Source: a bacterium
GTDB taxonomy: Bacteria; Bacillota; Clostridia; Oscillospirales; CAG-272
Assembly: GCA_963627065.1 (NCBI GenBank)
Contig: CAVGAA010000001.1
Coordinates: 71,628-135,627 of the forward strand
Length of the DNA stretch: 64,000 nucleotides
Reading direction: 5' to 3'
In this document: piece after piece, positions 1-64,000 of the stretch
How positions within the stretch are numbered: position 1 is the first letter of the stretch
Layout: each line of letters starts with the position of its first letter
Made by a program: the position numbers and the translations under genes
Notes under the pieces: generated by a model
Database searches by the model: none
Told to the model about the DNA's origin: nothing
What the model saw: the letters and a program-made list of their open reading frames with translations, nothing else

Positions 1-828
1 GCCCTGCATATGGTCGTGCGTCAAAATCGAACCGCCTACAATCGGCAGATCGGCATTCGAACCGAGAAAATAATGGGGCAACCATGTAACAAAATCCAAC
101 TGTTTGACAAAGGTCGAACGGTCGATTTTCATCGGCGTATGTTCACCGGACAGCACAATGCAATGTTCATTGTAATAAACATAAGGGGAGTACTGCAAAT
201 ACCACTGCTTTCCGTCAAGCATCAAGGGGATTAAACGGTGTGATGCACGTCCTGCCTGCGTAAGACTTCCGGCGAACCCTTCATTTTCACGGCACAACGC
301 ACATTTCGGGTAACCCGTCTGCTTCTGCAATTTTGCCGCAGCAATCGCTTTCGGATCTTTTTCGGGCTTCGAGAGATTGATTGTAATATCGATTGTCCCG
401 TATTTTCCGTCATAAGTCCATTTGAGGTCACGTGCCACACGGTAAGTCCGGATGTAGTCAGATGCACGGGCAATACGGTAATAATAGTTTGTCGCATCGA
501 CCGGCGACTGCTTGTAAAGTCTGTCGAATTCGTCAATCACACGGCTCGGCAGGGGAGTCAAAATTCCCATGAGTTCGGTGTCGAACAAATCCCGTCCCGT
601 CACACCGTTGTCCTCAATAACGCCGTTCGCAATTGCATAATCGCAAAGTTCACCGAGCATTTCATCAAGCGGTCGCTCGTTTGCATCGCCGACTGTATCG
701 AATGCCGTAATGTGCAGTTTTTCCGCCAATCTGTTTTCAAAATAAACACGGTCACGGGGATCGGCAAGTCCGTTTTTCTCCGCATAACCGATAAGATCTC
801 TCACTGTCTGACAAATAGAATGTTCCAT
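1..828 (-). CDS. galT: Galactose-1-phosphate uridylyltransferase (type 2, Firmicute form), N-terminal 276 codons; remainder lies beyond the window start
   Basis: Frame is open from ATG at 828 to the window edge, so it has no stop and is missing from the ORF track. Own translation MEHSICQTVRDLIGYAEKNG...YPKCALCRENEGFAG...QYSPYVYYNEHCIVLSGEHTPMKI...ILTHDHMQG matches recalled family-2 GalT motifs. Confidence 0.8.
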   Translation of the reverse strand, partial: MEHSICQTVRDLIGYAEKNGLADPRDRVYFENRLAEKLHITAFDTVGDANERPLDEMLGELCDYAIANGVIEDNGVTGRDLFDTELMGILTPLPSRVIDEFDRLYKQSPVDATNYYYRIARASDYIRTYRVARDLKWTYDGKYGTIDITINLSKPEKDPKAIAAAKLQKQTGYPKCALCRENEGFAGSLTQAGRASHRLIPLMLDGKQWYLQYSPYVYYNEHCIVLSGEHTPMKIDRSTFVKQLDFVTWLPHYFLGSNADLPIVGGSILTHDHMQG

Positions 829-949
829 TTCAAGCTCCGTTTTAGTACTATTCGTAAAAAATAATTCTTCATCATATATTATACCATTTTTTTGTGCTTT
901 TGTAAATGGTTTTTTCAATTTTTCAAATAAAAAATCAACGGAGTGAATT

Positions 950-2299
950 TCATTCCGTTGATTTTTTCCATTTGTGCAGTTGGAAGAAATACATCACAAG
1001 CCCCGCAACACCGCTGATTGTTTCGGAAATCGGGAAGGAAAGCCATGTGTAATTCAGACCGAGAAACGAGAAAGCCCAAAAGATTGGGACGAGACATACA
1101 AGTTGTCGCAAAAGCGACAGTATCGCACTCCGAATTCCCATGCCGATAGCCTGAAAGAAACTCGGCATAATCAAACCGAAGACTGCAGAAATGAATCCCG
1201 TTCCGATGATCGGAAAAGCGATTTTTCCGATCGCAAGCACCTCATCACTGCCCGAAAACACCCGCAACAGTTGTTCTGGAAAGACGATAAATCCTATCAT
1301 TCCGAGAATCATAAAGATCGCCGAAATTAAAAAAGATTGGTTCATCGTCTGTTTGCAACGGTCGTAACTTTTTGTCGCATAATTGTAACTCAAAACCGGA
1401 ACAATGCAGGTTTGCAGACCGAATAGGGGAATAAAGAAGAAACTTTGCCACTTGTAATACAGTCCCAAAACCGTGACTGCCGCATCCGAAAATCCTGCCA
1501 AAATGATATTGAGAGCCAGAATATAAACGGTGTAAAGTGCCTGCATGAAAATGTTCGAATAGCCGTAATAATAAATCTCTTTGACGTAATGCCACATTTT
1601 CGAAAGAGCCGGCGGTTTCCGGATTGCCCTCGGTGCAACAATGACAGCGGCGGTAATCTGTCCGATAATCGTAGCGATTGCCGCACCTGCAATTCCCATT
1701 TTCGCACCGAAAATCAGAACCGGATCGAGAATGATGTTTGTTACCGCACCGACAATTTGAGCAATCATCGGGCGACGCATATTTCCACGTGCCTGATGCA
1801 CTTTTGTCCAGTTTCCTTCCAGAAAAACGCCTATAGAACCGATGCAGTTGATATAGCCGTAAGTGGTTGCATATTCGATAGCATCCGGCACACTGCAACT
1901 TGTCCGCACATAAGCCGGCATAATCAAAGCGGAAATGACTGCAAAAATCGCCCACGAGGCAAGTGCTAAAACCATACCCGTACCGGCAGCGTTTTCGGCA
2001 TCGGCAGGACACCCCTGAGCATCACGGCGAGCCATATAGGTATTGACGCCGACACCCGTTCCGACCGCCAGTGCAATGACAATCAATTGCAAAGGGTAGA
2101 TGACCGACAATGCCGTTAAACCGTTTGTTGAATACATTCCGACAAAGAAACTGTCGACAATATTATAAAAAGACTGAATCAGCTGTGCCAACATCACGGG
2201 CGGAGCGATTTTCAAAAGCACTTTGCTGATTTTCTCCGTCCCGTAAAGATCGTAATTTTCGACTTTCAATGCAAACTCCTTTCCGGATAAACCTGCCAT
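950..2299 (-). CDS. MATE family efflux transporter
   Basis: 449-aa polytopic ORF with a MATE-like N-terminus (LLKIAPPVMLAQLIQSFYNIVDSFFVG). The ATG at 2299 has no SD. An in-frame TTG at 2269 sits 6 nt after GGAAAGGAG and may be the true start. Confidence 0.85.
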   Translation of the reverse strand: MAGLSGKEFALKVENYDLYGTEKISKVLLKIAPPVMLAQLIQSFYNIVDSFFVGMYSTNGLTALSVIYPLQLIVIALAVGTGVGVNTYMARRDAQGCPADAENAAGTGMVLALASWAIFAVISALIMPAYVRTSCSVPDAIEYATTYGYINCIGSIGVFLEGNWTKVHQARGNMRRPMIAQIVGAVTNIILDPVLIFGAKMGIAGAAIATIIGQITAAVIVAPRAIRKPPALSKMWHYVKEIYYYGYSNIFMQALYTVYILALNIILAGFSDAAVTVLGLYYKWQSFFFIPLFGLQTCIVPVLSYNYATKSYDRCKQTMNQSFLISAIFMILGMIGFIVFPEQLLRVFSGSDEVLAIGKIAFPIIGTGFISAVFGLIMPSFFQAIGMGIRSAILSLLRQLVCLVPIFWAFSFLGLNYTWLSFPISETISGVAGLVMYFFQLHKWKKSTE

Positions 2300-2314
2300 A
2301 AAATTATACGACTA

Positions 2315-2330
2315 TTTTTTTTTTTTTTTT
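2315..2330. repeat. Homopolymer T16 (A16 on the MATE-coding strand), followed by ATAG and A6CA6 (2335-2347)
   Basis: Read directly. It lies 16 nt upstream of the MATE ATG, and T16 with A6CA6 forms an inverted A/T repeat. Confidence 0.95.
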
Positions 2331-2701
2331 ATAGAAAAAACAAAAAAGGGACTGTCGCAGTTAGATACAGAACCGCCGATTTTGACTACGTAGCGGTACA
2401 GGCGTACCGCATGAGTCGAAAGCGACGGTAAAAAAGCACATAAAATCGGAAAAATCCGGAGGATTTTTCCCTCTGAAAGAAGAAACTTCGGATTTTTTCT
2501 GTTTTACACTTGTTGTGTGCCGTGCTTTTTTGGTCTGTGCTAAATGCATCAGTCCCTGGAAAGGCAATAATACAATTTGGGGAGGAGTACCATCGCCGAT
2601 TTCCCGTAAGAATTGAATGATAGGTCAAAATCGACCTGCAAATCCGTTGATTTTGCGAAAAAACGGTAAATTTTTGTCTGTTTAGTCTTTATATAGACTA
2701 T

Positions 2702-2730
2702 ATTATACCATATATAGCCCACTTTGTCAA
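2702..2730 (-). promoter_or_regulatory. Sigma-A-type promoter driving a long leader toward the MATE gene
   Basis: The minus strand reads TTGACA (2730-2725), a 17-nt spacer, then TATAAT (2707-2702). Confidence 0.6.
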
Positions 2731-2771
2731 GAGAAAAAGGTTAAAATTATAGCATCAAGGTGGTGAATATT

Positions 2772-2897
2772 ATGGATGCATATACGGCAGTGAAAAACAG
2801 ACTTTTGAAACTTTGCGATGAAAAACGGATGTCCGTTCATAAATTGGCAATGGAGTCCGCCGTGCCACCGTCGACGATTAAAACGGTTCTATACTAA
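2772..2897 (+). pseudogene. Truncated XRE-type helix-turn-helix regulator fragment (41 aa)
   Basis: AAGGTGG SD precedes the ATG. Translation MDAYTAVKNRLLKLCDEKRMSVHKLAMESAVPPSTIKTVLY* ends right after the recognition helix; full-length relatives are 65 aa or longer. Confidence 0.45.
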
Positions 2898-2920
2898 GTG
2901 TTGGGAAGCCTATCGGGGCA

Positions 2921-2956
2921 GAAAAAAGCGTAGCACCGTCAAGGTACTACGCTTTT
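2921..2956 (-). terminator. Rho-independent terminator after the 3000..3662 gene (hairpin is usable on both strands)
   Basis: Stem AAGCGTAG (2926-2933) pairs with CTACGCTT (2947-2954). It is flanked by an A6 run on one side and T4 on the other. Confidence 0.55.
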
Positions 2957-2999
2957 CATAATGTCAAATCAAATTGTCATACTTAATTGCAACCGTTAT

Positions 3000-3662
3000 T
3001 TATTCGCAGACGTAACTTCTTGTGGTTTCTCTCTGAATGAGTGCGAGAACAATTGCGAGAACCGCACAGATACAGCAGGGGAGAACAAGGTCGCCACCGG
3101 TAATCTGCAAGAATTTCACGTTCGGGAGAAGTTTTCCGATGCCGTAAACCAAGAGATAAGCCGAACCTGCACTTGCAAGAAGAATGAAAGCGAAGCGAAT
3201 GACGCAAGCGGCAAGCAAAGCGGCGATGAGTGCACCTGCCAAACCGATCCAAAGGCCCTCTGCGATATAGTGGCTTGCGAGATAGAAACCGATGCCGGCG
3301 TAAGCAACGAGCGTCAAATGCAGGCACTTATACCAACCGAGGAAGAAGAGCAGAAGTCCCACAACCGCACCGAGAATGTATTTCACGAAAGAGGGGCAGT
3401 TTGCCATGAATTTCACATTTGCGGTGAGAATTGCAAAGAGTCTGTAACCTGCCATAAATCCGATTCCGCCACAGAGCAAACCGCAAATCGGACGGACCAA
3501 ACGCATAGCGAACAAACCGAGCAGAATGCCGACTGCAATGAGAACACCGTAATAAAGTGTCGAATTCCAGTTCAGTTTTCCGAGAAGCCAATCGAAACGG
3601 TTGTTAAAATGAATCACCATTTCGCCAAGACCTTGATGCAAAAGTTCGATAATTTTGTTCAT
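3000..3662 (-). CDS. Hypothetical polytopic membrane protein
   Basis: 220-aa ORF with several hydrophobic segments. AGGAGG SD lies upstream and a canonical promoter is at 3691-3719. Confidence 0.7.
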   Translation of the reverse strand: MNKIIELLHQGLGEMVIHFNNRFDWLLGKLNWNSTLYYGVLIAVGILLGLFAMRLVRPICGLLCGGIGFMAGYRLFAILTANVKFMANCPSFVKYILGAVVGLLLFFLGWYKCLHLTLVAYAGIGFYLASHYIAEGLWIGLAGALIAALLAACVIRFAFILLASAGSAYLLVYGIGKLLPNVKFLQITGGDLVLPCCICAVLAIVLALIQRETTRSYVCE

Positions 3663-3690
3663 AGAAGAATCCTCCTAATCATTTTATATA

Positions 3691-3719
3691 ATTATACCGC
3701 ATTTTCGGCATTTTGTCAA
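3691..3719 (-). promoter_or_regulatory. Sigma-A-type promoter of the 3000..3662 gene
   Basis: The minus strand reads TTGACA (3719-3714), a 17-nt spacer, then TATAAT (3696-3691). Confidence 0.65.
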
Positions 3720-3791
3720 GTGCTTTTGAATGATTTTTTGTATTTCGTTGATAAGAATTGTTTTATTGAAATAATATCACGGAAAAATGAC

Positions 3792-4193
3792 TTATTTTTC
3801 CGGCATTCCGTGACCGTGAACGCACGGTTCATCGAAAAATCCCGTCAAATCGACTTCGAATCGACCGCTGGGATTCTTTTGAAATCCGATTGCCTTTATC
3901 ATCGTTTCGTTTCCGTACGGAGCATCGAAAAAAGCGTGATGTACACCGCAAAGGTCGATAAAATTGAGCGTTGCCCGTCCCATAACGAACATTGGTTCGA
4001 ATTCTTCTTCACCGCAGGGGGAAAAATCGATAATCACACCGCCGTCCGTATCGGTTTTGAACTGACAAACACCACGGAGCGAACCGTCAACCAAAGCCTT
4101 GTAAGCGAGCAAATCGGCACGGAAATTCACCCCGCAACGCCGACAGATTTCAGCCTGCTCGTCTTTTGACTGTATCGGTAAAACTTCAAGCAT
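3792..4193 (-). CDS. Hypothetical cytoplasmic protein (133 aa), family not recognised
   Basis: ORF overlaps the stop of the upstream pseudouridine synthase gene by 8 nt, which suggests translational coupling. The composition is plausible for a real protein. Confidence 0.55.
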   Translation of the reverse strand: MLEVLPIQSKDEQAEICRRCGVNFRADLLAYKALVDGSLRGVCQFKTDTDGGVIIDFSPCGEEEFEPMFVMGRATLNFIDLCGVHHAFFDAPYGNETMIKAIGFQKNPSGRFEVDLTGFFDEPCVHGHGMPEK

Positions 4194-4962
4194 TTCGACA
4201 TCCTTTCAGGTAAGCAACTTCTGCATCGGTGAGATTTCGCCATTTGCCGATCTTCAAGTCGCCGATACCGATTTTTCCGATTGCAATCCGTGTCAAAGAT
4301 ACAACCGACAACCCAACTTTTTCGCACATTCGCCGAATTTGCCGATTGCGACCTTCGTGCAATTCCATTTCAAGCACTCCGTCCGACAATACCTTCACAC
4401 CGACCGGTTGCAGTTTATAACCGTCCAATTCCATAGGCGACCGCAAAACGTCAAGTTGCGTACCGGTCGGGAGAGGGGACACCGCCACACGGTAACGCTT
4501 TGCGATTTCATGGCGGGGATGCGTGAGAAGATTCGCAAATTCGCCGTCATCCGTGAGGAGCAGAAGCCCGTCTGAATCCATATCGAGCCGACCGACGGGG
4601 TATAGTCTTGCATCGGGAATTTTTACAAGTTCCGTCACATTCCGGCGACCTTTTTCGTCCTTTGCCGTGCAAACCCAACCACGGGGCTTGTTCAAAAGAA
4701 CATACCGATAGGGCTTTTCGTTGCGTGGCAGAATTTCCTGCCCATTCCACTCAACCGTGTCGACGTTCGGTAAAACTCTGTCACCGAGTACGGCAACAAC
4801 CCCGTTGACCTTGACGTGACCGGCTGAAATTTCGCCCTCGCACGCACGGCGGGAGAGTACTCCGCAATCCGAAAAATATTTTTGCAGACGAATCGGTTCG
4901 GCTTTATCTTCGTTTTTTGATTGTACCGTCAACGCTTTATTGCTGTTCTTTTGCAACGGCAT
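4186..4962 (-). CDS. RsuA/RluB-family pseudouridine synthase with N-terminal S4 domain
   Basis: Motifs RLQKYFSDCGVLSRR (S4 domain), GRLDMDSDGLLLLT (catalytic Asp) and EGRNRQIRRM. Start chosen at MPLQKN (ATG 4962) because the 305-aa track ORF would run through ytfJ. Confidence 0.85.
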   Translation of the reverse strand: MPLQKNSNKALTVQSKNEDKAEPIRLQKYFSDCGVLSRRACEGEISAGHVKVNGVVAVLGDRVLPNVDTVEWNGQEILPRNEKPYRYVLLNKPRGWVCTAKDEKGRRNVTELVKIPDARLYPVGRLDMDSDGLLLLTDDGEFANLLTHPRHEIAKRYRVAVSPLPTGTQLDVLRSPMELDGYKLQPVGVKVLSDGVLEMELHEGRNRQIRRMCEKVGLSVVSLTRIAIGKIGIGDLKIGKWRNLTDAEVAYLKGCRNA

Positions 4963-5368
4963 CGACTTCGTCAAAGAGTTCACGCAAACGACCGACCACT
5001 TCGGGAGCACGGTGCAGAATTTCCGCAATCTGTTCAAGCGGTCCGACCTCCTCCGATCCGGAAACGGGGAGCATTTCGACTTTACCGTCGGGGTAGGTGA
5101 CAAGGAATCCTATGGGATTGACTGTCACACCCGTACCGCCTGCACCGCCGAAATTTTTGCGTTCGTTGGTTTTTTTGTCCTTGTTTTTCTTTGCAGGCAT
5201 ATCGATACCGCCGGAGGCAAAGCCCAGCGATACACGGGAGAAGGGGATAATGGTCACGCCGTTTTCCAGTTTAATGGGTTGTCCCGTAACCGTGTCGGCA
5301 TCCATAATCTGACGAATCTCCTGCATTGAATCGTTAATCATTTTTTTGATAGAACCTTCGTTTTCCAT
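4937..5368 (-). CDS. ytfJ: Sporulation protein YtfJ (GerW family)
   Basis: 143 aa with TVIPFSRVSLGFASGG...GGAGGTGVTVNPIGFLV, characteristic of YtfJ/GerW. Confidence 0.8.
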   Translation of the reverse strand: MENEGSIKKMINDSMQEIRQIMDADTVTGQPIKLENGVTIIPFSRVSLGFASGGIDMPAKKNKDKKTNERKNFGGAGGTGVTVNPIGFLVTYPDGKVEMLPVSGSEEVGPLEQIAEILHRAPEVVGRLRELFDEVDAVAKEQQ

Positions 5369-5405
5369 GATTGAACATCCTTTCCGATTTTATTGAAAGT
5401 AAATC

Positions 5406-6143
5406 TCATTTATTATCATCCGCCGATGCCGTTTTCTTTTTGTGACGGCGAGCGGTTTTGATACGGGCATTTGTAACGACTTCTGCGGATTTTTTCTGCA
5501 GGGCGAGTGCTATGGAAATGGCAGGGAAGAGTCTGACCGAGAATGAGAGATTGACATCTGCAGTTGTTTCCGTCCCCGTAAAATTCGGGCGAATGCTAAT
5601 GTCGCTCTTATCGTAGTTGATATTGACAAAATTTTCGTCAAGCCAATCGAGAATCAAGGTAGCCCCTGCCGAAACACCGCCCCAGACAAGTGCGGTTGTT
5701 GCCGCATTGTCACTGCCGACCGAAATATTCATGTGAACGGCACGAAGAGAGAGCTTTCCTTTTGCGACACGGTAAAATTCCTTGACCAATGCGAGAATTG
5801 CAGACAGTTTGTCACGCAAATCGACACCGTCCAGTTTTCCGCTGTGAATGAGTGCCATTTGACGCTCATGCAGTTTGGCATAATAGGCATCTTCTTTTTT
5901 CTGCCTTCGCAATTCCGCTTTCAAAGCCCGTTTCGGATTTTTGCAGAATTTTTTCGGGAGTTCTTCTCCGTCACTGTCGTCATATAGCACAAACGGAATG
6001 CCGAGCAGGGTAATTTCCACCTGAATGCAATCTTTGAATTTCACTTTCAGACGGGCGATTTTTGCCTTTCCGAGCAGAAGAATCAAAAGGCAGAGTAACA
6101 GAACACCGGCAACCGCTATGAGTGCAATCATCCAATCTGCCAT
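5406..6143 (-). CDS. DUF2953-like (YtfI-like) membrane-anchored sporulation-associated protein
   Basis: N-terminal TM segment (MIALIAVAGVLLLCLLILLL). Its position immediately upstream of ytfJ matches the Bacillus ytfI-ytfJ arrangement. Confidence 0.55.
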   Translation of the reverse strand: MADWMIALIAVAGVLLLCLLILLLGKAKIARLKVKFKDCIQVEITLLGIPFVLYDDSDGEELPKKFCKNPKRALKAELRRQKKEDAYYAKLHERQMALIHSGKLDGVDLRDKLSAILALVKEFYRVAKGKLSLRAVHMNISVGSDNAATTALVWGGVSAGATLILDWLDENFVNINYDKSDISIRPNFTGTETTADVNLSFSVRLFPAISIALALQKKSAEVVTNARIKTARRHKKKTASADDNK

Positions 6144-6145
6144 AT

Positions 6146-6928
6146 TTATTCTCCTTCCGAATCGTTTTTCGCTTCCGAATTTTCGCTTTCGACACCGGTT
6201 TGCGTTGCATCTTCGAAAATCAAATTTCCGTCATCGTCCTCTTCCACCGGTCTGTAATCTTGGGCATCCTGCGGTAACGGTTCGTCTGCATCGATTTCGG
6301 TACTGTCGCCCAAATCGAGTTCCAACTGCTCGGTGCTTTCGCTTTGCATCTGTGCTTGCGTGGATGCACTCAAAGCCTCGGTCTGCGGTAATTCGTCCAG
6401 CGAATTGATACCGAACACTCGCAAAAACTTGTCCGTTGTGCTGTAAAGCATCGGTCGTCCGGGGGCTTCCAAACGCCCCACCGCCTCAATCAAGCCTTTG
6501 TCAATGAGGGACGTAACCGCATAGGAACTGTCAACGCCTCTGACATCGTCCACAAAAGTTCTTGTAACCGGTTGGTTGTACGCAACCACCGCCAGTGCCT
6601 CCATTGTCGATGCCGATAAGTTTCCGCCACGCCGAATGCCGAGTGCCTCACGGATATAGGGGGCATATTTTTCTTTTGTCGCCAATTGGCAGGCGGTCGG
6701 ATATTGCAGGAGCGATATACCGTGACAAGAATCTTCCGCCTCGTACCTTTTTGCAATTTCACGAACCAGATTTTTTACATCTTTGACCGTGAGAGACAGT
6801 ACCTCCGCCAGTTTGTCATATCGCATCGGATGTCCTGCCGCAAAGAGGATTGCCTCAATTGCCTGCTCGGTTTCTTCTGCCGTTTCGAGTGGTGCGAGAA
6901 TCGGTTCGGACTGCTTTTTTTCTTCCAT
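6146..6928 (-). CDS. scpB: Segregation and condensation protein B with an acidic C-terminal tail of about 70 aa
   Basis: AIEAILFAAGHPM...MEALAVVAYNQPVTRTFVDDVRGVDS...GRLEAPGRPMLYSTTDKFL. Confidence 0.9.
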   Translation of the reverse strand: MEEKKQSEPILAPLETAEETEQAIEAILFAAGHPMRYDKLAEVLSLTVKDVKNLVREIAKRYEAEDSCHGISLLQYPTACQLATKEKYAPYIREALGIRRGGNLSASTMEALAVVAYNQPVTRTFVDDVRGVDSSYAVTSLIDKGLIEAVGRLEAPGRPMLYSTTDKFLRVFGINSLDELPQTEALSASTQAQMQSESTEQLELDLGDSTEIDADEPLPQDAQDYRPVEEDDDGNLIFEDATQTGVESENSEAKNDSEGE

Positions 6929-6931
6929 ATA

Positions 6932-8065
6932 TTATTGTCCCTGTCCTTTCTTTTCCATTCGAATGGTTTCTTTTGCCATATGTTCCACAATTTCGTTCAT
7001 GTCGAGTCCCAAATCGTCGAGCATATCGTTTTCGTCTTCCGACAATTTGTCTTCGAGCATTGCCTCGACACGTTCTTCGGCATCGAGGTCGCTGTCGTCT
7101 GTGGGAATTGAATCGTCAAGCGAAAGTTCGTTTTCTTTTGCGAGTCTGCGTTCTTCGGCACGTTTTGCACGTTCTTCTGCTCTCTGCCGTTTCTTTTCTT
7201 CAAGTTTCCGCTCACGTAGAATTCTTCTCTGCTCTCTGTGCATTTCAGCTTTCGAGGAGAGGGGAATTGCCTCTTTCGAGTGGTCGACTTTCGGCTTTTT
7301 CTGCCGTTCGGCTTCTTCCTCTTCGGCGGATTTTTCATTGACCGAAAAGCAGGTGTTCGTTCCGTGAACCGCATCGAGGTATTCGCCCTCGTCAATCAAG
7401 ATTTTGCGGACCTTGACGAGTTCCAGAATTCCGAGAAAGATTGCAATCAGGTCGGGGAGCGATACCGCATCCGAGAGCAATTCTTTCATCGAAGTTTCTT
7501 TTTTCTTTTCCATGCGGTGCAGAATGCCGACGATCTTGATTTCCACCGGAACAATCGGTTTTGCAATCATCGGAGCGAAAACGGCTTTTTCCGCTTTCGG
7601 TCGGCTTTCGTTGTTCGCAATGATACGGCGGACTGCCAAGCAAAGACTTGTGACCTGCTGGTCGGCGACATAGGTCGTGTCGACCGTAACCTCGTCCGTG
7701 TCCTTGACCATTCTTCCGCTGTAAATTTTGTAAAGTTCCGCCATTTTGACGGCGGCTTCTTTTGCTTGTTGATAGCGTTGCAGGGCTTCCTGCAAGTCCA
7801 TACGGGGATCTTTTTCTTCCTCTTGCGGACGGGGCAGGAGCATTTTGCTCTTAATACGGACCAATTCACTTGCCATAACGATAAATTCGCCGGCAAGTTC
7901 CATGTTCATTTCCTGTGCCGCATCGATGTAAGCGAGGTACTGATCGCAAATCAGAGAAATGGGCAAATCGGTGATCGGCACTTTATTCTTTTGTATGAGC
8001 GAGAGCAACAGGTCGAGCGGACCTTCAAAGTTAAATTGCTCTAACTTATAAGTGACACCTTCCAT
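6932..8065 (-). CDS. scpA: Segregation and condensation protein A with a charged C-terminal extension of about 130 aa
   Basis: FEGPLDLLLSLIQKNKVPITDLPISLICDQYLAY...FIVMASELVRIKSKMLLP, followed by a K/E/R/D-rich tail. Confidence 0.9.
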   Translation of the reverse strand: MEGVTYKLEQFNFEGPLDLLLSLIQKNKVPITDLPISLICDQYLAYIDAAQEMNMELAGEFIVMASELVRIKSKMLLPRPQEEEKDPRMDLQEALQRYQQAKEAAVKMAELYKIYSGRMVKDTDEVTVDTTYVADQQVTSLCLAVRRIIANNESRPKAEKAVFAPMIAKPIVPVEIKIVGILHRMEKKKETSMKELLSDAVSLPDLIAIFLGILELVKVRKILIDEGEYLDAVHGTNTCFSVNEKSAEEEEAERQKKPKVDHSKEAIPLSSKAEMHREQRRILRERKLEEKKRQRAEERAKRAEERRLAKENELSLDDSIPTDDSDLDAEERVEAMLEDKLSEDENDMLDDLGLDMNEIVEHMAKETIRMEKKGQGQ

Positions 8066-8086
8066 TCCGTACCTCTGAGAGTAAAA

Positions 8087-8797
8087 TTAAGTCAATAAAG
8101 ACAGTATTTTTCTTGCAATCGGTTGCCCGATGGCATCCGGCAATTTTGTCGCAACATACCCGATCGGCGATATACCGAAATTCGAGAGAATCAGCATGAC
8201 AATCAAAAGACCTAACATAATCTGTCGCTCATATCGCATAATGCCGAAATAAATTTTCGTCGGCAAAAACACGAGGGCAATTCTCGAACCATCAAACGGC
8301 GGAATCGGAATCAAATTAAACAGGGCAAACATAAAGTTAATGGCGGCGGCGTAGAAAAACGTTTCGGTCAAAATCGAGAGAAACGTTATGAGCAGTTCAG
8401 TCGAACCCAAATAGTATCTTGCAACATAAATTCCGAGGAACACACCATAGAGAACCGTATTGAACAGTCCCAACAGAAAATTCGAGAGCGGACCTGCCAA
8501 GGCTGTGAGTGCCATACCGAGTTTCGGCTTTTTGAAATAGCGCGTATTGATCGGCACGGGTTTTGCCCAACCGTAACCGAAAACCATTAAAAACACCAAA
8601 CCGATAGGATCGAGATGCTTCATGGGATTGAGCGTCAACCGACCGAGATTGCGTGCAGTCGGATCTCCGCAACGCCAAGCGACAAAGCCGTGTGCCGTTT
8701 CGTGAAGCGAAAGGGCTAACAGCATAATCGGAATAGTCAGCAGGACCGAAAGCAGAGCCTCCAACGGGTTTTCACTCTGTAAAATCGAGAAGAGCAT
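8087..8797 (-). CDS. Site-2 protease family (M50) zinc metalloprotease
   Basis: HETAHG (HExxH) lies within a TM segment, and the ORF is polytopic (236 aa). Confidence 0.8.
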   Translation of the reverse strand: MLFSILQSENPLEALLSVLLTIPIMLLALSLHETAHGFVAWRCGDPTARNLGRLTLNPMKHLDPIGLVFLMVFGYGWAKPVPINTRYFKKPKLGMALTALAGPLSNFLLGLFNTVLYGVFLGIYVARYYLGSTELLITFLSILTETFFYAAAINFMFALFNLIPIPPFDGSRIALVFLPTKIYFGIMRYERQIMLGLLIVMLILSNFGISPIGYVATKLPDAIGQPIARKILSLLT

Positions 8798-8817
8798 TTA
8801 TATCGAATGTACCTTTC

Positions 8818-9423
8818 TTATTTTGTACCGGTGACGTCGAAAATCAATTTCCACAACTCGTTCCGCCCTTCGCCCTTTTCGGAGGACGTGAACAGAATCG
8901 GTGTGTCGGTCGGAATGGACGGATGACCGTGCAAAAGATTTTCCGCATTTTTGCGTTCGGTCGCATTCAGTTTGTCCGATTTTGTCGCAACCACCGCAAA
9001 AGGCATTCCCACGTCACGCAGATAGGCGAGCATCATTTCATCGTCTTTCGTCGGACCGACTCGACTGTCAATCAACTGGATTACCAATTTGATAAGATCT
9101 GCGTTCTTGTTATTCGTAAAATAACCGTCGGTCAGTTCCGACCATTTCGCCTGATCTTCCGGTCGGCGTTTTGCAAAACCGTACCCCGGGAGGTCGACCA
9201 AAAACAGTTTTCCGTCCACGTCATAAAAATTGACCGTAATCGTCTTCCCCGGGGCGGAACTCACACGTGCAAGCGATTTTCTGCCGAGCAGGCAGTTGAC
9301 AAGCGAACTTTTTCCCACATTCGACCGACCGGAAAAGGCAATCTGCGGGATTGCATCGGTCGGGAACTGGCGTGGCAGTCCTGCACTGATACGCAGGGAC
9401 ACTTTGTTGAGATTGACGGACAT
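8818..9423 (-). CDS. engB: Ribosome-biogenesis GTPase EngB/YsxC
   Basis: G1 motif GRSNVGKSSL, then DLPGYGF and ATKSDK. Start taken at MSVNLNK (ATG 9423, GAGGTG SD), 7 nt after the lon stop. Confidence 0.9.
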   Translation of the reverse strand: MSVNLNKVSLRISAGLPRQFPTDAIPQIAFSGRSNVGKSSLVNCLLGRKSLARVSSAPGKTITVNFYDVDGKLFLVDLPGYGFAKRRPEDQAKWSELTDGYFTNNKNADLIKLVIQLIDSRVGPTKDDEMMLAYLRDVGMPFAVVATKSDKLNATERKNAENLLHGHPSIPTDTPILFTSSEKGEGRNELWKLIFDVTGTK

Positions 9424-9430
9424 AAACACC

Positions 9431-11854
9431 TCACGGATTGACAGATACGGAAACCTGTCTTTGCGGCGGAATAGCGGGAATGTTGAGCAATTCAACCGAC
9501 GAATGCTCGGTTTTTTCCTCGTCCGACGGCAACAAAGCATTTAAGAGTACTTCGTCAACCGTCCGGCAGGGGACAAAAATCAACCCGTCGCGTGCCATGG
9601 GATCGAGATCTTCCATATCACGCAGATTTTCCTGCGGAATGAGAACGGTTTTCACACCTGCGGAATAAGCCGCCATTGTTTTTTCTTTCAGACCGCCGAT
9701 TGCAAGCACTTTTCCACGCAGACTGACCTCGCCCGTCATTGCAATATCGCGACGGACGGCACGTCCCGTCAAGGCACTGATAAGAGCCGTCACCATTGTG
9801 ACACCGGCACTCGGACCGTCTTTCGGAACAGCCCCTTCGGGAAAATGAATGTGAATATCTTTCGTTTTGTAGAAATCGGTCGGAATTTCGTACTGCTTTG
9901 CCACAGATCGCACATAACTGACCGCAATCATGGCGGATTCTTTCATCACATCGCCGAGCGAACCGGTCGTTTCGATTTTTCCCGTTCCTTCGAGGACGGC
10001 AACCTCGACCTTGAGGAGCGTTCCGCCGAGTTCGGTGTAAGCCAATCCGTTCACACAACCAACCTCGTCGACCTCGTCAATCGTATCGGGCAGAAGCTTC
10101 CTCGAACCGAGATAGCCCTTCACGTCGGCGGTATCGACGACAATTTGCTTGGTATCGGGCTTCGTGAGCAGAATTTTTGCGGTTTTGCGACAAATTTTCG
10201 CAATCGTACGTTCAAGGTTACGCACACCGGCTTCTCTCGTATAGTAATCTATAATTTCTGTCAAAGCACCGTCCGTAAATTTCAGGACCTTCTTGCCGAT
10301 GTTGTGCAGTTTCAACTGTTTCGGAATGAGATGACGTTTCGCAATTTCCAGTTTTTCCCGCTTCGTATAAATCCCGATTTCGATAATTTCCATACGGTCT
10401 ATGAGCGGTTTCGGAATGTCCGAGAGATCGTTTGCGGTCGCAATGAACATACAACCGGACAGATCGAAGGGGAGTTCTACAAAATGGTCACGGAAACTTT
10501 TGTTCTGCTCACCGTCCAGAACTTCGAGCATGGCGGATGTCGGATCGCCGTGTGCGTCACTGCACATTTTGTCGATTTCGTCAAGCAGGATCAGGGGATT
10601 GCGAACGCCTGCCTGCGTAAGAGCCGTAATAATCCGCCCGGGCATTGCACCGATATAGGTTTTGCGGTGACCTCTGATGTCCGCCTCGTCACGCACACCG
10701 CCGAGGGAAATGCGAACGTATTTGCGGTTCAGAGAATGAGCAATCGAAGATGCGATTGAGGTTTTGCCGACGCCGGGAGGTCCGACCAAACAAAGAATCT
10801 GTCCGTTCAGTTCGGGGCTTTGTTGCTTTGCCGCAAGATATTCCACAATCCGTTCTTTCACCTTTTCAAGACCGTAATGGTCGTTGTCGAGTGCTTTCTC
10901 AACGGCATCGAACTGCAATTTTTCCTTTGTTGTCTTCTTCCAAGGAATATCAAGACAAACATCGAGATAATTGTAAATCACGGAGGCTTCGGCAGAACCG
11001 TAGGGGACTTTCGAGAGCCGTTCGGCTTCTTTCAAAAGTTTCTGTTCCACTTCTTCCGGCAGTAAAGCTTTCTTAATTTTTCTGCAATAGTCCTCGTAAT
11101 CCGAACCCTCGCCGAGTTCTTCTTCGATAACCTTCATTTCCTCACGGAGATAATATTCCCGTTGATTGCGACGCATCCGTGCATCGACTTTCGCACGCAG
11201 TTTGGATTGCTCCGCAACGACATCGGACTCGTGCAGGAGAATCGTAATCAGCGATTCGGCACGTTGCATCGGATCGAATTCTTCAAGGATCGTTAGCTTG
11301 TCGTCAACCGATTGAATGAAATGATTGGCAATGAAATCCGAGAGAACCCCGGGATCTTTGATTGAATGTGCGGAGATCAACAGATCTTCCGATCCGGAGG
11401 GGACGATGCGTGTATTTTCGTCAAGCAGTATGAGCAACTGCCGAGCGAACGCCTCCGCCAAAATGGTGTCGGTGAGCGTTATCGTTTTTTGAACGAGATC
11501 GGCGGTGATGAGTTCGGACTTTTCGTCCCTGCGATACTGTATCACTTTCGCACGTTCAAGCCCTTGACCGATGATGCGAGTACCGCCGTCGGACATCCGG
11601 AGCATTTGTTTGATTTTCACAACTGTACCGACACCGAAAAGTTTTTTGGTTTCCGGAACGACATTTACCGGAATCGGTTCGGTCGTGCAGACGACGAAAA
11701 TCAAACCGTCGGCGGATTTTGCTTTTTTTACGGCGAGTTCCGCAGATTCGTCGGAAGTCTCAAAACTGACGGGGAGAGAGGGATAGCAAACCGAGCCGTG
11801 CAGTGCAACGACCGGCAGAGTCAACTGTTCGGCTGTTTCAATGTATTCAGACAT
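9431..11854 (-). CDS. lon: ATP-dependent Lon protease
   Basis: Walker A GPPGVGKTS and catalytic PKDGPSAGVTM, with an N-terminal LON domain. The ATG at 11854 is preferred over the track TTG at 11878. Confidence 0.95.
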   Translation of the reverse strand: MSEYIETAEQLTLPVVALHGSVCYPSLPVSFETSDESAELAVKKAKSADGLIFVVCTTEPIPVNVVPETKKLFGVGTVVKIKQMLRMSDGGTRIIGQGLERAKVIQYRRDEKSELITADLVQKTITLTDTILAEAFARQLLILLDENTRIVPSGSEDLLISAHSIKDPGVLSDFIANHFIQSVDDKLTILEEFDPMQRAESLITILLHESDVVAEQSKLRAKVDARMRRNQREYYLREEMKVIEEELGEGSDYEDYCRKIKKALLPEEVEQKLLKEAERLSKVPYGSAEASVIYNYLDVCLDIPWKKTTKEKLQFDAVEKALDNDHYGLEKVKERIVEYLAAKQQSPELNGQILCLVGPPGVGKTSIASSIAHSLNRKYVRISLGGVRDEADIRGHRKTYIGAMPGRIITALTQAGVRNPLILLDEIDKMCSDAHGDPTSAMLEVLDGEQNKSFRDHFVELPFDLSGCMFIATANDLSDIPKPLIDRMEIIEIGIYTKREKLEIAKRHLIPKQLKLHNIGKKVLKFTDGALTEIIDYYTREAGVRNLERTIAKICRKTAKILLTKPDTKQIVVDTADVKGYLGSRKLLPDTIDEVDEVGCVNGLAYTELGGTLLKVEVAVLEGTGKIETTGSLGDVMKESAMIAVSYVRSVAKQYEIPTDFYKTKDIHIHFPEGAVPKDGPSAGVTMVTALISALTGRAVRRDIAMTGEVSLRGKVLAIGGLKEKTMAAYSAGVKTVLIPQENLRDMEDLDPMARDGLIFVPCRTVDEVLLNALLPSDEEKTEHSSVELLNIPAIPPQRQVSVSVNP

Positions 11855-12448
11855 ATAAAGACAGATAAATCCTTTCAAAAAGAGGGGGTAACCAAAATTT
11901 ACAAACTATAATTCACTATATTATACCACACTTCGCACGGAATTTCCATAGATTTCCGAAAAAAAATCGCCCCCACGGGCAACTTTTGACGGTTTCGAAG
12001 GTTAATTTTTTGTGAATATACCAAATTTCGATGAATAATATTACAAATGGAATTTCTAAAATCGGAAGGTGCGATGAGGAGTGAGAAGATTTTTGCCGAC
12101 CTGAATGATGAATGGAAATAATCGATGCAAAAGACAAAACAAAAATTGCACACCGACAATCAAACCGAATCCGCAAAGAGAGAGATGCCATGAGATTGAC
12201 ATTTGGGAATCGGGAAACGCAGTGTGCAAAAAGGGGAAACCTGCCGACCATTGCCGACAGCGTATACTATTATAGCACAAAAAAGTCGATTTGTAAATTA
12301 GGTAAAATGACGAAGTTTTCCCCATTTTCGAGGCAAAATTTCTCCTTCGTGTTTTTTCACAAAATTTCACACCCATTTTTGTGACATTTCCCGATAGACA
12401 TTTTTGTCGCACCCGTGCCGACACATACGAATTTTTTCACTCAATCGG

Positions 12449-12477
12449 TTGACAATTTCCGTTCTTTGCGGTATAAT
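12449..12477 (+). promoter_or_regulatory. Sigma-A-type promoter of the ABC exporter gene
   Basis: TTGACA (12449-12454), a 17-nt spacer, then TATAAT (12472-12477). Confidence 0.65.
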
Positions 12478-12519
12478 ATTAAGTGTTAAATTATTACGAT
12501 ACGATTGAGGTCATTAACT

Positions 12520-14241
12520 TTGAGTCTTCTGAAAAGATTTCTGTCTTATTACAAACCGCACAAAAAATTATTTGCACTTGATATGCTCGCATCTTTCTGC
12601 GTGTCCATGATCGGCATCGTATACCCGATCGTCACTCGCAAAATGCTAAACGAATTTATACCGAATCGGGAATATCGTCTTGTCATCGGTTTCGGCTTGG
12701 CACTCCTCGGGCTTTATATCGTCCGTATGCTCCTCAATTATTTCATTCAGTACGAGGGGCATATGATGGGCGTTTATATGCAGACGAGAATGCGGACAGA
12801 CCTTTTCGCTCACCTCGAAAAACTGCCGTTCAGTTTTTACGACAACCACGAAACCGGTAAAATTATGTCCCGTATGACCAACGATCTCATGGACATCAGC
12901 GAACTGGCACATCACGGTCCGGAGAATATCATCATTTCCACCATTTCGATTCTGACTTCCTTCATTTACCTGTCGACAATCAATGTCATTCTGACTTTGA
13001 TTATCTTCGTCTGTGTACCGCTCCTCTTGGTTATTTCGGGATTTTTACGCAAACGGATGCGTTCGGCATTTGCCAGAGCAAGGCAGTCAATGGCAGTTAT
13101 CAACGCATCGATCGAAAGCAGTATTTCGGGTATCCGAGTGACCAAAGCTTTCAACAATTCAGAACTTGAGCAGGAAAAATTCGAAATCGGCAATGGCGAA
13201 TTCACCGAGGCAAAGCGGGATTCCTACAAAGCCATGGGAATGTTCCATTCCGGTACGGCTTTCGTGACCAATATTTTCAACGTTGTTGTTTTGATAGCCG
13301 GCGGACTTTTCCTCTATGCCGGTGAAATTGAACTCGGCGACTATTCTGCTTTCATCGTTTCGGTCAACCTCTTTATCAACCCCGTCACAACGCTTATCAA
13401 CTTTATGGAGCAGTACCAGAACGGCGTTACCGGTTTCGAACGCTTTGTTGAGATTATCGATACACCGATCGAGGAGGATAAACCGACCGCCACCGACTTG
13501 GGACGTGTTACGGGACATATCGAACTGCGTGACGTGACCTATTCCTATGACAACAACAAGGATGTTTTGAACCGTATCAACCTCGACATTCCGGCAGGCG
13601 AAACCGTCGCATTGGTCGGACCGTCAGGCGGTGGCAAAACCACCATTTGCCACTTGATTCCGAGATTTTACGAATTGTCCGAAGGTGCAATTCTCATTGA
13701 CGGTCACGACATCCGTGACGTTACGGCAAAATCTCTGCGACAGAATATCGGCATCGTTCAGCAGGATGTCTATCTTTTCAACGCAAGTGTCAAAGAAAAT
13801 ATTCTTTACGGCAAGCCGGATGCCACGGACGATGAGGTGGTCGAGGCAGCCAAGCGTGCAAATATTCACGACTACATTATGACAATGGAAAACGGTTACG
13901 ATACGGTCATCGGCGAGCGTGGCGTCAGACTTTCGGGAGGGCAGAAACAGCGGTTGAGCATTGCAAGAGTCTTCCTCAAAAATCCGCCGATTCTCATTCT
14001 CGATGAGGCGACCAGTGCCCTTGACAACGCAACCGAAATTCTCATTCAAAAAGCGCTTGACGAATTGTGTGTCGGCAGAACAACGCTTGTTGTCGCACAC
14101 AGACTTTCCACAATCAAGAATGCGGACGAAATCACCGTCATTTCGAAAGGACAGATCACCGAGCAGGGAAGCCACGAAGAACTCATGAAGAAGAACGGAA
14201 CATATGCGGAATTGTACAATCTGCAATTCCGTGTGCTGTAA
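12520..14241 (+). CDS. ABC exporter, fused permease/ATPase (MsbA/multidrug type)
   Basis: Six-TM domain followed by Walker A GPSGGGKTT, signature LSGGQKQR and Walker B ILILDEATSALD. Start is TTG at 12520 (GAGG 9 nt upstream) or TTG at 12505. Confidence 0.85.
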   Translation: MSLLKRFLSYYKPHKKLFALDMLASFCVSMIGIVYPIVTRKMLNEFIPNREYRLVIGFGLALLGLYIVRMLLNYFIQYEGHMMGVYMQTRMRTDLFAHLEKLPFSFYDNHETGKIMSRMTNDLMDISELAHHGPENIIISTISILTSFIYLSTINVILTLIIFVCVPLLLVISGFLRKRMRSAFARARQSMAVINASIESSISGIRVTKAFNNSELEQEKFEIGNGEFTEAKRDSYKAMGMFHSGTAFVTNIFNVVVLIAGGLFLYAGEIELGDYSAFIVSVNLFINPVTTLINFMEQYQNGVTGFERFVEIIDTPIEEDKPTATDLGRVTGHIELRDVTYSYDNNKDVLNRINLDIPAGETVALVGPSGGGKTTICHLIPRFYELSEGAILIDGHDIRDVTAKSLRQNIGIVQQDVYLFNASVKENILYGKPDATDDEVVEAAKRANIHDYIMTMENGYDTVIGERGVRLSGGQKQRLSIARVFLKNPPILILDEATSALDNATEILIQKALDELCVGRTTLVVAHRLSTIKNADEITVISKGQITEQGSHEELMKKNGTYAELYNLQFRVL

Positions 14242-14252
14242 GAGGTGACAAA

Positions 14253-15281
14253 ATGCCGAATATTAAAATCGGCGGAGCGATACTCCGTCACGGCATCTGT
14301 TTAGCACCTCTCGCAGGTGTGAGTGACAGAGCCTTTCGCCATATCGCAAAATCTTTCGGAGCGGAATATACCGTCAGCGAAATGGTATCTGCAAAAGCCC
14401 TTTGCTACGAACAGAACTGTCGCCGACCGGTCACGAGAAATCGAGTCAAAACTGCTCCGCTCACGGCGGTTATGCGTGACGAATATCCCATGGCAGTCCA
14501 ACTGTTCGGGGCAGAACCCGAATTTATGGCAGAAGCCGCAAAACTCCTCGAAACCGGCGAGTATCTCGGTGCGTGCGGAGAAATTCCGCCGACCGCCATT
14601 GACATCAATATGGGGTGTCCAATGGTCAAAATCGTCGGTAACGGCGAAGGCTCGGCACTCATGAAAGACGTACAAAAGGCTGAGGCGATCGTCCGTGCGG
14701 TCGTCAACGCTACCAAATTGCCGGTAACCGTCAAAATGCGATCCGGTTGGGATGCGGAACACATCAACGCCGTAGAACTTGCCAAGCGGGTGGAAGATGC
14801 AGGGGCGGTTGCCGTCTGCATTCACGGCAGAACAAGGGCTAAAATGTACGCACCGACAGCCGATTGGAATATCATTCGTGAGGTCAAGCAGGCATTGCAA
14901 ATTCCGGTCATCGGAAACGGCGATATTTTCACGGCAGACGATGCCGTCCGCATGATGCGTGAAACCGGTTGTGACGGCGTGATGATTGCAAGAGGATCGC
15001 AGGGTAATCCTTGGATTTTCAAGGAATTGACCTGCCTTTTGGAGGGACAGCCCTATACACCGCCCGACATCTGCGAACGTCTCACCGTCGCATACCGTCA
15101 CGCTCAATTGCTCGTGCAGGACAAAGGGGAGAAAATCGGCATCGCCGAATCTCGCAAGCACATGGCTTGGTATGTGCACGGCGTGCGAGGGGCGGCATCG
15201 GTCAGGGGACAACTTATGCAGGTTAGCAACCTCTCCGACATTCAGAAAATATTTGAAACACTTATGAAAGAAAACGCATAA
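14253..15281 (+). CDS. dusB: tRNA-dihydrouridine synthase (DusB-like)
   Basis: LAPLAGVSDRAFRHIAKSFGAEYTVSEMVSAKAL...DINMGCP...IHGRTR. ATG at 14253 follows AGAGGTG. Confidence 0.9.
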   Translation: MPNIKIGGAILRHGICLAPLAGVSDRAFRHIAKSFGAEYTVSEMVSAKALCYEQNCRRPVTRNRVKTAPLTAVMRDEYPMAVQLFGAEPEFMAEAAKLLETGEYLGACGEIPPTAIDINMGCPMVKIVGNGEGSALMKDVQKAEAIVRAVVNATKLPVTVKMRSGWDAEHINAVELAKRVEDAGAVAVCIHGRTRAKMYAPTADWNIIREVKQALQIPVIGNGDIFTADDAVRMMRETGCDGVMIARGSQGNPWIFKELTCLLEGQPYTPPDICERLTVAYRHAQLLVQDKGEKIGIAESRKHMAWYVHGVRGAASVRGQLMQVSNLSDIQKIFETLMKENA

Positions 15282-15286
15282 AGCCA

Positions 15287-15799
15287 ATGAATTTTTTGAT
15301 TTTTTCGGATGCACACGGCAACAACCGAGATATGCTCCGTGCATGGTCAAGGCAACCAAAAAAGCCGGACGGTATCTTTTTTCTCGGAGACGGTCTGAAC
15401 CGCATCGAACCGGACCTTTTCGATGACATTCCGCTCATCTGCGTGCGTGGCAACTGCGATTTTTTCGCACCGCTCTGGCACGATTGCCCCACTGAACAGA
15501 CCTTATGTTTCGAGGGGCATACCATACTCCTCACGCACGGGGCAACATTCGGTGTCAAAGGCGGTCTCGGCATGTTGGAGAGAGCATCGGCGGAAATGGG
15601 AGCGGACATTGTCCTCTTCGGTCATACACACGTCCCGTATCTCGAAACGATACCGGCAGGGGAAACAGTCGGAAATACAAAACTGACAAGACCGCTTTAT
15701 CTTTTCAACCCGGGTAGCATCGGCTATTCCGGTTCGTTCGGTCACTTGTATTTGACAGCGGATACCGTTCTGCTCTCACACGGAACGGTTCAAATGTAA
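15287..15799 (+). CDS. YfcE/MJ0936-family metallophosphoesterase
   Basis: Motifs SDAHGN, LGDG, RGNCD, THG and GHTH occur in the canonical order. Confidence 0.8.
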   Translation: MNFLIFSDAHGNNRDMLRAWSRQPKKPDGIFFLGDGLNRIEPDLFDDIPLICVRGNCDFFAPLWHDCPTEQTLCFEGHTILLTHGATFGVKGGLGMLERASAEMGADIVLFGHTHVPYLETIPAGETVGNTKLTRPLYLFNPGSIGYSGSFGHLYLTADTVLLSHGTVQM

Positions 15800-15878
15800 A
15801 CAGCAAATAGAGAAAACAAAAAACTGTCGCAGACACGTTTTTGTGCCTGCGACAGTGGTTGAAAGATAATTATCAGAA

Positions 15879-16202
15879 TTAGCCTTCGGTCGATTCGTTT
15901 GCTTCTTTCGCTTCGGAATCAGCCTCTGCCTGCTCTGCTTCCTGTTGAGCAAGAGCCGCCTCGTAAGCTTCCACCACAGCGGACTCCAAAACGCCACGGA
16001 ACTGTGCGTTAATGGGATGAACGATGTCACGATAGGTCTCATCCGGATTTTTCCGGCTCGGCATCACAATAAAGAATTTTTCCCGTGCGTAGATGACCTT
16101 GATGTCGTGAACGGCAAGTTGACCGTCAAACGTAACGGACACAATTGCCTTCATCGGACCTTCGTTGAAGAGCTTTCTGACTTTGATATCGGTGATTTGC
16201 AT
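15879..16202 (-). CDS. spoVG: Septation/sporulation regulator SpoVG
   Basis: MQITDIKVRKLFNEGPMKAIVSVTFDGQLAVHDIKVI. GGAGG SD precedes the ATG at 16202. Confidence 0.9.
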   Translation of the reverse strand: MQITDIKVRKLFNEGPMKAIVSVTFDGQLAVHDIKVIYAREKFFIVMPSRKNPDETYRDIVHPINAQFRGVLESAVVEAYEAALAQQEAEQAEADSEAKEANESTEG

Positions 16203-16353
16203 AATGTTAACCTCCGTATGATATTGGACTTGCGGTCCTTTGATGCTATTAGTATACAATATGTTTGTGACAATAATTTAATGATACAAGCATTTTTTTG
16301 TGAAATCTGCCAACTTTTTTGTGGAGTTGTAAGGAAAAGGGGAGAATGCGAAA

Positions 16354-17763
16354 ATGCCACTTGAAAATACGCATTACGGGTATAAAAAAATAGCGGAACT
16401 GCTCCGAAACGCCGAGAAAATTTTCTTTATCGGCATCGGCGGTGTGAGTATGTACGCATTGGCACTGATGACACTGTCAAACGGCAAACACATAGCAGGT
16501 TCGGACCGTACCGAGAGCGACAGACTGGACTGTCTGCGAAACGGCGGAGCGGAAATCTTTATCGGGCATGACGAAAAACATCTGGACGGTTGCAATGCCG
16601 TTGTGTATACCGTTGCCGTATCGCAGGATAACCCCGAATATCAAGGGGCAATCCGCAGGAATTTACCGCTTATCTCACGTGCCGATTATCTCGGTTACCT
16701 CATGATGCAATTCGGGCATCGCATCGGCATTTCCGGCATGAACGGCAAAAGCACCACCACTGCATTGCTGTCGCATATTTTATTGCGGAACGGCGATCCT
16801 ACCGTTATGGGCGGAGCGGAATCGAAAGAATTCGGCAATACCTCCTGCCACATCGGAAAAGCAAAAAACGAATTCGTCTTCGAAGCCTGCGAATATCGGG
16901 ATTCCTTCCTCGATTTCAATCCGTCATTGGCGGTAATTCTGAACATCGGACTCGACCATGTTGACTATTTTCACAGCATCGACCAAGTGCGAAAATCATT
17001 CCGTGCATTCGCCGAGCGTGCCACGCAAAAGGGCGGAAAAGTTCTCTGGTGTGCCGATGACAATGACACAAAAATCGCCATGTCCGGCATTCCGTCGGAA
17101 TCGTCCGTGACTTTCGGCATTACGGAAAATGCCGATTTTCAAGCTCGTAACATCACAAGCAAAAAAGGCTTCCGTTCTTTTGATTTTTATTATCACGGCG
17201 AAAAACTTTGCCACATCGATTTGTCGCAATCAGGTGATTTTCAGGTCTATAACGCATTGGCATCGGCATCCTCCGCATATCTTTGCGGTAGAAGTCCTCA
17301 TGACATTGCGTCGGCGATAGCCGATTTTGCCGGCATTCACAGACGAATGGAGTACCGTGGCAGACTTGGCGGAGCGGTTGTCTATGACGATTACGCACAT
17401 CATCCGAGTGCCATTGAGGCAACATTGAAAAATGCAAAAGAATTGGGCTACCGACGCATTCTCTGTGCCTATCAACCGCACACATTCAGCCGTACGGCAG
17501 GACTTTTTGACGAATTCACGCACGCATTCGATTTTGCCGACAAGGTCTATTTTGCGGAAATTTACCCTGCACGTGAAACGAATATTTACGGCATTTCGTC
17601 AAAAAATCTGGCAGACGCAATCGGCGAAAAATCCGAATTTTGCGGGAACGTCCGTGACTTGGCGAACCGCTTACCGCAGGTCGTCCGTGACGGCGATCTG
17701 CTCATCGTTATGGGAGCAGGGGACATCGAAGATGCATTCGGAATGTTACCGCTTCAAAGCTGA
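16354..17763 (+). CDS. murC: UDP-N-acetylmuramate--L-alanine ligase
   Basis: FFIGIGGVSMYALA and GISGMNGKSTTTA, with a Mur ligase C-terminal domain. Confidence 0.9.
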   Translation: MPLENTHYGYKKIAELLRNAEKIFFIGIGGVSMYALALMTLSNGKHIAGSDRTESDRLDCLRNGGAEIFIGHDEKHLDGCNAVVYTVAVSQDNPEYQGAIRRNLPLISRADYLGYLMMQFGHRIGISGMNGKSTTTALLSHILLRNGDPTVMGGAESKEFGNTSCHIGKAKNEFVFEACEYRDSFLDFNPSLAVILNIGLDHVDYFHSIDQVRKSFRAFAERATQKGGKVLWCADDNDTKIAMSGIPSESSVTFGITENADFQARNITSKKGFRSFDFYYHGEKLCHIDLSQSGDFQVYNALASASSAYLCGRSPHDIASAIADFAGIHRRMEYRGRLGGAVVYDDYAHHPSAIEATLKNAKELGYRRILCAYQPHTFSRTAGLFDEFTHAFDFADKVYFAEIYPARETNIYGISSKNLADAIGEKSEFCGNVRDLANRLPQVVRDGDLLIVMGAGDIEDAFGMLPLQS

Positions 17764-18035
17764 AAATCCGCGATTTTCTTTTCGAGTGCCGAAACCTGCT
17801 CTTTCATCATCGTAATGGCTTTGATATACTGTGCAATCACAGTGGCGCTTTCCTCGTCTTCGGAAATGAAACTGAGATATGCCACTTCGCCGAGTTCTTC
17901 GTAAGCCGTCCGCAAACGGGTTTTTGCGGTATGCAGTTGCAGTTTCAGAACCGCCAAATCGGTCGCATTCCCGATTTTTTCGGTCGCAACGGCGGTAATT
18001 TGGCGAGCCTTTTCCTGAAATTCTTCCCAAGTCAT
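17754..18035 (-). CDS. Hypothetical coiled-coil protein (93 aa)
   Basis: GGAGG SD precedes the ATG at 18035 and the sequence is heptad-like. It converges on murC with a 10-nt overlap. Confidence 0.5.
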   Translation of the reverse strand: MTWEEFQEKARQITAVATEKIGNATDLAVLKLQLHTAKTRLRTAYEELGEVAYLSFISEDEESATVIAQYIKAITMMKEQVSALEKKIADFQL

Positions 18036-18196
18036 AAACAAGACCTCCGAAACAGACAAAATTTGCTATCCCTATCATTATACAGACTTTTTGCCCAAAA
18101 ATCAAGCACTTTCAAAGAAAAAATCTCTTTTTTACCGATCAAATTTTCAATAGAGATTCAAACTTGTTAACAATATGTGAATGTTGCAAAATAAGG

Positions 18197-18225
18197 TTGA
18201 AAAAAAGAGAAAACTATGGTATACT
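18197..18225 (+). promoter_or_regulatory. Sigma-A-type promoter (extended -10) of the cpsB-like operon
   Basis: TTGAAA (18197-18202), a 17-nt spacer, then TGgTATACT (-10 at 18220-18225). Confidence 0.55.
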
Positions 18226-18257
18226 ATACAAAGTAAAGAATAGGAGGGTACGGTGAC

Positions 18258-18983
18258 GTGAACCCGTTTTTTGATATGCATACGCATCTGCTCGCGGGAG
18301 TCGACGACGGTGCAAAAAACGAAGATGAGATGTTCGCCATGCTCGATATGGCTTATGCGGACGGAACGAGGGCAATCTGCCTCACACCGCATTTTACACC
18401 CTATCTCTACGGCGACACCTACGACACATCGCAAAAAGCATTCGAAATTCTGACCGAATATGCAGAAAAAACTTATCCCGAACTCAAATTGTTCTTGGGG
18501 CATGAACTCGGCTTTTTCGGCGGATGCTTTGAAGCACTTGCAAAAGGGCGTTGTCGGACCATTGCCGGAAGCCGTTATCTTTTGGTCGACTTTCCGGAAA
18601 ATATCGGATTTTACGAAATCGATCAGGCTATCGGCAAACTGCGTGCAAACGGCTATCATCCCGTTTTGGCACACGCCGAGCGTTACCCGTCTCTCTGCGG
18701 AAAAGAAAAATGGCTTTCGTCATTTTGCGAATCCGGCGGAATCATTCAGGTCAACGCATCGTCGGCGGTCGGCGGTTGGGGGCGAATCGCAAAAGGGCAG
18801 TGGAAAAAACTGGTCAAAAGCGGTTTGGTGCATATTGTCTCATCGGACGGTCACAACCTCACAGGTCGGCAACCGAAAATTTCCGTCTGTATGCCGTATC
18901 TCGAAAAATGGTGTCATCCCGAAACAGTCAAGGCACTTACATGGGAAAACGCATGGCACATCGTAAATAACGAAGTAATTTGA
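18258..18983 (+). CDS. PHP-family tyrosine-protein phosphatase (CpsB/YwqE type)
   Basis: FFDMHTHLLAGVDDGA...LTPHF...LAHAERY...SDGHN. GTG start lies 8 nt after AGGAGGG. Confidence 0.85.
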   Translation: MNPFFDMHTHLLAGVDDGAKNEDEMFAMLDMAYADGTRAICLTPHFTPYLYGDTYDTSQKAFEILTEYAEKTYPELKLFLGHELGFFGGCFEALAKGRCRTIAGSRYLLVDFPENIGFYEIDQAIGKLRANGYHPVLAHAERYPSLCGKEKWLSSFCESGGIIQVNASSAVGGWGRIAKGQWKKLVKSGLVHIVSSDGHNLTGRQPKISVCMPYLEKWCHPETVKALTWENAWHIVNNEVI

Positions 18984-19006
18984 ATTATGATTGAAAGGAA
19001 ATAATC

Positions 19007-19789
19007 ATGGAAGAAACAAAAGACAGAGAATTTGAAATTCGATTGGGAGATCTTTGGACAGTTTTCAAAAAAAGTTGGTGGATTCTTCTGCTGGTCGGAG
19101 TTCTTGTATGCGGATGCCTTTACGGCTTTTTGAGAGCAACGCACGTCAACCAATACACCGCAACGGCAACGATTTACATCAACCGCCCGTCGGGAACCTT
19201 GCAGGCAAGTCAAGTTTCTATTTCCAATGCCCTTATCGGAGACTATCTCAAACTCGTGACAATGGAAACCACTTTGAATTCCGTTCTGCAGTCGCTCGGT
19301 TTCGAGCAGGCTGACCTGTCCAACACCAAACTCAAAAAAATGATCAGCGTATCCAATGACGAAGATACCCGTTGGATTGAAGTTTCCGTAACGGCAGAAG
19401 ATCCGGATGACGCCGTTGATTTGGTTAATGCACTTGCAGAAGAAAGTGTCGAGGCCTTCAACAATGACCTGCTTGGCGGTGAAAAATACTCCAAATATTA
19501 TAACAAGGTCAACCTTGAAGAACCGTGGAGATCGGTTGTCATCGCAAATCCAATCTCTTTGACGAAGGTATTTTTGGTCGGTCTTGTCGCCTGCATCCTT
19601 ACGTATCTTGTCTTCTTCATCATTTATATAACGGACGATAAGATCAATACGTCGGAAGATATCGAAAAATACCTCGATGTCAGCCTCTTAGGCGAGATTC
19701 CGCACCGTCACGGCACCGGCAAAGGCAAAAAATATTACGGCAAAAAATATAGCACCAACGAAATTCGCTCGAAGGGAGAAAGTGCATGA
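19007..19789 (+). CDS. Wzz/CpsC-type chain-length determinant / tyrosine-kinase modulator
   Basis: The protein has N- and C-terminal TM segments flanking a soluble domain. It overlaps the kinase gene by 4 nt. Confidence 0.8.
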   Translation: MEETKDREFEIRLGDLWTVFKKSWWILLLVGVLVCGCLYGFLRATHVNQYTATATIYINRPSGTLQASQVSISNALIGDYLKLVTMETTLNSVLQSLGFEQADLSNTKLKKMISVSNDEDTRWIEVSVTAEDPDDAVDLVNALAEESVEAFNNDLLGGEKYSKYYNKVNLEEPWRSVVIANPISLTKVFLVGLVACILTYLVFFIIYITDDKINTSEDIEKYLDVSLLGEIPHRHGTGKGKKYYGKKYSTNEIRSKGESA

Positions 19790-20505
19790 GTACCATTGAA
19801 CTGCAACTCGAAGAAAAAGTCGATTACTTTACCCGTGAGGCATTCAACACCCTGCGTACGAACGTGCTGTTCAGCGGAAGGGATGTCAAAGTCATTCTCA
19901 TTACCAGTTGTATGGCTCACGAAGGAAAATCCACCATTTCGTTCGAACTTTCAAAAAGTCTTGCGGAATGCGGAAAGAAAGTTCTCTTCATCGATGCCGA
20001 TTTGAGAAAGTCAGTCTTTGCCGCCCGTTATTCCAAAACAAAAGGATTGTCGGGACTCAGCCAATACCTCTCCGGTCAAGTCACCCTCGATGATGTTCTT
20101 TTCTCCACACAGATTCCCAACTTTGACATTATTTTCTCCGGACCGTTTCCGCCGAACCCTGCGGAATTGATCGGAAACACGATCTTTGCAGACCTGCTGA
20201 AAACGCAAAAAGAGGTCTACGATTATGTCATCATCGATGCTCCTCCGCTCGGAATGGTCATCGATGCATCGGTTATGTCTTCTTTCTGTGACGGTGCAAT
20301 TTTCGTTATCAACTCCGGAACGGTTAAATACCGTATGGCACAGAACGTTGCCGATCAAATTCGTCGCAGTGGATGCAGATTACTCGGTGTTGTCCTGAAC
20401 GACATCGGTCGCAACGGAAAGAACAAGTCCGGAAAATACTATAAAGGTTATTATCACTACGCATACGGTGACGGCAAGTACGAATCCGCTACGGACAAGA
20501 AATAA
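19786..20505 (+). CDS. BY-kinase (CpsD/YwqD-type tyrosine autokinase)
   Basis: Walker A ITSCMAHEGKST, then FIDADLRK and IIDAPP. The C-terminal Tyr cluster is KYYKGYYHYAYGDGKY. Confidence 0.85.
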   Translation: MSTIELQLEEKVDYFTREAFNTLRTNVLFSGRDVKVILITSCMAHEGKSTISFELSKSLAECGKKVLFIDADLRKSVFAARYSKTKGLSGLSQYLSGQVTLDDVLFSTQIPNFDIIFSGPFPPNPAELIGNTIFADLLKTQKEVYDYVIIDAPPLGMVIDASVMSSFCDGAIFVINSGTVKYRMAQNVADQIRRSGCRLLGVVLNDIGRNGKNKSGKYYKGYYHYAYGDGKYESATDKK

Positions 20506-20527
20506 TCGAAAAGGTACATTTGAAAAT

Positions 20528-20555
20528 AGGCGATCGTGAACCGGTCGCCTTTTTG
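20528..20555 (+). terminator. Rho-independent terminator after the BY-kinase gene
   Basis: AGGCGATCG...CGGTCGCCT hairpin followed by TTTTT. Confidence 0.55.
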
Positions 20556-20589
20556 AAACTTATGCATAAAATGAAAAGGAGTGTATAAT

Positions 20590-21120
20590 ATGAATATCTG
20601 GCATGACATCAACCCCGAGCAGATTACACCGGAAGATTTTACAGCCGTAATCGAAATTCCGAAGGGGAGCAAATGCAAATACGAACTCGACAAATATACG
20701 GGACTTCTGCGATTGGACCGTATTCTGTACACATCAACCCACTATCCGGCAAACTACGGTTTCATTCCACGCACGCAGGCAGACGACGGAGATCCGCTTG
20801 ACGTTCTGGTGCTGTGTTCCGAGCCGATTTACCCCATGACTTTGATTCGTGTCTACCCAATAGGCGTTATGCGTATGATTGACAGCGGAAAAATGGACGA
20901 TAAAATCATCGCTGTTCCGTTTTCCGATCCGACCTACCTCAATATCCGCTCGATCGATGACCTGCCACCGCACATTTTTGACGAAATTCTGCACTTTTTC
21001 TCGGTTTACAAGCAACTTGAAAATAAGCAAACCGATGTCAAAAGTCTTTTCGGACCGACCGAAGCCGTCGCAATCGTCAAACAGGCAATCGAGGACTACC
21101 ATAAAAAATTCAATCGCTAA
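20590..21120 (+). CDS. ppa: Inorganic pyrophosphatase (family I)
   Basis: IEIPKGSKCKYELD...YPANYGFIPRTQADDGDPLDVLV. AAGGAG SD is 8 nt upstream. Confidence 0.9.
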   Translation: MNIWHDINPEQITPEDFTAVIEIPKGSKCKYELDKYTGLLRLDRILYTSTHYPANYGFIPRTQADDGDPLDVLVLCSEPIYPMTLIRVYPIGVMRMIDSGKMDDKIIAVPFSDPTYLNIRSIDDLPPHIFDEILHFFSVYKQLENKQTDVKSLFGPTEAVAIVKQAIEDYHKKFNR

Positions 21121-21143
21121 AATTTTCCAACGGTTTACAAAAA

Positions 21144-21169
21144 AGCGGTCCTGTTTCGGCAGAACCGCT
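21144..21169. terminator. Bidirectional hairpin between ppa and the exonuclease gene
   Basis: AGCGGTCCTG/CAGAACCGCT stem with one mismatch, flanked by A-rich and T-rich runs. Confidence 0.45.
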
Positions 21170-21174
21170 TCATT

Positions 21175-21858
21175 TTATTGCTCTTTTTTGGTTTCGGCAT
21201 TTGTATGTTTTTCCGATGCTTTTTTGCGAGGTCTACGTCGCCAATACCAACGGCGTTTTTCGTTCCTCGGTTCTTTCTTTTCCGGCATCTGCATCGAATC
21301 GACCAAAGCGGAGGCAAACATTTTTTTAATCTCTTTCGCCTCGATTCCGTGCTTTTCGCAAATCGCACGCAATAACATCATCGTCGCATACGCATCTCCG
21401 TCACTACGGTGCCGGTTCGAAGGATCAATGCCGGTATAGGCACGCACATAGCCGTCCAAACCGTGAGCCTCGGGGTAGTCCGCAAGTATTTTACAAACTT
21501 TTTCAAGGTCCAGACAACGAAATGCAATCGGTGCAAGTTCATACCGCTCGCAGGCACGGCGAAGTGCGGTCGTATCGTTTTTGACCGCAAACCCGACCAC
21601 AAGATCTGCTTTTTCAATCAGTTTTTTGATGCGTTTGTAATATGCGGAGAAAACCGAAGCCGACTGCACCGTCGCCATGGAATATGCAAGAATGTGCCTC
21701 TGCACATAATCGTTCCATTTGCAATCGGGGTTGATGAGCAAATCGGTTTGCGGTTCAATCAGTTTGAAACCGCCGTTCGTCACGACATAACCGAAAGAGT
21801 AAACCGAACCCGGAATTTTTCCGTTCGCAAACTCCATATCGAAAAAAAGAATCTTCAT
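21175..21858 (-). CDS. DEDD-type 3'-5' exonuclease (DnaQ-like) with a basic C-terminal tail
   Basis: FFDMEFA (Exo I), FAVKNDTTAL (Exo II) and HRSDGDAYAT (Exo III). Confidence 0.7.
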   Translation of the reverse strand: MKILFFDMEFANGKIPGSVYSFGYVVTNGGFKLIEPQTDLLINPDCKWNDYVQRHILAYSMATVQSASVFSAYYKRIKKLIEKADLVVGFAVKNDTTALRRACERYELAPIAFRCLDLEKVCKILADYPEAHGLDGYVRAYTGIDPSNRHRSDGDAYATMMLLRAICEKHGIEAKEIKKMFASALVDSMQMPEKKEPRNEKRRWYWRRRPRKKASEKHTNAETKKEQ

Positions 21859-21968
21859 AAGACCTGCCTATTGAAAGTTTTTTTGCAAAAGCCCTTTACA
21901 AACGGGCATTTTTGTGGTATGATAAAAGAGCAAAAACGAGCAATATCACGCAGAAAGGTTGTAACAAG

Positions 21969-22733
21969 ATGTATAAATGTGAAAGAGAAGACGAAATTCT
22001 CACAATTTTGGGTGAAACCGAATACGCAACCGTTGAATATTTATCACGGAAAATGAAAATCAGCCCGTCAAGCATCCGCCGAGACCTCAAAAATTTGGAG
22101 GAAAGGGGACTGGTACAACGCAGTTACGGCGGAGTCAAAATCACGCAGACCAGCGGTCGCCACATTCCGTTTTCCCTGCGTAGCCACGAAAACAGCATTC
22201 AAAAAAAACAGATTGCCCACACCGCAATGTCCTTCATTGCCCCGGGTGACATTGTCTTTCTGGACGGTTCTTCGACTGCATTCTTTACGGCGGAACTCCT
22301 GCCGTCCGTCAGCGGTGTGACCGTTATCACAAACAGCATTGATGCCATGGCGTGTCTTTCAGGTTATGATGTTAAAGCCTATTGCACCGGCGGACAGGTA
22401 TCATCCGAAAACCGTGCCGTATTGGTCGGCGGTTACGCACAGAATTTCGTGTCGCAGATCCATGCGGATGTGGTGCTGTTTTCGGTTCAGGCTCTGACCG
22501 CAGACGGAAATTTTTATGACTGTTATGCCGAAGAAGTCGCCGTCCGTAATATTATGTTGCGGAACGCAAGACGAAAAATTCTCCTCATCGATTCGAGCAA
22601 ACTCGGCAGACCGTCAACTTTTTATCAGGGGAATGTCAAAGACCTTGACTATGTGGTCAGCGACCGTGATTTATACGGCTTCTTTACCGATCCGATGCCC
22701 GAAAAATACGTTTTGGTATCGCAGAATCGGTAA
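21969..22733 (+). CDS. DeoR-family transcriptional regulator
   Basis: N-terminal HTH (ATVEYLSRKMKISPSSIRRDLKNLEERGLV) followed by a DeoR C-terminal sensor domain. Confidence 0.85.
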   Translation: MYKCEREDEILTILGETEYATVEYLSRKMKISPSSIRRDLKNLEERGLVQRSYGGVKITQTSGRHIPFSLRSHENSIQKKQIAHTAMSFIAPGDIVFLDGSSTAFFTAELLPSVSGVTVITNSIDAMACLSGYDVKAYCTGGQVSSENRAVLVGGYAQNFVSQIHADVVLFSVQALTADGNFYDCYAEEVAVRNIMLRNARRKILLIDSSKLGRPSTFYQGNVKDLDYVVSDRDLYGFFTDPMPEKYVLVSQNR

Positions 22734-22739
22734 AAAACG

Positions 22740-23696
22740 TCATTCACCGAATAAAATTCGGGAAACTTTTTCAAAATTTTCCGGTAACGGGCAGGAAAAA
22801 TGCATTTCCTCATGCGTTCTCGGATGTACAAAGGTCAGTTGTTCCGCATGGAGCATCTGACCTTTTATCAGATTTCCGTGATGCGATTCGAATTTTGTAT
22901 TGTCACCGCCATAGAGCGGATCGCCCAAAAGCGGATGCCCGACAGACGATAAATGCACACGAATTTGGTGTGTCCGTCCGGTTTCGAGCCGACACGAAAG
23001 GAGTGTAAAACGATTTCCGTCACCCTCACCTCGGGAAAGTACCTGCCAATGCGTTACGGCAGGCTTGGCGTGTGCATCGGGAGATGTTAAAACCGCCATT
23101 TTTTTTCGGTCAACGGGATGCCGACCGATAGGGGAATCGACCGTACCGCAATCATCCTTGAAATTTCCGATTGCAATTGCACGGTAAATTCGGCTGATGT
23201 GATGTCCTTCGAGTTGTGCCGAAAGCCCCAAATGCGTTTCGTCATTTTTCGCAACAACCAAAAGCCCGCTTGTGTCCTTGTCGATTCTGTGCACAATCCC
23301 CGGGCGAATGACACCGCCGATTCCCGACAGCGTTCCTTTGCAGTGCCACAAAAGAGCATTGACGAGCGTCCCGTTTGGATTCCCTGGAGCAGGATGCACC
23401 ACCATTCCGACCGGTTTGTTGACGACAATCAAATCATCGTCTTCAAAAACAATATCAAGTGGAATATTTTGCGGAATCGCTTCGGCATTTGTCGCATCGG
23501 GGAGTGAAACGAGGATTTCATCACCGAGTTGCAAACGGTAATTTTTATCTTTTGTAAGTCCTCCGACCGTCACAAAACCGTCCTCAATCAGACGTGCCGA
23601 TGCGGAACGGGAAAGTCCCGTGAGTGTCGACACCGCAACGTCAAGCCGTAAACCGACATCACCGGTTTCTGCAATTTTCGATACCGTATCAGACAT
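22740..23696 (-). CDS. rluD: RluA/RluD-family 23S rRNA pseudouridine synthase
   Basis: S4 domain plus HRIDKDTSGLLVVAK and RTHQIRVH. The start is ambiguous (23696, 23705 or 23723); 23696 overlaps the lspA stop by 8 nt. Confidence 0.9.
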   Translation of the reverse strand: MSDTVSKIAETGDVGLRLDVAVSTLTGLSRSASARLIEDGFVTVGGLTKDKNYRLQLGDEILVSLPDATNAEAIPQNIPLDIVFEDDDLIVVNKPVGMVVHPAPGNPNGTLVNALLWHCKGTLSGIGGVIRPGIVHRIDKDTSGLLVVAKNDETHLGLSAQLEGHHISRIYRAIAIGNFKDDCGTVDSPIGRHPVDRKKMAVLTSPDAHAKPAVTHWQVLSRGEGDGNRFTLLSCRLETGRTHQIRVHLSSVGHPLLGDPLYGGDNTKFESHHGNLIKGQMLHAEQLTFVHPRTHEEMHFSCPLPENFEKVSRILFGE

Positions 23697-24207
23697 TTTC
23701 GTCATGATTTTCCGATTTTCCATCTGATTTTTTTTGTTTTTCCGAGTGATATTCCTTGATAGCGGAGTGAATGAAGAACAAAACCAGCATCACAGCACCG
23801 ATCGACACAAAGGAATCCGCAACATTGAATACGGCAAAATCAATCAGGGTAAAATCGATAAAATCGACAACATATCCTAGAGCAATGCGGTCAATCATGT
23901 TTCCTATGCCACCGCCGACAATGAGAGCCAACGCAGTTTTTACCCATTTGCCCTCACGGCAGAAACCGAAAAGGTAGATCGAAACGCCGACAATTGCGAC
24001 CGTGGAGAGAATCATAAATACCCAGCGGTGATTGCTCAACATTCCGAATGCCGCCCCTTCGTTTTCCACATAGGTGAAGTGGAGAACATTTTTCCACAGA
24101 GGAACGGAACCGATGGGCTCGAGATATTTTACAACCAAGAATTTTGTCAATTGATCCAAACCGACTGCCGACAAAATGATACCTATCAAGATAAATGTCA
24201 CGAGCAT
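23689..24207 (-). CDS. lspA: Lipoprotein signal peptidase II
   Basis: NEGAAFG and FNVADS motifs with four TM segments. ATG at 24207 follows AAGGAG. Confidence 0.9.
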   Translation of the reverse strand: MLVTFILIGIILSAVGLDQLTKFLVVKYLEPIGSVPLWKNVLHFTYVENEGAAFGMLSNHRWVFMILSTVAIVGVSIYLFGFCREGKWVKTALALIVGGGIGNMIDRIALGYVVDFIDFTLIDFAVFNVADSFVSIGAVMLVLFFIHSAIKEYHSEKQKKSDGKSENHDENV

Positions 24208-24242
24208 CGAATTCCGCTCCTTTCCGAGATTTTTCTTCAAAA

Positions 24243-27044
24243 TCAAAGTTCCAAAATTTTACGGCATCTGTCGCAAAGGAATCCGCCGTCATCGGTTTTG
24301 AGTCCTGTCACCGAGTAGGACCAGCAACGGTCGCACTTGCAACCATCGGCAGGGGATACAAGAACGCCGACACCGCTTGTGCCTTCGGTGTGAGCCGATT
24401 CGGGAGCAGTTTCATTCTCAACCGTAACGCCCGAAACAATGAAGACGGTTTTCAGTTCGTCACCGAATTCCGAGAGCAAATTCAGCATATCGGAATCGGT
24501 CGTGTAAAGTGTAACTTTTGCATCGAGCGATTTGCCGACCATTTTATCGGTACGGGCAAGTTCCAAAGCCTTCATCACATCGTCACGCATCTCAAAGAGT
24601 TTGTCCCACTTTGCACGGATTGACGGATAGGTGAGTGCTTCGTCATATTCCGGCAGGGCATTGAGATAAACGCTTTGTGCGTTGTCGATCGAACGGTGCG
24701 GAATTGCCTGCCACATTTCCTCGGCGGTGAATGCCAAAATCGGTGCAATCAGACGAACCAAACCGGACAGAACAAAGTACATAGCGGTCTGTGCGGAACG
24801 ACGGAGGAAACCATCTTTCTTTTCGGTATAAACACGGTCTTTGGTAATGTCAATGTAGAGCTTTGACAAATCGGTCGTGCAGAAATTGTTCACGGCATGA
24901 TAAATCACGTGGAATTCGTAATTGTCATAGCCCTCACGCACGTCTTTTGTTAGGTCGTTCATACGGGAAATCATCCAACGGTCAATCTCGGGCAGTTCGT
25001 TAAACGGAACGGCGTCGGTGTCGGGATTGAAATCGGATGTATCGGCAATGAGAATGCGAACGGTATTGCGGATTTTGCGGTAAGCATCCGACAACTGTTT
25101 GAAAATCGGATCGGACACACGCACATCGACTCTGTAATCGGAGGATGCAACCCACAAACGCACGAGATCCGCACCGTATTTCGGAATGACGTCGGAAGGA
25201 GCAACACTGTTGCCGAGCGATTTGTGCATAGCCTTGCCCTCGCCGTCAACAACCCAACCGTGTGTCAAGACCGTTTTGTAAGGAGCGATCGGCTCTTTAC
25301 CCGCACCGACTGCGGTTAAGAGTGAGGATTGGAACCATCCACGGTACTGGTCTGCACCTTCGAGATACATATCGGCAGGCCATTTCAGGTCGGAATTGTC
25401 GTGCAGAACCGCAAAATGCGAAGAACCTGAGTCGAACCAACCGTCAAGGGTGTTCGTTTCTTTCGTAAAGGTTTTACCGCCACAGCACGGGCAGGCAAAA
25501 TCGGATGGGAGCAAATCTTTTGCGTCCTTTTCATACCAGACATTCGAACCGGACTCAGCAAACGCCTTCGAAACCGCATCAATCGTTTCATCGGTTACGA
25601 CAGGTTTTCCGCAATCCGAGCAGTAGAAGACCGGAATCGGCAAGCCCCAATGGCGTTGACGGGAAATGCACCAGTCGGCACGGTCACGCACCATTTGTTT
25701 GATACGCTCACCGCCCCATTCGGGTAGCCATTCAACCTTTTCGCAAGCCGATACCGCCTCGTCTTTGAAGGCCTCAACCGAGCAGAACCATTGCGGTGTC
25801 GCACGGAAGATAATCGGATTTTTACATCTCCAACAGTGGGGGTATTCGTGAGTCAGTTTTTCGTAAGCGAACAACGCACCGCTTTCCTGCAAATCGGCGA
25901 AAATGGCATCGTTCGATTTTTCATAGTACATTCCGGCAAATTTTCCGGCATCTTCGGTCTGGTAACCTCTGTCGTCGACCGGAACGAGGTCCGGCAGATT
26001 GTAACGACGGCAGGTGACATGGTCGTCCGCACCGAAACCGCCTGCGGTATGCACGCAACCGGTACCGCTGTCCATAGTGACATAATCGGCAACCGTCAGG
26101 AGCGAATCACGGTCAAGGAAGGGGTGCTGTGCCGTCATATATTCGAAATCCTGTCCTTTGAAAGTTGCAACCGTTTCATAGGATTCCACTTTCCCTGCCT
26201 GCATAGTCTTCTCGCAGAGTGCATCGGCAACAACGTAATATTCGCCGTTGTCGGCTTTGACCAGAACATAATCGTCCGCAGGACTCAGGGCAATTGCTTG
26301 GTTGCCGGGGAGTGTCCAAGTCGTAGTCGTCCAAATGATAAAATAAGTCTTCGAAAGGTCGCAAAGATTTGCAAGTTTGCCTTTGTCGTCCTTGACACGG
26401 AACTTGACGTAAATGGACGTGCAGGCATCTGTCTGATATTCGATCTCCGCCTCTGCCAGAGCCGTTTCATCGTGCGGACACCAGTAAACGGGCTTCATGC
26501 CTTTATAAATGTAGCCCCGTTTGTACATCTCACCGAAGACTTTGACTTCTCTGCCTTCAAACGAGCGGTTCATCGTCAAATAGGGGTGTTCCCAGTCGCC
26601 GGTCACGCCCAAACGAATAAACTGTTCTCTCTGACGGTTGACAAAATCCTGTGCGAATTTGTGGCAGGCTTCACGGAATTCCGGAATCGACATCTTTTTG
26701 CGGTCGAGTTTGTTCTGCTTGATGATAGCGGATTCGATAGGCATACCGTGGTTGTCCCACCCGGGGATGTACGGAACACGGTAACCCGCCATGAGCTTGG
26801 ACTTGTTGATGAAATCTTTGAGAATTTTGTTCATCGCCGTGCCCATGTGAATGTTTCCGTTCGAGAAAGGAGGACCGTCATGGAGCATGAAAAGCGGTTT
26901 GCCTTTGCCGTTTTCCTGCATGAGGTTGTAGAGGTCGATCGATTCCCAGTATTTGAGCATTTCAGGCTCTCTCTGCGGTAATCCCGCACGCATCGGGAAA
27001 TCGGTGACGGGGAGATTCAGTGTACTTGTGTAATCCTTTGCCAT
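24243..27044 (-). CDS. ileS: Isoleucine--tRNA ligase
   Basis: HIGH-type NIHMGTAMNK and KMSKS-type KAMHKSLGN, with C-terminal CxxC zinc knuckles (933 aa). Confidence 0.97.
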   Translation of the reverse strand: MAKDYTSTLNLPVTDFPMRAGLPQREPEMLKYWESIDLYNLMQENGKGKPLFMLHDGPPFSNGNIHMGTAMNKILKDFINKSKLMAGYRVPYIPGWDNHGMPIESAIIKQNKLDRKKMSIPEFREACHKFAQDFVNRQREQFIRLGVTGDWEHPYLTMNRSFEGREVKVFGEMYKRGYIYKGMKPVYWCPHDETALAEAEIEYQTDACTSIYVKFRVKDDKGKLANLCDLSKTYFIIWTTTTWTLPGNQAIALSPADDYVLVKADNGEYYVVADALCEKTMQAGKVESYETVATFKGQDFEYMTAQHPFLDRDSLLTVADYVTMDSGTGCVHTAGGFGADDHVTCRRYNLPDLVPVDDRGYQTEDAGKFAGMYYEKSNDAIFADLQESGALFAYEKLTHEYPHCWRCKNPIIFRATPQWFCSVEAFKDEAVSACEKVEWLPEWGGERIKQMVRDRADWCISRQRHWGLPIPVFYCSDCGKPVVTDETIDAVSKAFAESGSNVWYEKDAKDLLPSDFACPCCGGKTFTKETNTLDGWFDSGSSHFAVLHDNSDLKWPADMYLEGADQYRGWFQSSLLTAVGAGKEPIAPYKTVLTHGWVVDGEGKAMHKSLGNSVAPSDVIPKYGADLVRLWVASSDYRVDVRVSDPIFKQLSDAYRKIRNTVRILIADTSDFNPDTDAVPFNELPEIDRWMISRMNDLTKDVREGYDNYEFHVIYHAVNNFCTTDLSKLYIDITKDRVYTEKKDGFLRRSAQTAMYFVLSGLVRLIAPILAFTAEEMWQAIPHRSIDNAQSVYLNALPEYDEALTYPSIRAKWDKLFEMRDDVMKALELARTDKMVGKSLDAKVTLYTTDSDMLNLLSEFGDELKTVFIVSGVTVENETAPESAHTEGTSGVGVLVSPADGCKCDRCWSYSVTGLKTDDGGFLCDRCRKILEL

Positions 27045-27071
27045 TTTATTTTACTCCTGTGGATTGATTTA

Positions 27072-27108
27072 CAAAATAAAAAATCTCACGGCATAGAATG
27101 CCATGAGA
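27072..27108 (-). terminator. T-box terminator hairpin of the ileS leader
   Basis: The minus strand reads TCTCATGGCATTCTATGCCGTGAGA followed by TTTTTTATTTTGT. Confidence 0.8.
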
Positions 27109-27311
27109 CGGAAATTCCGCGGTACCACTCATGTTCGTCCGTGAGGACGCACTTGAACCGTTTTAACGCAACGGGGGACGGGTGAGTCTACTGCCGAAAA
27201 GGGTTCTTTCACCGGTTCGGAAGGGATACCGTGGAAACATCCGTCATGTGCTTGCACCGACCGCACACTCTCTGCGACTTTCGTTTCGGGGCTTCTTCGT
27301 CAAAACCATAC
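27072..27311 (-). promoter_or_regulatory. T-box riboswitch leader (Ile-specific) of ileS
   Basis: The minus strand has AGAGAG, a GGTGCAA distal-loop motif, and the T-box core GAGTGGTACCGCGG (27118-27132) overlapping the terminator 5' arm. An ATC triplet lies in the predicted specifier internal loop. Confidence 0.85.
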
Positions 27312-27317
27312 GTTTTT

Positions 27318-27346
27318 ATTATACCACATCTTTTTTCGATTGTCAA
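27318..27346 (-). promoter_or_regulatory. Sigma-A-type promoter of the ileS T-box leader
   Basis: The minus strand reads TTGACA (27346-27341), a 17-nt spacer, then TATAAT (27323-27318). Confidence 0.7.
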
Positions 27347-27368
27347 GATATTGACGTAAATTCACATG

Positions 27369-27400
27369 GAAAAACGGGAATTTTTTCGAAGAAATTCCCG
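27369..27400 (-). terminator. Rho-independent terminator after the GH127-like gene
   Basis: CGGGAATTT/AAATTCCCG stem. On the minus strand it is followed by TTTTT. Confidence 0.65.
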
Positions 27401-27414
27401 TTTTAACTGCATTT

Positions 27415-29349
27415 TTACCGTATTGCTTCGATTTTCAGGTCACTTCTCCCGTTTTGTAACCAAACGGCACAGGTTGAACGGTTGTCCCAAGTCTTGCCTG
27501 CAGACGAGTAGTCAATCAAGCGGATATTTTTACCGTCAACCGTCGGAAGTTCAACGCAGACCTTCGCATCCGGAATTTCACGATATTCGGTAAATTGTAC
27601 ATCGTTTACAATATTTTCTTTGTCGCAAACAATTTCAAAAGCAGACGCCGGATCTTTTTCGAGTCTTGCATCCGCTCCGAGCATGACCGGCCCCATGCGG
27701 TAGGCTCGGAAATCGGCTTCATTGCAAGAACCTACCGGCGGTTCGACTGCCTGAATTCGCATATCGAGGTTCAACACAACCGTATCGCCGTTTTTCCATT
27801 CACGTGTCACCGACTGATACCCGCAACCGTCAAGTGCAATGTCCTTGTCGTTTACCGTAAGGCTTGTTTGTCCGCTCCATGCGGGAACACGCAAAGTCAA
27901 GGTAAATGTTTCCGTTTTTTCCAATGCCAATGCCATTTTGACAATGCCGTCACGGTAAGGATAACCGGTCTCGGTCGCAATTTTCAGATTTTGTTTTTTT
28001 GGGGTTGGAAGATTGACATATCCTTCGAAATAAAGATTGATAACCGGACCGTTCGCACTGTGCATTACGGCGGATTTCGGAATCATACCGACGCCGGCAG
28101 AACCGATGCAGGCACAGCAACCGTAAAATGTATTGTCCGGCATGACATTGTAACCGCCGACCATTTTTCCACGCTCGTCGGAAACGAGGGGACTGTAACT
28201 GTCAAAAGTCAGAATTTCCGGCATAGGCAGATTTGTGCTTTTCATCGGATTCAGTACATCCGATTGAACCCGACTGAGCGATTTGTTTTCGTGCGTATTG
28301 AGTGCACCGAGATAGGCATTGAAATAGGACTCCTCAATGCAGTCGGCATAAATGGGATTGCCGGAGATGCGGAGAGCCTGCAAGCAAAGTTTCATCCATG
28401 TGACCGTCACACAGGTTTCATGCATAATCCAATAGTGACTGGTTGCCGTCTGTCGGATTGCAGCACCGTCAAACTGCTCCTCGTAACATCCGCAACAGCC
28501 GATGACGCTTTTTTCGACGGTTACAATGCGGTGAGCAAAATTGAGAATCGCCGTTCTCCACTTTTCGATTCTTGTTGCACGGTAATATTCTGCAAGTCCC
28601 TCAAAGCAGGACATCATTTCATAGGCTTTCGTGAGTGGATAACAGAAAGGCGGGCGTTCGTCACGGTAAGCACACTCGAAGATACTTTCGTCTGCCCCCG
28701 AACCACCGCAGTTTACGATATATTCCGCAAAATCGAAATAGGCTTTTTTACCGGTCAGTTTCCAAAGATTCATAACCGGTTCGAGAATGGAGCAGGCACT
28801 CATACCGAGCCATGCATCCGATGTTTTTGTAATTGGGATCCTCCCGATTTTACCGCCGACACGCTGAATGATATAATCGGTATGTTGCATCATGGCATCG
28901 AGAATATTTGTTTTCAAATCCTTTTCGGGACAGATTTCATAAAAGCACTCCAACCCCATTAAAACATATTTGCGACACCACATATCCCAACCGCAAAATT
29001 CAAAGGGCATGGCATAAGTCGAAATTCGTCCGTTCGGTTCAGCGGTAGAAATGATATCAAGAACGCTGTCCCGCAGAACACCGTAAAGTTCTTTGTCGCG
29101 GTTATAGGCGTATACCCATGTCGCACCACGCATCATTTTACCCCAATATTCACCGGACCAGCCAAGTTTTGCATCCGGTTGCAGTCGGTATAGATTGACA
29201 AATTTCTTCCACAGATCGACACGCAGCAACTGGCTTTTCATAATGAATCTGACGGCATCGTCAAAAGCCTTACCGAAATTGCAATCGGTCACATTTTCCG
29301 TGTAGAGAACATCGGTAAAATCTTTGTCATGCAGAAACTCTGTTTTCAT
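27415..29349 (-). CDS. DUF1680 / GH127-GH146-like six-hairpin glycosidase (beta-L-arabinofuranosidase-like)
   Basis: About 644 aa with no signal peptide. MHETCVTVTW and YGCCACIGS resemble the Glu/Cys zinc-site motifs recalled for GH127. Start taken at MKTEFLHD (29349). Confidence 0.6.
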   Translation of the reverse strand: MKTEFLHDKDFTDVLYTENVTDCNFGKAFDDAVRFIMKSQLLRVDLWKKFVNLYRLQPDAKLGWSGEYWGKMMRGATWVYAYNRDKELYGVLRDSVLDIISTAEPNGRISTYAMPFEFCGWDMWCRKYVLMGLECFYEICPEKDLKTNILDAMMQHTDYIIQRVGGKIGRIPITKTSDAWLGMSACSILEPVMNLWKLTGKKAYFDFAEYIVNCGGSGADESIFECAYRDERPPFCYPLTKAYEMMSCFEGLAEYYRATRIEKWRTAILNFAHRIVTVEKSVIGCCGCYEEQFDGAAIRQTATSHYWIMHETCVTVTWMKLCLQALRISGNPIYADCIEESYFNAYLGALNTHENKSLSRVQSDVLNPMKSTNLPMPEILTFDSYSPLVSDERGKMVGGYNVMPDNTFYGCCACIGSAGVGMIPKSAVMHSANGPVINLYFEGYVNLPTPKKQNLKIATETGYPYRDGIVKMALALEKTETFTLTLRVPAWSGQTSLTVNDKDIALDGCGYQSVTREWKNGDTVVLNLDMRIQAVEPPVGSCNEADFRAYRMGPVMLGADARLEKDPASAFEIVCDKENIVNDVQFTEYREIPDAKVCVELPTVDGKNIRLIDYSSAGKTWDNRSTCAVWLQNGRSDLKIEAIR

Positions 29350-29519
29350 AGGTTGATTAACTCCGAAAAGAATATTTGCGGTTGTAATCCCCGCATTTAT
29401 ATTTACATATATTATACACATATTTCACCGGTTTGTAAATTGCAAAAATTGTCTATTTGCGGTCTAAATCGTGCAAAAACGATTATTTTCGAACTTTTTC
29501 GTATTTTGAGCGGTTTTCC

Positions 29520-29548
29520 TTGACAAAAAAACGAAATTATGATATAAT
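29520..29548 (+). promoter_or_regulatory. Sigma-A-type promoter of the DUF4097 lipoprotein gene
   Basis: TTGACA (29520-29525), a 17-nt spacer, then TATAAT (29543-29548). Confidence 0.65.
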
Positions 29549-29581
29549 TAAGATATCTAAACAGTACGGAAAGGAAAAGCA

Positions 29582-30562
29582 ATGAAAAAGATTATTTCAC
29601 TGTTTTCGGCAATCGGCATCATACTCCTGTCGCTTTCCTCCTGCATCTTCGGAGGAAAAATTATGAGCCGTTATTATGATAAATCCGAAAATTATCAGGC
29701 AGGCTGTTTCGAATTGTCGGCAGAGAATGTCAGAACGCTGTCAATCAATTGGTATAGCGGAAGCATCATATTAAAAAAATCGGCAGGGGATACGCTCACG
29801 GCAAAAGAGAGCAAAACCGACTTGCCAATCGAAAAATCCATGCACTGGTATCTTGACGAAAATATATTGCGAATCGAATTCTGTGCATCCGGTTACAACG
29901 GCAATTTTAACAAAGCCGACAAACAACTGACCGTGTCCGTTCCGGAAAATATCACGGTTCTCGTCAACACGACAAATGCCGGAATTTCCGCAGATCTCGG
30001 TCGCCAAACTGCAATCGAATGTAAAACGACGTCCGGAGCAATCGACATCACAACGGCAACGGCGGACGATCGCATCATCCTTTCATCTACATCCGGATCG
30101 ATTCGTGCGGAGCAACTCGAAAGTCGACAAATTTCTGTCGATACGACATCGGGAACGGTTACGCTCAACGAAATCAAAGCGACCGAAAAAGTCTATCTCG
30201 GTACGACAAGCGGAAGTATCAAGGTCGGTAATCTGAATGCAAGCGGAGCAAATACCTCCGTTACAAGCAGTTCCGGCAGTGTCAAAATCGAAACTTTGCA
30301 GACATCCGCATTCGATGCAGGAACAACATCCGGAAGTCTTACGGTCGGAATGAAAGAATGCAAAGCCGCAAGCATACGGGCCACCAGCGGTAGCATCAAA
30401 CTGAATCTCGCACAGAGTTTCGGTATGATCGTAACGGTCACCACATCGAGCGGAAGTTTCAATGCAAGCGGTTATCGTACCGAAGGAAAGGGCTATGTAT
30501 GGGGCGACGGATCGTGTACCATCAGTATCGAAACCACAAGCGGAAGCATCACAATTAGATAA
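29582..30562 (+). CDS. DUF4097-like beta-helical lipoprotein (putative adhesin fold)
   Basis: Signal peptide with lipobox LSSC. The motif T(T/S)SG(S/A)I recurs about every 20 aa. Confidence 0.7.
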   Translation: MKKIISLFSAIGIILLSLSSCIFGGKIMSRYYDKSENYQAGCFELSAENVRTLSINWYSGSIILKKSAGDTLTAKESKTDLPIEKSMHWYLDENILRIEFCASGYNGNFNKADKQLTVSVPENITVLVNTTNAGISADLGRQTAIECKTTSGAIDITTATADDRIILSSTSGSIRAEQLESRQISVDTTSGTVTLNEIKATEKVYLGTTSGSIKVGNLNASGANTSVTSSSGSVKIETLQTSAFDAGTTSGSLTVGMKECKAASIRATSGSIKLNLAQSFGMIVTVTTSSGSFNASGYRTEGKGYVWGDGSCTISIETTSGSITIR

Positions 30563-30584
30563 CCGAAGAAATTAAAAAGACAAC

Positions 30585-30620
30585 AAAAGGGCATCCCAAT
30601 CCGAGATGCCCCTTTGGTTT
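30585..30620. terminator. Bidirectional terminator between the DUF4097 and MFS genes
   Basis: GGGCATC (30589-30595) pairs with GATGCCC (30605-30611). T-rich runs follow on both strands. Confidence 0.65.
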
Positions 30621-30621
30621 A

Positions 30622-31872
30622 TCAAATGCAATTTTTCTTCTTCATTTTCCGAATCAAATTGACAATTACCGCAATCACCGCAATTCCGGTTGATACAACC
30701 GAAGTTGCAAGCAATGTCATAATTACGGTATTCCAGTCGGTTTTATCCGCAATACTGCCGAGTCCGTACGAACTCACCGTGCTTCCGACATACGAAGCAC
30801 CGTTCATCAGTCCCGCCAAAAAACCGGAATTGATTTTGTCCCGCATGGTCAAGGGCATCAAACTTGTCATAATGTTGTTCAGCCCGTGAGCAAGAGCGGA
30901 AATTACGCCCAAGAGAATCAAAGCCGGAATGCAACTTTTGCCGTCCAAGAGGAAGAACAGACCTCCGATGCAAAGCGACATCACCGCATAAAAGACGGCA
31001 GACAGCTGGCAATAATCCGGAATGAACTTGTTTACCGCAATCGAGAGAGCCGCTCCGAACATTCCGCAAATCGGCAGAACCAAAGTCAAAATAATCGAAA
31101 TACTGTCGTCGAGACCGAACCGTTCTTTGAGAATGACCGGTGTCCAAGTGGTTAAACCGTCTTTGACGAAATTGTAGGAGATTGCCAAAAGAATGCAGAC
31201 TGCCAAAAGCCATACGAGCGAAGATTCCAATCTGCGTTTTGGTTTTGTCGCTTTGATTTCGGCAGTTTCCGCCACCTGCGGATGATATTTATTTTCGGTT
31301 AAAGTATTATAGGAAAAGAACCAAATCGAGCCGATGCAAGCCATGAGAACCGCACCCATCAAGAACGAGGCACGGTAGAAGGGGATGAGATTGAACAACG
31401 CACTACCGCCGTACGAGATGAGCGTACCGAACATCGTTGAAAGACTCATGACGAAAACCGCTTGTTTCATCAAATCACGTTCAAGCGTTTCTCCAAGTAC
31501 CAAAACCATAGTCGGCCAGAGCGTCGATTGGCAAACGCCGTTTACAAGCCACAAAAATTTGATAATCGCAAACGGAGGTTCTAAAAAAACAATCAAATTG
31601 CAGACGGCAGACAGAACAAGTGCCAGCGGAATGATAAACCGTTTCGGGTAATACTTGCAAAGAATTCCGTGTACAAGTTGCGTTGCACCGTAAGCAAAAA
31701 AGAAGAACGTACTGACGAGTCCTGCATCTGCCCTCGTAATTCCGTATGCTTCCATAATCGGGGCAATGTTGGAATTGTAACCGTATCGTCCGGTGTAAGC
31801 AAATGTATAAACCAAACAGCAGATAATCATCAAAATCTGCTGCTTTTTTCTTGAATTGAGCTGTGAAATCAT
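30622..31872 (-). CDS. MFS transporter (organophosphate/sugar-phosphate antiporter-like)
   Basis: 12-TM ORF with an N-terminus like GlpT/UhpC relatives (YTGRYGYNSNIAP). ATG at 31872 follows GGAGGGG. Confidence 0.8.
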   Translation of the reverse strand: MISQLNSRKKQQILMIICCLVYTFAYTGRYGYNSNIAPIMEAYGITRADAGLVSTFFFFAYGATQLVHGILCKYYPKRFIIPLALVLSAVCNLIVFLEPPFAIIKFLWLVNGVCQSTLWPTMVLVLGETLERDLMKQAVFVMSLSTMFGTLISYGGSALFNLIPFYRASFLMGAVLMACIGSIWFFSYNTLTENKYHPQVAETAEIKATKPKRRLESSLVWLLAVCILLAISYNFVKDGLTTWTPVILKERFGLDDSISIILTLVLPICGMFGAALSIAVNKFIPDYCQLSAVFYAVMSLCIGGLFFLLDGKSCIPALILLGVISALAHGLNNIMTSLMPLTMRDKINSGFLAGLMNGASYVGSTVSSYGLGSIADKTDWNTVIMTLLATSVVSTGIAVIAVIVNLIRKMKKKNCI

Positions 31873-31913
31873 TTTACCCCTCCGCATATTCAAACAGCAA
31901 TCAGCGATTTCAC

Positions 31914-31942
31914 ATTGTACCACAAATGCAACCTTTTGTCAA
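31914..31942 (-). promoter_or_regulatory. Sigma-A-type promoter of the MFS gene; last recognisable core element before the AT-rich island
   Basis: The minus strand reads TTGACA (31942-31937), a 17-nt spacer, then TGgTACAAT (-10 at 31919-31914). Confidence 0.6.
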
Positions 31943-32177
31943 GATAAATAAAGAAATTATCAAGAGAATTTTGTTGTGTTACAATAGATGTGTCACAAAA
32001 AGCGTTGTTCAGTGTTAGGGCGGAATAAAAATTGGCTATTTATCTAATCGCCTGATGAAAAAAATCAACAATATTATATTTCGTAAGAATACACAAAACC
32101 GCACAAATCAAATTTTCAATCGTTTTTTTGTGTGTTTTGTGCTAATTTTATGTTATAATTGGCTGCTTTCGTTATTT

Positions 32178-32207
32178 TACTGTAAAAAGGTACACTTTTT
32201 TATAGTA
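32178..32207. repeat. 30-bp palindromic unit, copy 1 (TACTGTAAAAA-GGTACAC-TTTTTTATAGTA)
   Basis: Read directly. Its reverse complement closely matches the unit at 32338-32368. Confidence 0.8.
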
Positions 32208-32337
32208 AATTTTCTCACTTGTCAAGCATTACCAAAAATGTCAAAATGCACGAATTACAATGATGTTTATCTGTTATTGTAAACATTATATCACAAAAAG
32301 AAACGTTTGTCAAGCCTTTTTTTGATATTTATTCGAA

Positions 32338-32368
32338 AACTGTAAAAAAGTGTACCATTTTTACAGTG
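32338..32368. repeat. 30-bp palindromic unit, copy 2, inverted relative to copy 1 (AACTGTAAAAAA-GTGTACC-ATTTTTACAGTG)
   Basis: Read directly. It lies immediately upstream of the IS30-type transposase remnant. Confidence 0.8.
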
Positions 32369-32391
32369 GCTTTCATTGCATGTACAATTTT

Positions 32392-32680
32392 ATCTCTTTA
32401 ACTGAAAGTATGCTCCGTTTTAGCATTAGATTGAAGGTAGAGCCACATTCTGTGGAGACGGTAGACGAAGCCTTAAAAGCCGTTGTTTACCGCATACGGA
32501 AGTCGCTATTCAGAGGTCTTCCAAATCATTACAAGTGATAACGGATTGGAGTTTGCACATCTCGCCGAACTTAAAAAAATCGGTATCGGAGTCTACTTTA
32601 CCCACCCATACACGTCCTGCGAAAAACGGACCGTCGAGTGCCACAACAAGACGTTGAGACGGTTTATACCGAAGAAAAAA
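32392..32680 (+). pseudogene. IS30-family transposase remnant (central/C-terminal catalytic part only, frameshifted)
   Basis: Two frames carry ISLTESMLRFSIRLKVEPHSVETVDEALKAV, then FQIITSDNGLEFAHLAELKKIGIGVYFTHPYTSCEKRTVECHNKTLRRFIPKKK. These resemble the IS30 segments LTLvERkTRf and SITsDNGsEF...YFahPYssWERGtNEN...RRfiPK. The N-terminal half is absent. Confidence 0.65.
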
Positions 32681-32789
32681 GAGCATTGCGAATTATTGCA
32701 TTTTGCTATTGCAATTTCTACATTATTTAATAAGATAATGATAATTTTTTTATTTTCTTGCTGTGATAAAATAATGGAGGGCTATTTTG

Positions 32790-33809
32790 ATGAAACGAAA
32801 CCCGCAAAAAGAGTTTTATTTTCAATGGCATTTTTTGAATTCGTGTAATTTACGTTGCAAACATTGCTATCAAGAAGATTACAGATGTCAGGACATGGAT
32901 TTTGAAACTTTAAAAAAAATCGCTGATGAAATAATTAAAGCATTAATTCGATGGGATATGTACGGTCGCATATCTTTGACTGGAGGGGAACCTTTTTTAA
33001 GTAAGCACTTACATCGGTTGCTTGAGTATTTGAATCAATCGGAAAGGATCATTTCAATTGATATACTTACCAACGGAACGCTAATTACAGAATCTGATAT
33101 TAAAAAAATGAAAAGTTATAAAAAGTTACATCAAATACAAATTTCGCTTGATGGTGGTACAGCAGAAATTCATGATAGCGTTCGTGGAGCAGGTAATTTT
33201 GAAAAAGCATTACAAGGTATTAGGTTATTGAAGCAATCCGGTGTTGAAGTTGCTTTGATGTATACCTTGCAACAACTAAATAAGGATGGATATAACGATT
33301 TCATAGATGTTGCTTTGAGAGAAAATGTTGATGCAATTACGATTGAACGAGTTACCCCGTGCGGTCAAAGTGCGTTGCAAGACTTAATACCTGCAGATGA
33401 AATTAGAAGAATCTATACGGAAATTACTCGAAGAGCCAATGGTATGTCATCAAAACCAGTCATTAGACGAGCTCGTCCATTATGGATTAATACAATGTGT
33501 GATAACATTCGCTCTGATTGTAATATTGGGGGCTTTTGTCCCGTTGGGTTTACAGCTTTAGCAATACTCCATGACGGAACCGTCCTTCCTTGTCGAAGAA
33601 TGGAAATTCCATTAGGAAACATTTTAACGGATGGCTTGTTTAAAATTTGGTATTCAAGTGAAGTTCTTTGGAAGATACGTGACAAAAATAATTTAAAAGG
33701 TAAATGTCATGGATGCGAACATCTTTCTGCGTGTGGGGGATGCAGGGCTGTGGCATATGCAACAACTGGTGATTATTTGGAGGAGGATCCGCAATGCTGG
33801 AAAAACTAA
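32790..33809 (+). CDS. Radical SAM / SPASM-domain peptide-modifying maturase
   Basis: CNLRCKHC (CX3CX2C) and SLTGGEPF. The C-terminal auxiliary-cluster motifs are CPVGFTALAILHDGTVLPC (CX12GX4C) and CHGCEHLSACGGC...C. GGAGGG SD is 8 nt upstream. Confidence 0.85.
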   Translation: MKRNPQKEFYFQWHFLNSCNLRCKHCYQEDYRCQDMDFETLKKIADEIIKALIRWDMYGRISLTGGEPFLSKHLHRLLEYLNQSERIISIDILTNGTLITESDIKKMKSYKKLHQIQISLDGGTAEIHDSVRGAGNFEKALQGIRLLKQSGVEVALMYTLQQLNKDGYNDFIDVALRENVDAITIERVTPCGQSALQDLIPADEIRRIYTEITRRANGMSSKPVIRRARPLWINTMCDNIRSDCNIGGFCPVGFTALAILHDGTVLPCRRMEIPLGNILTDGLFKIWYSSEVLWKIRDKNNLKGKCHGCEHLSACGGCRAVAYATTGDYLEEDPQCWKN

Positions 33810-34078
33810 GTAATGTCTATCAATTAAATAATAATATTATTATAAAAGGTATCAATGACAAGTATTGGGCATTGGATACAAACACAGGTGCACAATTCCG
33901 ATTGAATGAATTATCATTTGATATTTTGTCTTTGACAAACGGTAATAACTCAGTTGATTACATCGTTGAACAGCAATTTGCAAAATATTCTGTAAAGAAA
34001 GAACTCCTAATTCGTGATATTCTTTCTTTTCTTGAAACAGCCTTGAATAAGGGGCTTATTTCAAAGAAAAAGGAATAA
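33794..34078 (+). CDS. PqqD-family peptide chaperone (RiPP recognition element)
   Basis: 94 aa: FRLNELSFDILSLTNGNNSVDYIVEQQFAKYSV...ILSFLETALNKGLI, a PqqD-like pattern. AGGAGG SD lies upstream and the gene overlaps the maturase gene by 16 nt. Confidence 0.8.
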   Translation: MLEKLSNVYQLNNNIIIKGINDKYWALDTNTGAQFRLNELSFDILSLTNGNNSVDYIVEQQFAKYSVKKELLIRDILSFLETALNKGLISKKKE

Positions 34079-34084
34079 TGATAT

Positions 34085-35275
34085 ATGCTTATAGATGCAC
34101 ACAGCCATTTAGGCACAAATGATTTGTGTACTGATGGAAAATCATTTAGGTATGATTTATCTAATACAGCAGATGAATACATTAAATACATGGATGCGAA
34201 TGGTATAAATAAAGCTGTGATACTTCCAATACCAGGAAACAATTACGACTCTGTAAAATCTAATGACGTTCTTTATTCGGCCAGTCTTAAGTATCCTAAC
34301 AGATTTATACCATTTTGCAAGTTGGACAGTTTTTTACCAACTAACATTATGTGCAAGGGGTTTTATGGGGCCAAGTATCATATGGTGTATGAATCTTATC
34401 CAAAAACAACCTTAAGTCAATATTATAAACTTTTGGAATACTATGGATTCCCTTTAATTATTCATGCAAAGTATCCTGAAAAGGGGAAACAAATTTGTGA
34501 TATCCTCGAAGTGGCACCAAATTTAAAGATAATACTTGCACATATGGGACGAGGTCATATTTATACTGATGAAATGATTCCAGATTTGTTAAATCAATTT
34601 AAGAATGTTCCGAATTTATTTTTTGAATCCTCAACTGTGGGTAGATCAAGAATGATTGAACTTGCTTGCGAGACTATTGGTGCTGATCGTCTTATGTACG
34701 GTTCAGACTATCCGTTTGGCAAGGCATGGTTCAGAGACTCATTTATTCCTGATGATGAAATGTCCGTAATATCAAAAGCGAATATTACAGTTGAAGAAAA
34801 AGAGTTAATTCTTCATGGAACAATCGAAAAGATTATTAAGAATTGCGATGAGAAGAGAAATGGTTTTTATGTGCGCCCTTATTTAAAGACTGATAAAAAT
34901 GAATTTGAAGCACTATTAGCATCACTCTCAAAATCTGATAGGAAGTTGCTTGCAATTGATAAAAAAATGTCTGTAATACACGATTGTATGAGAAATGAGC
35001 GGCATATTTATTTAGCTATTAATGCCGGGAAGATAGTCGGTTTCTTCAGGGAAAGCGGACGTTCTAATCATACTTTTATGTTAGAGGAATTTGCGGTTTT
35101 TCCTCAGTATCGTGGGCATGGTTTTTCTAAGTTAATGTTGCAATACTATACTGTATTTTTTGAAAAATCCTCTGTAAAGACATTATCGTCGAATGTCACC
35201 ATGAATCATATTTTGCCGATGTTTTCCTTTGTGCCAGTTTATGGAAAAGAAACGATAAATTGGATTCGAGCGTAG
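34085..35275 (+). CDS. Fusion protein: amidohydrolase_2 (TIM-barrel metal hydrolase) N-domain plus GNAT acetyltransferase C-domain
   Basis: LIDAHSHLG, ILAHMGRG and MYGSDYPF in the first 260 aa or so. The GNAT motif A, FAVFPQYRGHGFSKLML, lies near the C-terminus. Confidence 0.7.
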   Translation: MLIDAHSHLGTNDLCTDGKSFRYDLSNTADEYIKYMDANGINKAVILPIPGNNYDSVKSNDVLYSASLKYPNRFIPFCKLDSFLPTNIMCKGFYGAKYHMVYESYPKTTLSQYYKLLEYYGFPLIIHAKYPEKGKQICDILEVAPNLKIILAHMGRGHIYTDEMIPDLLNQFKNVPNLFFESSTVGRSRMIELACETIGADRLMYGSDYPFGKAWFRDSFIPDDEMSVISKANITVEEKELILHGTIEKIIKNCDEKRNGFYVRPYLKTDKNEFEALLASLSKSDRKLLAIDKKMSVIHDCMRNERHIYLAINAGKIVGFFRESGRSNHTFMLEEFAVFPQYRGHGFSKLMLQYYTVFFEKSSVKTLSSNVTMNHILPMFSFVPVYGKETINWIRA

Positions 35276-35280
35276 AAGCA

Positions 35281-36204
35281 ATGATTTTTAATAACGATAT
35301 TCTAAAAATCACCAATAATAAACGGGATTTTTATTCTCCAATTATAAGTGCGTTAGTTGAAACTAAATCTATAGAATTCTTTTTATCAAAAGGATTTCAT
35401 CTGTTTGCGTTACCAATTATGAATGATGCAGTTGCTACGAAAGAAAAAACGATTCAATTTAATTTTGACCATCAAAATATCGAATTAAATAGCAGTCAAG
35501 CAATGCGAATCTCAGCTTTATCTGCCTTTTATAATCAAGTTTTTTCAGTGAGTAAATGTTTTAGAAATGAAAAAAACGTTGATTTTTCGCATTTATCGGA
35601 ATTCACGATGTTAGAAGCAGAGTTTTCAATCGAAAAGGAGACTGATATTTTCGATTTGATAGAGAATTATTTAGCGTTTATTATTGACTGGTTTGACACA
35701 TTTATTGTTGAACAAAATTTGACAGATGTTTTTAAGCATCGTACTGTTTCGTTTCCCATAGAGCAAATTAATTATGATTTGTTGCTAAAAAGTGAGAAAA
35801 TCAAAGGCAAGAAGTTAATTTTTGATCATTTTGATTTTTGCGATATTGATGTAAGTGCGGATATCGATAAACCCATCTTTATTGTTAATTATCCGTGCGT
35901 TGGTTCTTGGCGGGCCAAACGCAAAGATAACTTACATGCTTTTTTGTACAACTTGATTCTACCATGCGGCTTTGGAGAATTAGTTGAGTGTTCAATTAGG
36001 GAAATCGATTATGCTTTTTATAAGCAGAAATTTGATTACTTAGGAATGTCCGAGTCTTATTCTTGGTACTTAGATGCTATGCGTATTAATCACGGTATAA
36101 AAGCTGGCTTTGGTCTTGGTTTAGAGCGACTTGCAGCTTGGCTTATGGATTTAAAAGCTATTGGCGATCAATTAATCTTTCCAAGATTGCCAGGAGGACA
36201 ATAA
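35281..36204 (+). CDS. Stand-alone class II (IIb, Asp/Asn/Lys-RS-like) aminoacyl-tRNA-synthetase catalytic core without an anticodon-binding domain
   Basis: Motif 2-like VSKCFRNEKNVDFSHLSEFTMLEAEF and motif 3-like GFGLGLERLAAWLMDL...LIFPRLPGG. At about 307 aa it is too short to hold the N-terminal OB fold. Alternative TTG start at 35260. Confidence 0.7.
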   Translation: MIFNNDILKITNNKRDFYSPIISALVETKSIEFFLSKGFHLFALPIMNDAVATKEKTIQFNFDHQNIELNSSQAMRISALSAFYNQVFSVSKCFRNEKNVDFSHLSEFTMLEAEFSIEKETDIFDLIENYLAFIIDWFDTFIVEQNLTDVFKHRTVSFPIEQINYDLLLKSEKIKGKKLIFDHFDFCDIDVSADIDKPIFIVNYPCVGSWRAKRKDNLHAFLYNLILPCGFGELVECSIREIDYAFYKQKFDYLGMSESYSWYLDAMRINHGIKAGFGLGLERLAAWLMDLKAIGDQLIFPRLPGGQ

Positions 36205-36206
36205 AA

Positions 36207-37010
36207 ATGTCAATTGAATTAGAAAGATGCACTATGGCCTTACATAGGATGGTTTATGAAATGAATCGTAAGGGCATAGAGCAATCAAGAATTACTAAAT
36301 GTGCTACGCAATTACTAATGAGCGGAGTTTCCCAAAATTCAATATCGACGGAAATTGTTCAAAAATGTATTGAAACTCAAAACAATGATGGCGGTTGGGT
36401 TGCAGTTGTTGACACAATATGGAATGCAAAGTTTTTATCATTTTTTAGTAAAACCAACGAAAATATTGTTCATGCATATCGATATTTAAATGATAACAAA
36501 GTGGATTTTGGTTTTGGAAGGTCTAAACGTGATATAGGTAGAATTCCGGTAACTGGTATCGCTTATTACTTACATCCTCAATTGGCAACTTTGGATGGAT
36601 TAAGATGGTTGGAAAATCTTTGGATTTCAGAAAAGAATGGACTAACATATAAAGCAGCTTATACATTGATGGCTTTCAAACGCACAAATTATAAGCCGTT
36701 AAATATTGGGGTTATAGAAGAAGCTGTTCTTTGGTTATTGTCTCAGCAGGAAAAAGATGGTGGCTTTTCTCCTTGGAAACATCATCCTGTAGGGACCAAT
36801 GTTTATTGTACGGCTCTTTCGTTGATTGGCTTACTTCAATACAATGAGTTTATTCCTCAAGCTAATGCTGCTATTGAGGCAGCTTATCAGTATATTTATA
36901 AAAATCAGTTAATCAATGGACTGTGGCCGTATCATGAATTAGAAGATGGTGGGGCATGGGGAATGCAAGCTATGTTTCAATATGAAAGCGAGTACGCACA
37001 TGAGTTCTAA
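36207..37010 (+). CDS. Prenyltransferase / squalene-oxidase-repeat (alpha-alpha toroid) protein
   Basis: Repeats QNNDGGWVAV, QQEKDGGFSPW and NGLWPYHELEDGGAWG. GGAGG SD precedes the ATG at 36207. Confidence 0.65.
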   Translation: MSIELERCTMALHRMVYEMNRKGIEQSRITKCATQLLMSGVSQNSISTEIVQKCIETQNNDGGWVAVVDTIWNAKFLSFFSKTNENIVHAYRYLNDNKVDFGFGRSKRDIGRIPVTGIAYYLHPQLATLDGLRWLENLWISEKNGLTYKAAYTLMAFKRTNYKPLNIGVIEEAVLWLLSQQEKDGGFSPWKHHPVGTNVYCTALSLIGLLQYNEFIPQANAAIEAAYQYIYKNQLINGLWPYHELEDGGAWGMQAMFQYESEYAHEF

Positions 37011-38253
37011 AAAATCCATTTTATTGGTATACCCTAAACCGCAATTTGATAAGAATCCGCGATTCGGTTTTTCAATTCAGCTGATGCAATTAGCTACAAT
37101 TTTGAAGCAAAAGTATAAAGTATTTTTTTTGGATTATTCTTATCTCGATTTTGATGAAAGCAAATTTCGCTTATATTTGTTAAATAATAACATATCGCAT
37201 ATTGTCGTTGAATTTGATTCTTTTTCACTAAAAAGATCTGAGAATTATGAAAATGCACTCTTATTACTTAATATTGCAAGGGAAAGAAAAATAATTTCAG
37301 TTGCTTTTGGTAATGATTGCATAATGGATAATTCAAATAGCATTTGTGCGGATTACATTATTAGAGAAGATCCATTATTAAAAATCGGGAAAATCTTTAA
37401 TGTTTTTTCTGATGAGTTGACGGAAATGGAATATGATGTTATTCCATTTCCAGATCGCGAATTGCTGAAAACTAATCCGTTTTTCTTAAAGAATTCTAAT
37501 TCTACACTTATTCGTACATCTGAAGGCTGTTTAAATACATGTTCTTTTTGTCAGCGTCGGGGGTGGCAAAAGAAATATAAAGCACATAATATTGAATATG
37601 TTATACGAGAATTTGAATATTTAAAGGACCACAATTACCAAAATGTATGGGTTGCAGATGATAATTTTACCTTCGATTTAAGTCGAGCAAAGAAAATTCT
37701 TTCAATTCTTTCGCAACAAAAATTAACTGTTGGAATGAATCTAGCGATTAGTAGCTGGACAAGAATAGATGAAGATTTATTACAGTTGGCACAACAGGCA
37801 AATGTAAAAATAATTAGTATGGGTATAGAATCTGCTAATTATGAAATATTGGACTTTTATAACAAAAAAATAGATTTACAAAGGACTAAACAGTTAATCG
37901 AATATGCAGATCTGCTTGGTATTTATACTATTGGAAATTTTATCATAGGAGCACCTATGGAAACAATGGTAACTATTGAAAATACCTTTGACTATATAAT
38001 GTCCACTAAATTAGATCAAATTAACATTAAAACTTTAGATTATATGCTCGGGTCAGTATTGTATGAAAATTTGCCAAAAAAGGTAGAGCACCACTATTTT
38101 GCATGCTCGGAAAATGGGTTGTGCAGTTTTTCACTAAATGAATTATCGAAAATTAAGAAAGATTTTCTTACAAGATTTAATTTGGAGAGGCAAGATTTTC
38201 GAATGGAAAAAATAAAAAAATTTGGACTTCCATATATTCCTTTAAAGATATAA
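37000..38253 (+). CDS. B12-binding-domain radical SAM enzyme (class B type)
   Basis: The N-terminal Rossmann-like segment (ILLVYPKPQ...KVFFLDYSY) is followed by RTSEGCLNTCSFCQ (CX3CX2C). It overlaps the previous gene by 11 nt. Confidence 0.75.
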   Translation: MSSKKSILLVYPKPQFDKNPRFGFSIQLMQLATILKQKYKVFFLDYSYLDFDESKFRLYLLNNNISHIVVEFDSFSLKRSENYENALLLLNIARERKIISVAFGNDCIMDNSNSICADYIIREDPLLKIGKIFNVFSDELTEMEYDVIPFPDRELLKTNPFFLKNSNSTLIRTSEGCLNTCSFCQRRGWQKKYKAHNIEYVIREFEYLKDHNYQNVWVADDNFTFDLSRAKKILSILSQQKLTVGMNLAISSWTRIDEDLLQLAQQANVKIISMGIESANYEILDFYNKKIDLQRTKQLIEYADLLGIYTIGNFIIGAPMETMVTIENTFDYIMSTKLDQINIKTLDYMLGSVLYENLPKKVEHHYFACSENGLCSFSLNELSKIKKDFLTRFNLERQDFRMEKIKKFGLPYIPLKI

Positions 38254-38254
38254 T

Positions 38255-39532
38255 ATGAATTATTGGATTTTGGGGTTAGGTGCTGTTGCGCAATGTTTTT
38301 TAAAACTTTTATGTGCTAACGAATCAATAGATGCTTCACATGTATATTGCATCGAGCCTGATTGCAAAAAAGTCTCAATTTTTGTAAAATTAGGTTTTAT
38401 TAAAAAAAACTTTATATGCAATGCGTTAAATAGATATAATTATGCAACGGTTTTACAATCATTGATTCCAAAGGATTATTGTATCGATTTTTCTAGTTTA
38501 ACCAATTCTAAAGATTTACTAGTTTTTTGTGCGAAAAAGAAAGTTCATTACCTTTCCGTAGCAGATACTTTTTGGAAAGATGAGTCAGAGAATTTCGGAG
38601 CAAGCCACATGGATTATTTGAATATAATTTCTTCTTTTCCTAATAATCCAACGTCGATTATACAATTTGGTATGAATCCAGGATTGGTTTCATCATTTGC
38701 AAAGCAAAGCATAAAAATGCTCTGGTCAATCAATACTTTGACAGAATCAAAAAATGCCATTAAGCAGCAGGATGAGTTTTGTATTGCAAAAAAAGCATCA
38801 ATCTTAAATATAAATAAAATTTGTATCTGTGATTGGGACATGCAACATTCCAATCTCAATATTGAGAAAAGCACTATTTACTCGACATGGAACATTGATG
38901 CTTTTGTGAATGAAGCAACAACTCGTCCGGAATATCCTGCAGGCATTCCCAATGACGACAACATGGATGAGATAGTAGATTTTAATCTTAACTATCGAAG
39001 GAAAAATGTTCCTGCTTATGCAGCTATGCATGAATTAGTTTCACCTATAAACAGTACTAATGGCTTTATTATGACGCATGAAGAAACATACTCTATTGCA
39101 CATTATTTGTCGTATAGAGAATCTGATAAAATAACTTATAGGCCTGAAGTTATATTTGTATACAAACCATGTAATGAATCAATATTTTCTATTAAGAATC
39201 TATTGAAGGCCGGTTTTGATAGATTAGATTCATTTCAAAAACACATTTTAGTTCCTAGAGAAATCATTTCAGGTGGAGAGTATGTAGGGGTAACATTATA
39301 TCAAAATGATATACCTATATTTTACTTCGGAAATGATTGCGAAAAAAGTGGTATAGAAGGCTCTAATATAACTGTATTTCAAGTCGCTGTTTCGTGTTTT
39401 GCTGCATTGAAATACATAGAAACGCATGCGGATTTTGGAATACTTTTCCCGGAAGATGTTGATGATGATTTTATTATCGATATTGTTCGTCAATTTATGA
39501 GGTTGAATTATGGATTTATTAAAAAAGCATAA
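38255..39532 (+). CDS. Saccharopine-dehydrogenase / homospermidine-synthase-like NAD(P)-binding protein
   Basis: N-terminal ILGLGAVAQ Rossmann loop. FGMNPGLVSSFAKQSI resembles the GANPGLVSHFVKQA motif recalled for homospermidine synthases. It starts 1 nt after the preceding stop. Confidence 0.5.
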   Translation: MNYWILGLGAVAQCFLKLLCANESIDASHVYCIEPDCKKVSIFVKLGFIKKNFICNALNRYNYATVLQSLIPKDYCIDFSSLTNSKDLLVFCAKKKVHYLSVADTFWKDESENFGASHMDYLNIISSFPNNPTSIIQFGMNPGLVSSFAKQSIKMLWSINTLTESKNAIKQQDEFCIAKKASILNINKICICDWDMQHSNLNIEKSTIYSTWNIDAFVNEATTRPEYPAGIPNDDNMDEIVDFNLNYRRKNVPAYAAMHELVSPINSTNGFIMTHEETYSIAHYLSYRESDKITYRPEVIFVYKPCNESIFSIKNLLKAGFDRLDSFQKHILVPREIISGGEYVGVTLYQNDIPIFYFGNDCEKSGIEGSNITVFQVAVSCFAALKYIETHADFGILFPEDVDDDFIIDIVRQFMRLNYGFIKKA

Positions 39533-39743
39533 ATGTTCTCATTGCAGAGGAGCTGGTAAAATATTTTGTTACGAATGTAGGGGAACTGGAGGAATTAGCA
39601 ATTTTGAATTGCATGATCATGAAGGAAATTCATCGCTTTTTGATGGTGAATTATTAGACCGGTTGTGTTCCATATGTTTTGGCACTGGCAAAATTGTTTG
39701 TAAAGTTTGTAACGGAACAGGAAAAAGTTGTAGACTGTGTTAA
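39510..39743 (+). CDS. Small DnaJ-CR-type zinc-finger protein (4x CxxCxGxG, 77 aa)
   Basis: CSHCRGAG, CYECRGTG, CSICFGTG and CKVCNGTG, plus a terminal CRLC. GAGG SD lies upstream and the gene overlaps the previous gene by 23 nt. Confidence 0.7.
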   Translation: MDLLKKHKCSHCRGAGKIFCYECRGTGGISNFELHDHEGNSSLFDGELLDRLCSICFGTGKIVCKVCNGTGKSCRLC

Positions 39744-39782
39744 TCCACAGATTCTATAAATATAAAAGAAAGGAGAAAAATT

Positions 39783-39911
39783 ATGGAAAAAATGTCTTAT
39801 AGTGCTCCCGTCCTTGAAGAGGTTACTGAGATGGTCTTCACAAAAGAAGTTTGGGAAGAATTTAACAGTGGTCGCTGGTGCTTTGGTTGCTCTAATTGCA
39901 ATTGCAACTAA
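39783..39911 (+). CDS. Candidate RiPP precursor peptide (42 aa), not in the ORF track
   Basis: AAAGGAG lies 7 nt before the ATG. Own translation: MEKMSYSAPVLEEVTEMVFTKEVWEEFNSGRWCFGCSNCNCN*. It has an acidic leader-like N-terminus and four Cys in the last 10 residues, and is the last gene of the island operon. Confidence 0.7.
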   Translation: MEKMSYSAPVLEEVTEMVFTKEVWEEFNSGRWCFGCSNCNCN

Positions 39912-39937
39912 AGTAGAATTTTAAGATTTAGGACGGG

Positions 39938-39990
39938 GATGCCATTCCTGATATATAGAGATATGTATCGGGGATGGTATCTTTGCATTT
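39938..39990 (+). terminator. Possible operon terminator after the precursor ORF
   Basis: GATGCCAT (39938-39945) pairs with ATGGTATC (39974-39981) with one G-U pair, followed by TTTGCATTTT. The loop is long, so this call is weak. Confidence 0.3.
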
Positions 39991-40889
39991 TACTTTTTCT
40001 CTTTGTACAACCGGTATTGCACGGGACTCATACCGTTCAGATTCATTTAAATTCTTTCGTTGTTGTAGTACGCAATGTACTCCTCCAATTTCTCAATGAA
40101 TCCCCGAGGGGATTCAAATTTTTCGCCGTAAAACATCTCAACTTTCAGCCGTCCGAAGAAATTTTCCATGACACTGTTGTCAAGGCAATTCCCTTTCCGT
40201 GACATACTCTGCGTGATGTGATGCTCGGCGAGAAGCCTCTGGTACTCGGGGTGCTGGTACTGCCAGCCTTGGTCGGAATGGAACAGCGGTCTTGCATCCG
40301 GCGGGAGTTTTTCGAACAATCCTGCCAACATATCCTTGACTTGTTGCAGGTTGGGACTCAGGGAAATAGTGTAGGCGAGGACCTCACGGTTAAATAAATC
40401 GAGGACGAGCGAGAGGTAGATTCTTACATCGAAGACCTTAAACTCCGTGATGTCTGTTGTTATCTTTTCGAACGGCTTATCTGCGTGAAAATCCCTGTTC
40501 AGCACGTTGTCGGCAGTCTTTCCGATCGTGCCTTTGTAGGAATTATAACTGCCGTTTTTGCTCTGTTTTCCCTTCAAACCGAGCATTTTCATCAGTTTCA
40601 GGACGGTTTTGTGGTTGATTTTGAAGTTTTCTGACCGCATGACAGCCAAGATTCGTCTGTAACCGTATCTGCCTTTGTTGTCGTCGAAGATTTTCTTGAT
40701 TGCCGTTTTTTCCTCTTGGTACTTGTCCTTGCCTTTTTGTTTCAGGTAATAGTAGAACGTACTCCTTGCCATTCCGGAAACAGCCAGCAGATCTTTCAGC
40801 GGAAACCATTGCCTCAGCTCAGCAGGTAAGGTCACATCCGGAAGCTCCGAGTACACCGAATAAACGGAATCTTTCCCGTCGGTCGTCAC
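39990..40889 (-). pseudogene. IS3-family transposase OrfB (integrase core) with a premature stop
   Basis: RSTFYYY, GYRRI, HSDQGWQY and GNCLDNSVMENFFG motifs. TAA at 40049-40047 interrupts ...YYNNERI*MNLNGMSPVQYRLYKEKK*, cutting off the conserved SPxxYR tail. Confidence 0.75.
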
Positions 40890-40934
40890 GAAACTCCTTG
40901 TTCGTAGCTACGGCTACGACCTGCGTCCTTTCAT

Positions 40935-41427
40935 TTAGACCGGCAGAAAATCTTCTCGCCCCTCGTCGCACTCTCTGCTTTCGGGTGTGACCTTTGAACG
41001 CTTTTTCCCGTTCTTTTGCTCGTCCGCTCGAACTAAGGCATCTAATTTTTTTAGGTATTCGTTTTCGATTCTGAGACGCAGATTTTCCGATGCCATTGCT
41101 TTGATTTCGTCCTCGGTCTGAGGGACATAAATCTCGCCCGATTTGCCTTGTTTCTTGCTTTCCTCAATAGTTGATTCTTTGATCTTTTTGAGATCCTTGA
41201 AAGCCTTTTCTCTCCGTTCTTCCATGAGACCTTTTTCGCCTTCCTCTTTGAATATGCGTTCCCATCGCTTAACCGTTTCGGTGTACCGACCTTCGCAACC
41301 TTTGGAATTTTTCCAATATTTGCGGACGGTTTCCTTGTAGCCGAGTCCGTGTTCCAGCATATCCATTATAACACGGATTTTGAAATTTGTCGAGTACTTT
41401 TTGTTTTTTTCTTTTGCCTTTTTTCAT
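40935..41427 (-). pseudogene. IS3-family OrfA (HTH) with a 1-nt frameshift just after its start codon
   Basis: ATG at 41427 follows AAGGAG but is +1 relative to the frame encoding KKAKEKNKKYSTNFKIRVIMDMLEHGLGYKETVRKY. The shift lies in the A6 run after the ATG. Confidence 0.7.
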
Positions 41428-41541
41428 GTTTTTCTGCTCCTTTTAGGTTGATTGTAACCTGCCTTGAAAAGTTTGACATTAAGTGTCTAACTTTTGGGGT
41501 GCAGAACAAAACTGATTTTTAGATGTGCCCTATAGAACCAA

Positions 41542-41569
41542 AGCAGGCAACGCCACCGCACTGCCTGCT
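41542..41569 (-). terminator. Hairpin terminator after the MutS-like gene
   Basis: AGCAGGCA/TGCCTGCT 8-bp stem with a 12-nt loop, followed by a T-rich tail on the minus strand. The IS3 end (41508) lies just beyond it. Confidence 0.5.
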
Positions 41570-41585
41570 GATAAAGACTGAAAAA

Positions 41586-43190
41586 TCATTCCTGAATCCG
41601 TTTCAAAATTGCATCGTAAGTCAAACCGTAACTCTGTGCAATGTCACGGGCATAACTCTTGCCGTCCGGTTTTGCACGGCGAATTTTGAAGGACCGTTTT
41701 CCGCCGGTTTCCATTCCGGCAACCAAGGTATCAATCGGAACACCACCGCTTGTACGGGACTTTTTGTCGAGTTCTTCAATTTCCGCCGCCAGCTCGTGCA
41801 GGTGTGTCGAAAACAGACATCTGCAACCGATATGAGCCAAACCGGATAATACCTCCGCCGCAATGTAGGAAGCCTCATAACTTCCGGTCGAGGATAGTGA
41901 TTCGTCAAGCAAAACCAAACTGTGCGATGTCACGCAATCGATAATTTCACTCAGCCTTGCACACTCCTCGCCGAGTCGCCCTTTGTCAATCGTGTCTTCC
42001 GCACCGGTCGGGAAATGCGTGTAAATGCCGTCAACGGGGGACACGGCAATTTTTTCGGCAGGCAGATACATACCGAGTTGCAACATTACCTGTGCCAGCC
42101 CGACGGCACAGGTGATAACCGATTTACCGCCACGGTTCGGACCGGACAACACATAAATGGTCGCATTTTCGTCAAATTTAATGTCGTTCGGAACGATTTC
42201 GTCTTCGATTTTGAGTGCCACGCACGGATTGTACAGTCCCACGGCATCAAAGGCTTTTTCGCCCAACGGACGGATGTCCGGAGCGGTGAGGGGACATCCT
42301 TTCTCACGCAGTTTTTGCATCATCTGCGTACCACGCACCAAAAATTCAAATTCCGGCATTAAGTTGAGCAAAAATTCGGTATTTTCCAAAACATAGGTCT
42401 GGACGATTTTTTTCCAAGAGCGGAGCGAAGATTTGTAAACCTCATTGATCGCACTGTTGAATGCGAGCGAGAGAGCCATTTTTTGATTTTCGGATTGCTT
42501 TTTACCGAACGGAACGAGATTCGCAATGCAGGTATATTCGTCGTTTTTGAAATTCAAACGGAGAATTTTGTCCAACACGTCCCCCGACTTGAACGGTTCG
42601 GAATTGACCGACAAAACACCGGCGGACGAGGGGCGAAGTTGTGCATCGAGATTGACACCGACCGTCACGCTCCGAATCTCTCTCACACGCTGTGTCAATT
42701 CCGACAGTTTGCGGTTGAGTTCCCGATAATAATCGCTTTCCGCCAACTGCGTTACAAGATCGGACAGTGCAGTGAAAGCAGGGCTTTTCAACTGTCCTTT
42801 GACAGCCGTCAGGGACGAATGCAGAACATCGACGCTCGAAACGTACAACTCAATTTCGGTAATGCTCGAAAGGTAGTCGTTCGTATCACCGCTGTCGGCT
42901 TCCAGACGCCGTAATTCCATAATATCGTTCAAAACCGGAACCAAACGGTTCATCATATCGGTAAGTTCCGTGTGATTCAGCATATCGTCGAATGTTGCAA
43001 TTCTGTATTGCATCACACGGGGATCGGTTGTAAAGAAAGAAGACAAATCGCCGTTTTTGAGCGACAGAACTTCTGTCAGTCCCAATTCTTGCAAAGTAAA
43101 CAAATCAATGTCCGGAACGTCCGCACCGTTCTCGTGGCGTTTGCGGGATTCCTCGTCCGGATAAATCAAACTGAAATTGTGAAAATCCAT
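41586..43190 (-). CDS. MutS-related ATPase (MutS domain V only; no mismatch-recognition domain)
   Basis: Walker A GPNRGGKSV, then LVLLDESLSSTG and STHLHELA. Start at MDFHNF (43190) follows AAGGAG. Confidence 0.8.
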   Translation of the reverse strand: MDFHNFSLIYPDEESRKRHENGADVPDIDLFTLQELGLTEVLSLKNGDLSSFFTTDPRVMQYRIATFDDMLNHTELTDMMNRLVPVLNDIMELRRLEADSGDTNDYLSSITEIELYVSSVDVLHSSLTAVKGQLKSPAFTALSDLVTQLAESDYYRELNRKLSELTQRVREIRSVTVGVNLDAQLRPSSAGVLSVNSEPFKSGDVLDKILRLNFKNDEYTCIANLVPFGKKQSENQKMALSLAFNSAINEVYKSSLRSWKKIVQTYVLENTEFLLNLMPEFEFLVRGTQMMQKLREKGCPLTAPDIRPLGEKAFDAVGLYNPCVALKIEDEIVPNDIKFDENATIYVLSGPNRGGKSVITCAVGLAQVMLQLGMYLPAEKIAVSPVDGIYTHFPTGAEDTIDKGRLGEECARLSEIIDCVTSHSLVLLDESLSSTGSYEASYIAAEVLSGLAHIGCRCLFSTHLHELAAEIEELDKKSRTSGGVPIDTLVAGMETGGKRSFKIRRAKPDGKSYARDIAQSYGLTYDAILKRIQE

Positions 43191-43289
43191 TTGGCGGAAA
43201 CTCCTTTTGGAAATACATATCTGAAACACATATCCATATTATTATAGCATATTTTTTGCGTAAAATCTACTCTTTTTTGCAATTTTTTC

Positions 43290-43318
43290 TTGAAATTGCC
43301 TGCAAAATATGATATGAT
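43290..43318 (+). promoter_or_regulatory. Sigma-A-type promoter of the 43347 gene
   Basis: TTGAAA (43290-43295), a 17-nt spacer, then TATGAT (43313-43318). Confidence 0.5.
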
Positions 43319-43346
43319 ATTATGGTATGTAAGATATTGAAAAAAG

Positions 43347-44114
43347 GTGGCGGTCGGTTTGACAAACATAACGGAATATTTCGGGCGGAATTTTCTGTCT
43401 GAATTGTCAACGCTTGGCGGTTACGGGACGGGCGGATCGGACTACGAACTTTTCCGAGCCTTTTGCAGGTCCTGCGTGCAGAATCAAACCTCGCCCGATG
43501 CGGATTTCGTGCGGAAAAATCTCCGTGCCTCTCTTCAAATCGATGTGCCGATTGATATCGCACACTGTGACGAAATCTGGCAAGAAACCGCCGAAAAACT
43601 GCTTGTAAACAGTTATATGCAACCGCTCGAAACGCCGGATTTACCACTGCCGAATCTTCCCGAATATTTCGGAAATCTGATTGACTGTCCGCCACTCGAA
43701 AATGCGGACGGATGGACAAAATGGAAAGCCGAAACCAACGAAAAAATCTCAAATTTTGATGCCGTGCAAGTCAGACTGCCGTCCGATTTTGTGGCAAAAA
43801 AGCCGAATCTGTGGCAGGTAGAACAACTCCTCACCGGCAAAATCGAAGATGATAATCTCGCACGTTCACAACAGATTTTTTATCTGTCAAGCGTTTGTTC
43901 CGAGAAAATACGACTTTGCCTTGAAACCGAATGCACGGTGACAGAAGTCTTCAAAATTTTGTCTTACATTGCCTTGCGACAAGGATCAATTCCGCCGATT
44001 TGCTGGAAGTGGTCGGAACAAACTGCCCCGACAAGAAATATTCTCGTATCGGTTGCAAAACTTGTCAAAACATCGGTCGGCGTTCCGCCGATCATGACTT
44101 TTGTCGAAATTTAG
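43347..44114 (+). CDS. Hypothetical protein, family not recognised
   Basis: 255-aa ORF. The start is GTG at 43347 or, more likely, TTG at 43359, which is 8 nt after AAGGTGG. Confidence 0.5.
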   Translation: MAVGLTNITEYFGRNFLSELSTLGGYGTGGSDYELFRAFCRSCVQNQTSPDADFVRKNLRASLQIDVPIDIAHCDEIWQETAEKLLVNSYMQPLETPDLPLPNLPEYFGNLIDCPPLENADGWTKWKAETNEKISNFDAVQVRLPSDFVAKKPNLWQVEQLLTGKIEDDNLARSQQIFYLSSVCSEKIRLCLETECTVTEVFKILSYIALRQGSIPPICWKWSEQTAPTRNILVSVAKLVKTSVGVPPIMTFVEI

Positions 44115-44123
44115 AAATAGCTT

Positions 44124-44627
44124 TTAATTGTCCCAATCGAATTGCGTCAATTTTCCGGCGGTCTGTAACCCATCAAAATTGCTCTGTCTCAAGACCTCGT
44201 AAACCGCAATCGCCACCGAATTCGAAAGGTTTAATGACCGCAATCCCTCCCGCATCGGAAGTCTTACGCAACGGTCGGGATTGTCGTGCAGAAAATTCTC
44301 CGGTAAACCTTTTGTTTCCTTTCCGAAGAACAGATACACGGGTTTCGGGTAGGTGATTTCGGTATACAGATGCTTTGCCTTTGTTGAAAAACAGTAGAAA
44401 TCCGCATCGGGATGCTTGGCGAAAAAGTCTTCCAAACCGTCATAATAGGTTATGTCGAGATAATGCCAATAATCCAATCCGGCACGCTTGAGTTTTCTGT
44501 CGTCAATCTCAAAGCCGAGCGGTTTGATGAGGTGGAGCGATGCACCGGTCGCGGCACAGGTCCTTGCAATATTTCCGGTATTCTGCGGAATTTCCGGCTC
44601 GTGAAGTACAATGTTGATATTGTTCAT
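44124..44627 (-). CDS. trmL: tRNA (cytidine/uridine-34 2'-O)-methyltransferase, SpoU/TrmL family
   Basis: VLHEPEIPQNTGNIARTCAATGASLHLIKPLGF...LNLSNSVAIAVYE. Confidence 0.9.
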   Translation of the reverse strand: MNNINIVLHEPEIPQNTGNIARTCAATGASLHLIKPLGFEIDDRKLKRAGLDYWHYLDITYYDGLEDFFAKHPDADFYCFSTKAKHLYTEITYPKPVYLFFGKETKGLPENFLHDNPDRCVRLPMREGLRSLNLSNSVAIAVYEVLRQSNFDGLQTAGKLTQFDWDN

Positions 44628-44825
44628 AATTTCCTCAAAAACTTATTTTTCTGTCGTAAAGTTATTTTAGAATACCACAATTTTCGGTGCGTTGCAAGTA
44701 TTTTTCATAAAAAAGCATAAAATCCGATAAAATTTACAATTTATAGTACTTTTAGCAAAGAAAATATGCTATAATATTATGATAGTTATCTTTGACGGCA
44801 CCGAGCGGTGCGGAAAGGACGGTTT

Positions 44826-47591
44826 ATGTCTCTTATCACAAAAATTTTCGGAACTTACAGTCAGCATCAACTCAAAAAAATGAATGCGATTGCAAACCGT
44901 GTAGATGCACTGGCGGACACCTATGCAAAAATGACGAATGCGGAATTGCGTGCGACAACCGATAAACTCCGTGCAAGATACGAAGCAGGGGAAACACTCG
45001 ATGAATTACTCCCCGATGCCTTTGCGGCTGTCCGTGAGGCGGATGACCGTGTACTCGGAAAACGCCCGTTCCGTGTGCAGATCGTCGGCGGAATTGTCTT
45101 ACATCAAGGACGAATTGCAGAAATGAAAACCGGTGAAGGCAAAACGCTTGTCGCAACTCTGCCGGCATACCTCAATGCCCTGACCGGAAACGGCGTGCAT
45201 ATCGTAACGGTCAACGATTATCTCGCCCGTGTGGGTGCGGAGGAAATGGGACGTGTCTATGAGTTTATGGGACTCACGACCGGTCTTGTCGTTCACGGTC
45301 AGTCGAACGAAGAAAAGCACAATGCATACAATGCCGACATTACTTATGGAACGAACAACGAATTCGGTTTTGACTATCTGCGTGACAATATGGTCGTTTA
45401 CAAAGAGCAAATGGTACAGAGAGGTCACGCATTTGCAATCGTGGACGAGGTTGACTCCATTCTCATCGATGAGGCGAGAACTCCGCTCATTATTTCTGGA
45501 GCGGGCGAGCAGGTCAGCGACCTTTACGAAAGAGCCGATCGTTTGGTCCGTTCCATGAAAAAATTCGTCATTAAGGAACTTGACGACAAAGAAACGCACG
45601 ATGACATCGATGCGGACTATATCGTCGATGAAAAAGCAAACAATGCGGTTTTGACCGCAAAAGGTTCGAGAAAAGCCGAAGAATTTTTCGGTATCAACTG
45701 CCTCTCGGACGAAGAAAATATTATGATTGCCCACCACGTCAACCAAGCCATTCGGGCTTACGGTTGTATGCACCGTGACGTCGATTACGTTGTCAACGAA
45801 AACGGCGTCATCATTGTCGACAGTTTTACGGGACGGCTTATGCCGGGCAGACGTTATTCGGACGGTCTGCATCAGGCAATCGAGGCAAAAGAGGGCGTCC
45901 AGATTCAGAAAGAGAACAAAACGCTCGCAACCATTACTTTCCAGAATTATTTCCGTATGTACGGTAAACTTTCCGGTATGACCGGTACGGCACTTACGGA
46001 AGAGGACGAATTCAGAGAAATTTACAATCTTGACGTCATTGAAATTCCGACCAACAAACCGATGATCCGTATCGATCACCCCGATTCGGTCTACCGCAGT
46101 ATGTCGGGAAAATATCACGCCATTGTCGAGCAGGTCAAAGAGTGCCATGCCAAAGGGCAGCCGGTACTTGTCGGTACGATTTCAATCGATAAATCCGAAG
46201 AACTTTCCAAAATGCTCCGCAACGCAGGCATTCCGCATACCGTTCTGAACGCAAAATATCACGATAAAGAAGCCGGAATCGTCGCTCAGGCAGGTAAATT
46301 CGGTGCGGTTACCATTTCCACCAATATGGCAGGGCGTGGTACGGATATTCTGCTCGGCGGTAACCCCGAATTTATGGCAAAAGAAGAAATGCGTGCCAAA
46401 GGAATTCCCGAGGAGTATATCGCCCGTTGTACCGGTATGACCGATACCGATGATGAAGAACTCATTTCTGCCCGCAAACTTTTTCGTGAATTGGTCGATA
46501 AACACAAAACGGAAATTGAACCCGAAGCCGAAAAAGTGCGTGCGGTCGGCGGACTCTTTATTTTGGGTACGGAACGGCACGAAAGCCGACGGATCGACAA
46601 CCAGTTGAGAGGGCGTTCCGGTCGTCAGGGCGATCCCGGAGAATCGAAATTTTACCTTTCTATGGAAGACGACCTCATGCGTCTGTTCGGAACGGAACGT
46701 TTTCAGGGCATTGTCGATGCACTCAAAATGCCGGAAGATATGCCGATCGATGCTAAAATTCTTTCCAACGCAATCGAACGGGCTCAAAAACGAATCGAAG
46801 GTGCAAATTTCAAACGCAGAAAGTACGTTCTGTCCTATGACGATGTCATGAACCAACAGCGGACAATCATTTACAATCAACGCAGAGAAGTACTTGACGG
46901 TGAAAATATCTCGCCCACAATTCAGCGTATGATTACCGAAACGGTGTCCGAAATGGTGACCTTCTTTACGGGCGGAGATGCCCCTGTCCACGATTGGAAT
47001 TTTGACGGTCTGCGGAATCATTTTGCAGGTTATCTGACAAGCGAGGACGATTTCCGTTACAGCGATGACGAAATGAAAAAATTGACCAAGGAAGAATTGA
47101 CCGAATCGCTTACCAACCGTGCCTTGAATCGCTATGAAGAGAAAGAAAAACTCTTCGGAGCGGATGTCTTCCGTGAAGTGGAACGTGCCGTTCTGCTCCG
47201 TTGCGTCGACTCGGCATGGATGGAACACATTGATACAATGGAAGACCTCAAAAATAACGTCGGACTGCAAGCCTACGCCCAGAGAGATCCCGTCACCGAA
47301 TATCGGATTCAGGGAGCGGAACTTTTTGACGGTATGGTCAACGACATTCGCCAAAACACCGTTCGTATGATTTTGTCGGTCGTGCCGAGACAACAGGAAA
47401 ACATCCGCCGTGTGCAGATTGCAAAGCCGACATCCGAAGGCTTCGATAACGGAGAGAACAAACGTACGGTTGTTCGCAAAAAGGTACCTGCCGTCGCAAA
47501 AGAAACAGTCGGAAGGAACGATCCTTGCCCCTGCGGTAGCGGTAAAAAATACAAAAACTGTTGTATGAGAAAGAATTCTCAAAATCAATAA
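44826..47591 (+). CDS. secA: Preprotein translocase ATPase SecA
   Basis: MKTGEGKTLVATLPAYLNAL, DEVDSILIDEARTPLIISG and the C-terminal zinc motif CPCGSGKKYKNCC. Confidence 0.97.
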   Translation: MSLITKIFGTYSQHQLKKMNAIANRVDALADTYAKMTNAELRATTDKLRARYEAGETLDELLPDAFAAVREADDRVLGKRPFRVQIVGGIVLHQGRIAEMKTGEGKTLVATLPAYLNALTGNGVHIVTVNDYLARVGAEEMGRVYEFMGLTTGLVVHGQSNEEKHNAYNADITYGTNNEFGFDYLRDNMVVYKEQMVQRGHAFAIVDEVDSILIDEARTPLIISGAGEQVSDLYERADRLVRSMKKFVIKELDDKETHDDIDADYIVDEKANNAVLTAKGSRKAEEFFGINCLSDEENIMIAHHVNQAIRAYGCMHRDVDYVVNENGVIIVDSFTGRLMPGRRYSDGLHQAIEAKEGVQIQKENKTLATITFQNYFRMYGKLSGMTGTALTEEDEFREIYNLDVIEIPTNKPMIRIDHPDSVYRSMSGKYHAIVEQVKECHAKGQPVLVGTISIDKSEELSKMLRNAGIPHTVLNAKYHDKEAGIVAQAGKFGAVTISTNMAGRGTDILLGGNPEFMAKEEMRAKGIPEEYIARCTGMTDTDDEELISARKLFRELVDKHKTEIEPEAEKVRAVGGLFILGTERHESRRIDNQLRGRSGRQGDPGESKFYLSMEDDLMRLFGTERFQGIVDALKMPEDMPIDAKILSNAIERAQKRIEGANFKRRKYVLSYDDVMNQQRTIIYNQRREVLDGENISPTIQRMITETVSEMVTFFTGGDAPVHDWNFDGLRNHFAGYLTSEDDFRYSDDEMKKLTKEELTESLTNRALNRYEEKEKLFGADVFREVERAVLLRCVDSAWMEHIDTMEDLKNNVGLQAYAQRDPVTEYRIQGAELFDGMVNDIRQNTVRMILSVVPRQQENIRRVQIAKPTSEGFDNGENKRTVVRKKVPAVAKETVGRNDPCPCGSGKKYKNCCMRKNSQNQ

Positions 47592-47621
47592 AAATTGTAC
47601 GGTTTGAAAGGAGATTACACT

Positions 47622-48329
47622 ATGGGATTCGGTTGGTTACTGCTCGGATATGTAATTTCCTTTCTTTTGTCGTCCGTTGCGGGAAAACTCAATATCGCTT
47701 TCCTTGCCAACCTCATCGGTTATCTGTTGATGTTGAAAGGCTTGTCGGAACTGCGGAAATATCAAAAAGAATTTTCACTGTCTTTCATTTCTGTTTGTGC
47801 CTTGATTCCGTTTGCCGTTTGGAACGGACTTGACGAACTCGGCGATCTTCTTTTGTGGAATCTGCCGTTTTTAACCGATTTGTCTTTGTCGGTTGTCGCT
47901 TGGATTCGCTTTGCGGTCGTTCTGTTCTTCCAATTCACGCTTTACTTTGCAGTGGCAAAACTTGCAAAAACGGTCGACCTGCCCAATACTGTCCGACAAT
48001 CGGTCTTTAATACCGTGATAGCGGTCGGCTATTCGTCACTTTATGTTGCCATCAGTCTTCCCGCATTGGCATCGGTACAAAATCAATTCGGTTTGGCTCT
48101 GACAATTTTCCGACTCTTTTGGATCGTTTGCGACATTTGCCTCTTGATTTCCTGCTGTAAAAACATCTGTCCGGAAGGGGAGGAAGATCCCAAACCGAAA
48201 GAATATCGCCTGAAATTCCTCAACAAAATGAACGAATCGTTCGAGAATAATTTCAACCGTGCCGCTAATTCCACACGGAATGCCAAAGAAGAATCGCTCC
48301 GCCGAAAGCGTGAGAAAAAACGGAGGTAG
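47622..48329 (+). CDS. Hypothetical polytopic membrane protein with a basic C-terminal tail
   Basis: AAAGGAG SD lies upstream, about six hydrophobic segments are present, and the start is 31 nt after the secA stop. Confidence 0.6.
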   Translation: MGFGWLLLGYVISFLLSSVAGKLNIAFLANLIGYLLMLKGLSELRKYQKEFSLSFISVCALIPFAVWNGLDELGDLLLWNLPFLTDLSLSVVAWIRFAVVLFFQFTLYFAVAKLAKTVDLPNTVRQSVFNTVIAVGYSSLYVAISLPALASVQNQFGLALTIFRLFWIVCDICLLISCCKNICPEGEEDPKPKEYRLKFLNKMNESFENNFNRAANSTRNAKEESLRRKREKKRR

Positions 48330-48332
48330 GCG

Positions 48333-49688
48333 ATGTACAAGACCAAAAACTTCGGTTTTACCGCAATTCTTGTCGGCGTTTGCTTTCTCTGCGATCCGAT
48401 AATAGGACTACTCGATTTCCTGCCGGACCTTGTCGGTTGGATACTCATTTGCATCGGCATTTCGTCATTAGCCGACTTGAATGACGATCTCATGACCGCA
48501 GGAACCTGCTTTTGCAAAATGCTCTTGGTAGGTATCGGTCGCATTTTAGCCGAACTGCTCGTGTCTGTTTTTCTGAATCGAATGTCCGAGTCGCTCAATC
48601 CGTATGAAACCGCCGTTTGGACGTTGCTTTTGTCCTTCGCACTTGCGGTTATCGAAATCTGCCTGCTCCTGCCGGCGTTTCGCTCGTTTTGGCATGGGAT
48701 TGCAACGCTTTCCGAATGTAGTGGCAACCCAAATGCTTTAACTTTACCTGACCGCAAAGGCAGGACTTTGTGTGAAAAAATGCAAGCCGTCACGACTGCG
48801 TTTGTTATTTTCCGTGCGGTTCTGTCGGTTCTACCGGAAACCGTCACACTGACCGTTTTCGCCGGCGAAAATACCTATAATACTTCGCTTTATCAATTTC
48901 GTGGACTCTTCCGCACCGCATCGGCGATTCTTGTCGGAATTGCAGGGCTTCTGTTCCTCATCGCATGGATTCGTTTCTACATTGCGGTAAAAAAAGAAAC
49001 CGCATGGCTTTTCGGATTGCGTGAGAAATACGAAAGGGAAGTCCTTCCGAAAACCGAAATGCTCCGAAATCGCAAAATCGACTCCGCATTTTCCTTTTTC
49101 CGCATCGGCATTTTGCTCAGTACCAATCTGTCACTCCTCTATTACGAGATTCTGCCCGATTGGCTTGCTGTTTCGATACTCCTTGTCGGTTGTTTCCTGC
49201 TCGGAAATCTCATGCAGAACCGCCCTCCGCTCACAGCGGTCGGTGCGGTGACGGTTATGGTCGGCATTGTGAGAACTGTTTTTCAAGTCCGTTATCTCAA
49301 AAATTACATTCCGAAAGATGCACTCCATTTGCCCGAGGCGTACGAATCCTATTTTCCGGTCTGCGTATCGGCAACCGCCGAGGCAATTTTAACCGCACTT
49401 TTCATAATCGTTTTAACGATTTGCATTTTGAAAATCGCTATGAATCTTCTCCCTGCCGATGACGGCATCGGGAAAACCGTCGAACGCCGTGACCGCCGTT
49501 TCGGCAACTGCCGTGCAATTCTCGTGTCGGTCTTTGCGTGCCTCTCTGCAGTGGCAAAGATTGCCGAAACATTTTTGCAGGCAAAATACGGTTGGATTTG
49601 GTTGGTTCAGACCGCATTGTCGATCATCACATTTGCAATTTTTTCAGGCTTGCTCGGCAATATACAAGACAAGGTTGAAAGGAGATAA
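48333..49688 (+). CDS. Hypothetical polytopic membrane protein (451 aa)
   Basis: GGAGG SD lies upstream, about 10 hydrophobic segments are present, and the start is 4 nt after the previous stop. Confidence 0.6.
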   Translation: MYKTKNFGFTAILVGVCFLCDPIIGLLDFLPDLVGWILICIGISSLADLNDDLMTAGTCFCKMLLVGIGRILAELLVSVFLNRMSESLNPYETAVWTLLLSFALAVIEICLLLPAFRSFWHGIATLSECSGNPNALTLPDRKGRTLCEKMQAVTTAFVIFRAVLSVLPETVTLTVFAGENTYNTSLYQFRGLFRTASAILVGIAGLLFLIAWIRFYIAVKKETAWLFGLREKYEREVLPKTEMLRNRKIDSAFSFFRIGILLSTNLSLLYYEILPDWLAVSILLVGCFLLGNLMQNRPPLTAVGAVTVMVGIVRTVFQVRYLKNYIPKDALHLPEAYESYFPVCVSATAEAILTALFIIVLTICILKIAMNLLPADDGIGKTVERRDRRFGNCRAILVSVFACLSAVAKIAETFLQAKYGWIWLVQTALSIITFAIFSGLLGNIQDKVERR

Positions 49689-49692
49689 AACC

Positions 49693-51927
49693 GTGTTCGC
49701 AATCGATAAAATGCCACAAAACCTGTTGGATTTGCTCCCGACCTACCACATCGATGCGGATGCACCGGAACTTTCCTGCTTTGTTGACCGCAACCGTGAG
49801 GGGAAACCTGCAAAAATTTGGCTTTTGGCAGATAAAAACTACTTTTATATGCTCACGGAAAAAGCCGAAGCTTTCGATGTAGAGCAGTACGCTCTCTCGG
49901 ATCTTTCGAATTTTCAAGTCGAAGAACGCCTTTCAACGGCAACCCTTATCGGTGACCGAAAGGGTGAAACAATCCTTTTCGCAACCTTTACCAATACCTG
50001 CCTCGTGTCGGTGCGGATGTTCGTCCGCTATTTTGCCAAACTTCTTGACGGCGAAAAAATCGAAATTGACGAAGAAGACCTGCCCGACGAACGCTTTTGC
50101 CCGATTTGCGGAATGCGTTACCCCGATCCGAACCGCAAACTATGTCCGCATTGCGTGGACAAAGGGCAACTTTTCCGCAGAACGTGGAATTTTTTCTTAC
50201 CTTATAAAAAGAGTTTAATGGTGCTTTTGGCATCGCTCATTCTCTTAACCGCCACAAGCATTTTAGCTCCGTATCTGTCAAGCGGATTTTTCTTTGACGA
50301 GGTTATCGATACGGACGGCAAATTTGCCGGTGCATTGCTCCTCGTGCTGTTTCTCATTGCGGGAACAAAACTCATCCGAGCTTTTGCAAGTATGCTCAAC
50401 AACTGGCTCTCGTCAAATGTTGCCGCACAAATGACATATAGCCTCAAAAAAACGATTTTCAACGCCATTGAACGTCTCTCGCTCAGCTTCTTTACCGGTC
50501 GGCAGACGGGGGGACTCATGACGCAGGTCAATGAGGATGCCAACACCATATACGAATTTTTCTGCGACGGCATTCCGTATCTCATTGTCAATGTTGTGCA
50601 GGTTATCGTGTTGGTTGTCCTGCTCCTGACCATTCAACCGATTCTCGCATTTTTCGCACTACTGCCCGTACCGCTTTTCTTTCTCATTATACGAGCTATG
50701 TTCAAAAGCGAGCGGAAACTGCACGCCAAACGCTTTTCCAACTCCTCAAAAATGAGCGGTTTTCTCGCCGATGTTCTGTCCGGCATGCGTGTCGTCAAGG
50801 CATTTTCGCAGGAAAAAGAAGAAATACGTCGCTTTTCCGGCTATAACCGCAATCTGGCGGACAGCGGACGAAAATTGCAGATTTATCACAATCTTGTCGG
50901 CGGTATAGCGGGGGCATTGCTTTTTCTCGGCAATATTATCGCATGGGGTGTCGGCGGTTGGATGGTCATGAACGATTTCGGCGGTATGACTTACGGCAGA
51001 CTCCTCACTGTCATTTCCTATATGAATATGATTTATTCTCCGCTGTTTTTCTTCTCGGGACTGACACAGCGGTTTGCCGATTGCACCAACGCCCTCAACC
51101 GTCTTTATGAAATTATGGATGCCGAACCGGATGTCCGTGAAAGTCCGGATGCATTAACTCCCGAAAATCTCGGTAGCGAGGTCGTTTTTGATCATGTTTC
51201 GTTCTCCTATAACAAGGGCAGACGGGTGATAGACGATGTCAGTTTCCGTGTTCCGTCCGGTGGCGTGCTCGGAATTGTCGGACACACGGGGGCGGGAAAA
51301 AGCACCCTTGCAAACCTTTTGATGCGACTGTACGATGCGGAAGAAGGGGAGATCCGAATCGGCGGAATTCCGGTCAAAAATTTATCTTTCCGCTCGATTT
51401 ATAAAAATGTCGCAATCGTTTCGCAAGAAACCTATCTCTTTATGGGAACGATACTCGACAACATTCGTTACGCCAATCCGAATGCCACTTATGACGAAGT
51501 GATCGAGGCTTCCCGCACGGCAGGGGCTCACGATTTTATTGTCACTTTACCTGACGGCTACCATACGAGAGTCGGTTTCGGCTTTACCGAACTTTCGGGT
51601 GGCGAAAAACAGCGGATTTCCATCGCGAGAGCGATTCTGAAAAATCCGAAAATTTTGATTCTTGATGAGGCAACCGCCGCAATGGACACGGCAACCGAAC
51701 GCAGAATTCAAAACGCACTTTCGAAATTGATTGTCGGCAAAACCACCATTATGATAGCCCACAGACTTTCCACTTTGCGTGATGCCGACAGTCTGATTGT
51801 CATCGAACACGGAAAAGTCGTCGAAAGCGGAACACACAAAGAACTGCTTGCAAAAGAAGACGGTGTTTACAACAGACTTTACACCTTGCAATTGGAGGCA
51901 CTTCGCAGTGCCGGAATTGCGGAATAG
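49693..51927 (+). CDS. ABC exporter (permease/ATPase) with an N-terminal cytoplasmic extension of about 200 aa that includes a zinc ribbon
   Basis: GTG at 49693 follows AAAGGAG (ATG alternative at 49711). Motifs: CPICGMRYPDPNRKLCPHC, Walker A GHTGAGKST, LSGGEKQR and ILILDEATAAMD. The track start at 49459 would overlap the previous gene. Confidence 0.85.
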   Translation: MFAIDKMPQNLLDLLPTYHIDADAPELSCFVDRNREGKPAKIWLLADKNYFYMLTEKAEAFDVEQYALSDLSNFQVEERLSTATLIGDRKGETILFATFTNTCLVSVRMFVRYFAKLLDGEKIEIDEEDLPDERFCPICGMRYPDPNRKLCPHCVDKGQLFRRTWNFFLPYKKSLMVLLASLILLTATSILAPYLSSGFFFDEVIDTDGKFAGALLLVLFLIAGTKLIRAFASMLNNWLSSNVAAQMTYSLKKTIFNAIERLSLSFFTGRQTGGLMTQVNEDANTIYEFFCDGIPYLIVNVVQVIVLVVLLLTIQPILAFFALLPVPLFFLIIRAMFKSERKLHAKRFSNSSKMSGFLADVLSGMRVVKAFSQEKEEIRRFSGYNRNLADSGRKLQIYHNLVGGIAGALLFLGNIIAWGVGGWMVMNDFGGMTYGRLLTVISYMNMIYSPLFFFSGLTQRFADCTNALNRLYEIMDAEPDVRESPDALTPENLGSEVVFDHVSFSYNKGRRVIDDVSFRVPSGGVLGIVGHTGAGKSTLANLLMRLYDAEEGEIRIGGIPVKNLSFRSIYKNVAIVSQETYLFMGTILDNIRYANPNATYDEVIEASRTAGAHDFIVTLPDGYHTRVGFGFTELSGGEKQRISIARAILKNPKILILDEATAAMDTATERRIQNALSKLIVGKTTIMIAHRLSTLRDADSLIVIEHGKVVESGTHKELLAKEDGVYNRLYTLQLEALRSAGIAE

Positions 51928-51939
51928 GAGGACAACGAT

Positions 51940-52551
51940 ATGATGGGACACGGACCTGCGGGAATGCCACCACCGCCCTCGGGCGGAGGAGGTCGGGGAG
52001 GCTTCGGCGGAGGCGAAAGACGCCACCGCTCGCATGACGATAACCGCCCGAAAACATTGGCGGAAATTTCCGTCACGGTGTGGCTGACACCCGAAAATGC
52101 CAAATTCAGCAAAAAAAACGGACTGCTGTATCTCACTTTGGATGGCAAAGAAATGCGTGTCATTTTGGCACGGGAATTTCCGTACGAACTCCAATGGGAC
52201 TATATATCGGTCCTTGACGATGAGCGGAGCGAGGTCGGAATCATTCGTTCCACATCGCTTTTTACGGGTGACGAGCGACAACTCATCGAGGACGAACTCC
52301 GCCTGCGTTACTACGCACCGAAAATTACTAAAATTACAAAAGTGCGTGAAAAATACGGCTTTTCCTATTGGACGGTCTTCACATCGGATGCCGGAAAAAT
52401 AACCTTTACGGTGCAGGATGCATACCGCAGTATTTTCCACATCGGCGAAAATGCGGTCACAATCTGCGATGTCGACGGCAATCGCTACGAAATTCCGAAT
52501 GTCGAGGACCTCGACAAGTCAAGCAGAAAACTGCTCGATTTGTACATTTGA
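51940..52551 (+). CDS. DUF1854-family protein with a Gly/Pro-rich N-terminus
   Basis: VILAREFPYEL...ISVLDDERSEVGII...LRYYAPKITKITKV...DVDGNRYEIPNVEDLDKSSRKLLDLYI matches the recalled DUF1854 pattern. The gene sits between two ABC genes. Confidence 0.7.
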   Translation: MMGHGPAGMPPPPSGGGGRGGFGGGERRHRSHDDNRPKTLAEISVTVWLTPENAKFSKKNGLLYLTLDGKEMRVILAREFPYELQWDYISVLDDERSEVGIIRSTSLFTGDERQLIEDELRLRYYAPKITKITKVREKYGFSYWTVFTSDAGKITFTVQDAYRSIFHIGENAVTICDVDGNRYEIPNVEDLDKSSRKLLDLYI

Positions 52552-52560
52552 GGTGACGGA

Positions 52561-54795
52561 ATGCGACTTCTGCGCAAAAAAAAGAAAGAACCGTCGGCGT
52601 ACGATCGCTTGACGGCTCTCGATGCAAGTTACAAAAAGACAAAGCCGTCGGCGGTTCTGCTCACAAATCTGTCCCCCGATATTCCGCAAAAAACGGACGA
52701 AATTTTCCTCATTTTGACCGAAGAAAACCTCGTTATCCGTGAGAAAAACGGAAAAACACGGGAACTGCCACTGTCGGAACTCGAAAATATTCGCTCGTCC
52801 GGCGGTGTCGGCAGTGTCGAAATCGTTGTCGGCAAAAAAGACGGTAGTGAATGCCTTTTGGCACGTGCGACGGCAAAATTCTCCAAAGAATCCGCCGATT
52901 TTATCAAAGCGGTCAACCGCTCTCTGCGGAGAAAATCCGGCATTCTGTCGGATCGGCAGGGGAATGTCCCCACGCAAAATATACCGAAAGTCTCGGTTAA
53001 ATCCTCATTTTTACGGCTTTTGAAGTTGGCAAAGCCGGAGTTCTTTTTTATCGCATTCACCGTTTTGCTTTTTGTGGTATCGACCGGTGCCAATTTGATT
53101 ATACCGATCATCAATCGCCATATGGTTGACGATTATATCGAAAATCCGGAGGGAGCCACTTTTCTGATAGGCTTTATCGGCGTTGTTCTGACACTTTTGG
53201 CTGTTAATCTTGCAGGCAGAATTTTCCGCATCTTCCGCACATGGTTTCTCACACTTGCGGGAAATCGCCTGATTGTACGACTGCGTGATATGGTTTTTCG
53301 CCGCATTCAGGAACTTTCTATCGGAAGCGTTTACCGCATGACATCCGGCGAGTTGATGAAACGGGTGAACGGTGATACGACACGTATCAAAAATTTCATC
53401 ATTGATGTTTTGCCGTCCATACTCGAACAGGGACTTCTGCTCATCGCAGTGTCTGCCTATCTCGTGTCGGTTGACTGGCGTGTCGCCCTCATGGTTTTGT
53501 TGCCTGCACCGATACTTACTTTGGCAATGCGTATCGTCTGGCGGTATTTTCAGCAATTGGCAAGAAGAACGAGAGATCTCAACGCACGGGGCAATGCCGT
53601 ACTGCATGATGTTTTTTCCGGAATTCGTGTCGTCAAAGCCTATGGAATGGAGAAGCGGGAGGAAAATCGGTTTGTCTCCATGGCGGAAGACGAAAGGGAT
53701 GCCCAAATCAAGCAGGAAAAAGTCTGGGCGATTCTTATGCCGATTCTGAATTTCCTCATGGGCATCGGCGAGTATGTACTTTTGTATTTTGTCGGACGGC
53801 AGATGCTTGCCGGAACGATGTCGGCAGGCGAAATGTCACAGCTTTCCAGTTATGCAAGTATGATTTACACTCCGCTTGCGATACTGGTCAAAATTCCGAG
53901 GCAAGTGGCACTCGTGTCCGTATCGCTTACAAATGTTTTCGGACTGCTCGATGCACCTATCGAAATTGCGGACAGTGCCACACCGAAATTGCCCGAACAT
54001 TTGAACGGCGATGTCGAAATCGATCATGTATCGTTCGGCTACGGTAACGGAGACGAAATTCTTCACAACATCAATCTGCATATCAAATCGGGAGAATTTA
54101 TCGGGCTTGTCGGTCGATCCGGCGTCGGAAAATCGACCTTGATCAATCTGCTTATGCGTATGTATGATGTGGACGACGGAGCAATCCGTCTGGACGGTGT
54201 CGACATCCGTGACATTCCGCAGGAGGAACTCCGGCGACATATAGGCGTTGTCTTGCAGGAAAACTTTCTCTTTGCCGGCAGTGTCTGGCAGAATCTTACT
54301 TACGCCAAGCCGAACGCCACACGGGATGAAGTCATCCGTGCCGCAAAATTTTCCGGTGCACACTCTTTTATCGTCAATTTACCGGACGGCTACAATACCT
54401 ATATCGGTGAGCGTGGCTATACTTTGTCCGGCGGTGAACGCCAGCGTTTGGCAATTGCCCGTGCATTGCTCCACGATCCGAAACTGCTTATTCTCGATGA
54501 AGCCACATCGGCACTCGACACCGAAACCGAAAAACTCATTCAGGATGCTTTGTCGATCCTCACGAAAGGCAGAACGACCGTCGCAATCGCACACAGGCTT
54601 TCCACTCTGCGTGGGGCTACAAGGTTGGTTGTTCTTGACGAAGGACAAGTTGCCGAAACCGGAACGCACGATGAACTCATGGAAAAGCACGGAATTTATT
54701 ACGGACTTGTTATGGCACAGCGGGAGATGTCTAAAATGACGAACGATCAAGAGGGGCTAAATATCGAAATGATGCCCGAAAATGAAAAATTTTGA
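52561..54795 (+). CDS. ABC exporter (permease/ATPase) with an N-terminal extension of about 160 aa paralogous to that of the 49693 gene
   Basis: GAGGTGA SD, Walker A GRSGVGKST, LSGGERQR and LLILDEATSALD. Confidence 0.85.
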   Translation: MRLLRKKKKEPSAYDRLTALDASYKKTKPSAVLLTNLSPDIPQKTDEIFLILTEENLVIREKNGKTRELPLSELENIRSSGGVGSVEIVVGKKDGSECLLARATAKFSKESADFIKAVNRSLRRKSGILSDRQGNVPTQNIPKVSVKSSFLRLLKLAKPEFFFIAFTVLLFVVSTGANLIIPIINRHMVDDYIENPEGATFLIGFIGVVLTLLAVNLAGRIFRIFRTWFLTLAGNRLIVRLRDMVFRRIQELSIGSVYRMTSGELMKRVNGDTTRIKNFIIDVLPSILEQGLLLIAVSAYLVSVDWRVALMVLLPAPILTLAMRIVWRYFQQLARRTRDLNARGNAVLHDVFSGIRVVKAYGMEKREENRFVSMAEDERDAQIKQEKVWAILMPILNFLMGIGEYVLLYFVGRQMLAGTMSAGEMSQLSSYASMIYTPLAILVKIPRQVALVSVSLTNVFGLLDAPIEIADSATPKLPEHLNGDVEIDHVSFGYGNGDEILHNINLHIKSGEFIGLVGRSGVGKSTLINLLMRMYDVDDGAIRLDGVDIRDIPQEELRRHIGVVLQENFLFAGSVWQNLTYAKPNATRDEVIRAAKFSGAHSFIVNLPDGYNTYIGERGYTLSGGERQRLAIARALLHDPKLLILDEATSALDTETEKLIQDALSILTKGRTTVAIAHRLSTLRGATRLVVLDEGQVAETGTHDELMEKHGIYYGLVMAQREMSKMTNDQEGLNIEMMPENEKF

Positions 54796-54813
54796 CCGTT
54801 TCTGCACATTTTA

Positions 54814-54849
54814 TGCGTATTTATCATACACTTTCTGCGTATTTATCAT
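54814..54849 (+). repeat. Tandem direct repeat TGCGTATTTATCAT x2 with a 22-bp period
   Basis: Copies at 54814-54827 and 54836-54849. The proximal copy ends 34 bp upstream of the -35 box at 54883. Confidence 0.9.
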
Positions 54850-54882
54850 GAAAAAATGACAAAAATTAGGGCAATTTTTCTA

Positions 54883-54911
54883 TTGACATTTTTTCAAATT
54901 TATGATATAAT
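54883..54911 (+). promoter_or_regulatory. Sigma-A-type promoter of the GH78-like gene
   Basis: TTGACA (54883-54888), a 17-nt spacer, then TATAAT (54906-54911). Confidence 0.65.
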
Positions 54912-54943
54912 ATGCCCATAGTCTACCCGTGGAGGTAATTGGT

Positions 54944-57019
54944 ATGTTTACGATTGCAAAGCCGATTGTCGTTAAAAAATTAGAAGGCGTTATGAATGCA
55001 TTCGCAACGTTTGCGGCACAGGTCGATTCTCTGTCCGGTGCGGAACTGCACATTTGTTCGGCGGATATTTACCGTGTGTCCGTCAACGGTCATTTCGTTG
55101 CGTCCGGACCTGCAAGATGTGCAAAAGGCTATGCGAGAATGGATGTCATTTCGCTTGACGGACTCGGCAGAAAGAGCGGAAACCAAATCATCATTTCAGT
55201 TGTCGGTTATAATTGCCGCTCGCTCTCAACCGTTCTGCAACCGATGTTTCTATGGGCTGAGGTTGTGCGTGACGGAAAAATTCTCGCCGCTACCGGTCGG
55301 GATTTCGACTGTTTCCTCTGCGACACGAAAGTGAGTAAAACCGAGCGTTATTCGGTACAACGCCATTTTGTCGAAGAATGGGACTTGCGGGAGTCACTTT
55401 TCGAGCGTTCCGTACCGGTGTCTATCATGGAAAATCCACCGAAAGTCATTGAGCGACTTGCTCCGTATCCGGCGTATACCGATGTTCCGCTTTCCTGTGC
55501 ATCCTCGGTAGGCAATTTCGAATTCGATCCCGATACCGACACAAACAAAAGGGCATATTCCTTCGTTCCGTCCGAACGTTGGGGAAGGTACGATCCTGCC
55601 GAAACAAAAGATTCCTATAAATGGGTACTGGCACAGAAGCAGAATAAAACCGCAGGAATTACATCGTTGCCTCTCGGACTCGGCGAAGGACAGTACGCAA
55701 TTTTCGATTTTAACGAAATCGAGGTCGGATTTTTCAAACTGTTCGGCACGGCTCAGGACGGAACGGAAATCGTTATCGCTTTCTCGGAAACTTCGACACC
55801 GGACGAATTCAAGTTTGCAAATATGCACGCCAAAAACGTCATTGACTTAACTTTGGGCGGTCGTTTCGATTTTCTCTCATTCGAACCGTACTCGGTCAAA
55901 TATGTCGCAATTTTCGTCAAAAAAGGTGATCTTTGGATTGACGGATTCGGCATCAAATCGTATGCCTGCGACACATCGAATGTCAGCATTCCGGAGCAAA
56001 TTACCGATCCGTGCCTGCGTGGCATCTATTCCGGTGCGGTCCGCACATTCGCACACAACGCAGTTGACCTTTATACCGACTGCCCGTCCCGTGAGCGTGC
56101 CGGTTGGCTTTGCGATTCCTATTTCACCGGCAAAACCGAATACTGCCTTTTCGGAAAAACTGCGGTCGAAGATGCATTTCTCGAAAATTTCCGTCTGTTC
56201 GAAAACGAAGGGGAGTACCCTGAGGGAGTTCTTCCGATGTGCTATCCCTCCGAACCGCAGGACGATTTCAAATTTATTCCGCAGTGGACCATGTGGTACA
56301 TCCTCGAAGTCGAAGATTATATCAACCGCCGTGGGCACAGTGCCGACCGTGAAAAATTCCGCAAGAGCATTTACGGTTTGCTGGATTTTTACAGCCGTTA
56401 CGAAAACAAAAGCGGACTTTTGGAAAAACTTCCGTCATGGAATTTTGTCGAATGGAGTAGAGCAAACACTTGGACGCAGGATGTCAACTATCCTACAAAC
56501 TTCCTCTATGCCGAAGTACTTCGTTGCGTGAATCGTTTGTATGACGATAAAAATGCAGGCGAAAAAGCCGAAAAAATCGCCGAAGAAACCAAAAAACAAG
56601 CATTTGACGGTGTCAAATTCCTTGATCATGCGGTAAGGCAGGACGGCAAATTGAAAAGGCTTGACGATTGCTCCGAAGCAGGGCAATATTATGCAATTCT
56701 GTTCGGCAATCTTGACATCAACGCTCCCGAATATGCGGAACTGAAAAAACTGGTTCTTACCGTGTTCGGAGCGGACCGCAAAGTCCTTTTGGAAGAAATT
56801 GCACCGATCAACGCATTCATCGGAGCGTACCTCAGACTCGAAGCACTTCTCAAAATCGGCGAAAACGGGGCGGTTCTCGAAAGTCTTACAACTTTCTTCG
56901 GCAATATGGCAAGTGAAACCGGAACTCTCTGGGAATATAGAGAAAACAAGGGTAGCCGTGACCACGGCTTTGCATCCTATGCACTTGTCGCAATGCGAAA
57001 GGCTCTCGGCATCGATTGA
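54944..57019 (+). CDS. GH78-like alpha-L-rhamnosidase family (six-hairpin) glycosidase
   Basis: DCPSRERAGWLCDSYF resembles the GH78 motif DCPxRdERlGWtGD. There is no signal peptide. ATG at 54944 follows GGAGG. Confidence 0.6.
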   Translation: MFTIAKPIVVKKLEGVMNAFATFAAQVDSLSGAELHICSADIYRVSVNGHFVASGPARCAKGYARMDVISLDGLGRKSGNQIIISVVGYNCRSLSTVLQPMFLWAEVVRDGKILAATGRDFDCFLCDTKVSKTERYSVQRHFVEEWDLRESLFERSVPVSIMENPPKVIERLAPYPAYTDVPLSCASSVGNFEFDPDTDTNKRAYSFVPSERWGRYDPAETKDSYKWVLAQKQNKTAGITSLPLGLGEGQYAIFDFNEIEVGFFKLFGTAQDGTEIVIAFSETSTPDEFKFANMHAKNVIDLTLGGRFDFLSFEPYSVKYVAIFVKKGDLWIDGFGIKSYACDTSNVSIPEQITDPCLRGIYSGAVRTFAHNAVDLYTDCPSRERAGWLCDSYFTGKTEYCLFGKTAVEDAFLENFRLFENEGEYPEGVLPMCYPSEPQDDFKFIPQWTMWYILEVEDYINRRGHSADREKFRKSIYGLLDFYSRYENKSGLLEKLPSWNFVEWSRANTWTQDVNYPTNFLYAEVLRCVNRLYDDKNAGEKAEKIAEETKKQAFDGVKFLDHAVRQDGKLKRLDDCSEAGQYYAILFGNLDINAPEYAELKKLVLTVFGADRKVLLEEIAPINAFIGAYLRLEALLKIGENGAVLESLTTFFGNMASETGTLWEYRENKGSRDHGFASYALVAMRKALGID

Positions 57020-57037
57020 CCGTCAAATCATACAGAA

Positions 57038-57076
57038 AACAGACACACAGCTTGTCGCCGTGTGTCTGTTTTTTAC
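57038..57076 (+). terminator. Rho-independent terminator after the GH78-like gene
   Basis: AACAGACACAC/GTGTGTCTGTT stem followed by TTTTTT. Confidence 0.75.
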
Positions 57077-57103
57077 GAAAATCAAGAAATTCGCAATTAC
57101 CTA

Positions 57104-57132
57104 TTGACAAGGTAGGTAAAGTGTGGTATTAT
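57104..57132 (+). promoter_or_regulatory. Sigma-A-type promoter (extended -10) of the cysK operon
   Basis: TTGACA (57104-57109), a 17-nt spacer, then TGgTATTAT (-10 at 57127-57132). Confidence 0.6.
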
Positions 57133-57179
57133 ATATGCATAAAACCTACCAAATTGATAGGCAAATGAAGGAGCAAACC

Positions 57180-58118
57180 ATGTCGCACATTTATACATCC
57201 GCCGAGCAGTTAATCGGCAACACTCCGCTTTTGGAGTTGCAAAACATCGAAAAAAAATACAATTTGAAAGCAAAATTGCTTGCAAAACTCGAATATTTTA
57301 ATCCGGCAGGATCGGCAAAAGACCGTGTCGCAAAAAAAATGATCGAAGATGCCGAAAAATCCGGTAAACTCAAAAAAGGATCGGTCATCATCGAGCCGAC
57401 CTCGGGGAATACCGGTATCGGCTTGGCATCGGTCTCTGCAATACACGGTTACCGCATCATCATTGTTATGCCGGACAGTATGTCTGTTGAACGCAGACTG
57501 CTTATGAAAGCATACGGAGCAGAACTTGTTTTGACAGACGGTGCAGAGGGCATGAAAGGGGCAATTGCCAAAGCCGATGAACTTGCAAAAGAAATTCCGA
57601 ATTCGTTTGTCGCAGGGCAGTTTGTCAACCCGTCCAATCCGCAGGCACATTACGAAACGACCGGACCTGAAATTTACGCAGATACTGACGGTAAAGTCGA
57701 TTATTTTGTCGCAGGAGTCGGAACGGGCGGAACCATAACCGGTGTCGGCAAATACCTCAAAGAGAAAAATCCGAATGTTAAGATTGTTGCGGTCGAACCG
57801 GCAACCTCGGCAGTTCTCTCGACCGGAAAAGCGGGACCGCATAAAATTCAGGGCATCGGAGCAGGTTTCGTCCCCGAAGTCCTCGACGCCGAGATTTATG
57901 ACGAAATCATTGCCGTTGCAAACGAAGATGCATACGCATACGGTCGTGAAATGGGCAAAAACGAGGGCATTCTTGTCGGAATTTCCTCGGGTGCCGCTCT
58001 CTGCGCCGGAATTGAGGTTGCAAAGAGAACTGAAAACACCGGCAAAACGGTTGTCGTCCTGCTTGCCGATAACGGCGATCACTACCTTTCCACACCGAAT
58101 TATTACGAAGAACAATAA
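57180..58118 (+). CDS. cysK: Cysteine synthase A (O-acetylserine sulfhydrylase)
   Basis: NPAGSAKDR (PLP Lys) and EPTSGNTGIGLA. AAGGAG SD lies upstream. Confidence 0.92.
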   Translation: MSHIYTSAEQLIGNTPLLELQNIEKKYNLKAKLLAKLEYFNPAGSAKDRVAKKMIEDAEKSGKLKKGSVIIEPTSGNTGIGLASVSAIHGYRIIIVMPDSMSVERRLLMKAYGAELVLTDGAEGMKGAIAKADELAKEIPNSFVAGQFVNPSNPQAHYETTGPEIYADTDGKVDYFVAGVGTGGTITGVGKYLKEKNPNVKIVAVEPATSAVLSTGKAGPHKIQGIGAGFVPEVLDAEIYDEIIAVANEDAYAYGREMGKNEGILVGISSGAALCAGIEVAKRTENTGKTVVVLLADNGDHYLSTPNYYEEQ

Positions 58119-58124
58119 AGAAAT

Positions 58125-58958
58125 ATGAAAGAAAAAAGAATTCTAACGGTTCAGGACGTGTCCTGCGTAGGGCAATGCTCTCTCACGGTTGCCCTGCCGA
58201 TTCTCTCGGCGTGCGGAATTGAAACCTGCGTTCTCCCGACCGCAATGCTCTCCACACACACGGCATTCAAACATTTTACAAGTTTTGATTTAACCGCCGA
58301 AATGCCGAAAATCCGTGAAGTTTGGGAAGAAGAAAATATCAAATTCAACGCCCTTTATACCGGTTACCTCGGCAGTGCGGGACAAGTAGGGGAAGTCCTC
58401 GAAATTGCGAAAACCTGCCTGCCGTCCGATGCCGTCAAAATCGTCGATCCGGCAATGGCGGACTTCGGTCGCCTTTACCCTGCATTCGACAGTGATTTTG
58501 TCACCGCTATGCGAAAACTTTGCTCGTCCGCCGACATTATTCTCCCGAATCTCACCGAAGCCTGCTTTCTCGCAGGTGCGGAATACCGTGAAACTTATGA
58601 CGGGCAATATACGGATGACATTCTCAAACGCCTGCATGCTGCAACCGGCGTCGGAACAATCGTTTTGACCGGTATCGGTTACCGTCCGGACAAAACCGGT
58701 GTTCTGGTTTATGAAAACGGAAACACCGATTATTACGAACACGACCGCATCGGTCGGGGCTGTCACGGAACGGGCGATGTCTATGCATCTGTTTTTACGG
58801 GAGCATATTTGCACGGAAAAACCGTGACCGAATCGGCAAGAATCTCCGCCGATTTCACGGTTCTCTGTATCAAAAACACACTTGACGATCCGTCCCACTG
58901 GTACGGTGTCAACTTTGAAGAAAAATTGCCGGAGCTTTGGAAACTGCTCGGCAAATGA
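58125..58958 (+). CDS. Pyridoxal/pyridoxamine kinase (ribokinase fold)
   Basis: ILTVQDVSCVGQCSLTVALPILSACGIETCVLPTAMLSTHT matches the N-terminus typical of Firmicute pyridoxamine kinases. Confidence 0.75.
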   Translation: MKEKRILTVQDVSCVGQCSLTVALPILSACGIETCVLPTAMLSTHTAFKHFTSFDLTAEMPKIREVWEEENIKFNALYTGYLGSAGQVGEVLEIAKTCLPSDAVKIVDPAMADFGRLYPAFDSDFVTAMRKLCSSADIILPNLTEACFLAGAEYRETYDGQYTDDILKRLHAATGVGTIVLTGIGYRPDKTGVLVYENGNTDYYEHDRIGRGCHGTGDVYASVFTGAYLHGKTVTESARISADFTVLCIKNTLDDPSHWYGVNFEEKLPELWKLLGK

Positions 58959-58966
58959 GGTCTGTT

Positions 58967-60160
58967 ATGAGAGAAATTTATGTCGACAATGCCGCAACAA
59001 CCAAAATGAGCAATGTTGCGATTGAAGCAATGTTGCCTTATATGGACAGAATTTACGGCAACCCGTCCAGCCTGCATTCGATAGGACAGAGAGCAAACGA
59101 AGCCCTTTGCGATGCGAGAGAACGAATCGCCAAATGCCTCGGATGCCAACCGAGAGAAATCATCTTTACATCCGGAGGCAGTGAAGCCGACAATCAGGCA
59201 ATACTGTCAGCCGCCGCAATCGGTGCGAAAAAAGGCAAAAAGCACATCATTTCAACGACATTCGAGCATCAAGCCGTCCTGCATACACTTGAAAAACTAA
59301 AAAAGCAGGGCTTTGAAGTTCAATTGCTTGATGTGCATCACATCGGAAATATCACGGCAAACGAAGTCAAAAACGCCATTCGCCCCGATACCTGCCTCGT
59401 CACCACCATGTACGCCAACAACGAAATCGGATCGGTTCTGCCGATTGCAGAAATCGGGAAAGTTTGTAGGGAGGCCGGTGTGATCTTCCATACCGATGCC
59501 GTTCAGGCGGCAGGGCATTTACCGATTGACGTCACCGCACAAAATATCGATATGCTGTCGCTTTCGGCACACAAATTTCACGGTCCGAAAGGTATCGGCG
59601 TTCTGTACTGTCGCAAAAACATTCCGCTTACGAGTCTCATCGAGGGCGGGGCTCAGGAGCGTGGCAAGCGTGCCGGAACGGAAAACCTACCTGCCATTAT
59701 GGGTATGGCAGCGGCACTCGAAGATGCCTGCCGTCACATGGTGGAAAACACCGAAAAAGTCACGGCACTCCGTAACCGCCTGATTGCAGGGCTTTCCGAA
59801 ATTCCGCACTCGGTTCTCAACGGCGATCCGGTCAACCGTTTGTCCGGAAATGTGCATTTCTGCTTTGAGGGCATCGAGGGCGAAAGCCTGCTTCTGCTGT
59901 TGGACGACAAAGGCATCTGTGCATCGTCCGGTTCTGCCTGCACATCCGGATCACTCGATCCCAGTCATGTCCTGCTCGCAATCGGGCATCCGCACGAAAT
60001 CGCACATGGTTCATTGCGTTTGTCACTCTGCGAAACAAATACCGATGAAGACGTTGACGATATGCTCCGAGAAATTCCGAAAGTGGTTGAGTACCTGCGG
60101 AATATGTCACCGCTGTGGCGTGACAAAGTGAACGGCAAAAAAGAATTTTATCTGTTGTGA
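58967..60160 (+). CDS. nifS: Cysteine desulfurase NifS/IscS type
   Basis: YVDNAATT, SAHKFHGPKG (PLP Lys) and SSGSACTS (catalytic Cys). Confidence 0.92.
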   Translation: MREIYVDNAATTKMSNVAIEAMLPYMDRIYGNPSSLHSIGQRANEALCDARERIAKCLGCQPREIIFTSGGSEADNQAILSAAAIGAKKGKKHIISTTFEHQAVLHTLEKLKKQGFEVQLLDVHHIGNITANEVKNAIRPDTCLVTTMYANNEIGSVLPIAEIGKVCREAGVIFHTDAVQAAGHLPIDVTAQNIDMLSLSAHKFHGPKGIGVLYCRKNIPLTSLIEGGAQERGKRAGTENLPAIMGMAAALEDACRHMVENTEKVTALRNRLIAGLSEIPHSVLNGDPVNRLSGNVHFCFEGIEGESLLLLLDDKGICASSGSACTSGSLDPSHVLLAIGHPHEIAHGSLRLSLCETNTDEDVDDMLREIPKVVEYLRNMSPLWRDKVNGKKEFYLL

Positions 60161-60172
60161 GAGGAAAATACA

Positions 60173-60601
60173 ATGGCACTTTACAGTGAAAAAGTCATGG
60201 ATCACTTCAAAAATCCACGCAATGTCGGCGTAATCGAAAATGCCGACGGCGTCGGTGAAATCGGCAATGCAAAATGCGGTGACATTATGAAAATTTATCT
60301 TAAGATTGACAATGACATTATCACGGATGTCAAATTTGAAACTTTCGGTTGCGGATCTGCCATAGCATCAAGTTCCATGGCGACCGAAATGATCAAAGGC
60401 AAACCCGTGAGCGAGGCACTCGAACTTTCCAACAAAGCAGTAGCGGAGGCACTGGACGGTCTTCCGGCACACAAAATGCACTGCTCGGTTCTGGCAGAGG
60501 AAGCAATCAAATCGGCGGTCAAAGATTATTATGATAAAAATCACATTCCGTACGATGCCGAAAAATTCGCAGATGAGTCCTGCCCACACTGCCATGCGTA
60601 A
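60173..60601 (+). CDS. nifU: Fe-S cluster assembly scaffold NifU/IscU
   Basis: NAKCGDIM, FGCGSAIASSS and HCSVLAEEA. Confidence 0.9.
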   Translation: MALYSEKVMDHFKNPRNVGVIENADGVGEIGNAKCGDIMKIYLKIDNDIITDVKFETFGCGSAIASSSMATEMIKGKPVSEALELSNKAVAEALDGLPAHKMHCSVLAEEAIKSAVKDYYDKNHIPYDAEKFADESCPHCHA

Positions 60602-61658
60602 AGCCTTAATTGCCATGAGCGGAGGCGTCGATTCCTCGGTTTCCGCTTATTTGATGACAAAAGCAGGTTACGATTGCATCGGCGTGACCATGAAACTCTA
60701 TTCCGGCGAGGACATCGGTGCGGATAAATCAAAAACCTGTTGTTCGCTCGATGATGTCGAAGATGCAAGGCAGGTCGCATACAAACTCGGCATTCCGTAT
60801 TACGTTTTCAATTTTTCCGGCGATTTCCGAACGGAAGTAATGGAGCGGTTTGTCACATCTTACGAGTCCGGAGCAACTCCGAATCCGTGCATTGACTGCA
60901 ACCGACATCTCAAATTTGATCGTCTCTACCGCCGTGCAAAAGAACTCGGGTGCGACTGTGTCGTGACCGGTCACTATGCAAGAATCGAGCAGAACGGCGA
61001 CCGTTACATCCTCAAAAAATCGGCAAATCCGGAAAAAGATCAAAGTTATGTCCTTTACTCCTTAACGCAGGAGCAATTGGCACATACACTGTTTCCGCTC
61101 GGCAATATGGCAAAGGAAGAAACAAGAAAAATCGCAACCGAGCAAGGCTTTTTCAATGCCGACAAGCCCGATAGCCAAGACATTTGTTTTGTTCCGGACG
61201 GCGATTATGCCTCCTTCATCTGCCGTTACCGTGGCAAGACCTACCCCGAAGGCGACTTTGTCGATTTGAAAGGCAATAAACTCGGCAGACATCACGGCAT
61301 CATTCATTATACGTTGGGACAGCGAAAAGGACTCGGCATTTCGGCAGGCGAACCGCTCTATGTTATCCGCATCGAACCCGAAACCAACCGTGTCGTGCTT
61401 GGTAAAAATTCCGATCTTTTCACCAAAGAACTCGATGCAGACGGTATGAATTGGATCGCAATCGACGAACCGTCCGAACCCGTCCGTGTCAAAGCGAAAG
61501 TTCGATACCGTCAGGCGGAGCAGTGGGCGACCGCAACCGTCACGGAACACGGAAAAATGCACTTGGTTTTTGACGAACCGCAACGAGCCATAACAAAAGG
61601 GCAGGCGGTTGTCCTCTATGACGGCGACATTGTCGTCGCCGGCGGAATCATCCGTTGA
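60594..61658 (+). CDS. mnmA: tRNA 2-thiouridine(34) synthase
   Basis: PP-loop AMSGGVDSS, then PNPCIDCN and DQSYVL. It overlaps the nifU stop by 8 nt. Confidence 0.92.
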   Translation: MRKALIAMSGGVDSSVSAYLMTKAGYDCIGVTMKLYSGEDIGADKSKTCCSLDDVEDARQVAYKLGIPYYVFNFSGDFRTEVMERFVTSYESGATPNPCIDCNRHLKFDRLYRRAKELGCDCVVTGHYARIEQNGDRYILKKSANPEKDQSYVLYSLTQEQLAHTLFPLGNMAKEETRKIATEQGFFNADKPDSQDICFVPDGDYASFICRYRGKTYPEGDFVDLKGNKLGRHHGIIHYTLGQRKGLGISAGEPLYVIRIEPETNRVVLGKNSDLFTKELDADGMNWIAIDEPSEPVRVKAKVRYRQAEQWATATVTEHGKMHLVFDEPQRAITKGQAVVLYDGDIVVAGGIIR

Positions 61659-61670
61659 GGAGGGGACAAT

Positions 61671-62075
61671 ATGATGGTATCGACAAGAGGTCGTTACGCA
61701 CTCCGCATGATGATTGACTTGGCGGAAAACAGCAAAAACGGTGAATATATCGCCATGAAAGACATTGCGGAACGGCTGGAAATTTCAAAAAAATATATGG
61801 AACAGATTATGCCGACGCTCGTCAAACACGGATTGGTCGAGGGGGTTCAGGGGCAAGGCGGAGGCTATCGTCTGACAAGAAAACCGCATGAATATCGGGT
61901 AGGGGAGATTTTGCGATTGACCGAGGGAGATTTAGCTCCCGTTGCGTGTCTCACAGGTGATAACCCCTGCACCCGAGTCGGCGGTTGCCGTACAATTGCC
62001 ATGTGGAGCAAATTCAACAAACTCACAAACGACTTTTTCGACAGTGTTTCCATATCGGACCTTATGCAAAAATAA
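61671..62075 (+). CDS. Rrf2-family transcriptional regulator (IscR/CymR-like)
   Basis: STRGRYALRMMIDLA...ISKKYMEQIMPTLVKHGLVEGVQGQGGGYRL, with Cys residues in the C-terminal half. Confidence 0.85.
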   Translation: MMVSTRGRYALRMMIDLAENSKNGEYIAMKDIAERLEISKKYMEQIMPTLVKHGLVEGVQGQGGGYRLTRKPHEYRVGEILRLTEGDLAPVACLTGDNPCTRVGGCRTIAMWSKFNKLTNDFFDSVSISDLMQK

Positions 62076-62098
62076 TGATATTTCCCTATGAAAACAAT

Positions 62099-62140
62099 AG
62101 AGAACCGCTTCGAGTCTTTCAAAACTCAAAGCGGTTCTCT
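62099..62140. terminator. Hairpin between the convergent Rrf2 and zinc-ribbon genes
   Basis: AGAGAACCGCTTCGAGT pairs with ACTCAAAGCGGTTCTCT with one mismatch. The U-tracts are weak. Confidence 0.45.
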
Positions 62141-62203
62141 CGTGCTATATCGACAATTTCAATTCATAGGAAGAAATCGGATACAGTCAGATTGTGTCGC
62201 AAA

Positions 62204-62524
62204 TCAGTTTTCTGCCTGACGACGCTTTGCAAAGCAAGCACTGCAATACACAGGTCTGTCATCGGACGGCTGGAAAGTCAGTTTTGCTTCACCGCCACAG
62301 TCGGCACAAACGGCAGTGAAGTACTCACGGGGTGCTTTGCCTGCATTTTTCTTTGCGGCACGGCACTCTTTGCAAGACTTCGGCTTGTTCATGAAGCCTT
62401 TCTCGGCGTAGAATTTCTGCTCGCCTGCGGTGAAGACGAATTCTTTTCCGCAATCTTTGCAGACTAAGGTTTCATCAACAAACTCGGTGTCATTGGCGAC
62501 GATGGTGTTTTCTTCCATGGACAT
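62204..62524 (-). CDS. Zinc-ribbon protein (CxxC...CxxC x2)
   Basis: CKDCGKEF...CKECR and CADCGGEA...CSAC. Start taken at MSMEEN (62524). Confidence 0.65.
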   Translation of the reverse strand: MSMEENTIVANDTEFVDETLVCKDCGKEFVFTAGEQKFYAEKGFMNKPKSCKECRAAKKNAGKAPREYFTAVCADCGGEAKLTFQPSDDRPVYCSACFAKRRQAEN

Positions 62525-62633
62525 TTTGGTAACCCTCTCTTGAGAAAAAATTGAATTTTGCCCCTGTCGGATTTCAACCGACATCAACTCATGCGAGCCG
62601 TTCTCGTTGAACTAAGTGGACATATAAACAAGG

Positions 62634-63236
62634 TTAATTTTTTTGCGTAAAGTGCTTTTGTAGTTTCTGTCTTGCTCGGAATAGGGAATTGGAAACCGAT
62701 TTTTTGTCGGTATGCAACCGCTCTGCAATCTTGTCTGCCGAATCCCCCATAAAAAACAGCATCCAGACACGGTATTCGAAAGGCGACAATAAAGCCTCGA
62801 TTCTCCTGCAAACCTCCGCATAACTTTCCGCCTCGACCAAACGGTAAGCGGGATCGCTGTCGTCACCGGCAGGCAAATCGTCCGGATTGATTTCATCAAG
62901 TGAAACCGTATTTGCATCGTTTTTTTTGGAACGCAACAAACCTGTCAGGCGGTTTTCCATACAGATTTTTGCATACAGACCGAATGTAATGCCGTCACGC
63001 TTCGCGTCAAAACTTTGAATTGCGGAAGCAAACGCATCAATGGCAACCGAACGCAGATCCGCATCCGATTTTCCGCTCTTTGCATATTTTTCAACAAGTC
63101 CGTCAACCAAAGGAGCATACCCCCGAAAAAGTACCGCAAATGCATCGTCGTCACCGTCACGGGCAGAAAGAACCAACTTTTTGACCTGACTATCGGATTT
63201 TTTATCATTTTGAGATTCAACGGGATTCTGCGACAT
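62634..63236 (-). CDS. Sigma-70-family RNA polymerase sigma factor (regions 2 and 4 only)
   Basis: DDAFAVLFRGYAPLV...FGLYAKICMENRL matches region 2. SADKIAERLHTDKKSVSNSLFRARQKL matches the region 4 HTH. Start taken at MSQNPV (63236). Confidence 0.7.
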   Translation of the reverse strand: MSQNPVESQNDKKSDSQVKKLVLSARDGDDDAFAVLFRGYAPLVDGLVEKYAKSGKSDADLRSVAIDAFASAIQSFDAKRDGITFGLYAKICMENRLTGLLRSKKNDANTVSLDEINPDDLPAGDDSDPAYRLVEAESYAEVCRRIEALLSPFEYRVWMLFFMGDSADKIAERLHTDKKSVSNSLFRARQKLQKHFTQKN

Positions 63237-63755
63237 TTGATACCTTTCGAGGAAAAACGAACGAATTTTCTGCAACCTGCAACCCGAGCCAAAAGGGGGG
63301 ACGAATGCTAATGAAAATTCGTTACAATTTTCAATTTCACATTCTTTTAATATTATATCACATTTTTGTGTAATGTCAACTGTTTTTTGAAATAATTTTT
63401 TCACCGAACTTTTTGAAAATCGGAGTGTTTTTGTGAATTATAACCAAAAATGAACCTTTGATTTTGGCTAAAATTACCTGCATTTTTCGGATGCAATTGT
63501 CATTTTGCACAAATTCGAACGTAAAAGATTGTGTATTATTTTTGACGGTTTTCAAACGGTTTCCGGACACTTTTCGGAAGATTATAAGAAAGTAACCGTA
63601 AAAAATACGAAATATAACGGAAAATAGCCTGCTTTATCATTTTCAGATTGCAAATTTAACTTGCAAACTTTCGGAAGAATCGTCAAGCAGAACCGCTCCG
63701 ACAGAATGAAAAGCAAAAAATCCTACCAAAGCCCCATAAATTTGGCGAAAAGCCC

Positions 63756-63784
63756 TTGACATTACCCTGAAAATATGGTATACT
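63756..63784 (+). promoter_or_regulatory. Sigma-A-type promoter (extended -10) of tRNA-Gln
   Basis: TTGACA (63756-63761), a 17-nt spacer, then TGgTATACT (-10 at 63779-63784). Confidence 0.65.
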
Positions 63785-63804
63785 ATTTAGCGTTGCAAAT
63801 AAAT

Positions 63805-63879
63805 TGGGGTGTAGCCAAGTGGTAAGGCACCAGACTTTGACTCTGGCACTCGTCGGTCCGAATCCGGCCACCCCAGCCA
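63805..63879 (+). tRNA. tRNA-Gln (anticodon UUG), CCA encoded
   Basis: Hand-folded cloverleaf: acceptor TGGGGTG/CACCCCA, anticodon stem CCAGA/TCTGG with loop CTTTGAC, T arm GTCGG-TCCGAAT-CCGGC, discriminator G, then CCA. Confidence 0.9.
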
Positions 63880-63880
63880 A

Positions 63881-63920
63881 AATCCCTCGCACGGAATCAG
63901 TGCGAGGGATTTTGTATTTT
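63881..63920 (+). terminator. Rho-independent terminator after tRNA-Gln
   Basis: AATCCCTCGCAC/GTGCGAGGGATT stem followed by TTGTATTTT. Confidence 0.75.
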
Positions 63921-64000
63921 GCGTCACCCCATTTTTAAGGCTGTGTAAATTTAGAAAATCGCCGGCTTGCCAATCCTTTGTCATAAATAAGTTGGCAGTT

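Follow-up and report, generated by a model that had tools for sequence, protein, structure and literature searches.

A free-standing DnaJ-CRD/BSD2-type zinc finger encoded in a radical-SAM RiPP operon: a putative accessory missing from related clusters

Background

Directly 5' of the precursor gene of an uncharacterised radical-SAM RiPP operon lies a short ORF with four CxxCxGxG motifs, here called ZnF. The operon was found in a 64-kb stretch of bacterial DNA that was analysed as a whole (the window). The locus raises the question of what a zinc-finger module of the DnaJ type does in such an operon, and whether the peptide pathway depends on it. The main practical result of our analysis was negative: ZnF, and probably the gene in front of it as well, appears to be optional for reconstituting this pathway. 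Judged from the related loci, the conserved minimal set is six enzymes and a 42-aa precursor. ZnF also provides a defined operon context in which a client can be sought for a little-studied class of mini-proteins.

The ZnF gene and its operon

The ZnF ORF, taken from the ORF list and the sequence, occupies positions 39510-39743 of the plus strand, stop codon included, and encodes 77 aa (MDLLKKHKCSHCRGAGKIFCYECRGTGGISNFELHDHEGNSSLFDGELLDRLCSICFGTGKIVCKVCNGTGKSCRLC). Its product was recognised as a free-standing DnaJ-CRD/BSD2-type zinc finger from sub-threshold Pfam matches, profile matches and AF2/Foldseek results, which are described below. The preceding gene (38255..39532, +) encodes a saccharopine-dehydrogenase-like (SacDH-like) protein of 425 aa matching Pfam Sacchrp_dh_NADP, and according to the ORF coordinates its end overlaps the start of ZnF by 23 nt (39510..39532, +). 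A GAGG Shine-Dalgarno-like element could be read 7 nt 5' of the ZnF ATG (39499..39502, +), within the 3' end of the SacDH-like gene, and there was no in-frame alternative start 5' of Cys9. An earlier note on this DNA had described the 23-nt overlap and translational coupling to the preceding enzyme gene; the overlap was found as described, with the upstream ORF ending at 39532, and from it we infer the coupling.

On the other side, 39 nt separate ZnF from the precursor ORF on the same strand (39783..39911, +). The ORF list and the precursor alignment gave a 42-aa peptide with a strongly conserved leader (EMVFTKEVWEEF) and the invariant core ...EMVFTKEVWEEFNxGxWCFGC(S/T)NCNCN. A terminator-like hairpin in the sequence (39936..39983, +) closes the operon. 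The cluster is located in a 33% GC island of a genome of about 47% GC, with an IS3-type transposase adjacent. The GC3 of ZnF (0.205) is close to that of the island genes (0.25-0.30).

In a six-frame scan of the 64-kb window, the four motifs of ZnF were the sole CxxCxGxG matches. ZnF is a genuine gene, as indicated by these four perfect motifs found only here, the Shine-Dalgarno-like element, the 23-nt overlap and the island-like GC3. The exact ZnF protein was absent from the protein collection, while both neighbours from the same NCBI contig were present there, so the annotators may not have called it.

Motif layout and superfamily assignment

The sequence bore out the earlier note's count of exactly four CxxCxGxG motifs and a terminal C-R-L-C in the 77-aa product. 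Eight residues precede motif 1 (C9 S H C12 R G A G16; 39534..39557, +), which is followed by motif 2 (C20 Y E C23 R G T G27; 39567..39590, +). A linker of 25 residues (G28-L52; 39591..39665, +), variable in length across family alignment A2, leads to motif 3 (C53 S I C56 F G T G60; 39666..39689, +) and motif 4 (C64 K V C67 N G T G71; 39699..39722, +). All eight cysteines and the motif glycines were invariant in alignments A2 and A3. Six residues stand past motif 4, and the extra C74-R-L-C77 at the C-terminus (39729..39740, +) was present in none of the 17 further free-standing proteins of the family in A2.

As a single sequence, ZnF scored under every curated cut-off. The top Pfam matches, all sub-threshold, were BSD2_CRD, DnaJ_CXXCXGXG and Anti-TRAP, of which BSD2_CRD (PF25436) was the best with 20.8 bits against a cut-off of 27. 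The earlier note had proposed a search with the DnaJ_CXXCXGXG profile (PF00684); this did give a match (17.3 bits, E 0.0056), but at a score below the gathering cut-off of 32.7. The anti-TRAP (RtpA) model NF058604, whose equivalog cut-off is 65, was matched at 19.3 bits, and NCBIfam held no curated family for ZnF, the precursor, the SacDH-like protein or the amidohydrolase-GNAT protein.

An exhaustive phmmer search with ZnF returned 109 matches, many of them proteins of 62-82 aa with the same layout. In alignment A3, which joins the window ZnF with similar free-standing proteins of 62-82 aa and has 24 members in all, 24/24 matched BSD2_CRD and 23/24 matched DnaJ_CXXCXGXG at E<=0.01. The A3 profile matched 6ekb (BSD2) at E 1.6e-5, 1exk at E 2.8e-6 in a partial alignment, and also 3lcz (anti-TRAP). 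Over the whole module, its positions 6-73 were colinear with residues 153-221 of DnaJ 6jzb (E 5e-4), and positions 5-71 with residues 38-106 of Ydj1 1nlt. These profile matches assign ZnF to the DnaJ cysteine-rich-domain/BSD2 superfamily, below the Pfam thresholds. The earlier note's description of a free-standing DnaJ-type 4x CxxCxGxG protein with no J domain thus holds, and can be made more precise as DnaJ-CRD/BSD2-type.

Predicted structure

The AF2 model of ZnF had an overall pLDDT of 73.5, with 85-91 in the motif blocks. The linker was poorly defined, with per-block values of 50-52 for residues 31-50 and low confidence at 33-41. In a Foldseek search against the PDB, the six best matches of the model were chains of Arabidopsis BSD2 (AtBSD2) (E 1.3e-5 to 3.4e-4, prob 1.0, TM 0.50-0.61), with an rmsd of 6-8 A for a model of pLDDT 73.5 and a disordered linker. 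Identity in the structural alignments of ZnF with BSD2 was 24-32%, mostly in the motifs. The eight motif cysteines are predicted most probably to form two Zn(Cys)4 centres in a hairpin of the DnaJ-CRD/BSD2 type. By analogy with the solved DnaJ and BSD2 structures, motifs 1 and 4 would make up one centre and motifs 2 and 3 the other.

Comparison with known systems

BSD2 (Bundle Sheath Defective 2) is an assembly chaperone that works on a bound client protein without ATP. Its cysteine-rich domain is described by Pfam PF25436 and solved as 6EKB, 6EKC and 8ILB. BSD2 is a small protein made up essentially of a DnaJ-type two-zinc module with four CxxCxGxG motifs and no J domain, and the same build is predicted for ZnF. 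BSD2, however, serves in Rubisco assembly in the chloroplasts of plants and algae; ZnF is bacterial and encoded in a RiPP operon. ZnF also differs in its extra C-terminal CxxC, its sub-cut-off score and an identity of only 24-32%.

The cysteine-rich domain of type I Hsp40 proteins (DnaJ/Ydj1/DNAJA; PF00684) shares with ZnF the four CxxCxGxG repeats and the colinear alignment. ZnF has its motifs set closer together (11 residues from start to start within a pair) and a central linker of about 25 aa. An assignment of ZnF to DnaJ proper, that is to type I Hsp40, was rejected, as the flanking J domain, the G/F region and the C-terminal client-binding domains are all lacking.

Anti-TRAP (RtpA) of Bacillus (PF15777/NF058604) is likewise a free-standing DnaJ-CRD-like mini-protein, with weak sequence and fold matches to ZnF. 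It is zinc-stabilised and acts purely by binding and blocking another protein. In contrast to the four-motif ZnF, it has 53 aa, two motifs and one zinc, and belongs to a tryptophan-regulatory context. To our knowledge, anti-TRAP is the one characterised bacterial mini-protein of this kind, and the others are essentially unstudied.

Relatives of ZnF in other genomes

A word-indexed homologue search with the single ZnF sequence found nothing. An exact-sequence look-up gave one other copy (L001), on a 1.2-kb contig 100% identical to the window; being identical, this sole second copy is uninformative on selection. By these searches ZnF is without a close homologue beyond the identical copy.

Relatives with the same layout were uncharacterised metagenome proteins of 62-82 aa with a '2+2 CxxCxGxG' arrangement (e.g. 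P0055, P0116, P0096, P0102 and P0182). They resemble ZnF in length, motif layout and invariant Cys/Gly columns, at 31-45% identity, but none is orthologous, none has the terminal CRLC and their contexts are unrelated. Relatives in L022/23 adjoin a terminase and a ParB-methylase, those in L019/20 lie near an AAA_25 protein and those in L017/18 follow an ABC ATPase. A TPR protein was also seen in front of such a gene, and the setting was often mobile or phage-like. Among the relatives in other genomes, no neighbourhood recurred that could point to a client. Viral collections and a phage database contained no relatives of ZnF or the precursor, and PHROGs gave weak matches only. From its sequence, ZnF belongs to a diffuse and uncharacterised population of free-standing '2+2 motif' proteins of 60-80 aa.

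Comparison with related clusters

We scanned 28 loci with a homologous radical-SAM RiPP cluster (about 203 kb) in six frames, and the CxxCxGxG motif was found in 0/28. Complete clusters without ZnF were present in L009, L010, L012, L015, L026, L029-L032, L034 and L036. In clusters with the same gene order, such as L012, L026, L029 and L036, the B12-type radical-SAM gene leads straight to the precursor. Among these cluster relatives, a SacDH homologue was found only in L002/L003, where it is followed by a 145-nt intergenic spacer and then by the precursor, with no ZnF. The neighbourhoods of the closest SacDH homologues (P0003, P0004 and P0005) were unrelated and had no ZnF, indicating that there is no recurrent SacDH+ZnF module. 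The accessory genes of the cluster differ between lineages.

Compared with these loci, the SacDH-like gene and ZnF are an insertion, which separates the B12-type radical-SAM gene from the precursor. Since every other copy of the conserved cluster was found without it, ZnF is classed here as a one-off add-on, a strain- or lineage-specific accessory and not conserved maturation machinery. The earlier note had suggested that the module might hold or present the Cys-rich peptide or handle metal, and had taken absence from otherwise conserved homologous clusters as counting against this. ZnF was absent from 28/28 such loci, among them several complete clusters whose gene order is the same; as a holder, presenter or metal handler it could act only in a strain-specific accessory function.

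Proposed role

The explanation that we favour overall, by a modest degree of confidence, is that ZnF is a small cytoplasmic protein and a putative two-zinc, protein-binding accessory that is expressed along with the operon and not needed by the pathway. An insertion into a RiPP operon that is otherwise conserved would have placed ZnF and the SacDH-like gene behind the B12-type radical-SAM gene and ahead of the precursor. By analogy with BSD2, the DnaJ CRD and anti-TRAP, it may act as an ATP-independent, zinc-stabilised module that binds proteins or peptides, as a holdase or adaptor. Its client would be a product of its own operon, either the coupled SacDH-like enzyme or the Cys-rich precursor or an intermediate, and the effect of ZnF would be to tune the pathway, not to make it possible.

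A bolder form of this proposal, which we regard as rather doubtful, is that ZnF is the first DnaJ-CRD/BSD2-type holdase recruited into a RiPP operon. Its target would be the SacDH-like tailoring enzyme or the Cys-rich core of the precursor, and it would keep thiols metal-free or reduced, or else gate an extra SacDH-dependent tailoring step unique to this lineage. Should the precursor or a maturase prove to be its client, ZnF would represent a new class of accessory chaperone for RiPP biosynthesis. In the literature, no paper was found that joins CXXCXGXG with radical SAM, RiPP with saccharopine dehydrogenase, or RiPP with a DnaJ zinc finger, and the precursor core string was not found either.

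Alternative explanations

A role unrelated to the RiPP pathway is nearly as plausible as the accessory explanation, because of the sub-cut-off scores, the single identical copy and the lack of a recurring neighbourhood among the relatives. One reading of this kind, a real but lesser possibility, is that the mini zinc finger arrived as a passenger with mobile DNA, possibly along with the SacDH-like gene, that its function has nothing to do with peptide maturation and that its expression from the operon is due solely to the site of its arrival. The absence of ZnF from all 28 related loci, the low-GC island beside an IS3-type transposase, the mobile, phage-like or otherwise unrelated contexts of related mini-proteins (L022/23, L019/20, L017/18) and the lineage-variable accessory gene content of the cluster are all in line with such an origin. 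However, ZnF is tightly integrated on the operon strand by its overlap, its short distance to the precursor and its island-like codon usage, and no trace of an independent mobile unit was found around it.

CYO1, LQY1 and ZnJ6 are plant DnaJ-like zinc-finger proteins, and ZnF is of the same 4x CxxCxGxG type as these proteins with reported redox activity. The ZnJ6 report (PMC7865324) describes four CxxCxGxG motifs forming two zinc fingers. ZnF could accordingly be imagined as a thiol-disulfide oxidoreductase or isomerase, possibly through its C74xxC77, which in alignment A2 is unique to the window protein, or as a metal buffer or delivery protein that protects the four cysteines of the precursor core or the Fe-S enzymes. 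The invariant CFGC(S/T)NCNC with which the co-encoded precursor ends would fit such a function. All other copies of the pathway work without ZnF, though, and the sources of related loci suggest that the host is a Firmicute living anaerobically in the gut or rumen, whose cytoplasm would be reducing; we consider a redox or metal accessory unlikely.

The earlier note had also raised the idea that ZnF is itself a second Cys-rich substrate of the radical-SAM enzymes, being small, Cys-rich and directly 5' of the known precursor. BLASTP of ZnF against the precursor and its leader gave no alignment at E<=100. The eight motif cysteines all belong to canonical zinc-binding motifs; these do not vary within the family, whose members were found outside RiPP clusters, and ZnF is missing from the 28 related clusters. 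On the lack of precursor similarity and the non-RiPP contexts of the family, this idea was rejected as very improbable.

A chance ORF or non-functional remnant, which the lack of a close homologue beyond one identical copy and the absence of the exact protein from the protein collection might suggest, has a practically negligible likelihood given the intact frame, the Shine-Dalgarno-like element and the colinearity with a real protein family, and was rejected on motif statistics, as the shuffled 8-kb island contained a mean of 0.023 CxxCxGxG motifs against the four perfect and regularly spaced motifs observed in ZnF.

The zinc-finger gene and its operon

The ZnF gene (39510-39743, + strand; 77 codons plus stop; product MDLLKKHKCSHCRGAGKIFCYECRGTGGISNFELHDHEGNSSLFDGELLDRLCSICFGTGKIVCKVCNGTGKSCRLC) encodes a zinc-finger-type protein with four CxxCxGxG motifs (C9-G16, C20-G27, C53-G60 and C64-G71); the protein ends in C74-R-L-C77. 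Its start overlaps by 23 nt the 425-aa ORF of a saccharopine-dehydrogenase-like protein (SacDH, 38255-39532), GAGG is located 7 nt 5' of the ATG, and no alternative in-frame start was found before Cys9. The earlier note had described the ORF, the four motifs, the overlap and the terminal CRLC, and every detail matched the sequence. In all six frames of the 64-kb window CxxCxGxG occurred solely in these four copies, and shuffling of the 8-kb island gave a mean of 0.023 motifs; the pattern is therefore non-random. The GC3 of ZnF (0.205) was similar to that of the adjoining genes (0.25-0.30). ZnF is a real, intact and well-positioned gene. The exact 77-aa sequence was absent from a collection of 15 billion proteins in which both flanking proteins of the same 221-kb NCBI contig were present, so the gene was probably left uncalled in the deposited annotation.

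Nine genes run in the same direction here, with ZnF as the eighth. Those upstream of SacDH encode a radical-SAM/SPASM enzyme (rSAM_SPASM, 32787-33809), a PqqD-like protein (33794-34078), an amidohydrolase-GNAT fusion (34085-35275), a class-II aaRS catalytic core only (AsnRS/AsnA/EpmA-like, 35260-36204), a terpene-cyclase-like alpha/alpha toroid (36138-37010) and a B12-type radical-SAM enzyme (rSAM_B12, 36946-38253). The aaRS-like protein has no anticodon-binding domain, and its best matches (AsnRS, asparagine synthetase A and EpmA) were all far under the cut-offs. After a 39-nt gap ZnF is followed by the 42-aa precursor MEKMSYSAPVLEEVTEMVFTKEVWEEFNSGRWCFGCSNCNCN (39783-39911) of a ribosomally made, post-translationally modified peptide (RiPP), and a terminator-like hairpin (39936-39983) ends the unit. 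The operon block (~32000-40000) is a low-GC island, with ~33% GC compared to ~47% for the genome. An IS3-type transposase (rve + HTH_21; 40047-41366, including 40047-40889, minus strand) lies after the operon, and 32483-32848 is a possible transposase remnant without a Pfam match. Transposase or integrase genes also flank related clusters, e.g. L010, L012, L026 and L036.

Absence of ZnF from related clusters

The highly conserved precursor and SacDH served as handles for finding related clusters. The closest SacDH homologue (P0002, 35% identity) was found in the loci L002 (1690-2967) and L003, where the gene order is toroid, rSAM_B12, SacDH, precursor and the SacDH-precursor interval is a 145-nt AT-rich spacer without a ZnF ORF. 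Scanning for the precursor gave three loci in species-representative genomes (L008, Riflebacteria MAG; L009, Selenomonadaceae MAG; L010, Lachnoclostridium sp. An131) and six further loci in metagenomes (L011-L016). The 90%-identity cluster of the precursor has 25 members, including proteins of Ruminococcus sp. CAG:624 and Heliomicrobium gestii, and 17 more loci (L026-L042) were reached via two of them. When the related loci were compared by tblastn with the nine proteins of the window, a core set of rSAM_SPASM, PqqD, amidohydrolase-GNAT, toroid and rSAM_B12 (usually with the aaRS-like gene, aaRS2) was found at 35-78% identity, plus the precursor. The gene order was the same as in the window in L012, L026 and L029-L036, rSAM_B12 being followed after ~65-110 nt by the precursor. 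Among the cluster loci SacDH was limited to the window and L002/L003 and was absent from the other 26; the SacDH gene itself is therefore accessory.

No match to ZnF was obtained by tblastn over the related cluster loci. A six-frame scan of 28 related loci (~203 kb) detected zero CxxCxGxG motifs; as a positive control, 3 or 4 motifs were detected in each locus encoding a free-standing relative (mini-ZnF). The sole other copy of ZnF was on L001, a contig of 1,249 bp that matches window 39277-40525 at 100% identity. Since ZnF is absent from otherwise conserved homologous clusters (0/28 with the motif), an absence that the earlier note had itself named as refuting its proposal, ZnF does not belong to the conserved components of the RiPP pathway. 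Its presence is strain-specific, within a 1.5-kb SacDH+ZnF insert.

Family and fold of ZnF

As a single sequence, ZnF scored under every curated threshold of Pfam and NCBIfam: 20.8 bits for BSD2_CRD (Bundle Sheath Defective 2 cysteine-rich domain; cut-off 27), 17.3 bits for DnaJ_CXXCXGXG (PF00684; cut-off 32.7), 13.9 bits for Anti-TRAP (cut-off 32) and 19.3 bits for NCBIfam RtpA (cut-off 65). No homologues were found by word-indexed search. Using phmmer against 1.84 billion representatives, 109 proteins were matched at E<=1e-3 (best 8.5e-12), none near 50% identity and none self-like; many were free-standing, 62-82 aa long and likewise of '2+2' layout, and several relatives carry the source name 'DnaJ-class molecular chaperone'. 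ZnF was aligned with 17 (A2) and 23 (A3) free-standing relatives. In both alignments the eight motif Cys and the motif Gly were invariant or nearly so, and the remaining columns were variable (31-45% identity). At E<=0.01, 24 of the 24 A3 members (ZnF counted) matched BSD2_CRD and 23 matched DnaJ_CXXCXGXG; the PF00684 check proposed earlier thus gave matches at the family level and a score under the cut-off for ZnF alone.

The A3 profile matched the solved structures of the E. coli DnaJ cysteine-rich domain (1exk, E 2.8e-6), Arabidopsis BSD2 (6ekb, E 1.6e-5), DNAJA3 (2ctt) and anti-TRAP (3lcz, E 4e-4), and was colinear over the whole module with DnaJ (6jzb, 153-221) and Ydj1 (1nlt, 38-106). 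The AlphaFold2 model built from A3 had a mean pLDDT of 73.5, with 85-91 in the motif blocks and <50 at linker residues 33-41. In a Foldseek search of the PDB its best six matches were BSD2 chains (E 1.3e-5 to 3.4e-4, TM 0.50-0.61), followed by DnaJA2 and anti-TRAP. The profile places ZnF in the DnaJ-CRD/BSD2 superfamily and the predicted fold points the same way; at the superfamily level the earlier designation as a DnaJ-type zinc-finger module without a J domain was right; the BSD2-type stand-alone domain is its nearest characterised relative by sequence and predicted fold. ZnF is a new orphan protein of a known type, a stand-alone DnaJ-type zinc finger, and not a new type of system.

Contexts of ZnF and SacDH relatives

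Four ZnF relatives had usable contigs, and none of the four was in a RiPP context. P0116 comes after an ABC ATPase, P0102 is surrounded by hypothetical genes with an AAA_25 protein nearby, P0152 comes after a TPR protein near hypothetical genes, and P0182 is flanked by a hypothetical gene and a ParB-N6/N4 methylase, adjoining a terminase. Because 2+2 CxxCxGxG mini-proteins of L022 (5001-5204) and L019 (5001-5234) are in phage-like or mobile regions (ParB-methylase and terminase; AAA_25), frequent carriage of the family by mobile elements is suggested. No ZnF partner was found beside distant SacDH homologues, which adjoin HTH regulators, LRP1-like beta-propeller proteins or DnaB helicases. In the literature searched, DnaJ-like zinc fingers came up solely in connection with plastid biogenesis proteins (PSA2, ZnJ6, FIP and others), and no link of CXXCXGXG with radical SAM or RiPPs was found.

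Possible role of ZnF

In DnaJ, BSD2 and anti-TRAP the cysteines of such domains bind zinc, and the hairpin is an ATP-independent protein-binding surface. By analogy, the eight ZnF cysteines would bind two zinc ions and form a rigid hairpin offering a similar surface. Judged from position, its client would be encoded in the same operon, the best candidate being the SacDH-like enzyme, since its gene overlaps that of ZnF and both were acquired in one interval, and the next the Cys-rich precursor. We lean towards ZnF being a zinc-bound, protein-binding accessory with an operon client; any role must be modulatory, since all other versions of the cluster are without ZnF.

ZnF might instead be a pure passenger gene, which is possible but less probable. 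A redox or metal-handling role, perhaps via the unique terminal CxxC, is unlikely. The earlier proposal of a second Cys-rich radical-SAM substrate is very improbable, since ZnF has no similarity to the conserved precursor leader and core, its cysteines sit in canonical zinc-binding motifs and its family is found in non-RiPP contexts. That ZnF is not a gene is hardly credible. Finding ZnF inside a RiPP operon is unusual, but the arrangement is not conserved, so it would be a mild curiosity to a specialist and not a surprise.

Variation of the RiPP cluster

Of greater interest than ZnF is the cluster around it, which is well conserved but looks uncharacterised. No NCBIfam model reached its cut-off for the cluster, and the precursor core string was not found in the literature searched. 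The invariant core of the precursor is EMVFTKEVWEEFNxGxWCFGC(S/T)NCNCN. The cluster is shared by gut and rumen Firmicutes and the Riflebacteria MAG; Ruminococcus sp. CAG:624, Lachnoclostridium sp. An131, the Selenomonadaceae MAG and Heliomicrobium gestii are among its hosts. Accessory genes differ among lineages: the aaRS-like gene is absent in L009, L015 and L016, and a creatininase-family gene with a SAM methyltransferase, another lineage-specific accessory pair, is directly upstream of rSAM_SPASM in L009 (7304-8691) and L015 (553-1913). The precursor may be duplicated in some lineages, since two tandem 42-aa precursor ORFs were found on one short contig (L041, 3-283).

As listed, the toroid and rSAM_B12 ORFs begin within the preceding genes, with overlaps of 67 and 65 nt, respectively. 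Because tblastn alignments of their homologues begin mostly at about residue 21-24 (a few loci align from residue 1 or 5), the real starts are probably further downstream.

Follow-up and report, generated by a model that had tools for sequence, protein, structure and literature searches.

The six genes that run from secA to a second ABC exporter gene in this Clostridial DNA are best read as two evolutionarily separable units, secA-M1-M2 and ABC1-DUF1854-ABC2, that were made contiguous in this lineage; taken in full, with the mechanism described below, this is an explanation to which we give slightly better than even confidence. The argument is built on gene structure, domain architecture, homology and synteny statistics observed in the window (the whole 64-kb stretch of DNA analysed) and in its relatives. 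The features concerned are the following.

44808..47591, + strand: secA, with Pfam domains SecA_DEAD, SecA_PP_bind, P-loop_SecA, SecA_SW and SEC-C
47622..48329, + strand: M1, 235 aa, ATG start with AGGAG upstream
48333..49688, + strand: M2, 451 aa
49693..51927, + strand: ABC1, 744 aa, GTG start with AGGAG 8 nt upstream
51940..52551, + strand: DUF1854 protein, 203 aa, Pfam PF08909
52561..54795, + strand: ABC2, 744 aa
54883..54911, + strand: sigma-70 promoter of the next gene, TTGACA-17-TATAAT with extended TG, 12/12 matches

The initial annotation had described five tightly spaced ORFs after secA, and the ORF list of the window agrees with it in coordinates and strand: M1 starts 30 nt after secA, and the five ORFs, each with its own ribosome-binding site, are then separated by 3, 4, 12 and 9 nt. 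The peptide strings that it quoted are all present in the translations. Its description of an ABC exporter pair flanking a DUF1854 protein also holds, since Pfam finds ABC_membrane and ABC_tran in both exporters and DUF1854 with an E value of 5.7e-33, as does that of M1 and M2 as membrane proteins of no recognised family, with TM segments by hydropathy and no Pfam family. No terminator was found between the genes of the secA to ABC2 run in the window, and the promoter at 54883..54911 marks the 3′ limit of the unit.

Relatives of ABC1-DUF1854-ABC2 occur in at least 547 species-level genomes, from which 80 loci, all from Clostridia, were kept. Every one of these of sufficient length carries ABC-DUF1854-ABC, as expected of the recurring arrangement that had been claimed, with the ABC1-type gene always upstream and the ABC2-type gene always downstream, even in both trios of locus L091. 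In about 30 of the 80 loci the trio stands without secA, M1 or M2 upstream; its neighbours on that side are then GH106, D-Ala-D-Ala carboxypeptidase, FAD synthetase, bactofilin or other genes, and the flanks differ between loci and show no mutual relationship. The trio is an operon in its own right. The other unit is also found alone: secA-M1-M2 occurs without the trio in more distant genomes (L003, L004-L006), and wherever a locus holds M2, secA immediately precedes M1-M2. It is secA that anchors the M1-M2 unit.

Conserved synteny was likewise checked for the whole run, and 27 species-level genomes and locus L001 show the order trmL(-)-secA-M1-M2-ABC1-DUF1854-ABC2, so that the two units may to some extent be functionally coupled. 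The initial annotation had gone further and proposed one dedicated export or envelope system; the conserved order stands, but the separate occurrence of trio and secA-M1-M2 speaks against a single system. We regard as rather improbable the strict form of that proposal, in which all six genes belong to one operon and serve a common substrate. The gaps of 3-30 nt and the unbroken run of genes in the window favour it, as does the order kept in those genomes despite divergence of M1 and M2 to about 30% identity. Against it, besides the loci in which one unit is found without the other, stand the canonical housekeeping nature of this secA and 24 relatives in which a separate small gene, with its own promoter and a hairpin, parts M2 from ABC1. 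Hence the tight packing of the five genes is specific to the lineage of the window.

In the two-unit explanation the first unit would comprise a 6-TM and a ~12-TM protein always encoded directly behind housekeeping secA. The SecA of the window is full length and has all canonical domains, including the C-terminal SEC-C zinc motif (Pfam); it is the canonical housekeeping copy of the translocase ATPase. An accessory Sec system of the SecA2/SecY2/Asp kind was considered and rejected, as the neighbours are trmL, M1 and M2 and no secY2 or asp genes are present. M1 has about six TM segments by hydropathy and a basic C-terminal tail, with no Pfam or NCBIfam match above threshold either in the window copy or in three orthologues, and its N-terminus resembles that of M2 (BLASTP E 1e-4; weak in profile comparison). 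M2 has about 11-12 TM segments by hydropathy, a D-x-LPD-x-[IV]-G-[WY] motif and a weak self-match (residues 3-203 versus 247-435, E 7.6e-4), and may be an internal 6+6 duplication. No Pfam or NCBIfam model matches it, and no Pfam family is found among the 1191 representatives of its family collected at E<=1e-3 in a 50%-identity library. Its AF2 model (pLDDT 79.5) matched no solved fold in a Foldseek search of the PDB, the best match being a MATE transporter (E 0.059, TM 0.20). M1 and M2 belong to an undescribed Clostridial family. Both are presumably translated from the secA transcript, and would work at the membrane alongside the Sec translocase or in a way that depends on it.

The second unit contains two exporter half-transporters by domain content (PF00664 and PF00005) and intact ATP motifs. 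ABC1 and ABC2 are 36% identical over TMD and NBD, with Pfam E values for ABC1 of 1.3e-37 (ABC_membrane) and 8.1e-32 (ABC_tran). Walker A and B, Q-loop, signature and H-loop are canonical in both paralogues, and LILDEAT, IAHRLST and LSGGE[RK]QR are conserved in all 54-60 orthologues; a degenerate-site heterodimer of the BmrCD/TM287-288 type was rejected on these motifs. In ABC1 an N-domain (residues 1-135) and a zinc ribbon (residues 136-154, window 50098-50154) precede the TMD and a canonical NBD; in ABC2 residues 1 to ~150 form a homologous N-domain, and the ribbon is missing in the window. By hydropathy no TM segment falls in the first 155-165 residues of either protein. The mutual resemblance of the two extensions, put forward earlier, is not significant between single sequences (BLASTP E 4.4) and becomes clear between profiles built from 54 and 60 orthologues (hhalign probability 99.1%, E 1.9e-18, 134 columns). 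The only Pfam families detected in the extensions are zinc-ribbon families. A bPH_2 (PF03703) match on ABC2 residues 119-158 reaches 13.7-15.5 bits against a gathering score of 22, lies outside the beta-rich part and is seen in none of the other 35 members. Peptidase_C39 matches neither ABC1, ABC2 nor any of 72 N-domain sequences, and a PCAT or C39-like exporter was rejected.

A CPxC...CPxC motif had been assigned to the first exporter only. This holds in the window, but most ABC2 orthologues keep CPKCGRP...C..C; the ribbon is lost in the window and in L008, L020, L026, L032 and L040, and its absence from ABC2 is a secondary loss in this lineage. Among 36 orthologues of ABC1, residues C136, P137, C139, G140, C151 and C154 never vary.

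The extensions are genuine: in more than 50 orthologues conservation begins at the start codon. That they are start-codon artefacts, with the true starts near the first TM helix, has a negligible chance of being right. ABC1 does begin with GTG, and its longest ORF (822 aa) overlaps M2. However, AGGAG lies 8 nt before that GTG, the MFEIDRIP-type start is conserved from residue 1 in the 36 orthologues with the invariant Cys4 motif, the N-domain of ABC2 is likewise conserved and homologous to that of ABC1 (E 1.9e-18), and NCBIfam model NF052233 covers ABC1 from residue 53. At the sequence level, these conservation data already refute the artefact reading.

The DUF1854 protein scores 114 bits against PF08909 over residues 73-200 (gathering cut-off 26.8). 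It has a Gly/Pro/Arg-rich disordered tail (residues 1-45) and a soluble core (46-203) of two beta-rich lobes, with no TM segment by hydropathy. Its AF2 model (pLDDT 84; core above 90, residues 1-33 below 50) has no PDB match in Foldseek at E<=0.001, the best reaching E 0.018, with TM<=0.21.

The affiliation of the trio comes from NCBIfam and from a wider search for the same architecture. NF052233 is the best NCBIfam model for both ABC1 and ABC2 (472.9 and 516.1 bits; cut-off 880), its match on ABC1 including residues 53-736, and NF052234 is the best one for the DUF1854 protein (77.4 bits; cut-off 150). These scores are well below the equivalog cut-offs, so that function is not transferable from these models. 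The one ABC protein that accompanies DUF1854 also has N-domain and zinc ribbon in L088, where cphA and cphA′ adjoin ABC and DUF1854 (positive control), in L089 (a Planctomycetota MAG) and in L090 (another Clostridium), and the N-domain profiles match all three at E values from 1e-7 to 4e-15. ABC1 shows the full architecture, with N-domain and Cys4 ribbon before TM1 and DUF1854 downstream, and ABC2 the same without the ribbon. The large ORFs of the window include no cphA (Cyanophycin_syn protein), and neither cphA nor a recurrent synthetase cluster, nor any other linked cargo or ligand gene, was found within 10 kb of the trio in the 80 Clostridial loci.

The ABC pair might instead be an ordinary multidrug or lipid pump of the MsbA/Sav1866 kind, with N-domains and DUF1854 as mere regulators, in the manner of the C-terminal domains that regulate some ABC ATPases. 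In favour of this, scores of 290-436 bits are reached by MsbA, SmdAB and multidrug models, DUF1854 has weak Foldseek matches to the regulatory domains of MalK, PotA and ModE (E>0.05, TM ~0.2), and Firmicutes often have half-transporter genes in adjacent pairs. We nevertheless consider this unlikely, since NF052233 outscores the drug and lipid exporter models on both proteins, and both ATP sites are canonical, whereas the characterized heterodimeric drug pumps of Firmicutes have a degenerate one. Proteobacteria, Planctomycetota and Clostridia moreover all retain the combination of N-domain, ribbon and DUF1854 partner, a conservation that indicates one specific function common to them.

In the two-unit explanation the second unit would be the form that the DUF1854-partnered ABC exporter family takes in Clostridia, with two paralogues; the cphA-linked branch of this family is the NCBIfam "cyanophycin metabolism-associated" one. 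ABC1 and ABC2 would pair as a heterodimeric exporter in which both ATP sites are catalytically competent, each subunit placing just before TM1, on the cytoplasmic face, a soluble beta-rich domain that ancestrally also bore a Cys4 zinc ribbon. The soluble DUF1854 protein would dock from the cytoplasm, as a subunit that recognizes cargo or regulates the exporter. If the cphA-linked relatives and the N-terminal accessory domains of polypeptide exporters are taken as analogues, the most likely cargo class would be a polar cytoplasmic polymer or peptide.

The small gene of the 24 relatives is remarkable in itself. Its product is a peptide of 41-70 aa made almost wholly of Asn and Gln (51% N, 26% Q), its promoter is its own and of the forespore type, and a conserved hairpin lies 3′ of the gene. 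A bolder scheme, which we judge very unlikely, would have DUF1854-type ABC exporters export nitrogen-rich unstructured polypeptides, namely non-ribosomal cyanophycin-like polymers in cphA-linked Proteobacteria and the ribosomally made poly-Asn/Gln mini-proteins in these Clostridial relatives, with M1, M2 and SecA in the same envelope pathway and the window as a reduced form from which the cargo gene and the ABC2 zinc ribbon have disappeared. In a weaker variant the mini-protein could be a forespore-expressed amino-acid store, the Clostridial counterpart of gamma-type SASP; Clostridia have been reported to be without gamma-type SASP (PMC3533761).

DUF1854 with its ABC partner is a widespread "known unknown", and many of the genomes with the Clostridial form are from gut or rumen. 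The only functional hint so far is the cofitness of DUF1854, the ABC gene and the cyanophycin-synthetase-like cphA/cphA′ in two beta-proteobacteria, and DUF1854-ABC fusions have been reported (Price et al., bioRxiv 10.1101/072470). To this the present analysis adds a fixed family architecture, in which N-domain, Cys4 zinc ribbon, TMD and NBD follow one another in the ABC protein and the DUF1854 partner is soluble and two-lobed, and the use by Clostridia of an ABC1/ABC2 pair, putatively a heterodimer, without linked cphA. The link to secA belongs to M1/M2, a different and equally uncharacterized membrane-protein pair, whose strict synteny makes it a candidate lineage-specific partner of the translocase for Sec biologists.

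Among known systems, the MOP superfamily (MATE/Wzx) is the nearest structural neighbour of M2, with several members among the top Foldseek matches; M2 shares with it about 12 TM helices and a weak 6+6 internal repeat, but its best match is not significant. The ABC pair recalls BmrCD, LmrCD, EfrCD and TM287/288 in its adjacent co-directional TMD-NBD half-transporter genes, ~36% identical here. Those heterodimeric pumps of Firmicutes and Thermotoga have one degenerate ATP site and, to our knowledge, no N-terminal domain and no DUF1854 partner. PCAT/bacteriocin exporters carry an N-terminal C39 peptidase and HlyB a C39-like domain; a soluble cytoplasmic domain ahead of TM1 is common to these and to our pair, and over TMD and NBD the models for bacteriocin exporters and HlyB reach 290-370 bits, but the extensions described here are without C39 or C39-like homology and the window without a precursor peptide gene. 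The NF052233/NF052234 pair differs in having one ABC gene where two paralogues here flank DUF1854, in its linkage to cphA, and from the window also in the zinc ribbon missing from ABC2 and in the Gly/Pro/Arg-rich tail of DUF1854. Both nevertheless share the same layout, verified on L088: N-domain, Cys4 zinc ribbon, six-helix TMD and NBD, with the DUF1854 gene immediately downstream.

The initial annotation had described a tightly spaced array of five genes behind secA, and open reading frames, spacing, Pfam domains and hydropathy all agree with that description. Its interpretation of secA and these genes as one system is supported only partly, and the region is best read as two units that became adjacent when a gene between them was lost. 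The first unit would be a secA-coupled pair of polytopic membrane proteins, M1 and M2; the second would be a heterodimeric DUF1854-partnered ABC exporter (ABC1-DUF1854-ABC2, here the trio) with no synthetase linked; and the junction would have arisen through loss of a gene located between M2 and ABC1.

Genes behind secA in the window, and the promoter that follows them
44808-47591, + strand: secA
47622-48329, + strand: M1, 235 aa
48333-49688, + strand: M2, 451 aa
49693-51927, + strand: ABC1, 744 aa, GTG start
51940-52551, + strand: DUF1854 protein, 203 aa
52561-54795, + strand: ABC2, 744 aa
54883-54911: perfect promoter TTGACA-17-TATAAT, opening the next gene, a rhamnosidase-like glycosidase

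From secA through M1, M2, ABC1 and DUF1854 to ABC2 the spacers are 30, 3, 4, 12 and 9 nt, each start codon is preceded by a Shine-Dalgarno sequence, and no convincing terminator was found between the genes. SecA is canonical and full-length, with the SEC-C motif. Hydropathy gives about 6 TM segments for M1 and about 11-12 for M2, and none in residues 1 to 155-165 of ABC1 and ABC2 or in the DUF1854 protein. Pfam recognizes ABC_membrane and ABC_tran in both exporters and DUF1854 (114 bits) in the 203-aa protein, and no family in M1 and M2. At Rfam gathering thresholds the window and seven related loci yielded tRNAs only, with no riboswitch in the M2-ABC1 spacer. Immediately 5′ of the consensus glycosidase promoter lie two direct copies of a 16-nt sequence, CTGCGTATTTATCATR (54811-54826 and 54836-54851, 25 nt from start to start), which could be an operator.

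Elsewhere in the window, a low-GC island at 32787-39532 (+; about 33% GC against about 47%) is accompanied by an IS integrase at 40047-40889 (-). The island encodes two radical SAM enzymes, one of them of the radical SAM/SPASM type, an amidohydrolase-GNAT fusion, a truncated class II aminoacyl-tRNA-synthetase-like protein, a TED/terpene-cyclase-like protein and a saccharopine-dehydrogenase-like protein, and has the look of a biosynthetic cluster gained by horizontal transfer. Pfam gives no family for two ORFs of about 255 aa, one at 43347-44114 (+), flanked by trmL and the gene of a MutS-domain-V protein, the other at 62634-63404 (-).

Scanning one genome per GTDB species with an alignment of closer DUF1854 sequences gave at least 547 genomes with a relative. 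The best 80 of these all belong to Clostridia and are for the most part MAGs from gut or rumen; the bias of the kept loci towards Clostridia arises because closer sequences made up the query alignment. Every sufficiently long locus among the 80 has the order ABC1-type, DUF1854, ABC2-type, so that the recurrence claimed for DUF1854 between two ABC genes holds. Linkage to secA behaves otherwise. The order trmL(-)-secA-M1-M2-...-ABC1-DUF1854-ABC2 is kept in 27 of the 80 loci, and also in the related loci L001 and L002, in favour of a single system. Against it, where the upstream stretch is long enough to judge, about 30 loci have the trio with no secA, M1 or M2, and secA-M1-M2 also occurs with no trio: the M2 homologues most distant from the window's (two, at 30% and 26% identity) lie in such arrays, where the next gene is a convergent FtsX gene (L003) or a hydrolase-like one (L004-L006). 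The secA linkage belongs to M1-M2, not to the trio, whose recurrent neighbours within 10 kb in the 80 loci are unrelated housekeeping genes (GH106, D-Ala-D-Ala carboxypeptidase, FAD synthetase, SDR, LUD-domain protein and bactofilin).

M2 defines a family that is large and undescribed: a 50%-identity library contains 1191 representatives at E ≤ 1e-3, none of them with a Pfam family. M1/M2 are an undescribed family. M1 and M2 are similar at their N-termini (E 1e-4). Conserved motifs of the M2 family are D-x-LPD-x-[IV]-G-[WY], LADLN and NPYE, and M2 contains a weak 6+6 internal repeat. Its AF2 model (pLDDT 79.5) matched no solved structure when searched with Foldseek against the PDB, the best hit being a MATE transporter (E 0.059, TM 0.20).

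The distance between M2 and ABC1 is 4 nt in the window and 240-330 nt in most relatives, where a small gene occupies the spacer. This gene has a strong ribosome-binding site, and its product is a peptide of 41-70 aa, such as MQNNQNNNQNKYQNNNQNNNQ..., composed almost wholly of Asn and Gln (51% and 26.5%).

Asn/Gln gene and its 3′ hairpin in related loci
L010-L043: Asn/Gln gene between M2 and ABC1, e.g. L013:7384-7560 and L018:7314-7493
L003:4031-4225: Asn/Gln gene behind M2
L013:7571-7594: example of the hairpin after the Asn/Gln gene

The conserved promoter of the Asn/Gln gene, G[ATC]ATAA, about 18 nt and GCATA[CA]T, has a background rate of 0.027 per kb and fits the Bacillus subtilis consensus for forespore sigma-F/G promoters. 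Promoters for sigma-F/G in C. difficile are reported to be very similar (PMC3789822). In most loci the 5′ leader contains a palindrome of the type TTGTAATTCC-N-AATTACAA, and some gene calls (P0131, P0227) fuse the gene in frame to M2. When folded one by one, 23 of 23 sequences show a GC-rich hairpin directly 3′ of the stop codon, about 6-9 bp long (-10 to -16 kcal/mol); its stems differ in sequence with pairing kept by compensatory changes, and behind it stands an invariant TACAT and no T-run. No Rfam family matched the hairpin, and RNAalifold on the MAFFT spacer alignment found no more than 3 pairs, as the loops do not line up there.

Could this ORF be an attenuator leader of the trio? The promoter motif is found upstream of ABC1 in 23 of 53 loci, in 22 of these 23 as the Asn/Gln gene's own promoter, and it is missing from trios that lack the ORF. 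In L003 a gene of the same type behind M2 runs into a true bidirectional terminator, and no trio lies beyond it. A leader function is hence unlikely, and the Asn/Gln gene is a product in its own right. It is absent from the window, L001, L007, L008 and L020; the tight five-gene packing is thus a derived state of the window's sub-lineage.

The soluble N-terminal extensions of ABC1 and ABC2 had been reported to resemble each other. Pairwise BLASTP is not significant (E 4.4), and it is the comparison of profiles (53 ABC1 and 59 ABC2 orthologues gathered from related loci) that alone bears the likeness out, with 99.1% probability and E 1.9e-18 over 134 columns. Loci L007-L086 contain over 50 orthologues each of ABC1, ABC2 and the DUF1854 protein. 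Conservation among ABC1 orthologues begins at residue 1 (MFEIDRIP type) and includes an invariant C-P-x-C-G-x2-Y-x4-R-x2-C-x2-C motif; the possibility raised in the initial annotation that the extensions are start-codon artefacts is therefore refuted. The zinc ribbon, described as exclusive to the first exporter, is so in the window but not in general: most ABC2 orthologues carry a CPKCGRP...C..C ribbon, deleted in the window, L008, L020, L026, L032 and L040. Since most orthologues keep it, ABC2 of the window's lineage has lost it secondarily. Pfam on 72 N-domain sequences returned zinc-ribbon families and nothing else, the N-domain profile gave only weak zinc-ribbon matches among PDB sequences, a word-index homologue search with the ABC1 N-domain found no match, and the N-domain profiles show no relationship to DUF1854 (hhalign probability <1%).

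The AF2 model of the DUF1854 protein (57-sequence alignment; pLDDT 84, core >90) comprises a disordered Gly/Pro/Arg-rich tail (residues 1-45) and two beta-rich lobes that both terminate in a helix. A Foldseek search of the PDB with this model found nothing significant (best E 0.018, TM ≤ 0.21), and no internal repeat was detectable in the protein. The Gly-rich tail is found in some relatives, including a Planctomycetota protein, and is not universal. The Gly/Pro/Arg-rich tail is echoed by long low-complexity insertions inside the ABC1 N-domain of L049, L061 and L074, among them (GGP)n runs and stretches rich in His/Asp or Lys/Glu.

ATP-site motifs are all canonical in both paralogues. ABC1 and ABC2 are equally distant from single-ABC relatives (34-40% identity), which makes the duplication an old one. 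The Clostridial genome of L091 has two complete trios adjoining on opposite strands, at 7653-12806 (+) and 14585-19631 (-), near an asnA gene and with the ABC1/ABC2 order kept in both; diversification of the family has taken place within genomes.

The top NCBIfam model for ABC1 and ABC2 is NF052233, the cyanophycin metabolism-associated ABC transporter (473 and 516 bits against a cut-off of 880); for the DUF1854 protein it is NF052234, the DUF1854 counterpart of that model (77 bits against a cut-off of 150). In Acidovorax and Cupriavidus, Price et al. (bioRxiv 10.1101/072470) observed cofitness of DUF1854 with an ABC transporter and with cphA/cphA'. Beyond that paper we found nothing relevant on DUF1854/PF08909, and nothing on cyanophycin export; cphA-cphA-ABC clusters are reported in an activated-sludge study (PMC10687191). 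The canonical arrangement was confirmed in L088, where cphA' and cphA diverge from ABC (785 aa) and DUF1854. In L088, L089 (a Planctomycetota MAG) and L090 (another Clostridium), DUF1854 has a single ABC partner, which carries the same N-domain and ribbon, with profile E-values of 1e-7 to 4e-15; this architecture is therefore the hallmark of the whole DUF1854-partnered ABC family rather than something peculiar to the locus. The L090 pair (7723-10839) is directly followed by a gene for a PII-like c-di-AMP receptor (CdAMP_rec). The 64-kb window contains no cyanophycin synthetase, nor is one a recurrent neighbour of the trio, within 10 kb, across the 80 loci. The trio is of a kind already known but uncharacterised, and what is new is its Clostridial variant: whereas the cphA-linked L088 has a single ABC, the Clostridial trio has two paralogues and no linked synthetase, and is best read as a putatively heterodimeric, DUF1854-partnered ABC exporter of the "cyanophycin-associated" family.
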